Positions 1 through 49,836 of a DNA stretch of 49,836 nucleotides are shown here, one piece after another. The notes beneath the pieces were generated by a model. It was given only the letters and a program-made list of their open reading frames with translations, did no database searches and was not told where the DNA came from. The translations under genes and the position numbers were made by a program. The stretch's first letter is position 1; every line of letters starts with the position of its first letter. This DNA is from a virus (lineage: Duplodnaviria > Heunggongvirae > Uroviricota > Caudoviricetes). The stretch lies in the IMG/VR virus record IMGVR_UViG_2563366803_000005, positions 1 through 49,836 of that record. One strand, given 5' to 3'.

Positions 1-1119
1 TCAAATAACCAGCTTAACCCATTCCTGACCTCGAGTATCGTTATAGCGATCGGTGGTTGCCTGGACTTTATGTCCTAGTAATGTTTTTGTATCGATACCC
101 TGTGCACGGTACAGCCGTTCTGATAGAGAGCGTTGTTCATGAAATGTTGGCGGAGTTTTTCCTGCTGGTGGAATTATCCCAGCCAGATCCCGTGCTTTGG
201 CAAAGTAGTCGCTCAGGTTGTCTTTACTCATCGGCTTCGGTTGTTTCTGGTGCCGACTATGGATTAGATATGGACTTAATATTCTGTCTCGGCACCCATC
301 AATAACTTCTTTTAACGTTATCCCAATGGCATCACAGCGTAGTGTAAGCGGTAACGCCAGACGCATTCCGGTTTTTCCCTGGGTGATATGCAAGTGTTCG
401 TTCCACACATCTGAAAAACGCATGTGGCAAATGTCATCACGGCGCTGACCAGTAACAATCGCAAGAAGCATTGCGTTACGGATAAAGTGTTTTTCAGGCG
501 TTGCATTGTAAATTTTTTGCCAGTCTTCCATGGTGAGCCTGGCTCTGGTTACTTTAGGGATCGGTTTACGGGTAGCCTCCGGAGGATTCCATCCAGGAGG
601 AACTTCCCCTGCATGCTGTGCTTCTTTATAAATATCAACCCATAATCCACGATTTACTCTCGCTGTGCTGACCATGTCTTTATCCAGCCACTCATCCAGT
701 ATTAATGCAAAGTCTCTTACTTCCAGTTCTTTCAATGGGTGGTTTCCCAGACGGGAAACCAGGTATGCAGCCATTCGAGTTTTTTCTTTGTGAGTTGTAG
801 CTGCAATATCTCCATTTTTCAGTCGCGTGTCCTGTATTTTCAGATATCGATCAACCCATGCCTTTAATCTGATACCCCGACGTTTTGTTGCTGACGGACT
901 TTCATCAATTTTGCGCATGAAATATTCAGCTTCTGCTGCAGCTATTCGCTGATTGGCTGTGGAAGCGATTTTTTCTGCCTTACCTTTGTCTGTTCCGAGT
1001 CCGTGAAATTTTCCAGTCACAGGATTTTTATACTGGTAGTAAACTCTGCCAGTTCTGCGATCAAACTTTTCGTAAAGACCGGCTACGTCAGTGCTGTTTT
1101 TTCGTGGCCTCGGTGACAT
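1..1119 (-). CDS. int: Phage integrase, tyrosine recombinase (lambda Int-like)
   Basis: 372-aa ORF, complete (stop at 1-3). N-terminal arm-binding-like region and C-terminal catalytic region with conserved R/H/Y context (…GHKVQATTDRYND…). First gene of the prophage, overlapped by the xis-like ORF. Confidence 0.85.
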   Translation of the reverse strand: MSPRPRKNSTDVAGLYEKFDRRTGRVYYQYKNPVTGKFHGLGTDKGKAEKIASTANQRIAAAEAEYFMRKIDESPSATKRRGIRLKAWVDRYLKIQDTRLKNGDIAATTHKEKTRMAAYLVSRLGNHPLKELEVRDFALILDEWLDKDMVSTARVNRGLWVDIYKEAQHAGEVPPGWNPPEATRKPIPKVTRARLTMEDWQKIYNATPEKHFIRNAMLLAIVTGQRRDDICHMRFSDVWNEHLHITQGKTGMRLALPLTLRCDAIGITLKEVIDGCRDRILSPYLIHSRHQKQPKPMSKDNLSDYFAKARDLAGIIPPAGKTPPTFHEQRSLSERLYRAQGIDTKTLLGHKVQATTDRYNDTRGQEWVKLVI

Positions 1120-1357
1120 GAGTTAAAATCTCCTTCAGTGCATCATCATCGCCAGTATGAATTTCCGGCGCAATTCCCGTTTCACCAGGCCCAACAAATA
1201 CTGCTCGGCGATCTATCAGCCAACGCCCACGAATTTTTTGTGGTCTTGGAACGATGTATCCTAGTTTTCCGTATTTCACCAGGGTAGTGTTTGTTATTGG
1301 GAGACTGAACCGTTTTGGTTTCCACTCGTCGAGCGTTATCAGGTACTGTTCGCTCAT
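1088..1357 (-). CDS. xis: Excisionase-like small DNA-binding protein
   Basis: About 89 aa starting MSEQYLITLDEW… from ATG at 1357 (GGAG about 9 nt upstream; the track start at 1366 is GTG). Overlaps the int start by about 30 nt, the usual xis-int arrangement. Confidence 0.6.
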   Translation of the reverse strand: MSEQYLITLDEWKPKRFSLPITNTTLVKYGKLGYIVPRPQKIRGRWLIDRRAVFVGPGETGIAPEIHTGDDDALKEILTHVTEATKKQH

Positions 1358-1418
1358 GGCTATCACTCCGGAACGCGCCAGTTGCAGAATATCAACGACA
1401 ACTGGCGACGGTTGAACA

Positions 1419-3857
1419 TTAAAAATCAGCCTGACTCGGGATCAGTTTTTGCCAGATAACTGAAACGTATTTTGCCTGGTAACGGGCGTCATCAAGTGCA
1501 TTATGGCGCTCACCTTCGAATGGAATAGCCGTTCTGGCATCGAAGTCTATGGCTTTCCCCAGCTCAACGATTGTGCGTACATCTCGATCGTTGTAGTAAC
1601 GCCACGGGCAGGGGATCCCCTGCCGTTCGTATGAACGGCGCAAAATCGTGTTGTCGAAGTTGGCTCCATTTCCCCAGACCTGAACAAAAAATTCACCGGA
1701 GTTTTCGTCGATAAATTCCCGCAATTGTAACAGTGCATCATCTAACGGGATTTCATCGGTCATAATGGCAGATTGCGCTTCGCGTGATTGCTTAAGCCAC
1801 CATTTAATGGTGTCCCGATCAATGACCCCGCCAGCAGTTTCCAGATCGATAGTCTTACTAAATTCCGGTCCCATATCTCCGGTTTGCGGATCGAAAAATA
1901 TTGCACCTATTGAGATGATCGGGGCATCAGGATTTTTTCCCATGGTTTCAAGGTCGATCATTAGATGGTCACACGTCCTGCTGGTGGATGTGATAACGTG
2001 ATGACCGTTCACCGTAATTAAGGGATCTGCCGTCTCGCCAGTTTCACTATCGCTGGCGTGATCCTGAGCGCTGCCAGCATTCTCCTTGTGTGGATGTTCA
2101 GCGCCTTCCATTTCCTTCGGATCATTTTCCTGAACTTCAACCTGATTCTCTTCATCGAATGTTTCCTGGTATGTTGCGTCGCCCATCACCGCGCCACAAT
2201 CAGGGCAGTTGCCGCCGCCGGTCTGACCGCAGGCTGTGCAGATCTTTTCCGGTTCCTGTTGCACTACTGGTTCAGGTTGTTTCGTTTCTGGCTCGTTTTG
2301 TAACGCATTTGGGCTGTTTTGTTCCGCTTTCTGGTCGTTCTGTTCCGATTCTTGCTGGTTCTGGTTTACAGAATCGCGGGTTTCAATCCCCTTTACCCAT
2401 TTCGGATCATTCGGGTCGCTAATCCCTGCAACAAATTCTCCGCGAGAGGCAGCAAGCAACTTATCGGCGTCAGGCTGGCTGATATTGGCTGCCTGCATAA
2501 TTTTGTTTACTTCGTCAGCGGTAACTTTTACCTGTGACTTGTCATCCAGCGGCTGCGGGTCCTGATGATGTTCAACTGTATCCGCTGCCATTGTTTCAGC
2601 CGTTGCCTGTTCATCTGCCATTGCGCCAGATGGTTGCGGGTTATCTTCATCATTTTTTTCTTCTTCTGTTTTGCACTCAGCAGCCAGTCCGCCGTTAATT
2701 TCTTCCAGGATATCTTTTTCCGGTGTATGCCGGGCAGCCATGAGCGTTTCAGCTGTGGGATTCTCGTGATCAGTTTCTGTCAGGTTGGCATTGATATACC
2801 CCTGAAGGCGCCCCGGGTAGTGATAAAACTCAGGGTGGGCGCTTCGGATAAGTGCAAAAATAGCTGCGCGGGAATAGTCCAGGATACCAGGGGTTGCGCG
2901 AAGTGCTGCGGACCATTCCCTGAACGGACTTTCTTTTTTCAGGACGATTTCTTTTGCGCGACGATAAACGCTGCCCGGAATTTCATAAATATTAAAATCC
3001 ATCGGAAGTGTGGCTGCTGCAATCTCCACATCCAGCGCATCGAAGGTGTGTACTAAATTCGGATTGCGATCGGTTTTGTTCCCGCCACCGGCATTTGCAC
3101 CGGAAGCCGTACGGGTGATACGCGAAACACGATTTCCTTTCATCCACTCTTTTGTCAGCAGACCCCGATCAGTGTAATCAGCGTCCAGGTATGCCTCGAA
3201 AAAAGCAGTTATCAGTCCCAGGTCTGAATTACCGGGATTAGGGAAAACTTTGTCAGTGTCGCGTACCAGTTTGTGAAGGTCGCGAATCTCCAGCGGGTCG
3301 AGCAGCTTTGTTTTGTGAGAAATGGCCAGGGCAGTAACAGCCGGCAGTTCTTCCGCCCGTGCTATATGTAATGCCTGAAGTTCTTCCCGTGCAACGTGCG
3401 TTACTGGTTTTTCGCTGCTGTGTTGCGCAAGCCAGCGAATGGGCAGCTCCTGACCAGAAACCGGCAGGAGCATATTCTCCTCAATCTCCGTCATGTCTTC
3501 GCCGTTGACGTTGGTATTGTCAGTACTGGCTGGTTTCTCCTGCACGGAGGGAGAGGGCGCGATAAATACCATTGTAATGCCATCTTCCCCGCCTTTTTCG
3601 TATCGGTTGCAGAATTCGGTATCAAACACGCCTTCAGGTGGAAGGTCATTCACAACGGGTAAATGGACGCGAACGGGTTTTTTAAAGTCGTCTTCATCAT
3701 AATCGTTGTCATCCATTGCGGTAATGCAGCGGGAGATGGCAACAGATAATTTTTTTGCTGTAGTCCAGTAAAAACCACCTTTAATTCCCAGACGTTTTCT
3801 GACTTTGTCATTTTTTGCTTCGCAATATAGCGCAAATTCTTCTTTATCAGTGCTCAT
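1419..3857 (-). CDS. Large phage exonuclease with C-terminal DnaQ-like (DEDDh) 3'-5' exonuclease domain
   Basis: 812 aa. C-terminal about 180 aa has DEDDh motifs (…MIDLETMG…, …[13 protein letters not shown]…, …[10 protein letters not shown]…). Middle is an acidic Q/E-rich low-complexity segment with a CxxC-x7-CxxC zinc ribbon ([16 protein letters not shown]). N-terminal domain unassigned. Confidence 0.75.
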
Positions 3858-3949
3858 TGATAAACCTCATTACAGATTTAAGGGTGAACAAATCCCTGCC
3901 ATTGCTGGCATTTTTAATCCGTTGGTATGGTGTTAATATGGCTGGAGGG

Positions 3950-4138
3950 TTATCCAGCCGGTGTTTCGTTATTCAGGTACAGCGATACTTTTTTTACCGG
4001 GAGGCATTCACCAGAAATTTTTTGCTCGTCTCTTGCCTGGAGGCAGGATTCTTTACTGGCATAAATTCCGGTAATCACATTCTGTGATTCACCCGTTATA
4101 AGAAAAACCGTCATCATCAGTGCAAATGCTGAAGTCAT
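3950..4138 (-). CDS. Hypothetical small protein with hydrophobic N-terminus (moron)
   Basis: 62 aa; start overlaps stop of the upstream ORF (ATGA at 4135-4138). N-terminal hydrophobic stretch (TSAFALMMTVFLITG), two Cys. AT-rich region. Confidence 0.35.
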   Translation of the reverse strand: MTSAFALMMTVFLITGESQNVITGIYASKESCLQARDEQKISGECLPVKKVSLYLNNETPAG

Positions 4139-4323
4139 TGACGCTCTCCGAAAATACCAAGTTCAAGAAGAGCAATTCGGGAAAGTATGGAATTATCATT
4201 GAGCAGATAAGGCTCATATTTCCTCATATTAATGGCATCTTCAGTAAACTCCCGGTTACTGAGCAGAACACCAATATCAAAACAACCTTCAGACGTATTA
4301 ACGTTTGGTAATAACGTTTCCAT
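4135..4323 (-). CDS. Hypothetical small protein (moron)
   Basis: 62 aa; GAGG RBS about 9 nt upstream of ATG at 4323; translationally coupled to the next ORF; AT-rich. Confidence 0.4.
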   Translation of the reverse strand: METLLPNVNTSEGCFDIGVLLSNREFTEDAINMRKYEPYLLNDNSILSRIALLELGIFGERQ

Positions 4324-4898
4324 TATCGCGTCCTCAACAATGAATTTTGTGATGCAGTGCCTGGTGCCTCCAGGTGACGTTAACCAGTTAACAATTAACG
4401 CCGGGTTAGTTGATGCTCGTTACGCCAGTAAAAGACCGCCTTACTGCTTTAACTGTTCCGCGTGCGCTCAGCCGCATTCACCGCATCACAAAATTCACTT
4501 TAAAAAGGGCGGCAGAGCAGTCACGGAGTAAAACTGATACCGCCAAACGTCACCAGAAAATTGATAACAGAGGGCGTTGCAGCGGGGTTGTCACTTAAGC
4601 GTATGGTCAACCTGACAACCCGGTGTCCTCAACGGGGGAAGGAATAACCCCGCCATATTTACCGCCGCGCCATTTCGCGGATTGCCACAACCGGAAGCGC
4701 ACGGTCGACGAAAATTTAACGACAGGCTATCTATGAACCAGCTACCTCGCCGTACGCTTTCGCGTTATGGTCTGACTTTTCAGGGAAATATCCTTTCAGT
4801 AAACTGTCAGTGCCGGATTCTTATCCGTGTCCGGCGCACGACCACACGCTGTCACGAGAGGTCTCCATTCTCAACCAGTAACCTCAATGGAGGATAAA

Positions 4899-5093
4899 AT
4901 GTCAGAGCAGGAGTTAAAACTTGGTGCATGTTATTGTGTTCTCAAGGAGCTGGTACACATGCTTCCATCTACTCAGTATCAACAGTTAGTTGGCAATTTA
5001 AATCAGCGAATCGAAGCTATGTTAAAATCTGATGGTTTTAATAACGTAGAAACGCTGATGCTAAAAAGATATCTTGATGGATTAATCAGATAA
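4899..5093 (+). CDS. Hypothetical small protein
   Basis: 64 aa (MSEQELKLGACYCV…). GGAGG RBS 5 nt upstream of ATG 4899. Plus strand, inside an otherwise minus-strand early-left region. Confidence 0.35.
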   Translation: MSEQELKLGACYCVLKELVHMLPSTQYQQLVGNLNQRIEAMLKSDGFNNVETLMLKRYLDGLIR

Positions 5094-5309
5094 CATTTTT
5101 TTACGGCGTTCATATTCGTTAATATTTATGAAGCCTGTTGCCAGAAGCAGTTCGTTAATTTCATGGTTGTTTGGCTGTTTCTGGCTCTTTGAACTGGGAT
5201 CTTCCACTTCTTTTTCTGCAAATTGTTTTGCTGTATCCTCTGTGCCATGGATATTTAAAGCTGTATCTGAAAACAGCCCAGTAAACGCATCGCGCACATT
5301 GCGAGCCAT
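5082..5309 (-). CDS. Hypothetical protein, possibly the 3' part of a frameshifted gene
   Basis: 75-aa ORF. A separate 54-codon ORF (MEFKDLPPSIQEIAAHTLRHRLNELELESVTKK…) starts at 5419 in a frame offset by one; the two meet at an A6 run (plus-strand T6 at about 5322-5327). Confidence 0.3.
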   Translation of the reverse strand: MARNVRDAFTGLFSDTALNIHGTEDTAKQFAEKEVEDPSSKSQKQPNNHEINELLLATGFININEYERRKKMLSD

Positions 5310-5430
5310 ATTATCAGTGTCTTTTTTGTTACCGATTCCAATTCAAGTTCGTTCAGACGATGACGAAGTGTGTGTGCTGCAATCTCCTGGATTGAAGGAG
5401 GTAAATCTTTAAATTCCATCGTCAACCTCA

Positions 5431-5670
5431 TCAGTCAGTGTTTCTTGCTAACCAGCGATGCGCACCAGCTGCGGTTTTAAACGTTTTACTTTTGGTATAC
5501 GTCATCGCGGTGAAGGTGCCGTCCTGGTTAGGGAACACACCGCATACCAGAGATTCGTTGTTGCCAAGATTGAGCGTATCCATGTTGACCTCATTTCCCC
5601 TTAACGCCGGGGTAGCGGAACAAAAAACCTGCTGCGCTGTTATACAAAGTGTTCCCGCCGTCATGTTCAT
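5431..5670 (-). CDS. Hypothetical protein, first ORF downstream of the candidate leftward promoter
   Basis: 79-aa ORF at the position lambda N occupies relative to pL. No arginine-rich motif recognised; coding status uncertain. Confidence 0.25.
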   Translation of the reverse strand: MNMTAGTLCITAQQVFCSATPALRGNEVNMDTLNLGNNESLVCGVFPNQDGTFTAMTYTKSKTFKTAAGAHRWLARNTD

Positions 5671-5761
5671 ACGCCTCGGGCTGGCTACTTAACCCCTGAC
5701 CACTGCCGGGTAACTCGAAGTATTTCCCTGCGTTCTGTGGGGCGGGGTGGGTTGGTATTTT

Positions 5762-5789
5762 AGTTTAATAAACATTAAACTTAAGTCAA
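5762..5789 (-). promoter_or_regulatory. Candidate leftward early promoter (pL-like)
   Basis: On the minus strand: TTGACT (plus 5784-5789), 16-nt spacer, TAAACT (plus 5762-5767). Flanked by CATTAAAC / AACTAAAC motifs resembling the CACTAAAC repeats at 6759-6824. Confidence 0.3.
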
Positions 5790-5873
5790 GTAAAAACTAA
5801 ACCGCGGGGCATAACAAACACAACGCTTTTGATAAAGTCGTTGCGGTTGTTATGTTTCTATTGGTAGTGAAAG

Positions 5874-6152
5874 TTAGGGAAACTGGCGTCTTGCGTGGAT
5901 CACGTTTACTACTTCAACGCTTGATGTTGTTACGCGGTATAGAATTATATAGTTAGGGTGGGCTACAATCTCACGCAAGCCAGGTACTCTGTCGCTTGGT
6001 GGGTATAAATACGGATGTTCGGATAACGGCAGCACACAACCCCTTAATCGCTGCCATAAGCGTTCAGCCGCATCTATGTCGAAACGAGCAATATAACTAG
6101 TTATATCATCTAGGTCGGTATCTGCGCTTTCAAGCCATAACACGGGTAACAT
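5874..6152 (-). CDS. parE: Type II toxin, ParE/RelE family
   Basis: 92 aa from ATG at 6152 (MLPVLWLESADTDLDDITSYIARFDIDAAERLWQ…HPNYIILYRVTTSSVEVVNVIHARRQFP), ParE-like length and C-terminal pattern. Start lies 1 nt after the antitoxin stop. Confidence 0.75.
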   Translation of the reverse strand: MLPVLWLESADTDLDDITSYIARFDIDAAERLWQRLRGCVLPLSEHPYLYPPSDRVPGLREIVAHPNYIILYRVTTSSVEVVNVIHARRQFP

Positions 6153-6153
6153 T

Positions 6154-6345
6154 TTACTGCTTGCTCCGTTCCTTACGCATCTTAGCAAAGCGTTCTGCCA
6201 TTCTGCGCTCAACTTCGTCATGGGGAATTGCTGGGCGCGGATCTGCAAGGCTCGTTGCTACTTTCGCACGCAGCCATTCGTTGTAACTGTTTTCTTGTTC
6301 AATGGTTTCAAATTCAGAAACCATTGGTGAAAGGGCTCTATTCAT
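6154..6345 (-). CDS. paaA: Small antitoxin (PaaA2-like) of a three-gene regulator-antitoxin-toxin operon
   Basis: 63 aa (MNRALSPMVSEFETIEQENSYNEWLRAKVATSLADPRPAIPHDEVERRMAERFAKMRKERSKQ). GGAGG RBS upstream of ATG 6345. Sits directly upstream of the ParE-like gene; size matches the described 63-residue PaaA2. Confidence 0.65.
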   Translation of the reverse strand: MNRALSPMVSEFETIEQENSYNEWLRAKVATSLADPRPAIPHDEVERRMAERFAKMRKERSKQ

Positions 6346-6365
6346 GTTTCCTCCGGTTTTATAAC

Positions 6366-6737
6366 TCAGGCGCGGCGGCATTTTTGCGCCGCAATCCATC
6401 TCGCTATGAGATCTTCCATTGATTCTTTTTTCTGCTTTAACTCGCTGATTATCTGGCGTTGCTCATCCTCAGGGAAGGCTGAAAAAATCTGCAATAATTC
6501 CAGTTGATTAGACGTTAACCCTGCATGTGGTGGAGAAACCCCCGGTTGTTCTGCGTATTCCGCATCCAGATACCCTTCCGGCATCCCGTATGTTTGCTCT
6601 ATTCTTCTGGCAGCCTTTTCTCCAAACGAGGCTCTCCCACTCATTAGTTGAGATAGGTAGCTCTTCTCTTTGGGTGGCAGAGTTTTATCTTTAAACCACT
6701 CCTTGAGACGTAAACGGCGAATTTCTTTTTTTTGCAT
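6366..6737 (-). CDS. paaR: HTH transcriptional repressor (CI/DicA-like; PaaR-like regulator) in the immunity position
   Basis: 123 aa from ATG 6737 (MQKKEIRRLRLKEWFKDK…). N-terminal HTH and DicA-like C-terminus (…LELLQIFSAFPEDEQRQI…). Divergent from the Cro-like gene across a 97-bp repeat-containing region. Confidence 0.75.
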   Translation of the reverse strand: MQKKEIRRLRLKEWFKDKTLPPKEKSYLSQLMSGRASFGEKAARRIEQTYGMPEGYLDAEYAEQPGVSPPHAGLTSNQLELLQIFSAFPEDEQRQIISELKQKKESMEDLIARWIAAQKCRRA

Positions 6738-6834
6738 GTGGTAATTATCTTTAGTAATCACTAAACAAGCAAATACTTGACTTAATGGTTTATTAAACAC
6801 TAAACTCGCAAAAAAACACTAAACCGAGGAAGGT
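6738..6834. promoter_or_regulatory. Divergent operator/promoter region with three CACTAAAC repeats
   Basis: CACTAAAC at 6759-6766, 6798-6805 and 6817-6824. Candidate rightward promoter TTGACT (6777-6782), 18-nt spacer, TAAACT (6801-6806), its -10 overlapped by repeat 2. RBS GAGGAAGG before ATG 6835. Confidence 0.5.
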
Positions 6835-7137
6835 ATGACATTAAAAGAGTTTATTAAATCATTAAGGGTTGGTGATGCTAAGAAATTCGCGGCCAGACTT
6901 GGTGTATCGCCATCTTACTTATCGCAAATGGCGTCTGGACGAACAGCTATATCTCCAACCCGCGCCCTTATGATCGAATCTGCGACGGAAGGCCAAGTAA
7001 GTAGGGCGGAGCTACGACCCCATGATTGGGAGCTTATTTGGCCTGAGTATGCGAGCGGCATTCGTTTGGGGCAAACACATGTAGTTCATGCTGAAGGTGA
7101 TTGTAGTACATGCTTATCTGATGGAGTTGATTCATGA
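6835..7137 (+). CDS. Cro-like HTH regulator (YdaS-like)
   Basis: 100 aa with HTH (…AARLGVSPSYLSQMASGRTAISP…). First rightward gene, divergent from the repressor. Confidence 0.65.
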   Translation: MTLKEFIKSLRVGDAKKFAARLGVSPSYLSQMASGRTAISPTRALMIESATEGQVSRAELRPHDWELIWPEYASGIRLGQTHVVHAEGDCSTCLSDGVDS

Positions 7138-7559
7138 AAATCAAGCATGAACACATCCGCATGGCGATGAATGTCTGGGCGCATCCGGACGGCGAAAAAG
7201 TACCGGCTGCGAAAATTACCAAAGCGTATTTCGAGCTGGGAATGACGTTCCCGGAACTGTATGACGACAGCCATCCGGAAGCCCTGGCCCGTAATACCCA
7301 GAAAATTTTCCGTTGGCTGGATAAAGACACCCCTGATGCTGTTGAAAAAATGCAGGCTCTGTTACCGGCGATCGAAAAGGCGATGCCGCCTTTGCTGGTG
7401 GCCCGTATGCGCAGCCACAGTTCTGAATATTACCGTGAGATCGTCGAACGGAGGGATCGGCTGGTGAAGGATGTCGATGATTTTGTTGCGTCAGCGGTTG
7501 TTTTGTATGACCAGATGAATCGCGGCGGCCCGGCAGGGAATGCTGTGGTGATGCACTAA
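7134..7559 (+). CDS. CII-like / YdaT-family early regulatory protein
   Basis: 141 aa; ATGA overlap with the Cro-like gene; position and size match YdaT-like proteins in Rac-type prophages. Confidence 0.5.
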   Translation: MKIKHEHIRMAMNVWAHPDGEKVPAAKITKAYFELGMTFPELYDDSHPEALARNTQKIFRWLDKDTPDAVEKMQALLPAIEKAMPPLLVARMRSHSSEYYREIVERRDRLVKDVDDFVASAVVLYDQMNRGGPAGNAVVMH

Positions 7560-7581
7560 AAGCACGGTGTTCGGGGGTTTT

Positions 7582-8544
7582 ATGAGCAGCAAGCTTCATG
7601 GTCTTGTCTGGGAAGGGTGCGCCTTCACCGGCATGATCTTATCCAGGGTGGCGGTTATGGCCCGTCTTGCAGACTACAGCAATGACGAGGGTGTGTCATG
7701 GCCTGCCATTGAAACTATCCGGCGTCAGATCGGTGCAAGAAGTGAATCCACAGTGAAATCGGCTATTGCAGAACTGGCGAAAGAGGGCTGGCTGACGAAG
7801 GAAGAGCGTAAGGTCGGTGGGCGTAATGTAAGCAATATCTATCGGCTTAATGTGGAAAAACTCGAAGCAGCTGCGGCGGCGGCGCGTGAGTCATATAAAC
7901 CGAAAAGAAAAATTAGCCCGGCAAAAAATGACCCGTTAACAGTTGACCCGTCAAATATTGACCCCTCAACGGTTGACCCGTCAAATTTTGATGGATCAAC
8001 TGTTGATAAAAAACTGCCGATTAGGGGGGCGATGATTGACCCCGATCCGTCAGTATTAAAACCTGATCCGTCAGATAAAAGATCTTCTTGTCCGGACGCT
8101 TCGCAACCGGACCCGCAGACGGCTGAACAGGATTTTTTAACCCGACACCCTGACGCGGTTGTGTTCAGTGCGAAAAAACGCCAGTGGGGAAGTCAGGAAG
8201 ATTTGGTGTGCGCACAGTGGATCTGGGGACGAATCGTGAGTCTTTACGAGCAGGCGGCCAGCTATGATGGCGAGATCACTAGACCGAAAGAACCCAACTG
8301 GACAGCATGGGCCAATGACGTTCGCACAATGCGGATGCTGGATGGCAGAACTCACAGACAAATTTGTGAAATGTTTGGGCGTCTCCAGCGGGATTCGTTC
8401 TGGGTAAAAAACATCATGAGTCCGGCAAAACTCCGGGAAAAATGGGATGAACTGGTTATCCGCCTGGGGCGTTCGCCTGCGCAGCGTTGCGTGAATCACA
8501 TTTCTGAACCGGACACTGAAATACCGCCGGGATTCAGGGGGTGA
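7582..8544 (+). CDS. Replication initiation protein (lambda O-like) with internal iterons
   Basis: About 320 aa. N-terminal wHTH-like region; the central peptide repeat DPLTVDPSNIDPSTVDPSNFDGSTVD is encoded by DNA iterons; C-terminal domain. Followed by a DnaC-like loader. Confidence 0.7.
   Translation: MSSKLHGLVWEGCAFTGMILSRVAVMARLADYSNDEGVSWPAIETIRRQIGARSESTVKSAIAELAKEGWLTKEERKVGGRNVSNIYRLNVEKLEAAAAAARESYKPKRKISPAKNDPLTVDPSNIDPSTVDPSNFDGSTVDKKLPIRGAMIDPDPSVLKPDPSDKRSSCPDASQPDPQTAEQDFLTRHPDAVVFSAKKRQWGSQEDLVCAQWIWGRIVSLYEQAASYDGEITRPKEPNWTAWANDVRTMRMLDGRTHRQICEMFGRLQRDSFWVKNIMSPAKLREKWDELVIRLGRSPAQRCVNHISEPDTEIPPGFRG
7929..8080. repeat. Putative replication origin: iterons (TTGACCCNTCAA) within the O-like gene
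   Basis: Direct repeats tgacccgttaac (7929-7940), ttgacccgtcaaat (7943-7956), ttgacccctcaac (7958-7970), ttgacccgtcaaat (7973-7986); further gatccgtcag repeats at about 8036-8075. Confidence 0.55.
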
Positions 8545-8550
8545 CGTGTC

Positions 8551-9297
8551 ATGAAAAACATTGCGGCAGTTGGGGTTCTTGAACGTATTCGCAGACTTGC
8601 ACCACAGGGGTCGGTTCCACCGTACCGGACGGTGGAGGAGTGGCGGGAATGGCAACTTGCTGAAGGACGAAAACGCAGCGAGGAGATTAACCGCCAGAAT
8701 CGCCAGTTGCGGGTGGAAAAAATCCTGAATCGTTCGGGCATCCAGCCTCTGCACAGCAAATGCTCGTTTGCAAATTATCAGGTGCAGAACGACGGGCAAA
8801 AATACGCGCTGAGCCAGGCCAAATCCATAGCTGACGAACTGATGACCGGGTGCACGAATTTTGTGTTCAGCGGTAAAACCGGCACCGGGAAAAATCACCT
8901 TGCAGCGGCGATGGGCAACCGGCTGATGGTGAAGGGGCGCAGCGTGATTATCGTCACCGTGTCTGACGTCATGAGCGTGTTGCATGACAGCTACGACAAC
9001 GGCAAATCCGGGGAAAAATTTTTACAGGAGCTTTGCGGGGTTGATTTGCTGGTCCTGGATGAAATAGGCGTTCAGCGGGAGACGAAAAACGAGCAGGTGG
9101 TATTGCACCAGATAATTGATCGCCGGACAGCATCACTGTGCAGTGTCGGGATGTTAACAAACCTGAATCATGCCGCAATGAGTACGCTTCTTGGTGAGAG
9201 GATTATGGACCGCATGACCATGAACGGTGGTCGATGGGTGACGTTTAACTGGGATAGCTGGCGTCCAAATGTCAGCAATATGAGGGTTGTGAAGTAA
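8551..9297 (+). CDS. DnaC-like replicative helicase loader (AAA+ ATPase)
   Basis: 248 aa. Walker A GKTGTGKNHLAAA, Walker B LLVLDEIG. Immediately downstream of the O-like gene. Confidence 0.85.
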   Translation: MKNIAAVGVLERIRRLAPQGSVPPYRTVEEWREWQLAEGRKRSEEINRQNRQLRVEKILNRSGIQPLHSKCSFANYQVQNDGQKYALSQAKSIADELMTGCTNFVFSGKTGTGKNHLAAAMGNRLMVKGRSVIIVTVSDVMSVLHDSYDNGKSGEKFLQELCGVDLLVLDEIGVQRETKNEQVVLHQIIDRRTASLCSVGMLTNLNHAAMSTLLGERIMDRMTMNGGRWVTFNWDSWRPNVSNMRVVK

Positions 9298-9318
9298 TTT
9301 TGTCCGGAGGAAATTTTA

Positions 9319-10089
9319 ATGGAAACCGTATCTGACGCACTGAAAGCACTGAAAAAAGCCTCTTCACATGTGGTGGCAGCTCGCCTTGGAATCAGTCGTG
9401 AAGAGGCTGTCAACGAGCTGTGGGAACTCAAAAGAAAAGGCGTCGTTGATAAAACTGGTCACACCTGGTTTCTAGCTGGCGAAGGTGAATCCCGGGTAAC
9501 CGAAGAGCGGCCAGTAAAATCTGAAGCACAGGATATGCTGACCGGGGAGGTCGAACAAAAAGTTACCGCAGACATGATGATTGAGTTTATCGGTCAGGAT
9601 GGGGCTAAAACGTGTGAGGAACTGGCGGGTAAGTTCGGTGTCAGTACTCGCAAGGTTGCTTCCACGCTGGCGGTGGTAACCGCAACGGGGCGGCTGGCAC
9701 GCGTTAATCAGAACGGTAAATTTCGTTACTGCATGCCGGGCGATAATTTACCAGCAGAGCCGAAAGCCGCTCTGGTAACGGAAAGTGATGGTAAGGCCTT
9801 TCCTCAGCCAGCAGGTGCTGCGTTACCAGTCCGGGAAGCCGCAACACAGGAAGAAATTAAAACAGAAACTGTGGCGGACATTGTGCAGCCGTTGCCATCG
9901 TTTACCGAAACGCAAGCAGATGAGCTGATTTTTCCGTCCCTTCGCAGGGCAAACCTGGCGCTGCGCAGGGCGAAAAGTGATGTTCAGAAGTGGGAGCGAG
10001 TCTGCGCCGCGCTGCGGGAGCTGAACAAGCACCGGGATATTGTTCGACAGATTACTGATTCTTCCCGCCGTGTTGTATCGGAAAAGTGA
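9319..10089 (+). CDS. Hypothetical protein with two winged-helix-like segments
   Basis: 256 aa; RBS GGAGG upstream; function not recognisable from sequence. Confidence 0.5.
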   Translation: METVSDALKALKKASSHVVAARLGISREEAVNELWELKRKGVVDKTGHTWFLAGEGESRVTEERPVKSEAQDMLTGEVEQKVTADMMIEFIGQDGAKTCEELAGKFGVSTRKVASTLAVVTATGRLARVNQNGKFRYCMPGDNLPAEPKAALVTESDGKAFPQPAGAALPVREAATQEEIKTETVADIVQPLPSFTETQADELIFPSLRRANLALRRAKSDVQKWERVCAALRELNKHRDIVRQITDSSRRVVSEK

Positions 10090-10104
10090 TTGCCGGAGGC
10101 GCTT

Positions 10105-10437
10105 ATGGCAAAAGTATTTACACAAGAAGAGCGGGAAAAAATTAAAGGGCAGGTTGTTGAACTTGTACGTCTGAGCGGTCGCGAGACGTTGCGGCAACTG
10201 GAAGCCAAGACAGGTGCGACAAGATATCTGATGAGTGTTCTCGCCAGAGAGCTGGTTGCCAGTGGCGATGTATACAACTCTGGTTACGGGTTATTCCCGT
10301 CTGAACAGGCGCGTAAGGACTGGCAAAACGCCCGCAAAAAACTCTCAAGGGCAAATCTGAAGAAACCATCTGTGGTTGATCCTGACCTTATCTGGTCATT
10401 ACCAGACGGAGAAATACGCCGCTACGACAGGCGTTAA
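10105..10437 (+). CDS. Hypothetical protein
   Basis: 110 aa from ATG 10105 (MAKVFTQEEREKIKG…); CCGGAGG RBS. Confidence 0.5.
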   Translation: MAKVFTQEEREKIKGQVVELVRLSGRETLRQLEAKTGATRYLMSVLARELVASGDVYNSGYGLFPSEQARKDWQNARKKLSRANLKKPSVVDPDLIWSLPDGEIRRYDRR

Positions 10438-10573
10438 AACATAATCTGTAGCGAGTGCCGGAAGAGCGAAGCTATGCAGCGTGTACTGGCTTTCTATCAG
10501 GGTAATTTTCAGAAGGTGCTGTTGTGAGCCAAATTAACAATCGGAACTTCGTGAAGAGAAAGCATAATCCAAA

Positions 10574-10624
10574 TCTGAATAATTAAGTTCAGCACTGTAA
10601 ATAAAATTTAATCCTTAACTGGAG
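10574..10624 (+). repeat. Copy A of a ~50-bp repeated regulatory element (palindrome + RBS)
   Basis: CTGAATAATTAAGTTCAGCACTGTAAATAAAATTTAATCCTTAACTGGAGG; about 85% identical to copy B at 11842-11890. Contains inverted repeat ATTAAgTT…AAtTTAAT; ends in the SD for the ORF at 10633. Confidence 0.55.
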
Positions 10625-10632
10625 GTATATCT

Positions 10633-10845
10633 ATGTCAAATACACAGAAAATTATTAACACTGAAAAATATAACGAGTGGGTGAAAAAATTCTCTGAGCA
10701 GATTTTTAAAATTACTGGCGACGAGAATGTGGCAAAAAATGAATTAGAACCGTGGACACCTGAAGGAAACGCACCAAATTATTGCTGGTGGGAGGTTGAT
10801 CCGGTTGATGCTGCAAATGAAGCCATGAGTTACCACAACGATTAA
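10633..10845 (+). CDS. Hypothetical small acidic protein
   Basis: 70 aa; GGAGG RBS 7 nt upstream; follows repeat copy A. Confidence 0.45.
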   Translation: MSNTQKIINTEKYNEWVKKFSEQIFKITGDENVAKNELEPWTPEGNAPNYCWWEVDPVDAANEAMSYHND

Positions 10846-10854
10846 TGTCGGGAG

Positions 10855-10872
10855 GCCGCCCGAAAGGGCGGT
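10855..10872 (+). promoter_or_regulatory. SD-hairpin-AUG element (CCGCCC-GAAA-GGGCGG stem-loop), copy 1
   Basis: GGGAGG (10850-10855), 6-bp G/C stem with GAAA tetraloop, then ATG at 10878. The same 22-nt element recurs at 11915-11936. Confidence 0.5.
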
Positions 10873-10877
10873 AAGAA

Positions 10878-11096
10878 ATGACTACATTATTGAGAAAAGA
10901 ATATCCGCAAAAAAGTAGGGCAACAGAATTTTTGTTTCTCATTCTGTTTATCGTATTGATGATACCGATATCCCCTCTAATTTTTGTCTGGGCAATCGGG
11001 AAAATAATTGAGCCAGTTACTGAATTGTATACCGACGTTGTATGGGCGTCGTTCAACATACTGCACAATAAAATTAATCCGTATAAGGAAAACTGA
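10878..11096 (+). CDS. Hypothetical small membrane protein
   Basis: 72 aa with a long hydrophobic segment (FLFLILFIVLMIPISPLIFVWAIG); start preceded by the hairpin element. Confidence 0.45.
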   Translation: MTTLLRKEYPQKSRATEFLFLILFIVLMIPISPLIFVWAIGKIIEPVTELYTDVVWASFNILHNKINPYKEN

Positions 11097-11097
11097 T

Positions 11098-11361
11098 ATG
11101 GCAACTTTGACAAAAAAAGAACGGGCATGGTTGAACGAATTACAGGAAGTTCTTGATCGCTGTCCATCACCGAAAAAAATTGGCTTTTACACCATTGGCG
11201 ATAAAAGCATTTACCTGTATGACCTACGCCGCATGGATGAAATCATGGAGGCTCTTGATAATCGTTCGTCGATGGATTGGTGTGTTGCTGTTCATGATAT
11301 GAATGCAGGGTTTGATGAAAAGATTTTGTTCCCCTCATCAGTTGAAAGCACTGCGGGTTAA
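11098..11361 (+). CDS. Hypothetical protein
   Basis: 87 aa from ATG 11098 (MATLTKKERAWLNELQEVL…); AAGGAAA RBS; ATG 1 nt after the upstream stop. Confidence 0.5.
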   Translation: MATLTKKERAWLNELQEVLDRCPSPKKIGFYTIGDKSIYLYDLRRMDEIMEALDNRSSMDWCVAVHDMNAGFDEKILFPSSVESTAG

Positions 11362-11371
11362 GGAGTAACAC

Positions 11372-11515
11372 ATGACCACTATTACCAAAGAACGTATTGA
11401 ATTGTTCATTAAATTTTCAGGAGGCGGTACTGTGAGTGAAATTAGCTATCAGGCTTCAATTACCGCTGGCATTCGCATCAAAGGAGAGGAGCATGGAAAT
11501 AAAACCAGAGGATGA
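11372..11515 (+). CDS. Possible 47-aa micro-ORF
   Basis: Strong RBS AAGGAG 7 nt before ATG 11372 (MTTITKERIELFIKFSGGG…); overlaps the next gene start in another frame. Below the ORF-track length cutoff. Confidence 0.3.
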   Translation: MTTITKERIELFIKFSGGGTVSEISYQASITAGIRIKGEEHGNKTRG

Positions 11516-11849
11516 GTTAAGCAATATCGTTTTATTTCCGGTAAAAGAGGATGACCCTCGTAATCAGGTTAATTTTCTTTATGAGCCATCGGAAAGACCA
11601 TATTGTCATCACGCCTCTGTCCGGGTTGACGAAAAAGAGCGTCAGGTCCGCTGTAAAATCTGCGGTGCAGTTGTGGAGCCATTTGACTGGATGCTCTCTG
11701 TGGCGAAAAGAGAAACCAGACTGGCAGATGATGTAAGGCACTTGCGCCAGGAGGAGCGGGAAAGGCGAAAAAATATAGAAAAGCTAATTCAGATTGAGCG
11801 TAACGCGAAAGCGCGGATACGCAGGGCGACAAAATCCAGAACTGAATAA
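11493..11849 (+). CDS. Hypothetical protein with putative zinc-ribbon (CHH…CKIC)
   Basis: 118 aa from ATG 11493; AAGGAGAGGAG RBS; Cys/His cluster YCHHASVRVDEKERQVRCKICG; basic C-terminus. Confidence 0.5.
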   Translation: MEIKPEDELSNIVLFPVKEDDPRNQVNFLYEPSERPYCHHASVRVDEKERQVRCKICGAVVEPFDWMLSVAKRETRLADDVRHLRQEERERRKNIEKLIQIERNAKARIRRATKSRTE

Positions 11850-11890
11850 TTAAATTTAGCTCTGTTAAAAATTTAATCCTTAACCGGAGG
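11842..11890 (+). repeat. Copy B of the ~50-bp repeated regulatory element
   Basis: CTGAATAATTAAATTTAGCTCTGTTAAAAATTTAATCCTTAACCGGAGG, with perfect inverted repeat ATTAAATTT-N12-AAATTTAAT. Confidence 0.55.
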
Positions 11891-11918
11891 GATTTCTGCA
11901 CCCTCAGAACATCAGGAG

Positions 11919-11936
11919 GCCGCCCGAAAGGGCGGT
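11919..11936 (+). promoter_or_regulatory. SD-hairpin-AUG element, copy 2
   Basis: AGGAGG then CCGCCC-GAAA-GGGCGG, then ATG at 11943. Confidence 0.5.
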
Positions 11937-11942
11937 AGTTAA

Positions 11943-12125
11943 ATGCGAAAGTTTAAAATAATTATTGAAACGGGAATAGCCGGTGGAGATTTCGAGGATG
12001 AATTCGAAGTGGATGATGATGCGACGCCTGATGAAATACATGACGAAGCAAAAGATATTTTCTTTAACTACTGCAATTACTCATATCACGAAATAAAAGA
12101 CGAAGAGGAAGAGCAAAATGGCTGA
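11943..12125 (+). CDS. Hypothetical very acidic 60-aa protein
   Basis: About one third Asp/Glu (…DFEDEFEVDDDATPDEIHDE…EIKDEEEEQNG). Confidence 0.4.
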   Translation: MRKFKIIIETGIAGGDFEDEFEVDDDATPDEIHDEAKDIFFNYCNYSYHEIKDEEEEQNG

Positions 12126-12294
12126 TTTTGGTTCAACTAAATACAACGTCAGTTTTGAAGCATGGCATGAACTGTTAATGGACTATGCAGAGTTACGTGG
12201 TGGCAGTGCTGCTGATGCTGAAGCATGGCGTGATGATTATGAAGCAGGAAAAACTCCGGTCGAAGCATATTGTGATGAGTGGGGCGATGAATGA
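12118..12294 (+). CDS. Hypothetical acidic 58-aa protein
   Basis: MADFGSTKYNVSFEAWHELLMDYAELRGG…; overlaps the upstream stop and downstream start (ATGA at 12291-12294). Below the ORF-track length cutoff; found by reading the DNA. Confidence 0.4.
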   Translation: MADFGSTKYNVSFEAWHELLMDYAELRGGSAADAEAWRDDYEAGKTPVEAYCDEWGDE

Positions 12295-12680
12295 GCGAGA
12301 TTAATTATCAGGAAGGGCATGAAACGGCAGGGCAGGCAAAACCAGTTGCATGGCGATATCGCTACGTGAAAAAAGACGTTACAGACTTTCAGGGGAAGCC
12401 GTGGGCTGGTGACTGGAAATATGTACCGACAAAAGAGGATTGTAACGACAGGCCGAACTATGAAATTCAGGCCTTATTCATCGGCCCGCCAGTCCCGGTG
12501 ACATCAGAAGGACTGGTTAAAGCCGTGCGCTTTTATGAACAGGTAAAGCGTGAGAATCCGCCAGTCGAAACAGGAGCATGGAAGGATGCTGTTGACTGGG
12601 TGCTCAGAGAGGCCTGCTGCGCTGCCATTCTGGGTAAGCCGACAATCCACCAGCATCCGGCAATCAGGTTAGCGAATTAA
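12291..12680 (+). CDS. Hypothetical protein
   Basis: 129 aa; translationally coupled to neighbours; no recognisable motif. Confidence 0.5.
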   Translation: MSEINYQEGHETAGQAKPVAWRYRYVKKDVTDFQGKPWAGDWKYVPTKEDCNDRPNYEIQALFIGPPVPVTSEGLVKAVRFYEQVKRENPPVETGAWKDAVDWVLREACCAAILGKPTIHQHPAIRLAN

Positions 12681-12682
12681 CA

Positions 12683-12805
12683 ATGTGGGTTAAACGACTG
12701 GTCAGTCAACTGAAAAAAGCTCAGCCGGACTGCAAATTACCGGAGAAGGCGATGGATTACCTGAAACGAAATGGACTGATAAGCGTGGAGGATGTTTTAC
12801 GATGA
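12683..12805 (+). CDS. Possible 40-aa micro-ORF
   Basis: ATG 12683 two nt after the upstream stop (MWVKRLVSQLKKAQPDCKLPEKAMDYLKRNGLISVEDVLR). Confidence 0.25.
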   Translation: MWVKRLVSQLKKAQPDCKLPEKAMDYLKRNGLISVEDVLR

Positions 12806-12925
12806 ATATTTAGACTAAAGAGTTTGTAACGCTATGTAAGTGATTTTTTCTGGTTTAGATATTTATATGTCCGGCCAAATTGAGGTGTGTTTAAATGTTA
12901 TTGCACATTGATTGTAGGGGGAATA

Positions 12926-13105
12926 ATGAAAAACGCATTGCAGTTTTTGTTTGTTGCGTTCTGGTTGTTCGCATCATGTATGCCCATCATCTTCACAGCA
13001 AGGTATATGGAAAAAATTGATGTTTTGATATTAATGTTTGGACATATAAATGCCCTTTTTTTAGGGGTGTTCATGGCGGTCATGTGCATTGAATACTGGC
13101 GGTAA
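12926..13105 (+). CDS. Hypothetical small membrane protein
   Basis: 59 aa from ATG 12926 (MKNALQFLFVAFWLFASCMPIIF…); RBS AGGGGGA; two hydrophobic segments; AT-rich. Confidence 0.4.
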   Translation: MKNALQFLFVAFWLFASCMPIIFTARYMEKIDVLILMFGHINALFLGVFMAVMCIEYWR

Positions 13106-13363
13106 ATACAGCGAACGCCATTGGTTTAGTTGGATATTTACTGTGCCGGACAAAAACGGTTTGCGGGGAAATCTTAGTTAAGTAGAATGACTGCGGGTGC
13201 TTGAGGCTATCTGTCTCAGGCATGAACACCAAAAGGCAGATAGAGAAAAGCCCCAGTTAACATTACGCGTCCTGCAAGACGCTTAACATTAATCTGAGGC
13301 CATATCTATGCGACACATAGAGATTAGCCTCTTACGGACCGAAAGGTCAAGGAGAAGCAGGCT

Positions 13364-13519
13364 ATGAAGCAGCAAAAGGCGATGTTAATCGCCCTGATCG
13401 TCATCTGTTTAACCGTCATAATGACGGCACTGGTAACGAGGAAAGACCTCTGCGAGGTACGAATCCGAACCGGCCAGACGGAGGTCACTGTCTTCACAGC
13501 TTACGAACCTGAGGAGTAA
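13364..13519 (+). CDS. hok: Hok/Gef-family type I toxin
   Basis: 51 aa (MKQQKAMLIALIVICLTVIMTALVTRKDLCEVRIRTGQTEVTVFTAYEPEE); Hok pattern with one TM helix and LTRK-x-LCE-x-R motif. A 19-codon upstream ORF (13308-13367) ends in ATGA overlapping the hok start. Confidence 0.8.
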   Translation: MKQQKAMLIALIVICLTVIMTALVTRKDLCEVRIRTGQTEVTVFTAYEPEE

Positions 13520-13586
13520 GAGACCAGGCGGGGGAGAATCCCTCGCCACCTCTGATGTGTCAGGCATCCTCAACGCACCCGCACTT

Positions 13587-13616
13587 AACCCGCTTCGGCG
13601 GGTTTTGTTTTTTCCT
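13587..13616 (+). terminator. Rho-independent terminator after hok
   Basis: CCCGC-TTCG-GCGGG hairpin followed by TTTTGTTTTTT. Confidence 0.6.
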
Positions 13617-13685
13617 GGCATTCTGGTTTACAATTCGCACGCCAGCCTGAACAACTGGCACCTGCTGCGCCAGCAGAGACAACCG

Positions 13686-13964
13686 ATGGCGCACGATACC
13701 AAATTACACAATTCTGATGATTCTGCCGTCTTTGCCAGCAGGCACGGGCGGTGTTCCCGCACTTTCAAATCTGACTGGTTCCAGCATCCCCCATGCACTG
13801 AAGAACAGGCCGAATGGCTGATTCATAACTACCGCAGACACGGATACGAGATTAAGAAAGCCCTCAGCCTCGATTATCGTCACTGGATAATCTCCGTCAG
13901 GCTTCCTTACTCCGAACGCCCACCGCGTCCGTCCCGCACATTCCAGCAACGCATCTGGAGGTAA
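13686..13964 (+). CDS. Hypothetical protein
   Basis: 92 aa from ATG 13686 (MAHDTKLHNSDD…); stop 1 nt before the GTG start of the DUF968-like gene. Confidence 0.45.
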   Translation: MAHDTKLHNSDDSAVFASRHGRCSRTFKSDWFQHPPCTEEQAEWLIHNYRRHGYEIKKALSLDYRHWIISVRLPYSERPPRPSRTFQQRIWR

Positions 13965-13965
13965 C

Positions 13966-15015
13966 GTGCGGGTATTACTTCGATCTGTTCTGGTACCGGA
14001 ACTCGGGCTGGTGATCGTTAAGCCGGGCCGTGAATCCATGCCGGTATTCCACAATACCCGGTTACTGGTGGAGCCGGAACCGAAAAGCATGCGTAATCTG
14101 CCGTCCGGGGTCGTTCCTGGCGCTCGCCAGCCGCTGGTGGAAGACAAAACATTGCTGCCGTTTTTCAGTAACGCACGGGTGATTCGTGCTGCTGGTGGTG
14201 CTGGTGCATTGTCTGACTGGCTGTTGCGCCATATTAAATCCTGCCAGTGGCCACACGGCGATTATCATCACAGCGAAACCGTCATTCACCGTTATGGTAC
14301 CGGCGCAATGGTGTTGTGCTGGCACTGCGACAACCAGCTGCGTGACCAGACATCCGAATCACTCGAGCAACTTGCTCATCAAAACCTGTCAGCATGGATG
14401 ATTGACGTCATCGGTCACGCAATAAGCGGTACGCAGGAGCGTGAATTATCTCTGGCTGAATTATCCTGGTGGGCGGTCCGCAATCAGGTGGCGGACGCGC
14501 TACCGGAAGTGGTATTACGTCGTTCGCTGGGGTTGCGTGCGGAAAAAATCCGCTCAATGTACCGTGAAAGCGACATCGTACCGGGAGAGCAGACCGCCAC
14601 CAGCATACTGAAACAGCGCACAAAAAATATTGCGCCGCTGCCTCACGCCCACCAGCAACAGAACCCACCACAGGAAAAGACGGTGGTCAGCATTGCCGTT
14701 GATCCTGAGTCTCCGGAATCTTTCATGAAACGACCTAAACGTCGCCGCTGGGTTAACGAGAAATACAAACGCTGGGTGAAGACACAGCCGTGTGCGTGTT
14801 GTGGTAAGCCAGCCGACGATCCCCATCACCTGATTGGTCATGGTCAGGGCGGAATGGGGACAAAATCTCACGATATTTTCACGCTACCGCTGTGTCGGGA
14901 GCATCACAACGAGCTTCATGCGGATCCTCTGGCGTTCGAACAAAAGCATGGTTCTCAGGTTGATTTAATTTTTCGTTTTCTTGATCACGCCTTTGCAACT
15001 GGCGTGCTTGGGTAA
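13966..15015 (+). CDS. DUF968-like (YdfU-like) phage protein with C-terminal Cys/His cluster
   Basis: 349 aa, GTG start with GGAGG RBS. C-terminal PCACCGKPADDPHHLIGHGQGG…LPLCREHHNELH is HNH/zinc-finger-like. Upstream of rusA. Confidence 0.7.
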   Translation: MRVLLRSVLVPELGLVIVKPGRESMPVFHNTRLLVEPEPKSMRNLPSGVVPGARQPLVEDKTLLPFFSNARVIRAAGGAGALSDWLLRHIKSCQWPHGDYHHSETVIHRYGTGAMVLCWHCDNQLRDQTSESLEQLAHQNLSAWMIDVIGHAISGTQERELSLAELSWWAVRNQVADALPEVVLRRSLGLRAEKIRSMYRESDIVPGEQTATSILKQRTKNIAPLPHAHQQQNPPQEKTVVSIAVDPESPESFMKRPKRRRWVNEKYKRWVKTQPCACCGKPADDPHHLIGHGQGGMGTKSHDIFTLPLCREHHNELHADPLAFEQKHGSQVDLIFRFLDHAFATGVLG

Positions 15016-15027
15016 AAGAGGTGACTG

Positions 15028-15387
15028 ATGCTCATAGATTTGGTTTTACCTTACCCGCCGACGGTGAACACTTACTGGCGACGCCGTGGCAGCACATATT
15101 TTATCTCGGAGGAGGGAAAGCGTTATCGCCGGGCTGTGGCGCTTATTGTTCGCCAGCAGCGGCTGAAATTAAGCCTGTCCGGAAGGCTGGCGATAAAGGT
15201 GATTGCAGAGCCACCGGATAAGCGTCGTCGCGACCTGGACAATATCCTGAAAGCACCGCTGGATGCGCTGACGCATGCGGGAGTGTTAATGGACGATGAG
15301 CAGTTTGATGAAATCAATATTGTAGGTGGTCAGCCAGTATCTGGTGGACGGCTGGGTGTGAAGATTTACAAAATTGAGAGTGAGTGA
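15028..15387 (+). CDS. rusA: Holliday-junction resolvase RusA
   Basis: 119 aa with RusA signature (…PPDKRRRDLDNILKAPLDALTHAGVLMDD…). Confidence 0.85.
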   Translation: MLIDLVLPYPPTVNTYWRRRGSTYFISEEGKRYRRAVALIVRQQRLKLSLSGRLAIKVIAEPPDKRRRDLDNILKAPLDALTHAGVLMDDEQFDEINIVGGQPVSGGRLGVKIYKIESE

Positions 15388-15950
15388 GCGTAAATATGAT
15401 ATATCCGGAAATTACAGGCAAAAGCGGCGAGCATTTACGTCTAAAAACGCTGGAAGCAGTCTGGATCCAGGGGAAATTACGGATGTGGGGGCGGTGGTCG
15501 TATATTGGCGGCGGTAAGACGGGAAATATGTTCAACCAATTACTGACCTCTAAAAAGCTGACAAAAACGGCAATTAACGAGGCGCTCCGGAGGATGAAAA
15601 AAGCTGGTCTGGACAAACCTGAACTTGAGGCTTTTTTGCGGGATATGATCAACGGCAATCAAAAAAGCTGGCTGGCACATTGTACCGATTCAGAGGCGTT
15701 AATAATCGACAGGGTTATTGGTGAAGTCCTGGCAGGCTATCCCGGGCTGCTCAATGTCCTGAGTCAGCGTTATGTGGGGCGGGGGATGACTAAGCGCAAA
15801 ATGGCTGAACTGCTGAATGATGCACACCCGGAATGGAGTTTAAGAACCTGTGAAAGACGCATTGAGCATTGGCTAAAGGTGGCAGAATTTATTTTGTACA
15901 AACCAATGGTTATGGCTTTTGGTATAGAGAAAAAAGTTATTGCTTTTTGA
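15384..15950 (+). CDS. Putative late-gene antiterminator (Q-like, called by position)
   Basis: 188 aa directly after rusA and followed about 80 bp downstream by a strong terminator; start could be GTG 15384 or ATG 15396. Family not confirmed by motif. Confidence 0.5.
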   Translation: MSVNMIYPEITGKSGEHLRLKTLEAVWIQGKLRMWGRWSYIGGGKTGNMFNQLLTSKKLTKTAINEALRRMKKAGLDKPELEAFLRDMINGNQKSWLAHCTDSEALIIDRVIGEVLAGYPGLLNVLSQRYVGRGMTKRKMAELLNDAHPEWSLRTCERRIEHWLKVAEFILYKPMVMAFGIEKKVIAF

Positions 15951-16026
15951 CGTAAAAACTGCTTCAATTCCGGTACGCTTCGCAAAGCTGTACCACGAGG
16001 CGAATAGCAGACATGGACATTTGAAA

Positions 16027-16052
16027 GAGCCCGCTTTTTGCGGGTTTTTTTA
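16027..16052 (+). terminator. tR'-like rho-independent terminator downstream of the Q-like gene
   Basis: CCCGC-TTTTT-GCGGG hairpin (16030-16044) followed by T7. Confidence 0.6.
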
Positions 16053-16174
16053 TGCCTGAAAAACGGCACAGAACATTAAACGCGCTGGTGGTTGCGAATA
16101 CCGGTCTTTCAGCTTGCTGGCTTTTCCGACAAGAGTTATTGGTATGTTACGTTAACCAGAAAAGGGAAAAAGAC

Positions 16175-16372
16175 ATGCTAAAACAGCAGGATATGACCGA
16201 AACCGCCAGAGTGGTGTTTAATGAGTTAAGCGTCACCGAACCGGCGACAGTCGGGGAGATTGCACAGAATACTTACCTTTCACGCGAACGCTGCCAGTTA
16301 ATACTGACCCAGCTTGTTATGGCGGGTCTGGCAGACTATCAGTTTGGTTGTTACAGACACCTTCAGTCCTGA
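16175..16372 (+). CDS. Hypothetical small protein
   Basis: 65 aa from ATG 16175 (MLKQQDMTETARVVFNELSVTEPATVGEIAQ…); its stop codon lies inside a terminator hairpin. Confidence 0.4.
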   Translation: MLKQQDMTETARVVFNELSVTEPATVGEIAQNTYLSRERCQLILTQLVMAGLADYQFGCYRHLQS

Positions 16373-16385
16373 AGGCTTTTTTATT
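16360..16385 (+). terminator. Rho-independent terminator
   Basis: CCTTCA-GTCC-TGAAGG followed by CTTTTTTATTT. Confidence 0.5.
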
Positions 16386-16756
16386 TGTGGTAAATGGGCG
16401 GCTGGTGGGTGTGGTGGTTGTTGCTTTCCCGTTGCTGAAAAAGAAAACGCCAGACTGTTAGCCGGGTATCAGTTATCTGGAGAAATTTTTAAATACCTCA
16501 CAATTCAGGCGGTTGACTGTTGTCTGGTTTGCGGGGAGTTTGTTAAAAGAAACTGGTATGGTGAATCCCCCTGTGCGGAGGGGCAATCAGCAACTGGTGT
16601 TTTGTCACCGACCCTTATCCTTTCTGTGCGGGTTCAGGTGCTGATACTGAACTCACCGGGAGGCACCCGGCATCATGCAATGGCACATAGCGCCACTCTC
16701 CAGCCCCTCTCCGGAGGGGCTGTTTATATTGATTTTGTCAGATGTGAGTAAACTCC

Positions 16757-17092
16757 TTATGGACTTTGTTGTTTTAGTCCATAAGGACATATTTGCAGAG
16801 TGCAACGGTTATTAAAGCATTCATTCAATACGTTATCTGTATTTGTAGGACATTCCTGGCTGTTTTTGATTAAATTCCAGAATGTTTTATTGAATGGTAC
16901 TACGTTGTAAATGGTTAAAGGTAGCACTTTGTTATTGAGCATGATACCTGTGTGAGTCAGTGTAAATATACTTTCAGGAGGTAAGAAAGCATCCGATTGA
17001 TACCAGATTATTAATTTTATTTTACTCCATATGACTGAAAAAGATATTCCGCATGATGGCTGGATAACTGTATCAATCACAATCCACTTCAT
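16757..17092 (-). CDS. AT-rich antisense moron, hypothetical Cys-containing protein
   Basis: 111 aa; AAGGAAA RBS before ATG 17092. Markedly AT-rich. A perfect 11-bp inverted repeat (16755-16786, CCTTATGGACT…AGTCCATAAGG) spans its stop codon. Confidence 0.45.
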
Positions 17093-17337
17093 TTAGTTTC
17101 CTTGTTTATGTCTTGCTGGTGATGTTCTGAAAAGTATAAATGATATTTTTGAATGTAAACCATAGAGCAGAATTATTTTTCTGATGTTGTTTATTGTTTA
17201 TTTAAATGCAGGGTGGTTTATATCTCGTCTTGTAGTTTATCCATGCATATCTGCTTGATGATGAGGTTTTTATTTAAGGTATGGTTTTGTGTTTTTTCTG
17301 TATTACATGTCAGGTATTTTAAAGAATTATTTTTCAG

Positions 17338-19314
17338 ATGGTGGAAAGAACCATGGCATTTAAACACTATGATGTTGTCAGGGCGGCATCGCCGTCAGAC
17401 CTTGCGAAACGACTGACACAAAAACTGAAGGAGGGGTGGCAGCCATTTGGCAGTCCGGTGGCCATCACGCCTTATACCCTGATGCAGGCCATTGCGGCGG
17501 AAGGTGATGTCACCACACCTGTGGTGGTGAAGCCGTCGGATGGAGAAGGCGCAGTTATCAGCACCACCAGCAACCCGGAGTATTACTTTGTTGTTGCCCT
17601 GGCCGGGCAGTCAAACGGTATGGCGTATGGTGAAGGGCTTCCGCTGCCGGAGACATATGACCGTCCGGACCCGCGTATTAAACAGCTGGCGCGTCGCAGC
17701 ACTGTCACGCCGGGTGGTGCGTCCTGTAACTACAATGACATTATTCCTGCGGACCACTGCCTGCATGATGTTCAGGATTTGAGTAAGTTTTCACACCCGA
17801 AAGCCAGCGCAGCTCAGTATGGATGCGTGGGGCAGGGATTACATATCGCGAAGAAATTGTTGCCGTTTATTCCGGCGAATGCCGGTATTCTTCTGGTTCC
17901 GTGCTGCCGTGGTGGTTCTGCATTTTTGGCGGGCGATGAAGGTACCTTCAGCGAATCCACCGGCGCAAGCGAGACCTCGGCACGCTGGGGTGTTGATAAG
18001 CCACTGTACAAGGACCTGCTTACCCGTACTCAGGCCGCACTGAAGGCCAACCCTAAAAATATTCTGCTTGCAGTGGTCTGGATGCAGGGCGAGTTTGATT
18101 TGAAACAGGGTGCATACGCCACTCAGCCGGGGCTGTTTGATTCCATGGTGGAAAAATATCGTTCTGACCTGTCGGAATTCGGAGGTCAGTGTCTCGGGGG
18201 CTCTCCGTCATCGGTTCCCTGGATTTGTGGCGACACGACCTACTACTGGAAGCAGACTTATTCTTCGCAATACGATGCGGTGTATGGTGCATACAAGACG
18301 AAATCCGCAAAAAAAATCTTCTTTGTGCCGTTTATGACGGATGAAAACGGGCGAAATGTGGGTACCAACGAGCCGTCAGAAGATCCGGATGTTGCGGATG
18401 TTGGGTATTACGGAGCCGGTGGTCGAACGGACGCCAAAACCTGGACGACGGCCGACCGTAAAACGCATTTTGGATCATGGGCACGTCGTGGGATTATTTC
18501 CGACCGTCTGGCAACGGCGATTCTTGTGCATGCCGGGAGAAACGCTGAATTCATTACCGGAAAACAGCCTGATACGGTGAAGCCCACCGGACCTTCCGGT
18601 GAAGGTACGGAGAGAGAGCCGGAAGCCCCGGTCAGTAACCGAACCCTGATGAGTCTGCTGGCGTCCGGCGAAGACCTGGCATCACAGGGCTGGCGCTATT
18701 ATCACAAACCGGCGAGCGGAGACAATGTTAACAAAAACATTGCTGAAGCGGTGGTCAGTGATGCGGGGGCTACGGGAGGTAAGGCCCTGCAACTGAATAA
18801 ACCGGAAAACCACATCTGGTTTCTGGAGCATGATGCAGCCGGACAGGGAGTGGAGTTACTGAAGAAGGGGGGACGTGTGAGCGTACGGTTTAAGTTGCCG
18901 GGTTCACTGGTGCCGAATCAGTTTGCCCTGGGCATTTACTGGCAGTTGTCGTCCCTGCCGGAGGGAGTGACGCTGGCAGAGGAAGGCAACGACATGCTGA
19001 TGTCCTTCTTCCTGCAGACGGATGCGACGAACCTGAACGCGATGCACCACAAGAAGCCGAATGCGAAGCTGGATACGTTCGGGGTCTTTGATAACGGATG
19101 GCACACACTGGCTTTTGAGTTTGCCGGAAACAACAGCATTCAGGTGACGCCGGTACTGGATGAGAAACGGGGGACGCCGTTCACACTGGTGAAATCTCCG
19201 GCATCAGGGGCGGCGGACAAACTGCAACTGACAGGCATATCAAAGGCGGCGACATATACGCTGCTGATTGACAGTGTGAAGGTGGAAGTGAACAACGCGG
19301 ACATCGCGGCATGA
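17338..19314 (+). CDS. nanS: Prophage sialate O-acetylesterase (NanS-p-like, SGNH/SASA domain) with C-terminal extension
   Basis: 658 aa (alternative start ATG 17353). GQSN motif (…VALAGQSNGMAYGEG…); C-terminal about 250 aa is beta-rich. Occupies the position downstream of Q where such esterases sit in Stx-type prophages. Confidence 0.75.
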   Translation: MVERTMAFKHYDVVRAASPSDLAKRLTQKLKEGWQPFGSPVAITPYTLMQAIAAEGDVTTPVVVKPSDGEGAVISTTSNPEYYFVVALAGQSNGMAYGEGLPLPETYDRPDPRIKQLARRSTVTPGGASCNYNDIIPADHCLHDVQDLSKFSHPKASAAQYGCVGQGLHIAKKLLPFIPANAGILLVPCCRGGSAFLAGDEGTFSESTGASETSARWGVDKPLYKDLLTRTQAALKANPKNILLAVVWMQGEFDLKQGAYATQPGLFDSMVEKYRSDLSEFGGQCLGGSPSSVPWICGDTTYYWKQTYSSQYDAVYGAYKTKSAKKIFFVPFMTDENGRNVGTNEPSEDPDVADVGYYGAGGRTDAKTWTTADRKTHFGSWARRGIISDRLATAILVHAGRNAEFITGKQPDTVKPTGPSGEGTEREPEAPVSNRTLMSLLASGEDLASQGWRYYHKPASGDNVNKNIAEAVVSDAGATGGKALQLNKPENHIWFLEHDAAGQGVELLKKGGRVSVRFKLPGSLVPNQFALGIYWQLSSLPEGVTLAEEGNDMLMSFFLQTDATNLNAMHHKKPNAKLDTFGVFDNGWHTLAFEFAGNNSIQVTPVLDEKRGTPFTLVKSPASGAADKLQLTGISKAATYTLLIDSVKVEVNNADIAA

Positions 19315-19670
19315 TAAAAAAAGCCGCCAGCGGTAGGAATGGAAGCTGGCGGAGGTAATCCCAATGGAGAATGTAAAGAAAAGATGCTTTCGACATCAAT
19401 CATTTCTAAATGAAAGCAGTTCTCATTGTCAACCATAACGGTAAGAAATTATGACATTTATTCATCAGGTAATGCTGTACTTCTGTATGGCAGTCTGTGT
19501 TATGTATCTTCTTTCGGGTGGGTACAGGGCAGTGCGCGATTTCTGGCGCAGGCAGATTGATAAAAGGGCCGCTGAGAGAATCAGCGCCAGTCAGTCAGCC
19601 GGAAGCAAACCCGAAGATCCGCTCATTCCGTAGTCACTTTCTTGACAACACCTTTCAACGAGAAAATCCC

Positions 19671-19916
19671 ATGTCAGAAATCACATCCCTGGTCACTGCT
19701 GAGGCAGTGAAGGAAGTCCTGCGCTCTGAAGAAGTCCTGAGCGCACTGAAACAGAAACTCCGCCAGAACCTTGAGTCGCGTCTTGATGCAGAAGTGGATG
19801 CCATTCTGGATGAGCTGCTGGGCGTACCAGCGGTTCCGGAGCCGGAAGGTATCGCGGGTGACGGGAGTGCTTCAGATGGCGGTGAACCCACACCTGACAG
19901 CGACATGATGATGTAA
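19671..19916 (+). CDS. Hypothetical small acidic protein
   Basis: 81 aa from ATG 19671 ([23 protein letters not shown]…); weak RBS. Confidence 0.35.
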
Positions 19917-19992
19917 GCCTGCGCAAGGGACCATCGGTGTGTGCCGGTGGTCTTTATATTGTTGTGAGCTTCCGGATAACGGGAGACGGGGT

Positions 19993-20208
19993 ATGTACCA
20001 GATGGAAAAAATCACAACAGGTGTGTCATACACCACGTCAGCGGTGGGAACGGGCTACTGGTTCCTGCAGTTGCTGGACAGGGTTTCCCCGTCTCAGTGG
20101 GCGGCAATAGGCGTGCTGGGGAGTCTGCTGTTTGGGCTGCTGACGTACCTGACTAACCTGTATTTCAAAATCAAAGAGGACCGGCGTAAGGCGGCGCGGG
20201 GAGAGTAA
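19993..20208 (+). CDS. S: Holin (class I/II phage holin with dual-start motif)
   Basis: 71 aa ([11 protein letters not shown]…), two in-frame Met separated by two codons, hydrophobic segments and charged C-terminus ([13 protein letters not shown]). RBS GGGAGACGGGG. Confidence 0.8.
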
Positions 20209-20212
20209 AGTG

Positions 20213-21103
20213 ATGAATAAAAAATATGAACTGGTTGTTAAGGGGATAAATAATTACGGGGATAAGGTTACTGTTACTGTGAAGCCGGAAGGTGACGGGC
20301 AAGCGTCGCTGTTGTTGCCAGATGTGGCGATTAGTCTTGACCGTACTGAAGGTGCCACGCTGGAGTTTTACGAAGCTGAGGCGAAAAAGCAGGCGAAGCA
20401 GTTTTTCATGGATGTTGCTGCCGGGTTATGTGAATGGAACGAACCGTTGCCGGAAAAGCGCCCCGTAATTTTAGAGGCGCAGGATGTGTTGATAACCTAC
20501 AAAGGAAAGCTACCGGGAAGAATTACTTGTTCTCTGAAGATGCCGCCGTCAACACTGCGGTCAGAAAAAGATGATGTTGAATCACGTATTGAAAAACTGG
20601 AGAGCTACGTCGTTGAGCTGAATAAGAAATGGTCGATATTGGTGCCTTCTGGCGATGAAAAGCAGTTTGCTGCGTTTGACGATTATTGTCGGAAAGTGAT
20701 GAGCAGAAATCTCGCAGAGTGTTTCAGTATTCATAATGATAATTTCAGTGACCCGGAATGGGAGTGTAACCGGCCATCCTTTGTTGTATCCGGTGATGCT
20801 GGGAAAATAACCATCTCAGAAAATGGGAAAGTAACACCTCCATCGCACCAGCACAGTGAGGAGCTCATTGAATTTGCCATTGATTACCTGAAGAACAATA
20901 AAAAGCAGGGGCTGATGAAGCGCGTTGGCCGTTGCATGGGATATCTTCAGGTAGCCGCTGAGATTGAAGCGCTGGCCAGTGGTGCTGATAAGGATGCAAT
21001 TGTGCGGGAGGCTCTTCTTCGTGATTTTAATACTCCACCCTTTAAAAAAGTGCCGGCTTACTGGCTTCATCCGGGGCTGACTTATCTTAAAGTGCGTATT
21101 TAG
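20213..21103 (+). CDS. Uncharacterised 296-aa protein inserted between holin and endolysin
   Basis: ATG 20213 (GTG 20210) five nt after the holin stop; RBS GGGGAGAG. No TM segment or catalytic motif recognised. Confidence 0.6.
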   Translation: MNKKYELVVKGINNYGDKVTVTVKPEGDGQASLLLPDVAISLDRTEGATLEFYEAEAKKQAKQFFMDVAAGLCEWNEPLPEKRPVILEAQDVLITYKGKLPGRITCSLKMPPSTLRSEKDDVESRIEKLESYVVELNKKWSILVPSGDEKQFAAFDDYCRKVMSRNLAECFSIHNDNFSDPEWECNRPSFVVSGDAGKITISENGKVTPPSHQHSEELIEFAIDYLKNNKKQGLMKRVGRCMGYLQVAAEIEALASGADKDAIVREALLRDFNTPPFKKVPAYWLHPGLTYLKVRI

Positions 21104-21139
21104 TGGGCCAGGGACAGCGGCTGAATATTTAATATATCC

Positions 21140-21673
21140 ATGAACACCAAAATCAAATACGGCCTGTCGGCTGCCGTTCTGGCGCTGATTGCCGCTGGTG
21201 CGCCTGCGCCTGACATTCTCGACCAGTTTCTGGATGAAAAGGAAGGCAACCACACCACGGCATACCGTGATGGTGCAGGTATCTGGACCATCTGCCGTGG
21301 TGCCATCATGGTGGATGGCAAACCTGTCGTTCCGGGCATGAAGTTGTCGAAGGAAAAATGCGACCAGGTTAATGCCATTGAACGGGATAAGGCGCTGGCA
21401 TGGGTGGAGCGCAATATTAAAGTTCCACTGACCGAACCACAGAAAGCGGGTATAGCGTCATTCTGTCCCTATAACATTGGTCCCGGTAAGTGTTTCCCGT
21501 CGACGTTTTACAGACGAATTAATGCTGGTGATCGAAAAGGTGCCTGCGAAGCGATTCGCTGGTGGATTAAGGACGGTGGCAGAGACTGCCGTATTCGTTC
21601 AAACAACTGTTACGGTCAGGTATCCCGTCGTGACCAGGAGAGCGCGCTGGCGTGCTGGGGTATCGACAGATAA
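21140..21673 (+). CDS. R: SAR endolysin (T4-lysozyme-like muramidase, GH24)
   Basis: 177 aa. N-terminal signal-anchor-release segment (KYGLSAAVLALIAAGAPAP) and catalytic E-x8-D-x5-T (EGNHTTAYRDGAGIWTICRG). Confidence 0.85.
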   Translation: MNTKIKYGLSAAVLALIAAGAPAPDILDQFLDEKEGNHTTAYRDGAGIWTICRGAIMVDGKPVVPGMKLSKEKCDQVNAIERDKALAWVERNIKVPLTEPQKAGIASFCPYNIGPGKCFPSTFYRRINAGDRKGACEAIRWWIKDGGRDCRIRSNNCYGQVSRRDQESALACWGIDR

Positions 21674-21829
21674 GCAGAATATTTTGCTGAAAAATGAGGA
21701 ATGGCCACGCGGGCGGATAACACGAAATCCTGCGAACTGGCGAAACGTAAGTGAATAAAAGTAAAAACCCCGTTTGTTGGCACCAAGCGAGGTTTTGTGT
21801 TTCTGACCTTGAGTAAGGCAAGGGAGAAC

Positions 21830-22012
21830 ATGGCGAAGTGTAAACGAATTCTGTTGAGGTTGACTATGAAAAATGGCCTTGAACTGAAAGCGCCTGTAAC
21901 TGATGACATCAGCAGAGCACTGGCTTTTGCCATTAAGTGGGTGGCGGTCGGTGTTGCTGTGTCCCCGATGCTGTATGGGCTGGCAAAACTGGTCATTGCG
22001 TTGAAATCGTGA
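21830..22012 (+). CDS. Hypothetical small membrane protein
   Basis: 60 aa from ATG 21830; AAGGGAGAA RBS; C-terminal hydrophobic helix. Confidence 0.35.
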
Positions 22013-22026
22013 AGGGAGGATTAAGC

Positions 22027-22158
22027 ATGTCAGACAAACTCATAACGCTGGCGAAGATCCTCTGTGTAATTGTCGGCATTTCATTTTCACTAATGCTGGT
22101 TGCTCTTTTTCTTTCCATGGCCTGGATGATGTTGTCTTCGTCGGGGTTGCTGGGGTGA
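22027..22158 (+). CDS. Hypothetical 43-aa membrane peptide
   Basis: Strong RBS GAAGGGAGGA before ATG 22027 ([43 protein letters not shown]). Confidence 0.3.
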
Positions 22159-22628
22159 ACATAAACCGAATGCTTTCCGCGTTTATCGTTATTCTGCTGG
22201 TGGCCTGTGGTGCGCTGTGGATGGCAACAGACCATTACCGTGATAACGCGATTACCTACAAAGCGCAGCGCGATAACAAAGCCAGTGAACTGAAGCTGGC
22301 GAACGCAACCATTACTGATATGCAGGTGCGCCAGCGCGATGTTGCTGCGCTCGATGCAAAATACTCGAGGGAATTAGCCGATGCGAGAGCTGAAAATGAA
22401 ACTCTTCGCGCTGACGTTGCCGCTGGTCGTAAGCGCCTGCGGATCAACGCCACCTGTCCAGGCTCCGTGCGTGAAGCCCCCACCACCTCCGGCGTGGATA
22501 ATGCAACCGGCCCCCAACTGGCAGACACCGTTACACGGGATTATTTCACCCTCAGAGAGCGGCTGATGACGATGCACAAGCAACTGGAAGGGGCACAGGA
22601 CTATATCCGCACTCAGTGCCTGAAATAA
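22155..22628 (+). CDS. Rz: i-spanin Rz
   Basis: 157 aa (or 152 from ATG 22170); N-terminal TM then coiled-coil periplasmic domain; contains the embedded Rz1 frame. Confidence 0.8.
22396..22566 (+). CDS. Rz1: o-spanin Rz1 (embedded lipoprotein)
   Basis: 56 aa from ATG 22396 in the +1 frame inside Rz: lipoprotein signal ([15 protein letters not shown]) and proline-rich mature part ([16 protein letters not shown]). Confidence 0.75.
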
Positions 22629-22938
22629 GTTTTGTTGATGCGCCGTATCGTCGCTATATTCCCTCATTAACAGAGACCGCAGCCCGACAGGGAGACTCCT
22701 CTGCGCGAGTGTGCGGGGATAATTAAAAACGATGCACACCGGGTTTTTACCGCGTTAATGATTCGCGGGTTTATCCCGGTGCGATGGTGGAAGAAACAGG
22801 AAGCTGTATTACAGAAAGTGCTACTACTGTATCCCGATGCGATGTATGTAATGTGAGTCAGATAATGGCACAGGATGTGGTGATGTGGCAGTCTGGAACA
22901 CAGGATATATTGTCAGAATAAGACCCGTAGGAATAAAA

Positions 22939-23265
22939 ATGAAAAGACGCCTTTTACTACTTTTTCTGTTATCTGTCCTGGCAGTGGGATGCTCGCAGCA
23001 AAAAGCTGATGAGCCCCGGCAATTAGTGACGGTGTATCCACGATATCCGGAATATGCTGCAGCAAATTATATCAAGGGGCTGGTTGAGGTTAAGTTCGAT
23101 ATTGGTGCTGATGGGACTGTGACACGGATCGTTTTTCTCCGCTCAGAGCCTCATAATTTGTTTCGTGATGAAGTGGTGAAGGCCATGGCGAAATGGCGAT
23201 TTGAAAAGAATCGCCCCTGTCAGGGAGTGAAGAGACAATTTATCTTTACGCCGTCACGTCCTTGA
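22939..23265 (+). CDS. Lipoprotein with TonB C-terminal-like domain
   Basis: 108 aa from ATG 22939: signal peptide plus lipobox (LSVLAVGC); mature part follows the TonB-C pattern (YPxxAxxxxIxGxVxVxFxIxxDGxVxxIxxLxS…AxxWRF). Confidence 0.55.
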   Translation: MKRRLLLLFLLSVLAVGCSQQKADEPRQLVTVYPRYPEYAAANYIKGLVEVKFDIGADGTVTRIVFLRSEPHNLFRDEVVKAMAKWRFEKNRPCQGVKRQFIFTPSRP

Positions 23266-23387
23266 TGCTTCCAGGTAGAGAGGGGCTGGACGCAGGAGAA
23301 AAATGAAAGAGCCAGCGGTTATATTTTTGTCATGGCTGACGAGGAATGATGGAAGAAGGCGTTGTATGCCACACAACGCCTCACTGT

Positions 23388-23567
23388 TCATTTCTTCTTT
23401 TTCTCTGGTGGAACCCGATGAATAAGAGTTGCACTGGTTTCCGATGAGATGGCGATATACTCGGGCAAAGTATGCTGGCAGTTTTCCAACTGGTCAAAAA
23501 TACCTGCTCTCGTCTGTTGCAATGCCTGCAGCATGCGGCGGCAATGCGCCTTGCTTTTACTAACCAT
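23388..23567 (-). CDS. Hypothetical protein
   Basis: 59 aa from ATG 23567 (MVSKSKAHCRRMLQALQQTRAG…); AGGA RBS; lysine-rich C-terminus; minus strand between lysis cassette and cos. Confidence 0.3.
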   Translation of the reverse strand: MVSKSKAHCRRMLQALQQTRAGIFDQLENCQHTLPEYIAISSETSATLIHRVPPEKKKK

Positions 23568-23628
23568 CTTTCCTTCCTCTATCAGTCGCTGCGTGAACTC
23601 ATCATGTAATACCAGGTAAATGCGGATG

Positions 23629-23880
23629 TTATCGGTTTTGGCTACGCAGCATAGTACAAAACGGACAGGTGCATCCCGGGACGGGGGAGGTGTCACATGT
23701 CCCTGTGATGGTTGTTCCGGGTAATGCACTGTGTGGGGCATAAAAATGTCCGATAATTTTACTTTCTACCGCAGTTAGTTGATTCGTTGGTCCTGGTAGC
23801 ACATTGGGCGAGGATTTAAATGCCAGGCAACTGAAGGATGATGTTGCAAGGGAGATAGCGAGAATATTTCTGATTTTCAT
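23629..23880 (-). CDS. Hypothetical secreted protein
   Basis: 83 aa from ATG 23880 with N-terminal signal-like segment (MKIRNILAISLATSSFSCLA); Cys-rich C-terminus. Confidence 0.35.
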   Translation of the reverse strand: MKIRNILAISLATSSFSCLAFKSSPNVLPGPTNQLTAVESKIIGHFYAPHSALPGTTITGTCDTSPVPGCTCPFCTMLRSQNR

Positions 23881-24028
23881 TTGATGATGCCTCTGTGTGA
23901 AATGACGGTAAACGACGCACTTGTGCCGGCACATAATAGCAAGCACCATAATAGATCAGATTCGATTCTTGCTGTAAGTGATAATTATTCTCGTTTTCGG
24001 GTCCTTTCCGTCGATCCAACAGGTTACG

Positions 24029-24040
24029 GGGCGGCGACCT
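24029..24040 (+). other. cosN cohesive-end site (lambda-type)
   Basis: GGGCGGCGACCT followed by CGCGGGTTTTCGCTATTTATGAAAATTTTCCGG, matching the lambda left end as recalled; preceded by …AGGTTACG; cosB-like region continues to about 24200. Confidence 0.8.
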
Positions 24041-24223
24041 CGCGGGTTTTCGCTATTTATGAAAATTTTCCGGGAACCATGTCCGGTTTCTCTTCAAGTT
24101 AACTATATGAAAAATAAAAAAAGAGGTCTTCTGTGAACCGGACATGCACAAAAAATAGACATGTAAGCCGGACATGACCGGTTTTGTTGTGATTGTGAAG
24201 TGAGAGTTTTTGCGAGGTGAGGA

Positions 24224-24733
24224 GTGGCTACGCAGACTGAAGTTGCCAGGCATTTAAGTCTGACCGATCGCCAGCTTCGCAGATTGCAGAAATTGCCGGG
24301 TGCCCCGATATCGAATAAGCGAGGGCAACTGGATCTGGATGCCTGGCGCGATTTTTACATATCGTATCTGAGAAGAAGTAAAAACGATGTGCCTGATGGC
24401 GATAGCGAAGACGACTATGAGGAGAAATTGCTTATTGCCAGATGGGAACTGACAGCAGAACAGGCTGTTACACAGCAGTTAAAAAATGAGGTGTCAAAAG
24501 GAAAACTTATTGATACCGGGTTCTGTATTTTTGCCCTCAGCAAGCTGGCAATGGCGTTATCCAGTACGCTTGATTCCATCCCTTTATCCATGCAGCGACA
24601 GTTTCCTGATTTAACACCGCGCCATCTTGACCATCTGAAAACCCTTATTGCGAAGGGGGCAAATCAGTGTGCGCGGGCGGGGGATAAATTACCGGATTTA
24701 CTCGATGAATATATCAGAGCAACAACTGAATAA
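24224..24733 (+). CDS. nu1: Terminase small subunit (Nu1-like)
   Basis: 169 aa from GTG 24224 (RBS GAGGTGAGGA). N-terminal HTH; C-terminus resembles lambda Nu1 (…FALSKLAMALSSTLDSIPLSMQRQFPDL…). Confidence 0.8.
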   Translation: MATQTEVARHLSLTDRQLRRLQKLPGAPISNKRGQLDLDAWRDFYISYLRRSKNDVPDGDSEDDYEEKLLIARWELTAEQAVTQQLKNEVSKGKLIDTGFCIFALSKLAMALSSTLDSIPLSMQRQFPDLTPRHLDHLKTLIAKGANQCARAGDKLPDLLDEYIRATTE

Positions 24734-26633
24734 TATGATGAGTGCTGTCACAACAGCATTACAGCCCCTGATAAGGGCATTGCCGGTGATGCCAGTTGAA
24801 TGGGCTGATCAAAATTATTATCTGCCTAAAGAATCTTCATATGGTGAGGGAGAATGGAAAACGCTGCCGTTCCAGATCGCCATCATGAACAGCATGGGGA
24901 ATGATCAGATCCGGACTGTTAATCTGATTAAATCTGCCCGTGTTGGCTATACAAAGATGTTGCTGGGGGTGGTCGGGTATTTTATTGAGCATAAATCCCG
25001 AAACAGTCTGCTTTTTCAGCCCACGGATTCTGCCGCTGAAGATTTTATGAAGTCTCACGTGGAGGCGACGATTCGGGATGTGCCATGTCTGAAAGACCTT
25101 TTTCCATGGCTGGGGCGTAAACATCGTGACAATACCCTCACGCTGAAACGCTTTTCATCGGGTGTGGGTTTCTGGTGCCTGGGCGGCGCTGCCGCCAAAA
25201 ACTACCGTGAAAAATCCGTGGACGTGGTCTGCTATGACGAACTTTCCTCGTTCGAACCGGATGTCGAAAAAGAGGGTTCGCCAACCCTGCTTGGGGATAA
25301 ACGTATTGAGGGCTCTGTATGGCCCAAATCCATTCGCGGCTCGACGCCTAAAATCAAAGGCACCTGCCAGATCGAAAAAGCGGCCAACGAGTCGGCGCAT
25401 TTCATGCGTTTTTATGTGCCCTGCCCACACTGTGGGGAGGAGCAGTATCTGAAATTTGGCGATGAATCCACGCCTTTTGGCCTTAAATGGGAGAAGGACA
25501 GCCCCGAAAGCGTTTTCTACCTCTGTGAACATCATGGCTGCGTGATCCATCAGTCTGAGCTTGACCAGAGCAACGGGCGGTGGATCTGTGAAAACACGGG
25601 GATGTGGACCCGTGACGGTCTGACGTTTTTCAGCGCCGCGGATAATGAAATTCCGCCGCCGCGCTCCATCACGTTCCATATCTGGACAGCGTACAGTCCG
25701 TTCACCACCTGGGTACAGATAGTCTATGACTGGCTGGATGCACTGAAAGATCCCAACGGCCTGAAAACCTTTGTGAACACCACGCTGGGCGAGACCTGGG
25801 AAGAGGCCGTGGGCGAAAAACTCGATCACCAGGTGCTGATGGATAAGGTTGTGCGTTACACGGCGGCGGTGCCTGCCCGGGTGGTTTATCTGACGGCGGG
25901 CATTGACTCGCAGCGAAACCGTTTTGAGATGTATGTCTGGGGATGGGCACCGGGAGAGGAAGCTTTTCTGGTGGATAAAATCATCATTATGGGGCGTCCT
26001 GATGAGGAAGAGACGCTGTTACGTGTGGATGCGGCGATCAACAAAAAATACCGCCATGCGGATGGCACCGAAATGACCATTTCCCGTGTCTGCTGGGACA
26101 CCGGGGGGATCGATGGTGAAATCGTCTACCAGAGGTCAAAAAAACACGGTGTTTTCCGTGTGCTGCCGGTAAAAGGCGCGTCTGTCTATGGCAAGCCGGT
26201 GATCACCATGCCGAAAACCCGCAATCAGCGGGGCGTTTATCTGTGTGAAGTGGGGACGGACACCGCAAAAGAAATTCTCTATGCCCGTATGAAAGCCGAG
26301 CCCACGCCTGCGGATGAAGCCACGTCGTATGCCATCCGTTTTCCTGATGATCCGGAGATTTTTTCGCAGACAGAGGCGCAGCAACTGGTCGCGGAAGAGC
26401 TTGTGGAGAAGTGGGAAAAAGGAAAGATGCGTCTGCTGTGGGATAACAAAAAGCGGCGTAACGAAGCGCTGGACTGCCTGGTGTATGCCTACGCGGCATT
26501 ACGTGTGTCCGTGCAACGCTGGCAGCTTGATCTGGCTGTACTGGCAAAATCCCGGGAAGAAGAGACGACCCGGCCAACCCTTAAAGAACTGGCAGCGAAG
26601 CTGTCCGGAGGAGTGAATGGTTACAGTCGCTGA
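24705..26633 (+). CDS. A: Terminase large subunit (lambda gpA-like)
   Basis: 642 aa from ATG 24705; collinear with lambda gpA as recalled (…VEWADQNYYLPKES…, …KSARVGYTKMLLGV…, …CPHCGEEQYLKFGD…, …TAYSPFTTWVQIV…). Confidence 0.95.
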   Translation: MNISEQQLNNMMSAVTTALQPLIRALPVMPVEWADQNYYLPKESSYGEGEWKTLPFQIAIMNSMGNDQIRTVNLIKSARVGYTKMLLGVVGYFIEHKSRNSLLFQPTDSAAEDFMKSHVEATIRDVPCLKDLFPWLGRKHRDNTLTLKRFSSGVGFWCLGGAAAKNYREKSVDVVCYDELSSFEPDVEKEGSPTLLGDKRIEGSVWPKSIRGSTPKIKGTCQIEKAANESAHFMRFYVPCPHCGEEQYLKFGDESTPFGLKWEKDSPESVFYLCEHHGCVIHQSELDQSNGRWICENTGMWTRDGLTFFSAADNEIPPPRSITFHIWTAYSPFTTWVQIVYDWLDALKDPNGLKTFVNTTLGETWEEAVGEKLDHQVLMDKVVRYTAAVPARVVYLTAGIDSQRNRFEMYVWGWAPGEEAFLVDKIIIMGRPDEEETLLRVDAAINKKYRHADGTEMTISRVCWDTGGIDGEIVYQRSKKHGVFRVLPVKGASVYGKPVITMPKTRNQRGVYLCEVGTDTAKEILYARMKAEPTPADEATSYAIRFPDDPEIFSQTEAQQLVAEELVEKWEKGKMRLLWDNKKRRNEALDCLVYAYAALRVSVQRWQLDLAVLAKSREEETTRPTLKELAAKLSGGVNGYSR

Positions 26634-26823
26634 ACTGCAGGCGCTGCGTCAGGCGCGCCTTGATTTATTAACCGGTAAACGGGTGGTGTCTGTCCAGAAA
26701 GATGGACGAAGAATTGAATATACGGCGGCCTCTCTGGATGAGCTTAACCGTGCGATCAATGATGCTGAGTTGGTACTGGGGACAACCCGCCGTCGCCGTC
26801 GTCCGCTGGGAGTGAGGTTATGA
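26617..26823 (+). CDS. W: Head-tail joining protein gpW
   Basis: 68 aa; lambda gpW-like (…LLTGKRVVSVQKDGRRIEYTAAS…). Confidence 0.85.
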   Translation: MVTVAELQALRQARLDLLTGKRVVSVQKDGRRIEYTAASLDELNRAINDAELVLGTTRRRRRPLGVRL

Positions 26824-28412
26824 AACGAACGCCTGTCCTGATTGATGTGAACGGCGTTCCGCTTCGGGAGAGCCTCAGCTACAACGGGGGCGGCGCAGGA
26901 TTTGGCGGGCAAATGGCGGAGTGGTTGCCACCGGCGCAGAGTGCCGATGCGGCCCTGCTGCCCGCGTTGCGTCTGGGGAATGCCCGGGCAGATGATCTGG
27001 TGCGCAATAACGGGATAGCGGCCAATGCGGTGGCCCTGCATAAGGATCACATTGTCGGGCATATGTTTCTTATCAGCTACCGCCCGAACTGGCGCTGGTT
27101 GGGGATGCGGGAGACCGCGACAAAAAGTTTTGTCGATGAGGTGGAGGCGGCCTGGTCAGAATACGCAGAAGGGGTGTTTGGCGAGATCGACGTGGAAGGG
27201 AAACGCACGTTTACAGAATTTATTCGTGAAGGTGTGGGCGTTCATGCGTTTAACGGCGAAATCTTTGTGCAGCCGGTCTGGGATCCGGAGAGCACGCAAC
27301 TGTTTCGTACGCGTTTTAAAGCCGTGAGTCCGAAACGGGTGGACACGCCAGGACATGGTATCGGGAACCGTTTTCTGCGGGCCGGGGTGGAGGTCGATCG
27401 ATATGGTCGTGCCGTTGCGTACCATATCTGTGAGGATGATTTTCCGTTCTCCGGGAGTGGACGATGGGAACGGATCCCGCGTGAACTTCCCACCGGGCGT
27501 CCGGCCATGCTGCATATTTTCGAGCCGGTGGAGGACGGGCAGACCCGTGGAGCCAATCAGTTTTACAGCGTTATGGAACGGCTGAAGATGCTCGATTCCC
27601 TGCAGGCAACACAGCTTCAGTCGGCCATAGTGAAGGCGATGTATGCAGCGACGATTGAAAGTGACCTTGATACCGAAAAGGCCTTTGAATATATCGCCGG
27701 TGCGCCGCAGGGGCAGAAGGATAATCCGCTTATTAATATTCTGGATAAGTTCTCCACCTGGTATGACACGAATAGCGTGACGCTGGGCGGTGTCAAAATT
27801 CCGCACCTTTTCCCCGGTGATGATCTGAAACTTCAGACCGCGCAGGATTCAGACAATGGATTTTCGGCGCTTGAACAGGCGCTGCTGCGGTATATCGCCG
27901 CCGGTCTTGGCGTTTCCTACGAACAGTTGTCCCGTGATTACTCGAAGGTCAGTTATTCAAGTGCCCGCGCATCCGCCAATGAGTCGTGGCGCTATTTTAT
28001 GGGGCGGCGAAAATTTATTGCGTCCCGGCTGGCCACGCAGATGTTTTCCTGCTGGCTGGAAGAGGCACTTCTTCGGGGGATTATTCGTCCGCCACGGGCA
28101 CGTTTTGATTTTTATCAGGCGCGATCAGCCTGGTCACGGGCTGAGTGGATTGGAGCCGGAAGAATGGCCATTGACGGGCTCAAGGAGGTTCAGGAATCAG
28201 TGATGCGCATTGAGGCCGGACTGAGCACGTATGAGAAAGAGCTGGCGCTGATGGGCGAGGATTATCAGGACATTTTCCGCCAGCAGGTCAGGGAATCTGC
28301 AGAGCGGGAAAAAGCCGGACTCTCACGTCCGGTGTGGATAGCGCAGGCGTATCAGCAGCAGATAGCGGAGAGTCGCAGGCCGGAAGAGGAGACAACACCA
28401 CGTGAGACGTAA
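26820..28412 (+). CDS. B: Portal protein (gpB)
   Basis: 530 aa; lambda B-like (…GGGAGFGGQMAEW…, …ARADDLVRNNGIAANAV…); ATGA overlap with W. Confidence 0.9.
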   Translation: MKRTPVLIDVNGVPLRESLSYNGGGAGFGGQMAEWLPPAQSADAALLPALRLGNARADDLVRNNGIAANAVALHKDHIVGHMFLISYRPNWRWLGMRETATKSFVDEVEAAWSEYAEGVFGEIDVEGKRTFTEFIREGVGVHAFNGEIFVQPVWDPESTQLFRTRFKAVSPKRVDTPGHGIGNRFLRAGVEVDRYGRAVAYHICEDDFPFSGSGRWERIPRELPTGRPAMLHIFEPVEDGQTRGANQFYSVMERLKMLDSLQATQLQSAIVKAMYAATIESDLDTEKAFEYIAGAPQGQKDNPLINILDKFSTWYDTNSVTLGGVKIPHLFPGDDLKLQTAQDSDNGFSALEQALLRYIAAGLGVSYEQLSRDYSKVSYSSARASANESWRYFMGRRKFIASRLATQMFSCWLEEALLRGIIRPPRARFDFYQARSAWSRAEWIGAGRMAIDGLKEVQESVMRIEAGLSTYEKELALMGEDYQDIFRQQVRESAEREKAGLSRPVWIAQAYQQQIAESRRPEEETTPRET

Positions 28413-29907
28413 TCTTTCACACATTATTGCCGCAGCATTCAATGAACCGCTGCTTCTGGAGCCCGCCTATGCGCGGGTTTTCTTTTGCGCGCTCGGGCGC
28501 GAGATGGGGGCAGCAAGTCTTTCGGTACCACAACAACAGGTACAGCTTGATGCTCCCGGAATGCTGGCTGAAACGGACGAGTACATGGCCGGAGGTAAAC
28601 GACCGGCCCGTGTTTACCGGGTGGTGAACGGTATTGCTGTACTGCCGGTGACCGGCACGCTGGTGCACCGGCTGGGCGGTATGCGGCCATTTTCCGGAAT
28701 GACAGGCTATGACGGCATTGTCGCCTGTCTTCAGCAGGCAATGGCGGATAGCCAGGTGCGGGGCGTACTGCTGGACATTGACAGTCCGGGCGGGCAGGCC
28801 GCCGGCGCGTTTGACTGCGCTGACATGATTTACCGCCTCCGTCAGCAGAAGCCGGTCTGGGCACTGTGCAATGACACTGCCTGTTCTGCAGCCATGCTGC
28901 TGGCGTCGGCCTGCTCCCGACGGCTGGTTACCCAGACATCCCGTATCGGCTCCATTGGCGTGATGATGAGCCATGTCAGCTATGCCGGTCATCTGGCGCA
29001 GGCCGGTGTGGATATCACGCTGATTTATGCCGGGGCGCACAAGGTGGATGGCAATCAGTTTGAAGCGTTGCCGGCAGAGGTTCGCCAGGACATGCAGCAG
29101 CGGATTGATGCGGCGCACCGGATGTTTGCCGAAAAAGTGGCGATGTATACCGGGTTGTCTGTGGATGCGGTCACGGGAACAGAGGCCGCCGTTTTTGAAG
29201 GTCAGTCCGGCATTGAGGCCGGGCTGGCGGATGAATTAATCAATGCGTCGGATGCCATCAGTGTGATGGCCACGGCGCTGAACAGTAATGTCAGAGGAGG
29301 CACTATGCCGCAATTAACTGCAACGGAAGCCGCCGTGCAGGAGAACCAGCGAGTGATGGGGATCCTGACATGCCAGGAAGCGAAAGGACGTGAACAGCTT
29401 GCCACGATGCTGGCAGGGCAACAGGGCATGAGCGTTGAACAGGCCCGGGCGATTCTGGCCGCGGCGGCACCGCAGCAGCCGGTGGCATCCGCGCAGAGTG
29501 AAGCCGATCGCATTATGGCGTGTGAAGAAGCGAACGGTCGTGAACAACTGGCGGCAACGCTGGCGGCGATGCCGGAGATGACGGTGGAAAAAGCCCGCCC
29601 GATCCTGGCGGCTGCACCACTGGCGGATGCCGGGCCCTCACTTCGTGATCAGATCATGGCCCTGGATGAGGCAAAAGGGGCAGAAGCGCAGGCTGAAAAA
29701 CTGGCGGCCTGCCCGGGAATGACCGTGGAGAACGCCCGGGCTGTGCTGGCTGCGGGATCAGGTAAGGCCGAACCGGTCTCTGCATCCACAACCGCCCTGT
29801 TTGAACATTTCATGGCGAATCATTCACCGGCAGCGGTGCGGGGTGACGTGTCACAGACGTCAGCAGACGGTGATGCGGACGTGAAAATGCTCATGGCCAT
29901 GCCATGA
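28402..29907 (+). CDS. C: Prohead protease / scaffold (gpC with nested Nu3-like region)
   Basis: 501 aa; S49/ClpP-like protease region matches lambda C (…AAFNEPLLLEPAYARVFFCAL…, …SIGVMMSHVSYAG…). C-terminal part contains three tandem copies of an approximately 40-45-aa unit. Confidence 0.85.
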   Translation: MRRNLSHIIAAAFNEPLLLEPAYARVFFCALGREMGAASLSVPQQQVQLDAPGMLAETDEYMAGGKRPARVYRVVNGIAVLPVTGTLVHRLGGMRPFSGMTGYDGIVACLQQAMADSQVRGVLLDIDSPGGQAAGAFDCADMIYRLRQQKPVWALCNDTACSAAMLLASACSRRLVTQTSRIGSIGVMMSHVSYAGHLAQAGVDITLIYAGAHKVDGNQFEALPAEVRQDMQQRIDAAHRMFAEKVAMYTGLSVDAVTGTEAAVFEGQSGIEAGLADELINASDAISVMATALNSNVRGGTMPQLTATEAAVQENQRVMGILTCQEAKGREQLATMLAGQQGMSVEQARAILAAAAPQQPVASAQSEADRIMACEEANGREQLAATLAAMPEMTVEKARPILAAAPLADAGPSLRDQIMALDEAKGAEAQAEKLAACPGMTVENARAVLAAGSGKAEPVSASTTALFEHFMANHSPAAVRGDVSQTSADGDADVKMLMAMP

Positions 29908-29943
29908 AGTCAGTGCTGACCATCAATATGAGGTTTTAACAAA

Positions 29944-30291
29944 ATGGTGACGAAAACCATCACTGAACAGCGTGCGGAAGTACGTATTTTTGCCGGTAAT
30001 GATCCGGCTCATACCGCCACAGGCAGCAGCGGGATTTCTTCTGCAACACCGGCTCTGACGCCCCTGATGCTGGATGAAGCCACCGGGAAACTGGTGGTCT
30101 GGGATGGACAGAAAGCCGGTAGTGCGGTTGGCATACTGGTACTGCCGCTTGAAGGCACAGAGACAGCGCTGACGTATTACAAGTCGGGAACCTTTGCGAC
30201 GGAGGCAATCCACTGGCCTGAAAGTGTGGATGAACACAAAAAGGCAAATGCCTTTGCCGGCACAGCCCTGAGTCACGCGGCTCTGCCGTAA
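29944..30291 (+). CDS. D: Head decoration protein gpD
   Basis: 115 aa; lambda D-like (…NDPAHTATGSSG…TPLMLD…WDG…GILVLP…YYKSGTF…AFAGTA…). Confidence 0.9.
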   Translation: MVTKTITEQRAEVRIFAGNDPAHTATGSSGISSATPALTPLMLDEATGKLVVWDGQKAGSAVGILVLPLEGTETALTYYKSGTFATEAIHWPESVDEHKKANAFAGTALSHAALP

Positions 30292-30348
30292 CACGTTATC
30301 AGGCCACCATGGTGGCCTGACTGATTTCTGAATGAAAGGAACTGATTT

Positions 30349-31377
30349 ATGGGATTGTTTACGACCCGCCAGTTACTCGGTTATACCGAACAAAAAGTTA
30401 AATTCCGTGCGCTATTTCTGGAGCTGTTTTTCCGCCGTACGGTGAATTTCCACACCGAAGAGGTGATGCTGGACAAAATTACCGGAAAAACGCCGGTGGC
30501 GGCCTATGTCTCCCCGATCGTTGAAGGAAAAGTGCTGCGCCATCGTGGTGGTGAAACCCGCGTGTTGCGTCCGGGCTACGTCAAGCCGAAACACGAATTT
30601 AATTACCAGCAGGCGGTTGAGCGCCTTCCTGGTGAAGATCCATCTCAACTGAATGATCCGGCTTACCGCCGTCTGCGTATCATTACCGATAACCTCAAAC
30701 AGGAAGAGCACGCCATTGTCCAGGTGGAAGAAATGCAGGCGGTAAATGCTGTGTTGTATGGCAAATACACCATGGAAGGAGACCAGTTCGAGAAAATTGA
30801 GGTCGATTTTGGCAGGTCGACGAAGAATAACATCACTCAGGGTAGTGGTAAGGAGTGGTCAAAACAGGATCGTGACACGTTCGATCCTACACATGATATT
30901 GACCTCTACTGCGACCAGGCCAGCGGTCTTGTGAATATTGCCATTATGGACGGTACCGGCTGGCGTCTTCTGAATGGTTTTAAGCTGTTCCGCGAAAAAC
31001 TGGATACCCGTCGCGGTTCAAATTCTCAACTCGAAACGGCAGTGAAAGATCTGGGCGCAGTGGTGTCCTTCAAGGGGTATTACGGCGATCTGGCCATTGT
31101 GGTGGCGAAAACGTCTTATATAGCAGAAGACGGTATCGAAAAACGTTATCTTCCAGATGGCATGCTGGTTCTGGGGAATACTGCTGCAGATGGGATCCGT
31201 TGTTACGGTGCCATTCAGGATGCTCAGGCGTTGTCCGAAGGTGTGGTGGCCTCTTCCCGTTATCCGAAACACTGGCTGACGGTAGGGGATCCCGCCCGTG
31301 AATTTACCATGACGCAGTCCGCGCCGCTGATGGTGTTGCCGGACCCGGATGAGTTTGTGGTGGTACAGGTGAAATAA
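30349..31377 (+). CDS. E: Major capsid protein gpE
   Basis: 342 aa; collinear with lambda E (…YVSPIVEG…, …KLDTRRGSNSQLETAVKDLG…, …TGDPAREFTMTQSAPLMVL…). Confidence 0.95.
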   Translation: MGLFTTRQLLGYTEQKVKFRALFLELFFRRTVNFHTEEVMLDKITGKTPVAAYVSPIVEGKVLRHRGGETRVLRPGYVKPKHEFNYQQAVERLPGEDPSQLNDPAYRRLRIITDNLKQEEHAIVQVEEMQAVNAVLYGKYTMEGDQFEKIEVDFGRSTKNNITQGSGKEWSKQDRDTFDPTHDIDLYCDQASGLVNIAIMDGTGWRLLNGFKLFREKLDTRRGSNSQLETAVKDLGAVVSFKGYYGDLAIVVAKTSYIAEDGIEKRYLPDGMLVLGNTAADGIRCYGAIQDAQALSEGVVASSRYPKHWLTVGDPAREFTMTQSAPLMVLPDPDEFVVVQVK

Positions 31378-31385
31378 TCCGTGAG

Positions 31386-31415
31386 CGGGGGCGAAATGCC
31401 CCCGTGTCTTTTTTC
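31386..31415 (+). terminator. Terminator-like hairpin after the major capsid gene
   Basis: CGGGGGC-GAAAT-GCCCCCG followed by TGTCTTTTTT. Confidence 0.5.
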
Positions 31416-31428
31416 ACAGGGGGCTGAT

Positions 31429-31803
31429 ATGGCAACGAAAGAGCAAAATCTGAAACGGCTTGATGAACTGGCCCTGATTCTGGGGCGTGAGCCGGATATA
31501 TCCGGGAGTGCCGCAGAGATAGCGCAGCGGGTGGCAGAATGGGAAGAGGAAATGCAGTCATCCGGCGATGATGTACAGGTTATGAATATGGATATCCGGG
31601 AGCGGGAAACCGCGGCTCATGATGTTCGTGAGGAAACATCCGGCGCGTTAACGCGCATCAGAGTTCTGACCTGCCTCCATCTCTGTGGCGTTGATGGTGA
31701 AACGGGGGAATCCGTTGAGCTTGCGGATGTTGGTCGGGTGATTCTGATTATGTCCTCAGATGCAAAAACACACGTTGATGGTGGAATGGCTGTTTATGCG
31801 TGA
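31429..31803 (+). CDS. FI: DNA packaging / head completion protein FI
   Basis: 124 aa from ATG 31429 (MATKEQNLKRLDELALILG…); lambda FI position and size. Confidence 0.8.
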   Translation: MATKEQNLKRLDELALILGREPDISGSAAEIAQRVAEWEEEMQSSGDDVQVMNMDIRERETAAHDVREETSGALTRIRVLTCLHLCGVDGETGESVELADVGRVILIMSSDAKTHVDGGMAVYA

Positions 31804-32149
31804 TTTTCAGAATGCCTTTGATGCCGCCCTTGCCGGGGTGGACAGTACGATTGTTGAAGTGATGGGGATCCGTGCGCAGTTCACCTCCGGAGCACAACGT
31901 GGCGGCGAAGTTCAGGGGGTTTTTGACGATCCGGAGTCGCTGGGTTTTGCCGGTGGCGGGGTCCGTATTGAAGGAAGCAGCCCGTCATTATTTGTGCGGA
32001 CGGATACGGTGCGTGCCGTGCGGCGTGGTGACACGCTGACCATTAACGGCGAGATGTTCTGGGTGGATCGTGTTTCTCCGGATGACGGGGGAAGCTGTTA
32101 TCTCTGGCTCAACCGTGGGCAACCACCCGCTGTTAACCGGCGACGATAA
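31796..32149 (+). CDS. FII: Head-tail connector protein FII
   Basis: 117 aa; near-collinear with lambda FII (…GVFDDPESLGFAGGGVRIEGSSPSLFVRTD…WVDRVSPDDGGSCYLWL…PPAVNRRR). Confidence 0.9.
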   Translation: MRDFQNAFDAALAGVDSTIVEVMGIRAQFTSGAQRGGEVQGVFDDPESLGFAGGGVRIEGSSPSLFVRTDTVRAVRRGDTLTINGEMFWVDRVSPDDGGSCYLWLNRGQPPAVNRRR

Positions 32150-32164
32150 ACGCAGGGGGAAATT

Positions 32165-32698
32165 ATGGCGATAAAAGGGCTTGATCAGGCGATTGATAAT
32201 CTGAGCCGGGTTCGTAAAAACGCCATTCCGGCGGCTTCAGCAATGACGATTAACCGCGTGGCCACAACGGCGATTAATCAGTCTTCATCACAGGTTGCCC
32301 GGGAGACAAAGGTACGCCGGAAACTGGTTAAGGAACGGTCCAGACTGAAACGGGCGACGGTCAGAAATCCGAACGCAAAAATTATCGTTAACCGCGGTGA
32401 TCTTCCAGTGATTAAGCTGGGGATCAGGATGCTGGGCCGTCGTCCGAACAGCATACTTAAAGCCGGTCAGCATCGGTATCAGCGGGCATTCATTCAGCGA
32501 TTAAAAAACGGTCGCTGGCATGTCATGCAGCGTGTGGCCGGGAAAAACCGTTACCCTATTGATGTGGTGAAAATCCCGATGGCGGCCCCACTGAAACAGG
32601 CGTTTGATGAGAATGTTGACCGTATCCGGCGTGAACGCCTGCCCGGAGAACTGGCATCCGCGCTGAAACAACAACTGAGGATTGCGATAAAACGATGA
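32165..32698 (+). CDS. Z: Tail completion protein gpZ
   Basis: 177 aa at the lambda Z position. Confidence 0.85.
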   Translation: MAIKGLDQAIDNLSRVRKNAIPAASAMTINRVATTAINQSSSQVARETKVRRKLVKERSRLKRATVRNPNAKIIVNRGDLPVIKLGIRMLGRRPNSILKAGQHRYQRAFIQRLKNGRWHVMQRVAGKNRYPIDVVKIPMAAPLKQAFDENVDRIRRERLPGELASALKQQLRIAIKR

Positions 32699-33090
32699 AA
32701 CACACTGATATCCGTGCTGCAGTGCTGGATGCACTCGAGCAGCATGAACACGGGGCGACGCTGTTTGATGGTCGCCCCGTTGTTTTTGACGAAGAGGATT
32801 TTCCTGCGATCGCGGTTTATCTGACGGATGCAGAGTATACCGGTGAAGAGCTGGATGCAGATACCTGGCGGGCCACACTGCATATTGAGGTGTTTTTACC
32901 GGCACAGGTACCGGATTCAGAGCTTGATCAGTGGATGGAAAGCCGGATTTATCCGGCGATGACTGCGATCCCGGCACTGGCAGGACTGATTACCACGATG
33001 GTTACGCAGGGCTATGAGTATCGTCGTGATGACGATATGGCGTTATGGAGCTCTGCGGATCTGACTTATTCCATTACATACGAGATGTGA
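32695..33090 (+). CDS. U: Tail terminator gpU
   Basis: 131 aa, the lambda U size and position. Confidence 0.9.
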
Positions 33091-33097
33091 GGACGAT

Positions 33098-33847
33098 ATG
33101 GCAACACCAAATCCCCTGGAGCCGGTAAAAGGTGCCGGTACCACTCTGTGGGTTTACAACGGCAAGGGTGATGCTTATGCAAACCCGTTGTCAGACGCTG
33201 ACTGGCAGCGACTGGCTAAGGTGAAGGATCTGACGCCGGGCGAGATGACGGCAGAATCCTACGATGATAACTACCTGGATGATGAAGACGCAGACTGGAC
33301 CGCGACCGGGCAGGGGCAGAAATCTGCAGGTGATACCAGTTTTACGCTGGCCTGGAAACCGGGAGAGGAAGGTCAGAAAGGGCTTATAGGCTGGTTTGAA
33401 AGCGGCGATGTCCGGGCCTATAAAATCCGTTTTCCGAATGGCACGGTGGATGTGTTTCGTGGCTGGGTCAGCAGTATCGGTAAGGCCGTGACGGCGAAAG
33501 AAGTGATCACCCGCACGGTGAAAGTCACTAACGTGGGTAAACCTTCTGTAGCGGAAGAACGCAGCAAAATTACGCCGGTCAGTGCGATTAAGGTGACGCC
33601 GACATCCGGTACGGTGGCAAAAGGGAAAACAACCACCCTGACCGTTACTGTGGAACCGGAAAATGCAACGGATAAGACATTCAGGGCGATTTCCGCCGAT
33701 CCATCAAAAGCCACCATTAGCGTGAAAGATATGACGATTACTGTGACGGGGGTTAAGGATGGAAAAGTCAGCATCCCTGTGATTTCCGGTAATGGTCAGT
33801 TTGCTGCGGTGGCTGAAATTACCGTTAATAATGTGCCGGGTGGCTAA
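33098..33847 (+). CDS. V: Major tail tube protein gpV with C-terminal Ig-like domain
   Basis: 249 aa; C-terminal about 90 aa T/V-rich Ig-like segment. Confidence 0.9.
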
Positions 33848-33865
33848 AGAGCTGAGAGATAAGCG

Positions 33866-34297
33866 ATGTTCCTGAAAACAGAACAATTTGAATATAACGG
33901 TGTATCCGTCACGCTTTCTGAGCTGTCTGCGCTGCAGCGTATTGAGCATCTTGCCCTCCTGAAACGGCGGGCAGAAGAGGCTGAAGCCAGCGGCAACCTG
34001 CAGGTGAGTGTGGAAGATCTTGTCAGAACCGGCGCGTTTCTGGTGGCGATGTCCCTGTGGCATAACCATCCACAGAAAACGCAGTCACCGTCAATGAATG
34101 AGGCCGTGATGAAGATAGAGCAGGAAGTGCTCACCACCTGGCCTGCTGATGCCATTGCCCGGGCGGAAGACGTGGTGTTGCGTCTGTCCGGGATGATCGA
34201 AGCTGTTCGTCCGGATACTGATATTACTGAAGTGGCGAAAAATAACACGCTGACTGATGATGATTTTTCTGCGGGAAAGTCTTCGACGGTGAGCTGA
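33866..34297 (+). CDS. G: Tail assembly chaperone gpG
   Basis: 143 aa; ends …DDDFSAGKSSTVS; contains the G GGA AAG slip site. Confidence 0.85.
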   Translation: MFLKTEQFEYNGVSVTLSELSALQRIEHLALLKRRAEEAEASGNLQVSVEDLVRTGAFLVAMSLWHNHPQKTQSPSMNEAVMKIEQEVLTTWPADAIARAEDVVLRLSGMIEAVRPDTDITEVAKNNTLTDDDFSAGKSSTVS

Positions 34298-34737
34298 ACT
34301 TTGCCCTCAGACTGGCGCGTGAGATGGGGAGACCCGACTGGCGCGCCATGCTTGCCGGGATGACATCCACCGAATATGCCGACTGGCACCGTTTTTACCG
34401 CACGCATTATTTTCAGGATACCCAGCTGGATATGCATTTTTCCGGGCTGACGTACGCTGTACTCAGCCTGTTTTTTTGCGATCCGGATATGCATCCCTCT
34501 GATTTCAGTCTGCTTGTCCCCCGGCATGAGGAAGAGCAGGTGGAGAGGCCGGATGAGGACAAAATGCTGATGCAGAAAGCGGCAGGACTTGCCGGAGGCG
34601 TCCGGTTCGGTGGGGACGGAGGGGGCGATATTTTATCGTCTGCGGATGTGGCGGATGTCATGGTGGATGATGCCGCATTAATGATGGCTTCAGCGGGGAT
34701 TCCGGGAGGTGTGAGATATGTCCCAGCCGGTTGGTGA
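33866..34737 (+). CDS. T: Tail assembly chaperone G-T fusion (programmed -1 ribosomal frameshift)
   Basis: Slippery heptamer G GGA AAG at 34273-34279 in the G frame. The -1 frame continues GKVFDGELNFALRLAREMGRPDWRAML… into the T reading frame, which ends at 34737. Confidence 0.75.
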
Positions 34738-37279
34738 TCTTGTTATTGACCTGAGTCTGGATGCGGTCCGTTTCGATGAGCAGATGAGCCGGGTAAGGCG
34801 TCATTTTTCAGGTCTGGATACTGACGCCAGAAAAACCGCAACTGTCGTTGAGCAGGGGCTGAGCCGCCAGGCGCTGGCTGCACAAAAAGCAGGGATTTCC
34901 GTCGGGCAGTATAAAGCGGCCATGCGAACCCTGCCCGCACAGTTTACGGATATCGCCACGCAGCTTGCCGGTGGTCAGAATCCCTGGCTGATCCTGCTGC
35001 AACAGGGCGGTCAGGTGAAGGACTCCTTCGGCGGGATGATCCCCATGTTCAGGGGGCTTGCCGGTGCGATCACCCTGCCGATGGTCGGGGTCACCTCGCT
35101 GGCGGTGGCGACAGGTGCGCTGGTGTACGCCTGGTACCAGGGAGATTCCACGCTTTCAGCGTTTAATAAAACCCTGGTTCTTTCCGGTAATCAGTCCGGA
35201 CTGACTGCCGATCGCATGCTGACGCTCTCCAGAGCCGGACAGGCCGCAGGGCTGACGTTTAACCAGGCGAGTGAGTCACTGGCAGCCATGGTGAATGCCG
35301 GTGTGCGTGGTGGTGAACAGTTTGATGCCATCAACCAGAGTGTCGCGCGTTTTGCGTCTGCATCCGGTGTGGAGGTGGACAAGGTTGCAGAGGCTTTCGG
35401 AAAACTGACCACTGACCCGACGTCGGGGCTGATTGCGATGGCGAAGCAGTTCCATAACGTGACGGCGGAGCAGATTGCGTATGTTGCTCAGTTGCAGCGT
35501 TCCGGCGATGAAACCGGGGCATTGCAGGCGGCGAACGAGGCCGCAACGAAAGGGTTTGATGACCAGACCCGCCGCCTGAAAGAGAACATGGGCACGCTGG
35601 AGACCTGGGCAGACAGGACAGCGCGGGCATTCAAATCCATGTGGGATGCGGTGCTGGATATTGGTCGTCCTGATACCGCGCAGGAGATGCTGATTAAGGC
35701 AGAGGCTGCGTTTAAGAAAGCAGACGACATCTGGAATCTGCGCAAGGATGATTATTTTGTTAACGATGAAGCGCGGGCGCGTTACTGGGATGATCGTGAA
35801 AAGGCCCGTCTTGCGCTTGAAGCCGCCCGAAAGAAGGCTGAGCAGCAGACTCAACAGGACAAAAATGCGCAGCAGCAGAGCGATACCGAAGCGTCACGGC
35901 TGAAATATACCGAAGAGGCGCAGAAGGCTTACGAACGGCTGCAGACGCCGCTGGAGAAATATACCGCCCGTCAGGAAGAACTGAACAAGGCACTGAAAGA
36001 CGGGAAAATCCTGCAGGCGGATTACAACACGCTGATGGCGGCGGCGAAAAAGGATTATGAAGCGACGCTGAAAAAGCCGAAACAGTCCGGCGTGAAGGTG
36101 TCTGCGGGCGATCGTCAGGAAGACAGTGCTCATGCTGCCCTGCTGACGCTTCAGGCAGAACTCCGGACGCTGGAGAAGCATGCCGGAGCGAATGAGAAAA
36201 TCAGCCAGCAGCGCCGGGATTTGTGGAAGGCGGAGAGTCAGTTCGCGGTACTGGAGGAGGCGGCGCAACGTCGCCAGCTGTCTGCACAGGAGAAATCCCT
36301 GCTGGCGCATAAAGATGAGACGCTGGAGTACAAACGCCAGCTGGCTGCACTTGGCGACAAGGTTACGTATCAGGAGCGCCTGAACGCGCTGGCGCAGCAG
36401 GCGGATAAATTCGCACAGCAGCAACGGGCAAAACGGGCCGCCATTGATGCGAAAAGCCGGGGGCTGACTGACCGGCAGGCAGAACGGGAAGCCACGGAAC
36501 AGCGCCTGAAGGAACAGTATGGCGATAATCCACTGGCGCTGAATAACGTCATGTCAGAGCAGAAAAAGACCTGGGCGGCTGAAGACCTGCTTCGCGGGAA
36601 CTGGATGGCAGGCCTCAGGTCCGGCTGGAGTGAGTGGGAAGAGAGTGCCACGGACAGTATGTCGCAGGTAAAAAGTGCTGCCACGCAGACCTTTGATGGT
36701 ATTGCACAGAATATGGCGGCGATGCTGACCGGCAGTGAGCAGAACTGGCGCAGCTTCACCCGCTCCGTGCTGTCCATGATGACAGAAATTCTGCTTAAGC
36801 AGGCAATGGTGGGGATTGTCGGGAGTATCGGCAGCGCTATTGGCGGGGCTGTTGGTGGTGGCGCATCCGCGTCAGGCGGTACAGCCATTCAGGCAGCTGC
36901 GGCGAAATTCCATTTTGCGACCGGAGGATTTACGGGAACCGGCGGCAAATATGAGCCAGCGGGGATTGTCCACCGCGGGGAGTTTGTCTTCACGAAGGAG
37001 GCAACCAGCCGGATTGGTGTCGGGAACCTGTACCGCCTGATGCGGGGCTATGCGGAAGGGGGGTATGTGGGTGCTGCCGGAAGTCCGGCGCAGATGCGGC
37101 GGGCCGAAGGCATTAATTTTAATCAGAACAATCACGTGGTGATTCAGAACGACGGTATCAACGGACAGGCCGGGCCGCAGCTGATGAAAGCGGTGTATGA
37201 GATGGCCCGTAAAGGTGCGCAGGATGAGCTCCGGCTGCAGTTGCGTGATGGCGGTCTGTTATCGGGGAGCGGGCGATGA
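34718..37279 (+). CDS. H: Tail tape-measure protein gpH
   Basis: 853 aa, the same length as lambda H; coiled-coil-rich, Gly-rich C-terminal region. Confidence 0.9.
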   Translation: MSQPVGDLVIDLSLDAVRFDEQMSRVRRHFSGLDTDARKTATVVEQGLSRQALAAQKAGISVGQYKAAMRTLPAQFTDIATQLAGGQNPWLILLQQGGQVKDSFGGMIPMFRGLAGAITLPMVGVTSLAVATGALVYAWYQGDSTLSAFNKTLVLSGNQSGLTADRMLTLSRAGQAAGLTFNQASESLAAMVNAGVRGGEQFDAINQSVARFASASGVEVDKVAEAFGKLTTDPTSGLIAMAKQFHNVTAEQIAYVAQLQRSGDETGALQAANEAATKGFDDQTRRLKENMGTLETWADRTARAFKSMWDAVLDIGRPDTAQEMLIKAEAAFKKADDIWNLRKDDYFVNDEARARYWDDREKARLALEAARKKAEQQTQQDKNAQQQSDTEASRLKYTEEAQKAYERLQTPLEKYTARQEELNKALKDGKILQADYNTLMAAAKKDYEATLKKPKQSGVKVSAGDRQEDSAHAALLTLQAELRTLEKHAGANEKISQQRRDLWKAESQFAVLEEAAQRRQLSAQEKSLLAHKDETLEYKRQLAALGDKVTYQERLNALAQQADKFAQQQRAKRAAIDAKSRGLTDRQAEREATEQRLKEQYGDNPLALNNVMSEQKKTWAAEDLLRGNWMAGLRSGWSEWEESATDSMSQVKSAATQTFDGIAQNMAAMLTGSEQNWRSFTRSVLSMMTEILLKQAMVGIVGSIGSAIGGAVGGGASASGGTAIQAAAAKFHFATGGFTGTGGKYEPAGIVHRGEFVFTKEATSRIGVGNLYRLMRGYAEGGYVGAAGSPAQMRRAEGINFNQNNHVVIQNDGINGQAGPQLMKAVYEMARKGAQDELRLQLRDGGLLSGSGR

Positions 37280-37605
37280 AAACATTTCGCTGGAAAGTGA
37301 AGCCGGATATGGAGGTGAACTCGCAGCCATCGGTGCGTGAAGTGCGTTTTGGTGACGGGTACTCACAGCGTATGGCGGCAGGGCTGAATGCTGACCTGAA
37401 AACATACAGGGTGACGCTTTCCGTGACCCGGGAGGAGGCCCGGCATCTGGAAGCGTTCCTGGCAGAGCACGGTGGCTGGAAGGCATTTTTGTGGAAGCCA
37501 CCCTATGCATACCGGCAGATAAAGGTGACCTGTGCCGGGTGGTCTGCGCGGGTCGGGATGTTGCGCGTTGAGTTCAGCGCGGAGTTTAAGCAGGTGGTGA
37601 ACTGA
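37276..37605 (+). CDS. M: Minor tail protein gpM
   Basis: 109 aa, the lambda M size and position. Confidence 0.9.
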   Translation: MKTFRWKVKPDMEVNSQPSVREVRFGDGYSQRMAAGLNADLKTYRVTLSVTREEARHLEAFLAEHGGWKAFLWKPPYAYRQIKVTCAGWSARVGMLRVEFSAEFKQVVN

Positions 37606-38303
37606 TGCAGGATATTCGCGAAGAAAGTCTGAACGAGTCGGTTAAGTCAGAGCAGTCACCGCGGGTGGTACTCTGGGAAATCGACCTGACGGTACAGGGC
37701 GGTGAGCGGTATTTTTTCTGTAATGAGCTGAATGAAAAAGGGGAGCCGGTCACCTGGCAGGGGCGGCAATATCAGGCATACCCGATTGACGGCAGCGGTT
37801 TTGAGATGAGCGGGAAGGGCAGCAGTGCCAGACCGTCGCTGACGGTGTCCAATCTGTTCGGTCTGGTCACCGGGATGGCGGAAGACCTGCAGAGTCTGGT
37901 GGGGGCCACGGTGGTCCGCCGCCGGGTGTATGCCCGTTTTCTGGATGCGGTGAATTTCGTTGCGGGCAATCCGGCGGCGGACCCGGAGCAGGAGCTGAGT
38001 GACCGCTGGGTGGTGGAGCAGATGTCGCAGCTGACAGCCATGACGGCCTCGTTTGTGCTGGCCACACCGACCGAGACGGACGGGGCGCTGTTTCCCGGTC
38101 GTATCATGCTGGCGAACACCTGTATGTGGACCTACCGCTCTGATGAGTGTGGTTACACGGGCGGGGCTGTGGCGGATGAGTTCGATAAACCCACCACGGA
38201 TATCCGTAAGGACAGATGCAGCAAGTGCATGCGCGGGTGTGAACTGCGCAGGAATGTCGGCAATTTTGGCGGTTTCCTTTCCATTAATAAACTTTCGCAG
38301 TAA
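37605..38303 (+). CDS. L: Minor tail protein gpL
   Basis: 232 aa, the lambda L size; Cys cluster near C-terminus (CSKCMRGCELRRN). Confidence 0.9.
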   Translation: MQDIREESLNESVKSEQSPRVVLWEIDLTVQGGERYFFCNELNEKGEPVTWQGRQYQAYPIDGSGFEMSGKGSSARPSLTVSNLFGLVTGMAEDLQSLVGATVVRRRVYARFLDAVNFVAGNPAADPEQELSDRWVVEQMSQLTAMTASFVLATPTETDGALFPGRIMLANTCMWTYRSDECGYTGGAVADEFDKPTTDIRKDRCSKCMRGCELRRNVGNFGGFLSINKLSQ

Positions 38304-38313
38304 ATCCCGGTTT

Positions 38314-39057
38314 ATGACACAGACTGAATCAGCGATTCTGGCGCATGCCCGGCGGTGTGCGCCTGCGGAGGCGTGCGGCTTCGTGATAAGCACGCCGGAG
38401 GGGGAGTGGTATATCCCTTGTGTGAATATTTCTGCAGAGCCGGAGGCGTATTTTCGTATCGCACCGGAAGACTGGCTGCGGGCAGAGATGCAGGGGGAGA
38501 TTGTGGCACTGGTCCACAGTCATCCCGGTGGGCTGCCCTGGCTGAGCGAGGCTGACCGGCGGCTGCAGATAAAAAGCGCACTGCCCTGGTGGCTGGTCTG
38601 CCGGGGTGACATTCACAAATTCCGCTGTGTGCCACATCTGACAGGGCGGCGCTTTGAGCACGGGGTGACGGACTGTTACACGCTGTTCCGGGATGCTTAT
38701 CATCTGGCGGGGACTGAAATGCCGGATTTTCATCGCGAGGATGACTGGTGGCGCAACGGCCAGAACCTGTACCTGGACAATATGGCGGTCACCGGCTTTT
38801 ACCGGGTGCCCCTGTCCTCTGCACAGCCGGGCGATATCCTGCTGTGCTGCTTCGGCGCATCGGTGGCTAATCATGCCGCCATTTACTGCGGCAACGGTGA
38901 ACTGCTTCACCATATTCCTGAACAACTGAGTAAACGGGAGAGGTATTCCGAAAAATGGCAACGACGAACGCATTCTGTCTGGCGTCACCGCCACTGGCAC
39001 GCATCTGCCTTCACGGGGATTTGCAACGATTTGGCCGCCGCCTCAGCCTGTATGTGA
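38314..39057 (+). CDS. K: Tail assembly protein gpK (JAB/MPN plus NlpC/P60-like)
   Basis: 247 aa from ATG 38314 (MTQTESAILAHARRC…); HSHPGG metal-binding motif and Cys/His context. Confidence 0.85.
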   Translation: MTQTESAILAHARRCAPAEACGFVISTPEGEWYIPCVNISAEPEAYFRIAPEDWLRAEMQGEIVALVHSHPGGLPWLSEADRRLQIKSALPWWLVCRGDIHKFRCVPHLTGRRFEHGVTDCYTLFRDAYHLAGTEMPDFHREDDWWRNGQNLYLDNMAVTGFYRVPLSSAQPGDILLCCFGASVANHAAIYCGNGELLHHIPEQLSKRERYSEKWQRRTHSVWRHRHWHASAFTGICNDLAAASACM

Positions 39058-39635
39058 ACACGGCAGCGGAAGCCATTCGCGCCCTGTCGATGCAGATGCC
39101 GGGCTTTCGCCGTCAGATGAACGAAGGCTGGTACCAGATACGTATTGCCGGTGATGACACGGCACCGGAGGCGGTGTATGCCCGTCTTCACGAACAGCTG
39201 GGTGAGGGAACGGTCATCCACATTGTGCCGCGACTGGCCGGGGCCGGAAAGGGTGGACTGCAGATTGTGCTGGGGGCGGCAGCCATCGTGGGCTCTTTCT
39301 TCACGGCCGGAGGCTCGATGGCGTTATGGGGTACAGCCCTGAGTGCCGGTGGTTTTTCTGCCACCACGATGCTGTTTTCACTGGGTGCCAGCATGATACT
39401 GGGCGGAGTGGCCCAGATGCTGGCCCCGAAGGCAAAAACACCGGATTACCGCGCAACGGATAACGGCAGACAGAACACGTACTTTTCCTCGCTGGATAAC
39501 ATGATTGCCCAGGGGAACCCGATGCCGGTGCCTTACGGGGAAATGCTGGTTGGCTCCCGCCGTATATCCCAGGACATCAGCACCCGTGATGAAGGCGGGG
39601 GCGGAAAGGTCGTGGTTATCGGGCGGCAGGGGTAA
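38955..39635 (+). CDS. I: Tail assembly protein gpI
   Basis: 226 aa; collinear with lambda I (…ARICLHGDLQRFGRR…, …KGGLQIVLGAAAIVGSFFTAG…, …NTYFSSLDNMIAQGNPMPVPYGEM…). Confidence 0.85.
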   Translation: MATTNAFCLASPPLARICLHGDLQRFGRRLSLYVNTAAEAIRALSMQMPGFRRQMNEGWYQIRIAGDDTAPEAVYARLHEQLGEGTVIHIVPRLAGAGKGGLQIVLGAAAIVGSFFTAGGSMALWGTALSAGGFSATTMLFSLGASMILGGVAQMLAPKAKTPDYRATDNGRQNTYFSSLDNMIAQGNPMPVPYGEMLVGSRRISQDISTRDEGGGGKVVVIGRQG

Positions 39636-39978
39636 AAAGAATAAAAAAATCCCGCAGTGATCGCGGACAGGAACTGCGGGAGAGTTACGAAGATTAAGTG
39701 TAAGGAATTATTCTTATATCACGACAAAAAAATTAACGCAGAGAAATTATACGCGCCACAGTCAGTTTGTGAAAATGTGAAGATATTCAGAATTTTTATG
39801 CCATTACCGGTTTTAACCAACAGGATTATCGGTGGGCATGAAAGAAAACCCCGGTATCTGCTGATACCGGGGTTTCTCTTTAGCATGGCAGAAATGTGTT
39901 TCATGCTTTTCGGGCGAAGGATATCCGACTTCTGTACGGAATGGCAAGTGGCGGTTAATTTATTCAGGGGAAGGCTGT

Positions 39979-42900
39979 ATGGGAAAAGGTGGCGGTAAGG
40001 CACACACGCCTCGTGAGGCGAAGGATAATCTCAAATCCACGCAGATGATGAGCGTGATTGATGCGATTGGTGAGGGACCGATAGAAGGTCCGGTGAAGGG
40101 ACTGCAGAGTATCCTGGTGAACAAAACCCCGCTGACTGACACGGACGGTAATCCCGTGATACACGGTGTGACGGCGGTCTGGCGCGCCGGGGAGCAGGAG
40201 CAGACACCACCGGAAGGCTTTGAGTCCTCCGGTGCTGAAACCGGACTGGGCGTGGAAGTGACGAAGGCAAAACCGGTGACGCGCACCATTACGTCCGCGA
40301 ACATTGACCGCCTGCGGGTTACCTTCGGGGGGCAGTCACTGGTGGAGACCACCTCAAAGGGTGACCGTAACCCGGCATCCGTCCGCCTGCTGATTCAGTT
40401 ACAGCGTAACGGTAACTGGGTGACAGAAAAGGACGTCACCATTAACGGCAAGACCACCTCACAGTTCCTGGCCTCGGTGATTCTGGATAATCTGCCTCCC
40501 CGGCCCTTTAACATCCGGATGGTCAGGGAGACGGCGGACAGCACCACGGACCAGCTGCAGAATAAGACGCTGTGGTCGTCATACACCGAAATCATCGATG
40601 TGAAACAGTGCTACCCGAACACGGCCATTGTGGGGCTGCAGGTGGATGCGGAGCAGTTCGGCGGCCAGCAGATGACGGTGAACTACCATATCCGCGGTCG
40701 CATCATCCAGGTGCCGTCAAACTATGACCCGGAAAAACGCACGTACAGTGGTATCTGGGACGGCAGTCTGAAACCGGCATACAGCAACAATCCGGCCTGG
40801 TGTCTGTGGGACATGCTGACTCACCCGCGCTACGGCATGGGAAAACGTCTGGGGGCGGCGGATGTGGACAAGTGGGCGCTGTATGCCATCGGGCAGTACT
40901 GCGACCAGATGGTGCCGGATGGCTTCGGGGGCACCGAGCCGCGGATGACCTTCAATGCGTACCTGGCACAACAGCGTAAGGCGTGGGATGTTCTCAGTGA
41001 TTTCTGCTCGGCGATGCGCTGTATGCCGGTATGGAACGGCCAGATGCTGACGTTCGTTCAGGACCGCCTGTCGGATGTGGTGTGGCCGTACACCAACAGC
41101 GATGTGGTGGTGGATGATAACGGCGTGGGGTTCCGCTACAGCTTCAGTGCCCTGAAGGACCGGCACACGGCGGTGGAGGTGAATTACACCGACCCGCAGA
41201 ACGGCTGGCAGACCTCCACGGAACTGGTGGAAGACCCGGAAGCCATACTGCGCTACGGGCGCAATCTGCTGAAGATGGACGCGTTCGGCTGTACCAGCCG
41301 CGGTCAGGCCCACCGTGCCGGACTGTGGGTGATAAAGACCGAACTGCTGGAAACGCAGACGGTGGACTTCACGCTCGGGTCTCAGGGGCTGCGGCACACA
41401 CCCGGTGACATTATTGAAATCTGTGATAATGACTATGCCGGGACCCTGACCGGCGGACGTGTCCTGTCCATTGATGCTGCCACCCGCACCCTGACGCTGG
41501 ACCGTGAGGTTACCCTGCCGGAGACAGGTACATCGGCGGTGAACCTGATTAACGGCAGCGGTAAGCCGGTGAGTGTGGACATCACCGCACACCCCGCGCC
41601 GGACCGGATACAGGTCAGTACCCTGCCTGATGGTGTGGAGACATACGGGGTGTGGGGACTCTCCCTGCCGTCACTGCGCCGTCGCCTGTTCCGCTGTGTC
41701 TCCGTCCGGGAAAACACGGACGGCACCTTTGCCATCACGGCGGTGCAGCACGTACCGGAAAAAGAAGCCATCGTGGATAACGGTGCCCGCTTTGAGCCGC
41801 AGTCAGGTTCCCTGAACAGCGTCATCCCACCGGCAGTGCAGCACCTGACGGTGGAGGTGAGCGCAGCTGACGGCCAGTATCTGGCGCAGGCGAAATGGGA
41901 CACGCCGCGGGTGGTGAAGGGTGTGCGCTTCAGTCTGCGTCTGACCAGCGGAAGCGGAGAAGACAGCCGTCTGGTGAGCACCGCCAGCACCGCAGACACG
42001 GAGCACCGTTTCAGCGGCCTGCCACTGGGGGAATACACCCTGACGGTCAGGGCGATTAACAGTTATGGCCAGCAGGGCGAACCGGCCACCACCACGTTCA
42101 GGATTAACGCACCTGCAAAACCCGCCACCATTGAGCTGACGCCGGGGTATTTTCAGATAACGGCGGTCCCGCGTCTTGCGGTGTATGACCCGACGGTACA
42201 GTTTGAATTCTGGTTCTCAGAAAAACGCATCACGAACACAGCACAGGTGGAAAAATCTGCCCGTTATCTGGGGACCGGCAGTCAGTGGACTGTCCATGGG
42301 AGCCGGATTAAGCCGGGGACGGATTTCTGGTTTTACGTGCGAAGCGTCAACCTGGTGGGAAAATCTGCTTTTGTGGAAGCCAGCGGGCAGCCCAGCAATG
42401 ATGGTGAAGGGTATCTGGAAATTTTCCGGGGGCTGATAGATGAGACGCTTCTGGGCCAGGCACTGAAAGAGCGCATTGATGCTTCAGCGCTGCGTACGGA
42501 GGTCACGCAACTGGAAGAAGACATCCGTCAGCGGATGGACACGGATATCGCAGAAGTGACCCGGAAAATCGGGAAGGCGGAAAACAGCCTCACGCAGCTG
42601 GTTGCGAAAAAGAATGAGGACCAGACACTGGCCATCGCGCAGGTGAGCCAGAAAGTGGACCGGGTGAGCAGTGAAATCTCACAGACTGTCAGCCAGGGGC
42701 AGTCAGAAAACGCCCGACAGATAGCACAGGTCCGCCAGTACGTGGATAAAAAAGGGAGTGAAATTACCTCGACCACGGATAAAAAGCTGGGTGACCAGGC
42801 CGTGACCATACAGCAAATCCAGCGGGTTCAGTCAGACACGCGCAATGAGCTGAATGCCATGTATATGCTGAAGGTGCAGAAAACAAAAAACGGTATTCCC

Positions 42901-43671
42901 TATGTGGCCGGGATTGGCGCGGGGATTGAGGATGTTGATGGTCAGACGCTGAGCAGTATTCTGCTGCAGGCGGACCGTATCGCGATGATTACCCCGGAGA
43001 ACGGCAACACCACGCCGCTGTTTGTGGCGCAGGGGAATCAGCTGTTCATGAACGACGTGTTCCTGAAGCGACTGTTTGCGGTGAGCATCACGTCATCCGG
43101 CAATCCTCCTACGTTTTCCCTGACGCCGGATGGCAGGCTGACAGCCCGCAATGCGGATATCAGTGGAGCCATCACGGCGAATACCGGCACGCTCAATAAT
43201 GTCACCATTAACGAGAACTGTGTCATCAGAGGGAAACTGTCTGCAAACCAGATTGAAGGCGATCTCGTTAAAACAGTGGGTAAGGTTTTCCCCCGTGACT
43301 CCCGTGCACCGGAGCGTTGGCCATCAGGAACCATTACCGTCAGGGTTTATGACGATCAGCCGTTTAACCGGCAGATTGTTATTCCGGCGGTGGCTTTCAG
43401 CGGTGCCAGACATGAGCGGGAGAACAGCGATACTTATTCGTCATGCCGCCTGATAGTACGGAAAAACGGTGCTGAAATTTATAACCGTACCGCGCTGGAT
43501 AATACGCTGATTTACAGTGGTGTTATTGATATGCCTGCTGGTCGCGGCCACATGACGCTGGAGTTTTCTGTATCAGCATGGTGGGTAAATGGCTGGTATC
43601 CCACAGCAAGTATCAGCGATTTGCTGGTTGTTGTGATGAAGAAAGCCACTGCAGGCATCACGATTAGCTGA
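39979..43671 (+). CDS. J: Tail tip / host-specificity protein gpJ
   Basis: 1230 aa; N-terminal about 900 aa collinear with lambda J ([22 protein letters not shown]…); carries an extra coiled-coil segment (about aa 830-960) relative to lambda J. Confidence 0.95.
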
Positions 43672-43738
43672 ATTTTATAACCCCAATACGGGCGCCAGAA
43701 ATGGCGCCTTTTTTATTGCAGAAAAGCGAGAGGTAATT

Positions 43739-44338
43739 ATGCGTAAAGTTTGTGCAGCCATTTTGTCCGCAGCCATCTGTCTGTCCGTATCCGGTGCGCC
43801 TGCATGGGCGTCTGAACATCAGTCCACACTGAGCGCGGGGTATCTTCATGCCCGTACGAACGCTCCCGGCAGCGATAATCTGAACGGGATTAACGTGAAA
43901 TACCGTTATGAGTTTACGGACGCGCTGGGGCTGATTACGTCCTTCAGTTATGCCAATGCTGAGGATGAGCAAAAAACGCACTACAGCGATACCCGCTGGC
44001 ATGAAGATTCCGAGCGTAACCGCTGGTTCAGCGTGATGGCAGGGCCGTCTGTACGCGTGAATGAATGGTTCAGCGCGTATGCGATGGCGGGTGTGGCTTA
44101 CAGCCGTGTGTCGACTTTCTCCGGGGATTATCTCCGCGTAACTGACAACAAGGGGAAAACGCACGATGTGCTGACCGGAAGTGATGACGGTCGCCACAGC
44201 AACACGTCTCTGGCGTGGGGGGCTGGCGTGCAGTTTAACCCGACCGAATCCGTAACCATTGACCTTGCTTATGAAGGTTCCGGTAGTGGCGACTGGCGAA
44301 CGGATGCATTTATTGTTGGTATCGGATACCGTTTCTGA
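43739..44338 (+). CDS. lom: Outer-membrane protein Lom (Ail/PagC/Lom family)
   Basis: 199 aa; signal peptide and beta-barrel pattern ending …IVGIGYRF. Confidence 0.85.
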   Translation: MRKVCAAILSAAICLSVSGAPAWASEHQSTLSAGYLHARTNAPGSDNLNGINVKYRYEFTDALGLITSFSYANAEDEQKTHYSDTRWHEDSERNRWFSVMAGPSVRVNEWFSAYAMAGVAYSRVSTFSGDYLRVTDNKGKTHDVLTGSDDGRHSNTSLAWGAGVQFNPTESVTIDLAYEGSGSGDWRTDAFIVGIGYRF

Positions 44339-44442
44339 CAACAGACGCCGATTTATCTTCTGTAAATATTGTTATGATACGCAGGTTCATCCACCTTATG
44401 GGGTGAACTGCGTTTGAGGAAACGTAAAGTTACACTGTCCTG

Positions 44443-44476
44443 AAGCCCGTGGCGTCACTGCTGCGGGCTTTTTTGT
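44443..44476 (+). terminator. Rho-independent terminator after lom
   Basis: AGCCCG-loop-CGGGCT followed by T6. Confidence 0.55.
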
Positions 44477-44477
44477 G

Positions 44478-45185
44478 CACAGAAAACCCCCAGCTAGGCT
44501 GGGGGTTCCGGAAAGCTTTCAGCTTTAAGCCAGTTATTAAAACCCCTTTTGATTTGTTAAAACACCTTGCGGTCTGGCAACTGCAAGTGTCAAACAAGAA
44601 ATCAAAAGGGGGTCCCAATGGGGAACGAAAAGAGCTTAGCGCACACCCGATGGAACTGTAAATATCACATAGTTTTTGCGCCAAAATACCGAAGACAGGT
44701 GTTCTACAGAGAGAAGCGTAGAGCAATAGGCAGTATTTTGAGAAAGCTGTGTGAGTGGAAAAGTGTACGGATTCTGGAAGCTGAATGCTGTGCAGATCAT
44801 ATCCATATGCTTGTGGAGATCCCGCCCAAAATGAGCGTATCCGGCTTTATGGGATATCTGAAAGGGAAAAGCAGTCTGATGCTTTACGAGCAGTTTGGTG
44901 ATTTGAAATTCAAATACAGGAACAGGGAGTTCTGGTGCAGAGGGTACTACGTCGATACGGTGGGTAAGAACACGGCGAAGATACAGGATTACATAAAGCA
45001 CCAGCTTGAAGAGGATAAAATGGGAGAGCAGTTATCGATTCCCTATCCGGGCAGCCCGTTTACGGGCCGTAAGTAACGAAGTTGGATGCAAATGTCAGAT
45101 CGTGTGCGCCTGTTAGGGCGCGGCTGGTAAGAGAGCCTTATAGGCGCATTTGAAAAACCTCCGGCTATGCCGGAGGATATTTATT
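44478..45185 (+). mobile_element. IS200-family insertion sequence (about 0.7 kb, boundaries approximate)
   Basis: Single tnpA gene flanked by terminal hairpins: left CCCCCAGC-TAG-GCTGGGGG (44487-44505), right CCTCCGG-CTATG-CCGGAGG (45158-45176). Lies between lom and stf. Confidence 0.6.
44618..45076 (+). CDS. tnpA: IS200/IS605-family transposase TnpA (Y1 HUH)
   Basis: 152 aa (MGNEKSLAHTRWNCKYHIVFAPKYRR…HIHMLVEIPP…RNREFWCRGYYVDTVG…); HxH and catalytic Tyr motifs. Confidence 0.85.
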   Translation: MGNEKSLAHTRWNCKYHIVFAPKYRRQVFYREKRRAIGSILRKLCEWKSVRILEAECCADHIHMLVEIPPKMSVSGFMGYLKGKSSLMLYEQFGDLKFKYRNREFWCRGYYVDTVGKNTAKIQDYIKHQLEEDKMGEQLSIPYPGSPFTGRK

Positions 45186-45200
45186 TATTGGTGGAAAAGT

Positions 45201-48200
45201 ATGACAGTAAAAATTTCTGGCGTGCTTAAAGATGGCACAGGAAAACCAGTACAGAACTGCACCATTGTGCTGAAGGCCAGACGAACCAGCAGCACGGTGG
45301 TGGTGAACACGGTGGCCTCTGAAAATCCGGATGAAGCCGGACGTTACAGCATGGATGTTGAGCATGGCCAGTACAGCGTCACCCTGCTGGTTGAAGGTTT
45401 TCCGCCTTCACATGCCGGGACCATTACCGTCTATGAAGGTTCCAGACCAGGTACGCTGAATGATTTTCTCGGTGCCATGACGGAGGATGATGTCCGACCG
45501 GAGGCACTGCGCCGCTTTGAGCAGATGGTGGAAGAGGTGTCACGTAACGCCTCCGCGGTTGCACAGAATACGGCAGCCGCGAAAAAATCAGCCAGCGAGG
45601 CGGCAACTCATGCAACCGATGCTGCAGCCTCAGCACGTGCCGCCAGCACGTCAGCCGGACAGGCCGCGTCGTCGGCTCAGTCAGCGTCTTCCAGCGCAGG
45701 AACGGCATCGACAAAGGCCCGTGAAGCAGCAAAAAGTGCTGCTGCTGCAGAGTCATCAAAAAGCGCGGCAGCTACCAGCGCCAGTGCCGCGAAAACGTCA
45801 GAAACGAATGCCGCAGCATCACAAAAATCGGCAGCCACTTCTGCATCCACAGCGACCACGAAGGCGTCAGAAGCTGCCACCTCGGCACGGGGTGCGGCGG
45901 CCTCAAAAGAGGCAGCGAAATCTTCAGAAACGAATGCATCATCAAGTGCCAGTAGTGCAGCTTCCTCGGCAACGGCGGCAGGAAATTCCGCGAAGGCGGC
46001 AAAAACGTCCGAGACGAACGCTAAGTCTTCTGAAACAGCAGCGGGACAGAGCGCCTCAGCTGCGGCAGGTTCAAAAACAGCGGCTGCATTATCTGCCAGT
46101 GCCGCGTCAACAAGTGCCGGGCAGGCCTCAGCCAGTGCCACCGCCGCCGGAAAATCGGCAGAAAGCGCCGCATCATCCGCTTCAACAGCCACAACGAAAG
46201 CTGGCAAAGCCACTGAGCAAGCCACTGCAGCAGCGAGGTCTGCTTCTGCAGCAAAAACCTCTGAAACAAATGCAAAGACTTCAGCAGACAATGCTGCTTC
46301 CTCTAAGGCGGCAGCCGCATCGTCAGCCAGTTCAGCGGCGTCATCGGCATCATCTGCGTCTGCTTCAAAAGATGAGGCGACCAGACAAGCGTCAGCAGCG
46401 AAAGGTAGTGCCACGACAGCAACAACGAAAGCATCAGAGGCGGCAGGCAGTGCGACGGCTGCATCTCAGAGCAAAGTTGCTGCTGAATCCGCGGCAACGC
46501 GCGCCGAGACAGCAGCAAAACGGGCAGAGGATATTGCATCCGCCGTGGCGCTGGAGGATGCGAGCACGACGAAAAAGGGGATAGTACAGCTCAGCAGTGC
46601 AACAAACAGCACCAGTGAAAAGCTGGCGGCAACGCCAAAGGCAGTTAAAACTGTTAAAGATAGTTCAGTTCAAAAAACTGGCGACACAATGGGAGGGCAG
46701 TTAAAAATCAGCACGATAAATGCTCTTCGAATATTCAACCAAGCCTTTGGCCTTATTTTTAGGCGTTCCGAAGATCATCTTCATCTTATTCCGACTAATG
46801 AAGGGGAGGGGGAAAATGGAGACATCGGTTCATTAAGACCATTCTCTATAAACTTAAGATCAGGGTTGGTGTCCATCGGTAATGGACTAAAAGTTGGTGG
46901 TAGTGTTACTGGTAATTTGACCGGAAACGCAGATACTGCGACCAAGATCAAGACAGCACGTAAGATTGGGGGCGTGGCATTTGATGGATCGGCAGATATC
47001 AACTTGCCTGGAGTCAACGCTACCGGTAATCAAAACACTACAGGTAATGCTGCGACCGCCACGAAACTTCAGGCAGCCAGAACGATTAACGGTGTGTCAT
47101 TTGATGGTAGTGCAAATATCACATTGACCCCTTCAAATATTGGGGCATTGGCATTAACTGGAGGGACTCTTTCAGGTGGTTTAACTGCTGCTGGTGAGGT
47201 TATTTCAAGGTCAGCAAATGGTCTGCGTATTGCCTATGGCAACTATGGATTCTTTATCCGAAATGATGGATCAAACACATATTTTATGTTGACAGATTCG
47301 GGTAACAGTCTTGGTACGCACAATAGCTTAAGGCCGTTTATAATTAGTAACCATACTGGCAATGTTACAATTGCAACTAAATTAAACGCGAGTGGTGGTA
47401 TCACTGGATCTTTATCGGGTAATGCAAGCACAGCAACCAAATTGCAAACTGCAAGGACAATTAACGGCGTAAAATTTGACGGCTCGGCAAATATTGAAGC
47501 GTTTCCGCCAGGTGTTCCGCTGCCGTGGCCATCAGATACACCACCTGCAGGTTATGCGATCATGCAGGGGCAGACGTTTGATAAGGCAGCATATCCGAAA
47601 CTGGCTATTGCCTATCCTTCAGGTGTTATTCCAGATATGCGCGGCTGGACAATCAAGGGCAAACCCGCTAGTGGCCGGGCCGTATTGTCTCAGGAACAGG
47701 ACGGCATAAAATCGCACACCCACAGCGCCAGCGCATCCAGTACGGATTTGGGGACGAAAACCACATCGTCGTTTGATTACGGCACTAAATCCACGAATAA
47801 CACCGGGGCGCATACGCACAGTCTGAGTGGCTCTACGGGGTCTGCCGGTGTTCATACTCATGGTAATGGTATTCGTTGGCCAGGAGGCGGCGGTTCTGCG
47901 TTAGCATTTTATGATGGCGGTGGGTTCACTTATGTCCAGAATTCACAGTATCAAGTAAGCCCGGAGACTTCTTCCTATAGATCGTATTATCAACGTATTC
48001 AGACACAGTCAGCAGGTGCTCATACCCACTCGCTGTCTGGTACTGCAGCAAGTTCTGGCGCACATGCACATACTGTAGGTATTGGTGCGCATACGCACTC
48101 CGTTGCGATTGGTTCACATGGACACACCATCACCGTTAACGCTGCGGGTAACGCGGAAAACACCGTCAAAAACATCGCATTTAACTATATTGTGAGGCTT

Positions 48201-48206
48201 GCATAA
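45201..48206 (+). CDS. stf: Side tail fibre protein (lambda Stf-like)
   Basis: 1001 aa from ATG 45201 ([26 protein letters not shown]…). Long Ala/Ser/Thr-rich repeat region (…AAKTSETNA…) and C-terminal GAHTHS-type repeats ending …[11 protein letters not shown]. Confidence 0.85.
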
Positions 48207-48790
48207 TGGCATTCAGAATGAGTGAACAAGCACGGACCATAAAAATTTATAATCTGCTGGCCGGAACTAATGAATTTATTGGTGAAGGTGACGCATATAT
48301 TCCGCCTCATACAGGTCTGCCAGCAAACAGTACCGATATTGCACCACCAGATATTCCTGCTGGCTTTGTGGCTGTTTTCAACAGTGATGAGGCATCGTGG
48401 CATCTCGTTGAAGACCATCGGGGTAAAACGGTTTATGACGTAGCGTCAGGGGACGAGTTATTTATTTCTGAACTCGGTCCGTTACCGGAAAATGTTACCT
48501 GGTTATCGCCGGAAGGGGAGTTTCAGAAGTGGAACGGCACAGCCTGGGTGAAGGATACGGAAGCAGAAAAACTGTTCCGGATCCGGGAGGCGGAAGAAAC
48601 AAAAAACAACCTGATGCAGGTAGCCAGTGAGCATATTGCGCCGCTTCAGGATGCTGCAGATCTGGAAATTGCAACGGAGGAAGAAACCTCATTGCTGGAA
48701 GCCTGGAAAAAGTATCGGGTGTTGCTGAACCGTGTTGATACATCAACTGCACCTGATATTGAGTGGCCTACGAACCCTGTCAGGGAGTAA
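48206..48790 (+). CDS. tfa: Tail fibre assembly protein (Tfa)
   Basis: 194 aa; ATG overlaps the stf stop; Tfa-like C-terminus (…[45 protein letters not shown]…). Confidence 0.85.
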
Positions 48791-48844
48791 TCATTGGGAT
48801 TATGCCGCAGCACGTCTTAAGCAAGAACGTGCTGCGGTTGGATG

Positions 48845-49513
48845 CTATTTTTTCCCTGAAGCGGAAAACATTACTACAGTACCTTGAACCTTGGTTTTAA
48901 CATTCTCGAAATGCTCTGAGAGTATATGTGTTAAGCCTTCTTCGGAATCTTTTGTGTTTGAAAAGATGCCTTTCTGATTGTAAATGCGCATCAGTTTTTG
49001 ACCGAAGCTATTGTGCACAACTCCATCGCCAAGAATTGTGGCTCCGTATAGAGTTCCATCGTCAGTTAAGGCCTGCGCCGCATTGCGTATTACACAGCTT
49101 TTTGTAGATATATTTCCAGGCAGGCAGTGAAGAAGGTAAAACATGGAAATGGAATCAAATTGACCATGTAACGCCGCGGGATAAGGTTCAAAAACATCAT
49201 GGCTAATTTTATGTTTAATTTTTGATTCCCCAGCCCTTGTAGATGCCGCGTTCAGGCTAGCTTCGTTCAAATCCATTAAAGATATCAGACTACTCTCAGG
49301 TACGTGAGTAAGGTAAAACCCAGTTCCAACACCAATATCCAGATGGTTGTTACCTACATGTTCCAGAAAGTGTGGAAGAAGGTGTTCCTTTGTAGGACAT
49401 CCCCATGCAAGCCGATTTGATACTCCCAAAACCCACCAGTCATAAAGCTTTAGGGTAAGTGGTGTGTAAATTTTAGCCCCATCATCTGTGTTTTTTTTCA
49501 TTGATTTCACCAT
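48845..49513 (-). CDS. Class I SAM-dependent methyltransferase (cargo gene)
   Basis: 222 aa (or start at MKKNTDD, 49501). Motif I LDIGVGTGFY, post-I acidic residue (…ISLMDLNEASL), motif II-like DSISMFYLLHCLP. AT-rich; opposite strand to the tail genes. Confidence 0.65.
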   Translation of the reverse strand: MVKSMKKNTDDGAKIYTPLTLKLYDWWVLGVSNRLAWGCPTKEHLLPHFLEHVGNNHLDIGVGTGFYLTHVPESSLISLMDLNEASLNAASTRAGESKIKHKISHDVFEPYPAALHGQFDSISMFYLLHCLPGNISTKSCVIRNAAQALTDDGTLYGATILGDGVVHNSFGQKLMRIYNQKGIFSNTKDSEEGLTHILSEHFENVKTKVQGTVVMFSASGKK

Positions 49514-49569
49514 GTTATAGTTTTATTTGTGAATTAAATCAATTATGGCGATGAATTACAAGGGGTTAA

Positions 49570-49836
49570 ATGCTGCCGCAGCATAGCGATATTGAAATAG
49601 CCTGGTATGCTTCGATACAGCAGGAGCCGAATGACTGGAAGACCGTCACCACACAGTTCCACATCCAGGAATTCAGTGAATATATTGCGCCACTGCAGGA
49701 TGCTGTAGATCTGGAAATCGCAACGGCGGAAGAAAGATCGTTGCTGGAGGCATGGAATAAATATCGGGTATTGTTGAATCGTGTTGATACATCAACTGCA
49801 CCTGATATTGAGTGGCCGACTTCACCTGCAGAGTAA
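49570..49836 (+). CDS. Tfa C-terminal-domain paralogue (truncated tail-fibre assembly gene)
   Basis: 88 aa with its own RBS (ACAAGGGG); C-terminal about 50 aa roughly 85% identical to the Tfa C-terminus at 48206-48790. Confidence 0.45.
49685..49836 (+). repeat. ~150-bp direct repeat of the tfa 3' end (partner of 48640-48790)
   Basis: GCC(G/A)CT(T/G)CAGGATGCTG…GTTGATACATCAACTGCACCTGATATTGAGTGGCC…; flanks the methyltransferase gene. Confidence 0.6.

Follow-up and report, generated by a model that had tools for sequence, protein, structure and literature searches.

The window, that is, the whole stretch of 49,836 nucleotides analysed here (IMGVR_UViG_2563366803_000005), is a complete lambdoid prophage, integrated at potB/potC. 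Throughout its length it aligns, at 99.9% identity, with a lambdoid prophage located between potC and potB in Escherichia coli Ecol_745, the only exception being a 705-bp IS200 insertion (window 44475-45179). The 1.5 kb around the locus of interest (15951-17337) recur with 100% identity in a large number of E. coli chromosomes, among them those of ST131 strains and of Ecol_745, and are 99.9% identical to ATCC 25922. In RefSeq, this region is annotated, in order, as a DUF1133 protein, a hypothetical protein, (DUF3927), an "anti-adapter protein IraM" on the opposite strand and a SASA esterase. The features of the locus and its borders are the following:

15384-15950, plus strand: late antiterminator Q-like gene (DUF1133 / Q82-type; Pfam and PHROG), with the RefSeq start at 15396
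about 16024-16052, plus strand: tR'-type intrinsic terminator, CCCGC/GCGGG stem with A/U pairs followed by 7 U (fold energy)
16175-16372, plus strand: orf65, which is the first ORF downstream of tR' and codes for a small protein of PHROG 331 with a putative three-helix, winged-helix-like fold
16360-16385, plus strand: weak terminator-like hairpin (16360-16375) and T-tract, including the stop codon of orf65 (pattern scan)
16413-16497, plus strand: empty cargo slot of 85 nt, with the 3' remnant of a DUF3927 ORF (16387-16461) (blastn module boundaries, alignments)
16527-16731, plus strand: sRNA STnc100, partially overlapping with the EHEC RNA EcOnc27/sRNA103 (Rfam RF02076)
16722-17351, minus strand: iraL cassette, a mobile module of 630 bp with a GC content of 0.32 (comparison with PhiR5_1)
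16754-16787, minus strand: perfect 12-bp hairpin at the 3' end of iraL (arms 16754-16765 and 16776-16787)
16757-17092, minus strand: iraL, coding for an RssB anti-adaptor of 111 aa of the IraM/IraL/RssC family (NCBIfam, identity to CFT073)
17125-17159, minus strand: iraL promoter, with putative hexamers TTTACA (17159-17154) and TATACT (17138-17133), a 15-nt spacer and the transcription start site (TSS) at 17125 (homology to CFT073 5'RACE data)
17353-19314, plus strand: nanS-p type esterase gene (DUF1737, SASA and DUF6645 domains; Pfam and RefSeq annotation of the identical locus)

The product of the Q-like gene matches PF06576 (DUF1133) with 352 bits, PF06530 (Phage_antitermQ) with 32.6 bits, above the cutoff of 26, and PHROG 753, "anti-termination protein Q-like", with an E-value of 1.6e-80. 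It has no match in NCBIfam, and no papers were found in the literature on DUF1133 or under the RefSeq protein accessions of the locus. Downstream of this gene, the tR'-type terminator has a folding energy of -20.7 kcal/mol (z -4.26), and none of 200 shuffled sequences was equally stable. At the same site, the Stx2a phage EH2201 and PhiR5_1 have a hairpin of another sequence followed by the same T-tract. Because a consensus promoter scan of the plus strand, which missed tR' too, found no PR', the succession Q - PR' - tR' rests on the homology of Q and on the terminator. The presumed PR'-tR' leader (15977-16050) gave a sub-threshold match to isrK, the Gifsy-1 short leader RNA (18 bits against 50, E-value 0.4), at the site where Stx phages make StxS. 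This match was treated as chance and probably reflects mere terminator similarity.

In all cases orf65 is the first gene after tR', and in many Stx2a, 2d, 2e and 2k phages it is immediately upstream of the stx cassette. The first-pass annotation, which was made from the sequence alone, had described a 65-aa ORF whose stop codon lies in a terminator hairpin. The ORF was confirmed, as was the position of its TGA in the 3' arm of the hairpin at 16360-16375, but the hairpin itself is weak (-7.3 kcal/mol, not better than shuffled sequences); PhiR5_1 retains it with a changed loop. An extended frame of 106 aa starting at 16052 was rejected as the true orf65 because the homologues found across genera have 63-65 aa. 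PHROG 331, to which the protein was assigned, is labelled "unknown function", and NCBIfam gave no match. NCBI names its homologues TrmB family regulators (PF01978), a name that goes back to a sub-threshold match, the Pfam score being 18.0 bits for a cutoff of 25.6 (E-value 0.0027). Searching PDB profiles with the orf65 alignment returned noise alone (E-values of at least 0.15), and an exhaustive HMM search of 1.84 billion representatives recovered only 88 relatives, all of them small, and did not connect orf65 with any larger family. The AF2 model (pLDDT 74.6) has helices at residues 4-18, 26-33 and 37-49, and its top Foldseek matches are all wHTH proteins (OhrR, PefI, PcaR, CzrA and Zalpha, with TM scores of 0.5-0.67), none of them significant (E-values of at least 0.24). 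Our best guess, held with low confidence, is that orf65 encodes a small DNA-binding protein.

Further downstream, the STnc100 model (RF02076) matches over its full length (1-206) with a covariance score of 131.7 bits, the gathering score being 47. Two G/C hairpins that had been listed as separate features are both real, but they are parts of this RNA: the first, at 16568-16583, corresponds to one of the internal helices in the model, and the second, which lies with its T-tract at 16701-16722 and not at 16710-16745, is the STnc100 terminator. STnc100 was found at the corresponding position in 933W, phage 1717, Stx2_EH2201, PhiR5_1, phage 640R1 (two copies) and CFT073; in 933W, phage 1717 and EH2201 it follows stx2B, and in CFT073 it precedes iraL. 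According to a published report, Stx2 phages have it at a distance of 75 nt downstream of stx2, and EcOnc27/sRNA103 is known to be Hfq-bound, with Hfq-CRAC and Northern evidence for the Sakai/EDL933 copy. The 933W copy reaches 207.7 bits, against the lower score obtained here, where the central part is divergent. In comparison with the copies downstream of stx2B, the terminator and the distal position relative to the moron slot are the same, but the copy in the window stands behind an empty slot. In phage vB_EcoS-640R1, the two copies are arranged in tandem upstream of iraL (L002:5124-5317 and 5593-5781), about 275 nt apart. The consensus scan of the plus strand found no promoter for either STnc100 or orf65; both may be produced only by read-through or processing.

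The boundaries of the modules were defined by comparison with the late regions of Stx prophages, which placed the limits of the cargo slot at 16412 and 16498. The segment 16040-16412, which comprises the T-tract of tR' and orf65 together with the terminator of the latter, shows 94% identity (blastn) with the leader between Q and the methylase gene in EH2201, and 92% with phiP27 (Stx2e). On the other side, the segment 16498-18540, with STnc100, the IraM-family gene and the esterase gene, is 72% identical to the stx2B-to-yjhS segment of EH2201 and to phage 1717. In the same slot, EH2201 (Stx2a) carries 2.8 kb comprising a DNA methylase gene, 3 tRNAs and stx2AB, while the window has 85 nt; the 24-aa DUF3927 remnant was recognized by Pfam with 32 bits. 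As first proposed, a cargo or moron region of the type of Stx-phage late regions is thus found between Q/tR' and the nanS-type esterase gene, and it contains neither stx nor tRNA genes: ARAGORN detected 0 tRNA in the window, and tblastx of stx2AB against the whole window gave 0 matches. With no stxA or stxB between Q and the lysis genes, the prophage does not qualify as Stx-converting. The suggestion that the other elements had come in place of stx did not hold, as in EH2201 they flank the toxin genes, orf65 being upstream of the methylase-tRNAs-stx2AB segment, and STnc100 and the iraM-family gene downstream of stx2B. In the window, the cargo slot lies between these elements and is empty; they are not its filling.

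The comparison with PhiR5_1 was informative for the next module. This phage follows the window at 94% identity as far as 16721, and the match resumes at 17352; the interval is taken up by 233 unrelated nt, without iraL. The 630-bp iraL cassette (16722-17351) is therefore delimited. Its GC content of 0.32 compares with 0.51 for the whole window, and a drop to 0.29-0.37 is seen across 16700-17400. The 233 nt that PhiR5_1 has at this site (L009:4682-4914) resemble the AsxR region of 933W and contain, after an A-run on the plus strand, a GC hairpin that would be a minus-strand terminator; they are below the Rfam thresholds for AsxR and AgvB. The moron region is closed by a conserved ORF, the nanS-p type esterase gene. 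The region is best described as a moron site built of exchangeable modules, each of which is already known.

The gene on the opposite strand had been described as a 111-aa ORF (16757-17092) with its own RBS. This was confirmed (AAGGAA, 6-11 nt before the ATG), but its function, given at that time as unknown, could be named, as it is iraL, the gene described by Hryckowian et al. 2014 (PMC4045071). The protein matches the NCBIfam IraM profile NF007393 with 161.4 bits, above the cutoff of 121, its residues 1-110 covering profile positions 1-113/114, and it has no family in Pfam. The coding DNA is identical to CFT073 iraL (c1429, located at L007:15465-15800 and annotated "IraM") at 333 of 336 nt (99.1%) and the protein at 110 of 111 aa (99.1%), with L59V as the sole change. 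The upstream region is also conserved, with 253 of 260 nt identical (97%, at least 96% having been set for the promoter) and the -35/-10 stretch unchanged. Moreover, the published 5'RACE mRNA end of CFT073, ACATCACCAGCAAGGCATAAACAAGGAAACCA, maps to the minus strand with 2 mismatches and places the TSS at 17125, and the likely hexamers are TTTACA and TATACT with the 15-nt spacer.

An 11-bp inverted repeat with the stop codon inside it had been noted at 16755-16786. The repeat is indeed perfect and does contain the stop codon, but its arms measure 12 nt and it extends from 16754 to 16787. The 5' arm codes for PYGL and the 3' arm carries the stop codon. The hairpin folds at -17.5 kcal/mol (z -5.0; 0 of 200 shuffled sequences equally stable). 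Because the tract that follows, AGUUUACU, is a poor U-run, the hairpin probably stabilises the 3' end of the mRNA or terminates transcription weakly.

[quoted passage not shown] Later papers reported that the mRNA of CFT073 iraL (c1429) is up at 37 °C and that IraL is up in a fur mutant. The gene has the same layout in both prophages, STnc100 and iraL converging upstream of the DUF1737/esterase gene in a lambdoid prophage at potB. The upstream modules are different: CFT073 has a 273-aa Q, an IS200, three tRNAs and a full DUF3927 ORF, whereas the window has the DUF1133-type Q gene, orf65 and the empty slot. In addition, nanS is intact in the window and truncated in CFT073.

Taken together, these features make it very likely that the locus is the moron site of the potB/potC lambdoid prophage, in which the antisense gene is iraL and the hairpins belong to STnc100. 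Every element in 15951-17337 can be named and, because the antisense gene is iraL and the adjoining hairpins are a known phage sRNA, the locus is genuine, but it is ordinary and already known. In a lysogen, transcription from PR' would end at tR' (around 16024-16052). Past tR', the same strand carries orf65, the 85-nt empty slot and STnc100/EcOnc27, an sRNA of the Hfq type that has a terminator of its own; iraL, in its 630-bp AT-rich cassette, converges on this sRNA from the opposite strand. Having its own predicted sigma-70 promoter, with a TSS around 17125 as taken from the 99%-identical CFT073 gene, iraL would be expressed without Q and without prophage induction. We agree with the view of the AT-rich antisense gene as a moron that was acquired horizontally and has a transcription of its own. 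IraL would then occupy RssB's N-terminal domain, and RssB would thereby no longer deliver sigma-S to ClpXP; sigma-S would build up in exponential growth and the general stress regulon would go up, which would be a classical lysogenic conversion. After induction, Q-antiterminated late transcription would pass antisense across iraL. The identities, homologies and module boundaries used in this scheme come from the present analysis, while the TSS, RssB binding and sigma-S stabilisation are taken from the CFT073 literature.

The arrangement of STnc100 and iraL has known counterparts. Tree et al. 2014 (PMC4104026) described convergent sRNA genes at the moron site after PR', placed between the CDS of the moron and the conserved ORF that follows it, as exemplified by EcOnc27 and AsxR after stx2B. 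In 933W, STnc100 (plus strand, 3778-3983) abuts AsxR (minus strand, 3985-4037). As in the EcOnc27/AsxR and EcOnc06/AgvB pairs, a sense sRNA and an antisense partner are found here before the esterase ORF, but the partner is a 630-bp protein-coding cassette, whereas it is an anti-sRNA of 51-60 nt in those pairs. No match to AsxR or AgvB was obtained in the window at E-values up to 10. The substitution of the anti-sRNA partner of STnc100 by an iraL cassette was not found spelled out in the literature on moron-site layout; iraL as antisense partner is a small variation of a known layout. A more ambitious reading would see in these parts an undescribed working unit. The narrow orf65 family, of about 65 aa, could bind DNA and thereby regulate cargo or late expression, and iraL may take the place of the anti-sRNA partner, the late transcription colliding with iraL and silencing it. 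We regard such a unit as unlikely; if it were true, prophage induction would be coupled to the loss of sigma-S stabilisation.

The moron site could also be viewed as a decaying scar of an stx deletion, its ORFs being non-functional leftovers after the loss of the toxin genes. The slot 16413-16497 has just the truncated DUF3927 ORF, and its flanks are homologous to the stx2 flanks of Stx2a, Stx2c and Stx2e phages, as would be expected of a scar. However, neither orf65 nor iraL is disrupted, and both show purifying selection, with dN/dS values of 0.03-0.23, the range obtained for orf65 among four phage copies. Homologues of orf65 (n = 334; typical length 63-65 aa) are found at 78-98% identity in E. 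coli, Shigella, Salmonella, Klebsiella, Citrobacter and Buttiauxella, which indicates that it is a real, conserved gene. A gene of the iraM family is present in 4758 of 5426 complete E. coli genomes, and about 1,400 complete E. coli genome records have iraL at no less than 95% identity to the window allele. Furthermore, the 85-nt slot sequence is common to CFT073 and to PhiR5_1, a non-Stx phage, which points to a mosaic of modules and not to a recent stx deletion. A scar is thus very improbable, and both ORFs are conserved genes, as had been anticipated.

Another possibility is that the AT-rich cassette acts mainly in cis, as H-NS-bound DNA or as an antisense roadblock that would silence nanS and the lysis genes in the lysogen, the protein being secondary. 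The GC content of 0.30-0.34 over 630 bp between tR'/STnc100 and nanS and the orientation of the cassette, convergent with the transcription of the late operon, are consistent with this idea. So is the higher level of CFT073 iraL mRNA at 37 °C, as such a rise is typical for H-NS-silenced DNA. Against it, the strong purifying selection acts on the protein, the related phages PhiR5_1 and 933W do without the cassette, and the function of the protein has been demonstrated in CFT073 (PMC4045071). We consider it highly unlikely that the cassette is mainly a cis-acting element.

Finally, that the antisense gene would be a functional counterpart of iraM in K-12, with induction by PhoP/Mg2+ starvation and a product that binds the two RssB domains, is hardly credible in spite of the shared NCBIfam family, the RefSeq name "IraM" and the good alignment of the N-terminal 78 residues with PDB 8twd (an IraM fragment; E-value 1e-31), given that the protein is 62% identical to IraM versus 99% to IraL, that its promoter and the 260 bp upstream correspond to iraL and not to K-12 iraM, and that the conditions and RssB-binding mode of IraL were reported to be different (PMC4045071).

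The anti-adaptor IraL has known relatives. K-12 IraM (b1160) belongs to the same family, NF007393, and to the same length class, and the two proteins share the conserved cysteines C14, C81, C92, C97 and C102. K-12 iraM is also associated with a prophage, being located next to e14, but IraM is without the 4-residue QQSP tail and its gene without the 12-bp hairpin, and no STnc100 was found when it was looked for beside K-12 iraM. IraM and IraL were reported to differ in their conditions and regulation as well as in RssB binding (PMC4045071). The IraM-like genes of Stx2c and Stx2a phages (1717 gp43, 2851 and "iraM" of Stx2_EH2201) occupy the same antisense site between STnc100 and the esterase gene, but they are directly downstream of stx2B-STnc100, unlike the gene in the window. 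At the amino acid level, their products share 74-75% identity with IraL and 65% with K-12 IraM. The IraM-like proteins of Stx2c and of some Stx2a phages thus form a third clade of the IraM family. Members of this clade are located at L011:6003-6326 (phage 1717 gp43) and L012:5003-5326 (Stx2_EH2201 "iraM"), and no functional study of it was found in the literature on IraM, Shiga toxin prophages and RpoS. The location of this clade directly downstream of stx2B could tie toxin phages to RpoS control.

The main effect of this analysis is a correction of the annotation, the "unknown moron" being iraL and the hairpins STnc100. As iraL, the gene would be one reason why many extraintestinal E. coli keep RpoS high in log phase; ST131 and ATCC 25922-like strains are among the extraintestinal E. 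coli with the identical iraL locus. The comparison shows in addition that the elements which flank stx in Stx2 phages, with orf65 upstream and STnc100 and an IraM-family gene downstream, move as independent modules in non-toxigenic prophages.

Several other elements were observed in the window. The 705-bp IS200 copy (44475-45179) lies between a lom-like gene and a tail-fibre gene; it is 98.8% identical to IS200C of CFT073 and has an Rfam match to STnc490 at 44485-44608. Directly after the holin gene, a 297-aa ORF (20210-21103) has a DUF1327/YdfR domain in its first ~100 residues, while the remaining ~200 residues are without Pfam match; RefSeq annotates it as a partial YdfR pseudogene. The window also contains DicF RNA (4507-4558, minus strand), a sok/hokD toxin-antitoxin pair (13195-13519, plus strand) and, near its right end, IS009 RNA (48549-48747, plus strand).

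Follow-up and report, generated by a model that had tools for sequence, protein, structure and literature searches.

[quoted passage not shown] As judged from comparison with related phages, it is an optional accessory ('moron-like') gene, dispensable for lysis and outside the lysis machinery. It is possible, at a probability that we put at about 0.3, that its product is a late cytoplasmic accessory factor whose DUF1327 module acts on RNase E or RNA and whose C-terminal domain supplies a second activity.

The original prediction described the protein as uncharacterised and as having no recognisable motif. The first description is accurate, the YdfR/DUF1327 family being one without an established function, and the second is wrong. 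Residues 1–100 match Pfam DUF1327 (PF07041; profile positions 1–88 of 93, E 2.8e-40, 136.9 bits with a gathering cut-off of 25), and PHROG 1085 covers the protein from end to end (residues 1–296 against profile positions 1–296, E 6.8e-190); none of the NCBIfam models matches the 296-aa protein. The exact protein occurs on 746 contigs, where its RefSeq name is 'YdfR family protein'. Among complete E. coli genomes, a gene at least 99% identical was found in 418 records; at least 80% of the gene is covered in 496 of 5426 such genomes, and 2703 of them match it at least in part. Of 50,697 phage records, 100 contain DUF1327 (all temperate E. coli phages, H-19B included), and just five contain the C-terminal domain. 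An exhaustive HMMER search over 1.84 billion cluster representatives yielded only 74 clusters. A scan of species-representative genomes with a narrow back-translated pattern gave three loci, and the taxonomic range was taken from the protein searches instead.

The best known relative is YdfR of E. coli K-12 (b1555), which is encoded in the Qin cryptic prophage and gave 47% identity across residues 1–74 by BLASTP (E 6e-21). The two proteins share a homologous N-terminal domain and the RefSeq family name. However, K-12 YdfR is a protein of 103 aa that consists of the DUF1327 core and a short basic helix, whereas the window protein continues beyond the core with a linker, a coiled coil, and a conserved C-terminal domain of approximately 110 aa that lies outside Pfam. 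Searching the literature for 'DUF1327' returned one incidental mention and for 'ydfR' one relevant paper (PMC13232886), and a search on genes between holin and endolysin in lambdoid phages found nothing about the ydfR gene.

Alignments of 35 (A1) and 14 (A2) homologues, together with two AF2 runs, define a three-part architecture for the protein (Table 1). The DUF1327 core is acidic (pI 4.6–4.8). The middle part (aa 77–184) is a mosaic, with indels and allele swaps in both A1 and A2. The C-terminal domain, when modelled alone from a 45-sequence alignment (A3), gave an AF2 pLDDT of 85.5 and a pTM of 0.79, and 16 of its positions are invariant in A2 (H214, I223, L226, G239, R240, L245, Q246, A248, A249, P276, K278, W284, P287, G288, Y291, and L292). 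Pairwise Nei-Gojobori estimates of dN/dS were 0.16–0.37 for this domain, approximately 0.6 for the N-terminal domain, and 0.4–0.9 for the middle. Because dN/dS is lowest there, the C-terminal domain is the most constrained part of the protein, and it is under purifying selection.

Homology search and structure prediction identified DUF1327 and no fold relative, and PDB, fold, and Pfam searches found no sequence or fold relative for either domain. Across all 45 members of A3, Pfam at E ≤ 1 gave no consistent family besides DUF1327, leaving the C-terminal domain without a Pfam family. PDB sequence searches with profiles A1 and A3 returned coiled-coil noise only (E ≥ 0.09). The full-length AF2 model, which is poor (pLDDT 52), gave nothing below E 0.34 in a Foldseek search against the PDB, and the fold search with the C-terminal domain gave no significant structural relative.

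The 296-aa ORF proposed in the original prediction was confirmed to the nucleotide on the plus strand, from an ATG at 20213 to a TAG at 21101–21103; an alternative start is the GTG at 20210. The low dN/dS of the C-terminal domain, the Salmonella homologues described below, and the occurrence of the exact protein on so many contigs together establish that 20213–21103 is a genuine protein-coding gene. The protein had also been described as soluble, with which its highest 19-residue Kyte-Doolittle mean, 0.75, agrees; hydropathy and inspection of the sequence revealed no signal peptide, no lipobox, and no hydrophobic or transmembrane segment, and the pI of the whole protein is 5.95. No Rfam match was found inside 20213–21103. 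A reverse-strand ORF at 20816–21253 (145 aa), which overlaps the 3′ end of the gene, was considered and rejected: the substitution pattern, with dN/dS of 0.16–0.37, is that of the forward frame, and the PGAP annotation calls no gene there. A discrete mobile-element insertion with recognisable ends was likewise dropped, as no inverted or attachment-like repeats were found at the flanks of the gene.

Table 1. Positions in the window of the YdfR-family gene, its parts, and the surrounding late-operon features
Feature	Position	Strand	Basis or remark
Q-like antiterminator gene	15396–15950		DUF1133 and Phage_antitermQ
Late-promoter leader RNA and tR′ (as read here)	16527–16731	+	Rfam STnc100, 131.7 bits
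NanS-p-type esterase gene	17338–19314	+	Same late operon
Class II (phage 21 S-type) pinholin gene (S), 71 aa	19993–20208	+	PF04971 (Phage_holin_2_1), E 6.8e-33; MYQMEK dual start
Shine-Dalgarno GGGGAG (including GGAG, 20200–20203)	20198–20203	+	Within the final holin codons, 9 nt 5′ of the ATG
Long-form YdfR-family gene, 296 aa and stop	20213–21103	+	ORF, PF07041, PHROG 1085
DUF1327 core, aa 1–76	20213–20440	+	Three beta-strands and one long helix; AF2 pLDDT 64–85; pI 4.8
Variable middle: linker (aa 77–112), coiled-coil helix (aa ~114–143), helix (aa 149–171)	20441–20764	+	AF2, low pLDDT
Conserved C-terminal domain, aa ~185–296	20765–21100	+	Beta-meander and four helices, AF2
SAR endolysin gene (R), R21-like lysozyme, 177 aa	21140–21673	+	PF00959 (Phage_lysozyme), E 1.1e-24
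Rz	22155–22628		Downstream of the endolysin gene
Rz1	22381–22566		Downstream of the endolysin gene

It had been proposed that the gene is expressed late in infection together with the lysis genes, and our results support this. The STnc100 match ends in a strong terminator-like hairpin (16701–16722), and we read the match and the hairpin as the pR′ leader and tR′, that is, as the point where the late operon containing the gene begins. The leader is followed on the plus strand by the genes for the NanS-p-type esterase, DUF1378, DUF826, the holin, the YdfR-family protein, and R. A consensus scan, which weak or alternative promoters could escape, found no sigma-70-like site on the plus strand in 15800–24300. 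The Q-like antiterminator gene, the leader with tR′, the lack of a predicted plus-strand promoter, and the Shine-Dalgarno sequence embedded in S together support late expression along with the lysis genes under the control of Q. In the window S, ydfR, and R follow each other closely: 4 nt separate the TAA stop of the holin gene (20206–20208) from the ATG of ydfR, and a spacer of 36 nt separates the ydfR stop from the endolysin start. PGAP labels the pinholin on identical DNA 'class II holin family protein'. The translation of the endolysin gene shows a Gly/Ala-rich, SAR-like N-terminal segment and E35/D44/T50, which are known features of the R21 SAR endolysin.

The original prediction regarded the gene as an odd interruption of a normally contiguous lysis cassette. 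This was not supported; the S–R junction is polymorphic and often filled, in K-12 too, where the Qin order is essQ (class II holin)–ydfR–rrrQ (lysozyme). The holin–ydfR–endolysin order is found in approximately 100 sequenced phages, and in all 80 of the E. coli-type IMG/VR loci examined, which were retrieved by the C-domain motif, it is the S–R slot that holds the gene where the flanks are present. The S/R pair of the window was found in 371 phage records, only three of which cover the long form. In an evenly spaced sample of 60 of the 371 records, S directly abuts R (750-bp span) in 37, including 933W and VT2-Sakai, and a short YdfR (~114 aa) is present in 12. The same S/R pair thus occurs with a long, a short, or no ydfR, and the slot is optional.

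The S and R of 933W and VT2-Sakai are 92–94% identical to those of the window, as are those of many other Stx2a phages, likewise without an insert. Given that such nearly identical S and R genes are directly adjacent in 933W and VT2-Sakai, the insert is optional. In 933W, the ATG of R lies 4 nt past the S stop, preceded by the same GGAG that forms part of the Shine-Dalgarno sequence of ydfR in the window. The long ydfR of the window occupies the translation start used by R in 933W, and R of the window has a different, AT-rich leader. The 296-aa protein contains none of the lysis-machinery features that we looked for (transmembrane or SAR segment, lipobox, muralytic domain), and DUF1327 is its only Pfam match.

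Comparison of alleles indicates that DUF1327 and the C-terminal domain are separable modules, which are fused, split, or alone in different prophages. In some E. coli prophages, a stand-alone 213-aa gene product, made up of the C-module and the coiled coil, is encoded directly after the holin; next comes a separate DUF1327 gene of 75 aa, which has a ribosome-binding site of its own. In others a 185-aa C-module is encoded by the sole gene between holin and lysozyme, and the short YdfR (~114 aa) stands alone in many phages, e.g. as ORF47 of BP-4795. The mosaic middle gives long alleles of 268, 287, 296, 305, and 325–333 aa. Truncated forms of 114, 162, 170, 183, and 211 aa also occur, and the fragments have separate PHROGs. 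PGAP treats the identical DNA of strain C7 as a truncated YdfR pseudogene, with no annotation over the final 184 codons. The long YdfRs of Stx phages (Stx2 phage 86 gp05, 268 aa; Stx2_95 BCI50300, 329 aa; PHROG 1085) share with the window protein the three-part architecture, the S–R slot, and the C-terminal domain, but they have other linker and coiled-coil lengths and other N-domain alleles. Stx2 phage 86 also has a reverse-strand gene, phrog_1853, before R, whereas the window has none.

A profile search identified the distant clusters as Salmonella enterica prophage proteins annotated as 'hypothetical protein' (e.g. P0142, P0150, P0155, and P0167). Their N-terminal domains were not recognised in a Pfam scan and are homologous to DUF1327 by hhalign (probability 93%, E 2.8e-07). 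At 28–44% identity to the E. coli form, these proteins keep the full three-part architecture, coiled coil included, and their C-terminal domains are 35–47% identical to that of the window protein. The Salmonella genes lie between the antiterminator gene Q, which is followed by hicAB on the reverse strand, and a holin gene that belongs to another family (PF16080); they precede this holin gene by one to three genes. The Salmonella homologues thus resemble the window protein in the DUF1327-like N-terminal domain, the coiled coil, the C-terminal domain, and the late-operon location, but their genes are not found between holin and endolysin. From these gene orders, what is conserved across genera is a place close to the lysis genes in the late operon governed by Q, rather than the S–R junction.

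The small reverse-strand gene phrog_1853 (~105 aa) lies directly downstream of the long ydfR in Stx2 phage 86 (gp06) and in Salmonella loci, with 43–46% identity, and 24 of the 80 IMG/VR loci have it next to the 268-aa allele. Its conservation beside the long form in both E. coli and Salmonella suggests that ydfR and phrog_1853 may form a two-gene cassette that has moved between sites; no phrog_1853 partner is present in the window.

A lysis regulator was among the roles first proposed for the protein. An obligatory regulator is unlikely, given the closely related S/R pairs that lack the insert and the position of the Salmonella homologues outside the S–R junction. A non-essential cytoplasmic modulator of lysis timing, similar to RIII of T4 and binding the cytoplasmic tail of the pinholin or affecting translation of the endolysin, would fit several observations, although we consider it unlikely. 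T4 RIII is a precedent for a cytoplasmic antiholin. The gene fills the S–R slot in every one of the 80 E. coli-type loci, the Salmonella homologues also stand no more than three genes before a holin gene, the window gene is translated from the 3′ end of the holin gene, the ydfR stop of K-12 overlaps the rrrQ start, and R in YdfR-carrying cassettes has an AT-rich leader without an obvious Shine-Dalgarno sequence. Against this, phages with 92–94% identical S and R do without the insert, hence the protein can be a modulator at most; S and R do not co-vary with the presence of the gene; the Salmonella homologues pair with the PF16080 holin family from another position; and the protein lacks a transmembrane segment. 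Accessory cargo such as stx and nanS-p is moreover usually found between Q and the lysis genes, so that proximity is weak evidence. Like known accessory lysis regulators, such as T4 RIII, the S21-71 antiholin, and the endolysin regulators of phage Mu (PMC9239132), the gene sits in a lysis cassette and is expressed together with those for a pinholin and a SAR endolysin; unlike them, it encodes a protein that has neither a transmembrane segment nor homology to these regulators, it is dispensable, since the same S/R pair functions without it in phages of the 933W type, and its position relative to the holin gene varies across genera. Somewhat less likely again is that the gene is a selfish or neutral mosaic passenger, possibly decaying, a recombinant of a YdfR gene and a neighbouring gene that is functionless in this allele. 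The extreme mosaicism, the many truncated forms and separate fragment PHROGs, the pseudogene call in strain C7, and the existence of the two modules as separate genes elsewhere would all be expected of such a passenger, but it is hard to reconcile with an architecture conserved between E. coli and Salmonella at 28–44% identity, with purifying selection and 16 invariant residues in the C-terminal domain, and with an intact 296-aa allele found unchanged on 746 contigs and with at least 99% identity in 418 records of complete genomes.

Prophage accessory slots often carry defence genes, and anti-phage defence, superinfection exclusion, or abortive infection had also been suggested; the protein could also be imagined as the late half of a module with a reverse-strand partner, given that phrog_1853 lies beside long YdfRs in phage 86 and Salmonella prophages and in 24 of 80 IMG/VR loci. 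In a search of PADLOC-DB v2, the best match of the window protein was PbeC, which is not significant (E 0.018, 11.3 bits), and no matches were obtained for the Salmonella homologues, the split-form homologues, or the phrog_1853 neighbours. A weak match to PDC-S51 (E 2.5e-05) belonged to an unrelated 95-aa reverse-strand neighbour at another locus. A defence or exclusion role is thus unsupported and in our judgement very improbable: members of the family lack significant PADLOC matches, no promoter of the gene's own is predicted, the phrog_1853 partner is missing from the window, late-only expression is ill suited to acting in a lysogen, and K-12 ydfR is near-silent in normal growth and non-toxic when overexpressed (PMC13232886). 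The least probable of the suggested roles, to which we give hardly any weight, is that of a protein that is released at lysis and acts outside the cell like Stx and NanS-p, which are encoded in operons of the same type. The gene does share its late operon with a NanS-p-type esterase gene, homologues occur in Stx phages, and with no signal peptide the protein could leave the cell only through phage lysis; yet it shows no similarity to an enzyme, toxin, or binding fold, and the reported partner of the family, RNase E, is cytoplasmic (PMC13232886).

The sole experimental information on the YdfR family, a lead that the original prediction did not foresee, comes from a study of the K-12 protein (PMC13232886, 2026). 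Residues 1–72 of YdfR were recovered three times in a two-hybrid screen, and a signal was obtained only with RNase E constructs containing the catalytic half (Rne 1–597); in binding only constructs with the catalytic half, YdfR is like RapZ (PMC13232886). In addition, Rne 1–598 co-eluted with Strep-YdfR, and DNase-resistant nucleic acid co-purified with YdfR, with the authors' caveat that the RNA could have been held by a contaminant (PMC13232886). Overexpression of YdfR was non-toxic and changed few transcripts, and ydfR was silent in normal growth, with almost no RNA-seq reads (PMC13232886). Residues 1–72 of K-12 YdfR correspond to the DUF1327 core that it shares with the window protein.

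By analogy with these results, a late cytoplasmic factor acting on RNase E or RNA might work as follows. As part of a late operon in a lambdoid prophage of E. coli, the gene would be transcribed only upon Q-mediated antitermination. Translation would use the Shine-Dalgarno sequence at the 3′ end of the holin gene, and the protein would build up in the cytoplasm alongside the lysis proteins. Its DUF1327 module might then dock on RNA or on the N-terminal, catalytic half of RNase E, in the manner reported for the K-12 protein; we give this step low confidence. Docking would place the C-terminal module at the machinery of RNA decay during late infection, and the outcome may be an adjustment of the stability or processing of particular transcripts without global inhibition of RNase E. 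Because YdfR overexpression changed few transcripts, RNase E is unlikely to be strongly affected on a global scale, and the acidic DUF1327 core does not favour direct RNA binding. Several considerations speak against a role at RNase E. The data come from one study, of a homologue that has 103 aa and shares only 47% identity, the co-elution could be RNA-bridged, nothing links the C-terminal domain to RNA, and the persistent proximity to a holin gene in two genera could mean a lysis-related role.

If the K-12 result transfers, the window protein would resemble known binders or modulators of RNase E (RapZ and RraA/RraB of the host; T7 gp0.7, T4 Srd, and phiKZ Dip) in being a small, phage-borne protein that contacts the enzyme. 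PDB searches gave no sequence or fold match between the window protein and RNase E modulators. To our knowledge, none of the known phage RNase E modulators is encoded by a late-operon gene of a temperate phage.

Both the family and the holin–ydfR–endolysin arrangement were already known. To this annotation our analysis adds a conserved C-terminal domain, delimited here and outside Pfam, and its occurrence fused to DUF1327, split from it, or alone; an architecture, but not a position, in common with Salmonella prophages; and the finding that this S/R pair also functions where the gene is absent. The DUF1327 part, at least, is detectable in approximately half of complete E. coli genomes, the family is present in many Shiga-toxin phages, and expression of the gene coincides with toxin production and lysis. 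Should the lead on RNase E prove true, prophages would have a common route to host RNA decay on induction, which could affect the expression of stx and of the lysis genes. The remaining interest of the gene lies in its strongly conserved C-terminal domain, in the fusion and fission of this domain with DUF1327, and in the RNase E lead. A bolder view, distinctly unlikely at present, is that the long YdfRs constitute an unrecognised class of late effectors of temperate phages, in which the acidic DUF1327 would tether the conserved C-terminal domain, acting as an enzyme or a binding module, to the catalytic core of RNase E and thereby reprogramme RNA decay during the final minutes before lysis, in some phages perhaps together with phrog_1853 as a mobile two-gene cassette. 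The invariant residues of such a C-terminal domain would include H214, R240, Q246, K278, W284, and Y291.

Long-form YdfR is annotated inconsistently by RefSeq/PGAP. In the record of E. coli strain C7 (locus L023), where the gene is 100% identical to that of the window, only the first 336 nt (20001-20336, corresponding to 20213-20548 of the window) are annotated; the label given by PGAP is that of a YdfR pseudogene, 'incomplete, missing C-terminus', and the conserved C-terminal domain is left without annotation.

In the ydfR-carrying cassettes, the leader of the endolysin gene R (21104-21139 in the window) is AT-rich (…TTTAATATATCCATG) and contains no obvious Shine-Dalgarno sequence, whereas R of the Stx phage 933W, in which S and R are adjacent, is translated with a strong Shine-Dalgarno sequence located at the end of S. 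The N-terminus of R also differs slightly, being MNTKIKYG in the ydfR-carrying cassettes and MSRKLRYG in 933W. Further downstream, neither of the two small ORFs between the SAR endolysin gene and Rz gave a match in Pfam, and the position that they hold in the window is occupied by an ant gene in 933W and in BP-4795, a phage with a short YdfR.

Features in and around the lysis region, in the window unless another locus is named
Feature	Position	Strand	Evidence or remark
dicB, relBE, YdaT-family toxin gene, hokD	early region, 1-13500		PGAP on identical DNA
STnc100, full-length match	16527-16731	+	Rfam, 131.7 bits; strong terminator hairpin at end
IraM-like anti-adapter gene	16757-17092	-	PGAP on identical DNA; between tR' and nanS-p-like esterase gene
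ORF, 60 aa, predicted membrane protein	21830-22012	+	PGAP: hypothetical protein
ORF, 43 aa, predicted membrane protein	22027-22158	+	PGAP: hypothetical protein
Lipoprotein-like protein (MKRRLLLLFLLSVLAVGCSQ...), TonB C-terminal domain	22939-23265	+	PF03544, E 7.3e-13
phrog_1853 gene, ~105 aa (other loci compared)	L002 4085-4399; L017 5807-6124; L015 2378-2713	-	directly 3' of long YdfR homologues

The phrog_1853 gene is not found in the window. Its protein products in the E. coli Stx2 phage 86 and in Salmonella prophages share 43-46% identity, although the site of the pair of long YdfR and phrog_1853 in the late operon differs between phage 86 and the Salmonella prophages. The gene for the TonB-domain protein was found again in related prophage loci; lambda and 933W carry bor at about its position, 3' of Rz/Rz1.

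Upstream of the lysis genes, the STnc100 match lies shortly 3' of the Q-like gene. This match, together with its hairpin, is compatible with tR' and the leader RNA transcribed from the late promoter of the prophage. Accessory genes are abundant in this lambdoid prophage, given the IraM-like gene and the early-region genes listed in the table, all of them annotated by PGAP.

What the first reader, a model, noticed from the sequence alone, without database searches (positions are those of the whole stretch)
22939..23265. Lipoprotein with TonB C-terminal-like domain downstream of the lysis cassette
A 108-aa lipoprotein (lipobox LAVGC) carries the TonB-C pattern (YP…A……G.V.V.F.I..DG.V…V…S……D…………W.F). 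A prophage lipoprotein mimicking the TonB C-terminus could interfere with TonB-dependent outer-membrane receptors, a known route for superinfection exclusion and colicin resistance (the Cor/Llp principle). This is inference.
Basis: inference. Interest (0 to 1): 0.5.

Follow-up and report, generated by a model that had tools for sequence, protein, structure and literature searches.

The report
Prophage lipoprotein copying TonB's C-terminal domain
A lambdoid prophage gene, identical in classic phage 21 and present in about a fifth of complete E. coli genomes, encodes a small outer-membrane lipoprotein that is a faithful copy of the receptor-docking domain of TonB; it is expressed in lysogens and probably acts as a decoy that jams TonB-dependent entry of phages and colicins, but nobody has tested this.

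Summary
ORF 22939-23265 (+) encodes a 108-aa protein with a lipoprotein signal peptide (LAVG|C18, Ser at +2) and one TonB_C domain (Pfam E=7e-13). It aligns without gaps to E. coli TonB 153-235 (39% identity). The AlphaFold model superposes on TonB from the BtuB:TonB crystal at 1.0 Å. All seven TonB C-terminal residues shown experimentally to matter for transporter/colicin recognition are kept (Y215 as Phe). TonB's membrane anchor and proline-rich spacer are absent, so it cannot transduce energy.

The gene is real and selected: dN/dS is 0.12 against a 72%-identical clade. It occupies the same lysis-to-terminase slot in four different phage backbones. In E. coli LF82 the identical gene is transcribed in the lysogen at host-tonB-like levels while flanking late genes are silent.

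It is already annotated ("TonB family protein", "TonB fragment"; PHROGs mislabels it a spanin), but I found no functional study.

The best explanation, which is inference, is an outer-membrane-tethered dominant-negative TonB decoy giving exclusion of TonB-dependent phages and colicins (confidence 0.4). Chromosomal, non-prophage homologues in Raoultella and Erwinia leave room for another envelope role. Interest is moderate and the idea is easy to test.

The parts
22939..23265 (+). Gene for the 108-aa TonB_C lipoprotein (100% identical to phage 21 CPT_21_73, Perceval PERCE_65/LF82_160 and NCBI WP_000830178.1)
22930..22932 (+). Shine-Dalgarno-like GGA, 6 nt before the ATG (the equivalent site is annotated as RBS in phage 21)
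   Evidence: conserved GGAAT.AAAATG in the JLK-2012 clade
22939..22992 (+). Lipoprotein signal peptide, residues 1-18, ending in lipobox A-V-G-C18 (the Cys is the lipidated first residue of the mature protein)
   Evidence: direct reading; Cys invariant in all small homologues; modelled as a low-confidence N-terminal helix 3-15
22993..23013 (+). Short tether, residues 19-25 (SQQKADE). Ser at +2 implies Lol sorting to the outer membrane
   Evidence: direct reading plus the established +2 rule; lower pLDDT than the domain (block means 57, 56, 82 for residues 1-30)
23014..23247 (+). TonB C-terminal-type domain, residues 26-103, equivalent to E. coli TonB 153-230: short strand, helix 38-42, strands 47-55 and 61-70, helix 76-83, strand 94-103 (the counterpart of TonB beta3, the TonB-box docking strand)
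23248..23265 (+). Five-residue Pro-rich tail (TPSRP) and stop codon; the protein has no counterpart of TonB residues 236-239
22665..22760 (+). Upstream block better conserved (88.5%) than the gene itself (73% nt) between the two E. coli phage clades; candidate regulatory region, function unknown
   Evidence: no consensus sigma-70 site, no Fur box, no Rfam match
22155..22628 (+). Context: Rz i-spanin with embedded Rz1 o-spanin (22381-22566). The phage has its own complete spanin pair
24224..24733 (+). Context: terminase small subunit, the downstream boundary of the moron slot

Best explanation
The gene is a lysogenic-conversion ('moron') gene. [quoted passage not shown] There a tether of about 8 residues holds a complete TonB C-terminal domain at the periplasmic face where TonB-dependent transporters expose their TonB boxes.

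It keeps TonB's docking strand and recognition residues but has no membrane anchor, no proline-rich spacer and no link to ExbB/ExbD. It can therefore bind what TonB binds but cannot deliver energy. The candidate partners are the TonB boxes of FhuA, BtuB, FepA, CirA and similar transporters, the TonB boxes of incoming group B colicins, or possibly TonB's own C-terminal domain.

It would then act as a competitive, dominant-negative decoy. This would lower TonB-dependent irreversible adsorption or DNA entry of T1/phi80-type phages and the import of TonB-dependent colicins, microcins and siderophore-linked antibiotics, at some cost in siderophore uptake.

Shown here: the sequence, domain and fold; conservation of key residues; selection; the genomic slot; lysogen transcription (published RNA-seq). 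Inferred: outer-membrane localisation (from sorting rules), binding to TonB boxes, and the exclusion phenotype.
For: 1. Domain and fold: Pfam TonB_C E=7e-13. Gapless alignment to E. coli TonB. AF2 pLDDT 87.6 overall and >96 in the domain. Foldseek top hits are all TonB CTDs, including the transporter-bound forms 2gsk_B (rmsd 1.0 Å, TMt 0.92) and 2grx_C.

2. Recognition residues: the seven functionally important TonB C-terminal residues (Y163, F180, G186, F202, W213, Y215, F230; PMC3005593) map to Y36, F53, G59, F75, W86, F88, F103. Across the whole lipoprotein family they are invariant or vary only F/Y, with one Met at the F230 position in 26 sequences. That paper notes W213, Y215 and F230 are conserved in only 22-26% of TonBs generally but are conserved among enteric bacteria.

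3. Docking strand: the TonB box docks by beta-augmentation on TonB beta3 (PMC11658791; PMC2533080). The equivalent strand 94-103 is modelled with high confidence and is followed by only 5 residues.

4. Localisation: lipobox with S/T/A at +2 in all family members.

5. Not TonB: scores 58-69 bits against TonB equivalog cutoffs of 265-448.

6. Expression: in LF82 prophage Perceval (protein 100% identical) the gene reads log2(5+FPKM) 5.0-6.6 in all conditions. Rz reads 2.3-3.7, TerS 2.3-4.3 and host tonB 4.2-7.2.

7. Selection: dN/dS 0.12 at dS of about 1.5.

8. Slot: the same lysis-to-terminase position in phage 21, JLK-2012/Stx1a phages, a Klebsiella phage and an HK97-like contig.

9. Precedent: overexpressed periplasmic TonB domain inhibits TonB-dependent iron import (Howard et al. 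2001, cited in PMC9841981). From my own recollection of that abstract, phi80 infection and colicin M killing were inhibited too.
Against: No phenotype has been measured, and no paper on this protein was found in ten literature searches.

Homologues at 42-49% domain identity to the window protein (up to 88% to the Klebsiella phage copy), with the same lipobox, sit in ordinary chromosomal contexts: Raoultella next to lacZ/lacI or EAL/GNAT genes, Erwinia next to araBA, and a metagenomic contig next to ahpCF. A constitutive TonB inhibitor would be an odd housekeeping gene, so the family may have another native partner.

TonB Q160 and R166, which lie near the bound TonB box or cork (recalled from memory), are Tyr/Leu and Tyr here.

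The gene travels with different tail and packaging modules, so it is not tied to a phage that itself uses a TonB-dependent receptor.

No Fur box or recognisable promoter was found. There is no PADLOC match. A TonB block should cost iron uptake.
Confidence: 0.4

Rival explanations
1. It is an envelope or host-fitness lipoprotein unrelated to TonB competition. The TonB-type domain would bind peptidoglycan or another periplasmic/outer-membrane partner, stabilising the envelope or aiding survival in the host, as the neighbouring Bor lipoprotein does for serum resistance.
For: It occupies the same moron slot as bor and is divergently adjacent to bor in phage 21 and Perceval. It is expressed constitutively in the lysogen and barely changes in macrophages (log2FC 0.26). 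Chromosomal non-prophage homologues imply a cell-physiological role. Family-specific conserved residues absent from TonB (Y39, S69-E70-P71, L74) hint at a distinct interface. From memory: TonB's CTD has been reported to have affinity for peptidoglycan.
Against: The residues retained are precisely those TonB uses for transporter and colicin discrimination, including ones poorly conserved among TonBs in general. There is no sequence relation to Bor, OmpA-like or LysM domains.
Confidence: 0.25
2. It is a selective modulator rather than a general inhibitor. It would dock on one particular transporter or on a TonB-box-bearing signalling domain, tuning uptake or signalling of one substrate to the lysogen's benefit. 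It could also be a narrow exclusion factor for one receptor.
For: TonB's aromatic residues give idiosyncratic, ligand-specific phenotypes when changed. The family differs from TonB at Q160 and R166 and between clades at position 33 (Y/L/H/T/K/P), as expected if specificity has been retuned. mRNA is only about equal to tonB, while transporters outnumber TonB (recalled from memory; not checked here), which favours a specific high-affinity target over global titration.
Against: No linked transporter or iron gene occurs in any context examined. No target can be named from sequence.
Confidence: 0.2
3. It is a lysis accessory or spanin-type protein, as its PHROGs family name ('Rz-like spanin') and its position after Rz suggest.
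For: Full-length match to phrog_1267, labelled Rz-like spanin (E=5e-43). It is an outer-membrane lipoprotein immediately downstream of the lysis genes and on the late-transcript strand.
Against: The phage has its own intact Rz/Rz1 pair (Pfam E=2e-47 and 4e-20). The protein has no Rz1 match and is a 90-residue globular domain, not a short Pro-rich peptide. It is transcribed in the lysogen when Rz is silent. Chromosomal homologues lack any lysis genes. The PHROG label is most simply an annotation carried over from neighbours.
Confidence: 0.05
4. It is a non-functional remnant of a captured tonB gene ('TonB fragment', 'partial tonB-like protein').
For: Database names. It covers only the last third of TonB.
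Against: dN/dS 0.12. The protein is 100% identical across 55 of the 80 viral contigs returned and in 7 phage records. It has acquired a lipoprotein signal peptide that TonB lacks. It is only 39% identical to E. coli TonB, so it is not a recent fragment. It is confidently folded and expressed.
Confidence: 0.03

Closest known systems
TonB C-terminal domain of E. coli TonB (PDB 1U07, 2GSK chain B, 2GRX chain C)
   Same: Same fold (rmsd 0.7-1.2 Å, TM 0.88-0.92). 39% identity without gaps over TonB 153-235. YP motif, G186 and all functionally important aromatic residues are retained. The beta3-equivalent edge strand is present.
   Different: It has no N-terminal transmembrane anchor, no Pro-rich spacer and no ExbB/ExbD coupling. 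Instead it has a lipoprotein signal peptide and a short tether to the outer membrane. Q160 and R166 are replaced. It ends 5 residues after beta3.
Engineered periplasmic TonB fragments (Howard, Herrmann, Stratilo and Braun 2001, J Bacteriol 183:5885)
   Same: A TonB C-terminal portion placed in the periplasm without its anchor. Reported to inhibit TonB-dependent iron import, and, from my recollection of the abstract, phi80 infection and colicin M killing. This is the mechanistic model proposed here.
   Different: Those were soluble, overexpressed, 118 or more residues long, and artificial. This protein is natural, shorter (about 83-residue domain), lipid-anchored to the outer membrane and expressed at roughly tonB mRNA level. 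I could not read the paper itself.
Superinfection-exclusion lipoproteins Llp (T5) and Cor (phi80, N15, HK022)
   Same: Small phage-encoded outer-membrane lipoproteins acting from the periplasmic side on a TonB-dependent transporter (FhuA) to block incoming phage (abstracts). The proposed working principle is the same.
   Different: There is no sequence or domain relation: Pfam finds only TonB_C. Llp and Cor are specific for FhuA, whereas a TonB mimic could in principle address every TonB box. Function is demonstrated for Llp and Cor and not for this protein.
Bor/Iss lipoprotein of lambda
   Same: An outer-membrane lipoprotein moron in the same Rz-to-cos slot, expressed in lysogens, and adjacent in phage 21 and Perceval.
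   Different: An unrelated fold and family. In this window bor is absent between Rz and the gene.
Chromosomal single-domain TonB_C lipoproteins of Enterobacterales (Raoultella, Erwinia; uncharacterised)
   Same: Same size, lipobox and domain, with 42-49% domain identity to the window protein. The Klebsiella phage copy is 88% identical to a Raoultella planticola chromosomal gene.
   Different: They are not in prophages and their function is unknown.

Membership tests
TonB_C domain (Pfam PF03544 / TIGR01352) | Sequence score above the curated threshold | tested here: met
   PF03544 49.2 bits against 24.6; TIGR01352 47.4 against 27.1
TonB_C domain (Pfam PF03544 / TIGR01352) | Fold of two helices packed on a three-stranded sheet, with the YP motif | tested here: met
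   AF2 secondary structure H38-42, E47-55, E61-70, H76-83, E94-103. Foldseek probability 1.00 to eleven TonB CTD structures. Y36-P37 = Y163-P164
TonB energy transducer (NCBIfam TonB equivalogs NF008080-NF008084) | Full-length score above the equivalog cutoff | tested here: not met
   45-69 bits against cutoffs of 265-448; only the last ~85 model positions match
TonB energy transducer (NCBIfam TonB equivalogs NF008080-NF008084) | Uncleaved N-terminal transmembrane anchor that couples to ExbB/ExbD, plus a Pro-rich periplasm-spanning spacer | tested here: not met
   The N-terminus is an 18-residue lipoprotein signal peptide. Only 7 residues separate Cys18 from the domain, and there is no Pro-rich region
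Bacterial lipoprotein (signal peptidase II substrate) | Lipobox [LVI..][ASTVI][GAS]-C after a positive n-region and a hydrophobic core | tested here: met
   MKRR-LLLLFLLSVL-AVG-C18; the Cys is invariant in all small homologues. Lipidation itself is not testable here
Bacterial lipoprotein (signal peptidase II substrate) | Outer-membrane sorting (no Asp at +2) | tested here: met
   +2 is S/T/A in every member. This is rule-based inference, not a localisation experiment
Cor / Llp superinfection-exclusion lipoproteins | Sequence homology to Cor or Llp | tested here: not met
   Pfam and PHROGs scans return only TonB_C, phrog_1267 and phrog_34172 plus weak signal-peptide hits; no Cor or Llp family
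Cor / Llp superinfection-exclusion lipoproteins | Blocks infection through a TonB-dependent receptor | not testable with these tools
   Needs plating and adsorption assays
Rz1-type o-spanin (the PHROGs label of phrog_1267) | Rz1 family match; short Pro-rich mature peptide; gene embedded in or overlapping the i-spanin gene | tested here: not met
   The genuine Rz1 (PF06085, E=4e-20) is embedded in Rz at 22381-22566. This gene lies 310 bp downstream, is globular and has no Rz1 match
Known anti-phage defence systems (PADLOC) | Match to any PADLOC model | tested here: not met
   No hit at E<=0.1
Moron / lysogenic-conversion gene | Transcribed in the lysogen independently of flanking late genes | tested here: met
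   Published RNA-seq for the identical gene in LF82 Perceval shows it about 4-16x above Rz and TerS in all five conditions. No promoter could be identified from sequence

The most novel reading that the evidence does not exclude
This would be a receptor-independent exclusion principle. A phage-borne, outer-membrane-anchored decoy of the TonB docking domain would cap the TonB boxes of all TonB-dependent transporters and of incoming group B colicins. A fifth of E. coli genomes would then carry a prophage gene that globally dampens TonB-dependent entry of phages (T1/phi80-like), colicins, microcins and siderophore-conjugated antibiotics. Chromosomal relatives in other Enterobacterales would be endogenous brakes on TonB-dependent uptake.
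Probability: 0.3. Interest if true: 0.75.

Novelty: new variant of a known kind. Interest (0 to 1): 0.5.

Why it matters
If the decoy model is right, it adds a new exclusion logic: mimicry of the host energy transducer instead of blocking one receptor. This would sit in a gene carried by classic phage 21, several Stx1a-converting phages and about 22% of complete E. coli genomes.

It would bear on phage-therapy host range, since many therapeutic and model phages use TonB-dependent receptors. It would also bear on colicin and microcin ecology in the gut, and possibly on uptake of siderophore-antibiotic conjugates.

It would also give TonB researchers a natural, evolution-optimised inhibitor of the TonB/TonB-box interaction. 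If the model is wrong, the family is still a widespread, strongly conserved, lysogen-expressed lipoprotein of unknown role.

Tried and rejected
- Fur box search (19-mer consensus, up to 3 mismatches): none in the window. Iron regulation is therefore not indicated.
- Sigma-70 promoter scan: no + strand site upstream of the gene. Manual reading found only poor candidates whose spacing is not conserved in the JLK-2012 clade.
- Rfam on 22500-24300: nothing meaningful. Folding of the conserved upstream block gave z=-2, which is unconvincing.
- PADLOC: no match.
- BFVD viral structure library: no significant match, so the fold is rare among catalogued viral proteins.
- AFDB50 fold search: library unavailable.
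- Howard et al. 2001 could not be opened, so I rely on a secondary citation plus memory.
- APEC prophage paper on iron acquisition (PMC7724020): its orf6 is a tail-fibre protein, not this gene.
- The FhuA/tonB mentions in the TldR prophage paper are unrelated.
- J-protein C-terminus comparison: closest to Stx-phage J proteins, receptor unknown. It gives no evidence that this prophage itself uses a TonB-dependent receptor, so 'self-exclusion' could not be supported.
- Genome-wide species scan: the first alignment was too diverse, and the second pattern was narrow and returned only 4 loci. The taxonomic breadth is therefore under-sampled.
- Complex prediction with TonB-box peptides was not possible under the tool's input restriction.

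Full report
**1. What is in the sequence**

ORF 22939-23265 on the + strand encodes 108 residues: MKRRLLLLFLLSVLAVGCSQQKADEPRQLVTVYPRYPEYAAANYIKGLVEVKFDIGADGTVTRIVFLRSEPHNLFRDEVVKAMAKWRFEKNRPCQGVKRQFIFTPSRP.
- A GGA motif lies 6 nt before the ATG.
- The mechanical ORF reaches back to a GTG at 22885. All homologues begin at the MKR/MKK of the 108-aa form, and phage 21 is annotated that way.
- The N-terminus is a textbook lipoprotein signal: a positive n-region, a hydrophobic core, A-V-G-C18.
- The rest is one TonB_C domain: Pfam PF03544, 49.2 bits against a 24.6-bit cutoff, E=7e-13; TIGR01352, 47.4 against 27.1.
- The gene lies after a complete lysis cassette and before the terminase genes. The order is P21-type holin 19939-20208, a DUF1327 ORF, lysozyme 21140-21673, Rz 22155-22628 with embedded Rz1 22381-22566, this gene, then terminase from 24224.

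**2. How TonB-like it is**

phmmer against PDB sequences puts E. coli TonB chains first (E=1.4e-14), with a gapless alignment of residues 24-103. Residue n corresponds to TonB n+127. Identity over TonB 153-235 is 38.6%.

An AlphaFold2 model built on a 26-sequence alignment has mean pLDDT 87.6 and block means of 96-98 across residues 31-100. Foldseek against the PDB returns only TonB C-terminal domains at the top:

| PDB chain | What it is | rmsd | Other |
|---|---|---|---|
| 1u07_A | TonB C-terminal fragment | 1.1 Å | TMt 0.90 |
| 1u07_B | TonB C-terminal fragment | 0.7 Å | TMt 0.88 |
| 2gsk_B | TonB bound to BtuB | 1.0 Å over 79 columns | TMt 0.92, 40% identity |
| 2grx_C | TonB bound to FhuA | 1.2 Å | TMt 0.91 |

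TolA domains follow far behind.

Postle and colleagues found by scanning 91 Cys substitutions that only seven residues of the TonB carboxy terminus are functionally important: Y163, F180, G186, F202, W213, Y215 and F230. They act in discriminating among transporters and colicins. W213, Y215 and F230 are conserved in only 22-26% of TonBs overall but are conserved among enterics (PMC3005593).
- In the phage protein these positions are Y36, F53, G59, F75, W86, F88 and F103.
- Across 26 family members they are invariant or vary only F/Y, apart from one Met at the F230 position.
- The strand equivalent to TonB beta3 is residues 94-103, modelled at high confidence. TonB beta3 is the strand onto which the TonB box of FhuA or BtuB adds as a parallel strand (PMC11658791; PMC2533080).
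- That strand is followed by only five residues, TPSRP.
- The differences are Q160 to Tyr (Leu in the sister clade) and R166 to Tyr.

**3. What it is not**

It is not TonB.
- The TonB equivalog models score 45-69 bits against cutoffs of 265-448, and only their last ~85 positions match.
- There is no transmembrane anchor and no proline-rich spacer. Only 7 residues separate the lipidated Cys from the domain.
- It therefore cannot couple to ExbB/ExbD or span the periplasm. This follows from the established architecture of TonB.

It is not a spanin, despite a full-length match to phrog_1267, which is labelled 'Rz-like spanin'.
- The phage has its own Rz/Rz1 pair.
- The protein is globular and has no Rz1 match.

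It matches no PADLOC defence model and nothing significant in the BFVD viral structure library.

**4. It is a real, selected, mobile gene**

The window's protein is 100% identical to the following:
- CPT_21_73 of phage 21 ('TonB C-terminal domain protein');
- genes of phages ev017, PhiR47_2, PhiR57_1 and PhiR63_2;
- the gene in Perceval ('TonB fragment');
- NCBI WP_000830178.1 ('TonB family protein').

The 901-bp region is at least 80% covered in 1218 of 5426 complete E. coli genomes.

A sister clade at 72% identity occurs in JLK-2012, Lys8385Vzw and Stx1a-converting phages. Between the two clades dN/dS is 0.12 at dS of about 1.5. This rules out a decaying 'fragment'.

More distant lipobox-bearing relatives at 39-45% full-length identity (42-50% over the domain) occupy the same lysis-to-terminase slot in other phage backbones:
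- Klebsiella phage ST13-OXA48phi12.4;
- a contig with HNH/Terminase_4/HK97-type head genes.

Relatives also occur in plainly non-prophage chromosomal settings:
- Raoultella ornithinolytica, next to lacZ/lacI and DUF1440;
- R. planticola, next to EAL/GAF and GNAT genes;
- Erwinia, next to araBA;
- a metagenomic contig, next to ahpCF.

Over the domain, family members are 42-64% identical to each other in most pairs and 35-42% identical to E. coli TonB. The outliers are P0050 at 35-47%, and 78% and 88% for the two closest pairs. The Klebsiella phage copy is 88% identical to the R. planticola chromosomal gene.

The picture is a family of small outer-membrane TonB_C lipoproteins of Enterobacterales that phages have repeatedly placed in the classical moron slot.

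**5. Expression**

In E. coli LF82 the identical Perceval gene (LF82_160) was listed among prophage genes expressed 8-fold above local background in the lysogen (PMC9928086). The supplementary tables give log2(5+FPKM) values:

| Gene | log2(5+FPKM) |
|---|---|
| LF82_160 (this gene) | 5.0-6.6 in all five conditions |
| Rz | 2.3-3.7 |
| Terminase small subunit | 2.3-4.3 (floor 2.32) |
| Host tonB | 4.2-7.2 |

So the gene is transcribed independently of the late operon, at about the level of tonB itself.

I could not find its promoter.
- There is no consensus sigma-70 site on the + strand and no Fur box.
- A block at 22665-22760 is better conserved between clades (88.5%) than the gene itself (73%). 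This may be regulatory.

**6. Mechanism**

The best-supported reading is an outer-membrane-tethered, energy-dead TonB docking domain that competes with TonB.
[quoted passage not shown] That is the face where TonB boxes are presented.
- The docking strand and the recognition residues are intact.
- The protein cannot transduce energy.
- Overproduction of periplasmic TonB fragments is reported to inhibit TonB-dependent iron import (Howard et al. 2001, as cited in PMC9841981). By my recollection of the abstract it also inhibits phi80 infection and colicin M killing. I could not open that paper.
- Phage lipoproteins that disable a TonB-dependent receptor from the periplasmic side are established for Llp and Cor (abstracts).

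The expected benefit is exclusion of TonB-dependent phages and tolerance to group B colicins and microcins.

Everything from 'binds TonB boxes' onward is inference. I put this at 0.4. The rivals are:

| Rival | Confidence |
|---|---|
| Bor-like envelope role or binding to another partner | 0.25 |
| Retuned, target-specific modulator | 0.2 |
| Lysis accessory | 0.05 |
| Dead remnant | 0.03 |

The chief arguments against the decoy model are the chromosomal homologues, the substitutions at Q160 and R166, the likely iron cost, and the absence of linkage to any particular receptor-binding module.

**7. Novelty and verdict**

The gene and its TonB-like nature are already in the databases, under inconsistent and partly wrong names. 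In ten full-text searches I found no functional study.

As a thing it is a new variant of known kinds: a TonB_C domain protein and a phage moron lipoprotein. As a hypothesis it is attractive, cheap to test and relevant to a large fraction of E. coli. Interest is 0.5.

Noticed in passing
window 22665-22760: A non-coding block upstream of the gene is 88.5% identical between this window and phage JLK-2012. The gene itself is 73% identical, and the 140 bp just before the start codon only 51%. It contains a conserved CCGCG...CGCGG hairpin. There is no Rfam match and no consensus promoter. It may be the moron's regulatory region.
   Followed up: partly
window 22784-22921 (+): A 45-codon ORF, annotated as hypothetical CPT_21_72 in phage 21. 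Its first ~10 residues (MVEE.G.C.T) are conserved in JLK-2012, but that copy stops after 21 codons. It may be a leader peptide or not a gene.
   Followed up: partly
L013 (Klebsiella phage ST13-OXA48phi12.4) 3423-3791 versus L095 (Raoultella planticola chromosome) 6001-6330: The phage-borne TonB_C lipoprotein is 88% identical over the domain to a chromosomal gene in a non-prophage context (EAL/GAF, GNAT, SRAP neighbours). This indicates recent exchange of the gene between chromosome and phage.
   Followed up: partly
window 22629-22938 compared with L001 (phage 21) 3527-3820: Phage 21 and Perceval carry bor on the opposite strand between Rz and the TonB_C gene. In this window homology to phage 21 begins only at about 22640 and bor is missing, so the slot has been remodelled.
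   Followed up: partly
window 17338-19314 (+): A 658-aa protein with DUF1737, an SASA sialate-O-acetylesterase domain and DUF6645, just upstream of the holin. In strain 7/2 the equivalent gene is a truncated pseudogene.
   Followed up: no
window 20210-21103 (+): A 297-aa DUF1327 (YdfR-like) ORF sits between the holin and the lysozyme. It is annotated as an incomplete pseudogene in the otherwise identical region of strain 7/2.
   Followed up: no
window 43739-44338 (+): A full-length Ail/Lom outer-membrane protein gene after J (Pfam E=1.5e-125): a second envelope moron in the same prophage.
   Followed up: no
window 23629-23949 (-): A minus-strand ORF whose internal start MKIRNILAISLATSSFSCLAF... 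looks like a signal peptide, lying between the TonB_C gene and the terminase. It has no family match, and only a shorter overlapping ORF is annotated in strain 7/2.
   Followed up: no
Perceval prophage of E. coli LF82 (PMC9928086): The same prophage that carries the identical TonB_C lipoprotein also carries sitABCD, described in that paper as improving manganese and iron import. If, as I assume, this route is TonB-independent, it could offset an iron cost of TonB inhibition. This is pure speculation, and sitABCD is not in this window.
   Followed up: no

Follow-up and report, generated by a model that had tools for sequence, protein, structure and literature searches.

Between tail genes I and J, a lambdoid prophage carries a predicted antisense small RNA gene of the PasB family

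The tail genes I and J are encoded on the plus strand of the window, by which we mean the whole stretch of 49,836 nucleotides that was analysed, and are separated by a spacer of exactly 343 bp (39636-39978). The bounds of this spacer were set by the open reading frames identified as I and J through Pfam, and they agree with those given in an earlier note on this DNA. The features discussed below are as follows:

38955-39635, plus strand: gene for tail assembly protein I, the left flank (Pfam PF06805 Lambda_tail_I, E=1.8e-16)
39636-39978: I-J intergenic spacer, 343 bp, 41.7% GC, with an sRNA cassette beside I and a hairpin module beside J
39643-39680, minus strand: predicted intrinsic terminator, hairpin 1 (stem CCCGCAG/CTGCGGG, then U7)
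39686-39697, minus strand: conserved single-stranded block UUAAUCUUCGUA, a candidate seed directly upstream of the terminator
39701-39715, minus strand: run of A-R-N triplets (AAG AAU AAU) followed by UUCCUUA, a candidate for binding the distal face of Hfq and for a second region of pairing
39739 to 39643, minus strand: 97-nt primary transcript predicted for a PasB-family sRNA (assumed +1: G 39739)
39773-39746, minus strand: predicted sigma-70 promoter, -35 TTCACA (39773-39768), 16-bp spacer, -10 TATAAT (39751-39746)
39776-39799, minus strand: conserved upstream element, made up of the A-tract ATAAAAAT (39799-39792) and the dyad TCTGA-N6-TCACA (39791-39776)
39839-39862, both strands: hairpin 2, CCCCGGTATC (39839-39848), loop TGCT, GATACCGGGG (39853-39862)
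39979-43671, plus strand: gene for tip attachment protein J, the right flank (six J/tail-tip Pfam families above cut-off)

The RefSeq version of gene I is shorter, at 582 nt, in identical prophages (CFT073 annotation).

Base composition sets the spacer apart from its surroundings: the window has 51.4% GC overall and the flanks of the spacer 55-65%, against 30-40% in the region of the sRNA cassette. The figure of roughly 35% GC that the earlier note gave for the insert holds between the two hairpins (34.8%) and not for the spacer as a whole (41.7%). The spacer as a whole folds far more stably than shuffled sequences do (z = -4.78). The same note took I and J to abut in lambda, where there is in fact a gap of 60 bp with a hairpin of its own. 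Searches against Rfam, at gathering thresholds for the whole window and at E up to 10 for 39500-40100, returned no credible family in the spacer, and none of the records examined carries any annotation at the site of the sRNA.

The 160 bp of the spacer adjacent to I are a complete predicted sRNA gene on the minus strand. Its promoter matches the consensus at 11 of 12 positions with a perfect TATAAT and was called by the scanner some 60 nt upstream of the terminator. With the G at 39739 assumed as +1, 7 nt past the -10 box, the transcript would end at 39643, which leaves 8 nt to the I stop codon. Hairpin 1 lies where it had been reported, with CCCGCAG at 39651-39657, CTGCGGG at 39674-39680 and A7 at 39643-39649 (U7 on the minus strand), and the proposal that it acts as a minus-strand terminator is borne out by the scanner, which calls it so; a hairpin-plus-T-run pattern of this kind occurs once in the window and in none of 100 shuffles. 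Since the plus strand continues with AGAGTTACG after the hairpin, termination here is predicted to be unidirectional.

Outside the terminator, the predicted RNA is AU-rich and largely unstructured. Across 41 distinct alleles of the cassette, most columns of the UUAAUCUUCGUA block are identical in at least 90%, and the longest A-R-N run averages 3.56 triplets per allele, compared with 1.44 in shuffles. The UUCCUUA in the body is anti-Shine-Dalgarno-like. The cassette is present in one copy in the window, and a hidden Markov model of the family finds a single match there, at the sRNA locus (E=5e-20).

A counterpart of this gene has been described experimentally. PasB is an 83-nt minus-strand RNA encoded by prophage PP6 of EPEC E2348/69 (NC_011601.1, 1466343 to 1466261; PMC8550237), and the probe AATCCCGCAGTGATCGCGGAGCT detected it on a Northern blot (Pearl Mizrahi et al. 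2021). In an hfq deletion mutant its level falls, with log2 fold changes of -6.8 and -2.4, and in RIL-seq data it takes part in 37 interactions, mostly with coding sequences and 5'UTRs, ranking 15 by their number (PMC8550237). When the published coordinates are placed on the E2348/69 sequence, PasB falls within a 240-bp spacer between a tail assembly gene and the gpJ gene, antisense to both.

The two cassettes thus share the I-J spacer of a lambdoid prophage, the antisense orientation, and an end that lies 6-8 nt from the stop codon of I. Both have the promoter TTCACA-16-TATAAT, within a promoter region that is identical at 56 of 61 positions (92%), and the half of the terminator with its U7 is identical at all 25 of 25 nt; the scanner calls the same promoter and the same terminator on E2348/69 as in the window. 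Directly before the terminator PasB has UUGAUCUUCAUU where the window has UUAAUCUUCGUA, and it is in the region of this block that a seed has been proposed for PasB (Zhu et al. 2026, bioRxiv 10.64898/2026.05.13.724894). IS009 is found within 10 kb of the cassette in the window, as published for the flanks of PasB. The published Northern probe matches the window at 20 of 23 nt, its first 20 nt corresponding to 39649-39668. The difference between the two lies in the body upstream of the terminator, which is just 63% identical, and in the terminator loop; over the whole predicted transcript, identity to PasB is 74%. The published 5' end of PasB is 15 nt downstream of the +1 predicted here, a discrepancy that reflects either processing or misprediction, and by analogy with the 83-nt PasB the mature form of the RNA in the window would extend from 39726 to 39643 (84 nt).

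A further set of relatives comes from the EHEC strain E. coli O157:H7 Sakai, for which three homologous orphan Hfq-binding sites on the plus strand have been reported: EcOnc22 in Sp15, EcOnc23 in Sp14 and EcOnc24 in Sp11 (Tree et al. 2014, PMC4104026, Table S2). EcOnc22 appears on a Northern blot as an RNA of ~85 nt and is destabilised in an hfq deletion mutant (Tree et al. 2014, PMC4104026). In the current Sakai sequence (NC_002695.2), prophages Sp11, Sp14 and Sp15 have their tail operons on the minus strand, and each carries an identical 91-nt cassette in the I-J spacer on the plus strand. The published peaks are given in older genome coordinates, and the assignment therefore rests on calibration between versions: once moved by +137 to +138.5, the three EcOnc22-24 Hfq-CRAC peaks are all centred on the predicted sRNA. 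Two independent calibrations are in agreement with this, giving +139 to +143 with AgvB1 (at 1.94 Mb) and +119 to +218 with the EcOnc42 homologue (at 2.92 Mb). From this coordinate mapping we conclude that EcOnc22-24 are members of the PasB family, a link that is stated in neither of the two PasB papers. The Sakai loci resemble the window in their location between I and J antisense to the tail operon, in the dyad and promoter layout, and in the UUAAUCUUC block and the CCCGCAG/CTGCGGG-U7 terminator; they differ by one base at the 5' end (GCAUUA, against GCGUUA in the window) and in carrying another body allele, the third. Placing EcOnc22-24 in the family means that expression as an Hfq-dependent RNA, here of ~85 nt, extends to a second divergent allele sharing this promoter and terminator. 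Judged by its sequence, then, the cassette in the window is a divergent and so far unannotated relative of the Hfq-dependent sRNAs PasB and EcOnc22-24.

For a broader view of this diversity, we assembled an allele set from 15 further E. coli loci and from 119 IMG/VR contigs selected by the promoter pattern, which together yielded the 41 distinct sRNA sequences mentioned above. The allele in the window is the commonest in the viral contig sample, at 33 of 121. What is conserved across the 41 alleles is the promoter, the 5' GCGUUA, a U-run, the A-R-N run, a UCCUU motif, the block UUAAUCUUC(G/A)U before the terminator, and the stem CCCGCAG/CTGCGGG with its U7; the remaining body and the terminator loop are variable. 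Analysis of 16 aligned alleles with RNAalifold predicted the terminator stem as the only structure, and found neither a conserved structure in the body nor covariation. The stem is invariant in these 16 alleles and for that reason can give no covariation signal, so structure lends no independent support to the sRNA gene.

The variation is sharply confined. In two prophages with flanks 96-100% identical to the window, the segment corresponding to 39650-39745 is only 69-72% identical and that corresponding to 39775-39978 is 100% identical; this drop between near-identical flanks makes the transcribed body a sharp island of divergence. Cassettes also occur in tandem arrays: E. coli JNEC-KY175 has three of them in a row, and arrays in IMG/VR contigs have as many as four promoter units. 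One array that was read through (L173) consists of four complete cassettes, each with its own promoter, body and terminator, and in the arrays that were read a short stretch resembling the 3' end of gene I comes after the terminators. These gene-I-like stretches fit an origin of the arrays by unequal crossing-over.

The distribution of PasB has been surveyed by blastn with a word size of 28 and more than 75% query coverage (Zhu, Shabalina & Storz, 10.64898/2026.05.13.724894), and its variants were found to differ by few nucleotides, making PasB the least diverse of the Pas sRNAs (10.64898/2026.05.13.724894). In a local BLAST of the 83-nt PasB against the window, a word size of 28 returned nothing, and word sizes of 11 and 7 returned 25 of the 83 nt; the allele in the window fails the published survey filters because its body is just 63% identical to PasB. 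Megablast with PasB found matches in 956 genomes out of the 5,426 complete ones of E. coli, in every case with no less than 90% identity, and did not capture the window allele. A 151-nt query made up of the promoter and sRNA of the window matched 1,853 records from 1,842 genomes. Identity to the window reaches at least 99% in 636 of these records, including CFT073, 'Seattle 1946' (ATCC 25922) and some ST131 strains, and 811 fall into a band of 60-80% identity that includes the PasB-type allele. Roughly one complete E. coli genome in eight thus carries the window allele without annotation, CFT073 and ATCC 25922 among them. In a phage collection, all 62 matches were to Escherichia or Stx phages. 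A full-text search of the literature for the probe or hairpin sequence found nothing, and PasB itself came up in just two papers. The terminator alone, as the pattern CCCGCAG-N-CTGCGGGATTTTTT, was also considered as a family marker and was set aside as too generic, given the unrelated taxa among the matches listed.

Homology between cassettes starts abruptly at the A-tract ATAAAAAT, immediately upstream of the dyad. The latter agrees with the CRP consensus TGTGA-N6-TCACA at 9 of 10 positions and is centred at about -44.5, out of register with the class II position of -41.5. In 35 distinct promoter variants both half-sites are invariant and the N6 between them is variable, and the invariance of the left half-site, TCTGA, was not imposed by the search pattern. 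One-mismatch CRP dyads as such are at chance level in the window, with 2 found and 1.9 expected. Spot 42 is an sRNA that is repressed by cAMP-CRP. In overnight static LB there is more PasB than in DMEM, and Spot 42 shows the opposite pattern (Pearl Mizrahi et al. 2021, PMC8550237). This growth pattern is compatible with control of PasB by CRP and is explained equally well by growth phase. Given the off-register centre and the chance-level count, the CRP site is taken here as a lead only.

Turning to the half of the spacer next to J, hairpin 2 exists as reported, preceded by A-rich and followed by T-rich sequence on both strands; its coordinates are 39839-39862, in place of the 39842-39875 given previously. 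It has a GC-rich stem of 10 bp, with a dG of about -27 to -28 kcal/mol on either strand, and stands between AAAGAAAA and TTTCTCTTT on the plus strand, its minus-strand tail being TTTTCTTTC. It looks like a bidirectional terminator; the scanner made no terminator call at this hairpin, where greedy extension of the stem probably absorbs the T's. The J-proximal module to which it belongs (39795-39978) occurs beside different sRNA alleles. Its identity is 99% or higher in 1,442 records and at least 95% in all 1451, among which no diverged relatives of the hairpin-2 module were found. The earlier picture of a single insert with two terminators has to be revised on this point, hairpin 2 being part of a separate, invariant module adjacent to J.

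Spacers with other J-proximal modules have a hairpin at the same position, ACAGGCACC...GGTGCCTGT, with the J-sense tail TGTTTTTG, and one pair of its stem is changed on both sides, being C-G in some loci and T-A in others. The hairpin at the J-proximal position in E2348/69 is called as a plus-strand terminator by the scanner. The 60-bp I-J gap of lambda, which differs from the window in having a hairpin alone and no sRNA cassette, is essentially ACCGCC-TGCG-GGCGGTTTTGTCATTT followed by T's just before J. Since lambda, E2348/69 and the other spacers all have a hairpin at the equivalent position, hairpin 2 is best seen as the local version of a native J-sense hairpin. We regard it as separate from the sRNA gene and most likely an intercistronic, terminator-like insulator upstream of J. 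At this hairpin, RNA polymerase not carrying the Q antitermination modification of the phage would be stopped ahead of J, and antisense transcripts running out of J on the other strand would be kept away from the sRNA promoter. An alternative is a second minus-strand sRNA of ~75 nt, driven from a promoter-like TTGCCA-18-TATCCT (39947-39918) and ending at hairpin 2 with the tail UUUUCUUUC. The minus-strand tail of the hairpin is indeed T-rich, but the promoter is a weak match (9/12), four promoter-like sites were found in the region against 1.3 expected, and the hairpins at the equivalent position in other spacers and in lambda are T-tailed on the J-sense strand alone; we hold a second sRNA to be highly improbable.

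The segment 39643-39799 is best explained as a self-contained sRNA moron that was inserted, in antisense orientation, after the I stop codon and ahead of the hairpin that normally precedes J. It has its own promoter and terminator and a deviant GC content, and it is placed between genes that are only 60 bp apart in lambda. We give a probability of roughly 78% to the cassette being an expressed, Hfq-dependent, trans-acting sRNA gene of the PasB family. In a lysogen, host RNA polymerase would transcribe the sRNA independently of phage late transcription, and Hfq would bind its U7 tail and its A-R-N run. The single-stranded body, comprising the UUAAUCUUCGUA block, the UUCCUU motif and the allele-specific 5' part, would then pair in trans with mRNAs of the host or of accessory elements. 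Given that the body is 63% identical to that of PasB, the set of targets is probably in part a different one. Duplex folding of the sRNA body against 150 ORF starts in the window gave no sign of targets within the prophage, the best energy, -27.4, being poorer than the mean best energy for shuffled sRNAs, -30.6.

Other explanations of the cassette have to be weighed against this one. With its gene on the strand exactly opposite the I-J intercistronic region, the sRNA is a perfect complement of the late tail mRNA across the I-J junction, and this mRNA might be its main target. Such an RNA could act in cis, uncoupling or lowering the expression of J, or it could serve in interference between phages, where cleavage of the late mRNA of a superinfecting lambdoid phage with the same allele would drive the diversification of the body. 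The sharp island of divergence, the many alleles and the tandem arrays do resemble what is seen in specificity determinants. However, the RIL-seq partners of PasB, in its 37 interactions, are many trans-encoded mRNAs, and the three co-resident prophages of Sakai have an identical allele, which fits poorly with allele-specific exclusion. Late transcription in lambda is antiterminated by Q, and such transcription would probably overrun the convergent sRNA promoter. We therefore think a main role on the tail mRNA unlikely. The extended proposal that the I-J spacer is a recombining locus for sRNA cassettes, the bodies of which are under diversifying selection as allele-specific antisense RNAs against the late tail mRNA of related phages, we take to be very unlikely; if true, it would amount to RNA-based competition between phages, or interference with superinfection, through exchangeable bodies set between a fixed promoter and terminator.

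That the cassette is a decayed or silent relic, in which a promoter and hairpins are left over from an old moron that no longer yields a functional RNA, would agree with the missing annotation in the records examined and with the low conservation of the body relative to PasB (63%). We judge it quite unlikely: the promoter, with 11 of 12 matches and a perfect TATAAT, and the terminator are intact, the A-R-N run and the seed block have been kept across 41 alleles, and expression is documented for two other alleles that share this promoter and terminator. The allele is moreover identical in hundreds of genomes and the commonest one sampled, and this prevalence (at least 99% identity in 636 records, and first among the viral alleles) itself argues against decay. 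The likelihood is close to negligible for the remaining reading, in which an ORF of the spacer encodes a small protein. The earlier note had left open whether the moron encodes an sRNA or a small protein, and had described the ORFs as short. The promoter, the terminator and the match to PasB uphold the former half of that proposal. ORFs are present mechanically, and those of 113 aa (plus strand, 39657-39998) and 94 aa (minus strand, 40003-39719) cross the spacer and are not so short; another on the minus strand has 44 aa, and one phage record, ASU11, has a hypothetical protein annotated across this stretch. None of these spacer ORFs has a Pfam match, though, and they are truncated, shifted or absent in loci L016 and L017, in E2348/69 and in Sakai, because the indels between alleles are not multiples of three. 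They also run through both hairpins and the sRNA promoter, and no evident Shine-Dalgarno sequence precedes the internal ATGs. On the grounds of the missing Pfam matches and the poor conservation between alleles, the small-protein reading was rejected.

Part of this was known: EcOnc22-24 were reported in 2014, PasB in 2021, and the distribution of PasB in a preprint of 2026. New are the allele in the window, which is widespread in extraintestinal strains and falls outside the published definition of PasB, the link between EcOnc22-24 and PasB, the architecture of divergence island and arrays, the conserved dyad, and the recognition of hairpin 2 as the probable native I-J hairpin. With PasB and the Sakai cassette, at least two divergent alleles of the family are expressed, Hfq-dependent sRNAs. 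If the window allele is expressed like these two validated relatives, an Hfq-dependent regulator has been overlooked in many extraintestinal pathogenic strains, and its pairing region differs from that of PasB. The EcOnc22-24 locus, the divergence island and the tandem arrays together suggest that the PasB family is older, more diverse and wider than described.

Lambdoid prophages were already understood to carry sRNA morons, and that general view is unchanged. Among other prophage-encoded RNAs, the anti-sRNAs AgvB, AsxR and EcOnc03 are likewise short and bound by Hfq; they combine a variable 5' region that determines specificity with A-R-N motifs and a 3' terminator part that is conserved (PMC4104026). 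They differ from the RNA predicted here in sequence, locus and length, being shorter (51-60 nt), and the Rfam models for AgvB/AsxR (RF02702 and RF02703) had no match in the window at the gathering threshold or in 39500-40100 at E up to 10. There is no sign that the I-J sRNA sponges a core sRNA. The lambda morons lom and bor are similar as independent units of promoter, gene and terminator, of lower GC content, placed between late genes that are neighbours in lambda; what distinguishes the unit in the window is its cargo, a predicted non-coding RNA antisense to the operon.

Members of the PasB family, sRNAs encoded antisense to the tail operon in the spacer between genes I and J of lambdoid prophages, can be recognized in E. 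coli O157 Sakai (NC_002695.2), where the I-J spacers of Sp15, Sp14 and Sp11 carry cassettes identical to one another. Once coordinates are calibrated, the orphan Hfq-binding sRNAs EcOnc22, EcOnc23 and EcOnc24 of this strain (Tree et al., 2014; PMC4104026) map onto these cassettes, an equivalence absent from both PasB papers (Pearl Mizrahi et al., 2021; Zhu et al., 2026):

2902836-2902926 (positions 2337-2427 of locus L259), EcOnc22 cassette, Sp15 spacer
2676767-2676857 (in L260), EcOnc23 cassette, Sp14 spacer
2166817-2166907 (in L262), EcOnc24 cassette, Sp11 spacer

Upstream of the sRNA promoter in the window (39776-39799) lie an A-tract and a TCTGA-N6-TCACA dyad that is CRP-like (9/10). Both are present in all 35 promoter variants; the half-sites of the dyad are invariant, and its centre is at about -44.5 relative to the predicted sRNA start. 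Published PasB expression in overnight LB exceeds that in DMEM (PMC8550237), a pattern with which catabolite control of the promoter would be compatible.

In some I-J spacers, PasB-like promoter units stand in tandem, between two and four per array; such arrays were found in approximately 8-11 of the 119 viral contigs sampled. Arrays occur at these loci:

L013, 151-745, array
L173, 700-1515, minus strand, array
L225, L228, L230, L167, L171, L224 and L007, further arrays

In the two arrays read (L013 and L173), every cassette carries a dyad, a promoter and a terminator of its own around a body that differs from the others, and after each cassette comes a short segment similar to the 3' end of gene I. 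A truncated copy, retaining body and terminator but not the promoter, sits between sodC and an IS679 transposase gene in E. coli FDAARGOS_1059 (L014, NZ_CP066032.1 3349342-3350642), with no intact I-J context.

In lambda itself the I-J gap is 60 bp (L258 845-905; J02459 15445-15504), most of it a hairpin (ACCGCC-TGCG-GGCGG) followed on the J-sense strand by TTTTGTCATTT; this terminator-like element within the late operon appears to be common to lambdoid I-J junctions.

Rfam matches place further structured RNAs in the window:

16527-16731, plus strand, STnc100 (131.7 bits)
44485-44608, plus strand, Hfq-binding STnc490 (146 bits, full length)
48549-48747, plus strand, IS009 (225 bits)

STnc490, directly downstream of a lom-like gene (43739-44338), is a further sRNA moron of the tail region besides the I-J sRNA. 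IS009 is among the commonest structured-RNA matches within 10 kb of PasB, and its presence makes the window consistent with a PasB locus; STnc100 is a prophage sRNA related to PasD (both Zhu et al., bioRxiv 10.64898/2026.05.13.724894). Two RNAs lie in the same prophage, away from the I-J spacer:

4507-4558, minus strand, DicF antisense sRNA (76.7 bits)
13195-13366, plus strand, sok, the antitoxin RNA in a module of hok/sok type (106.7 bits)
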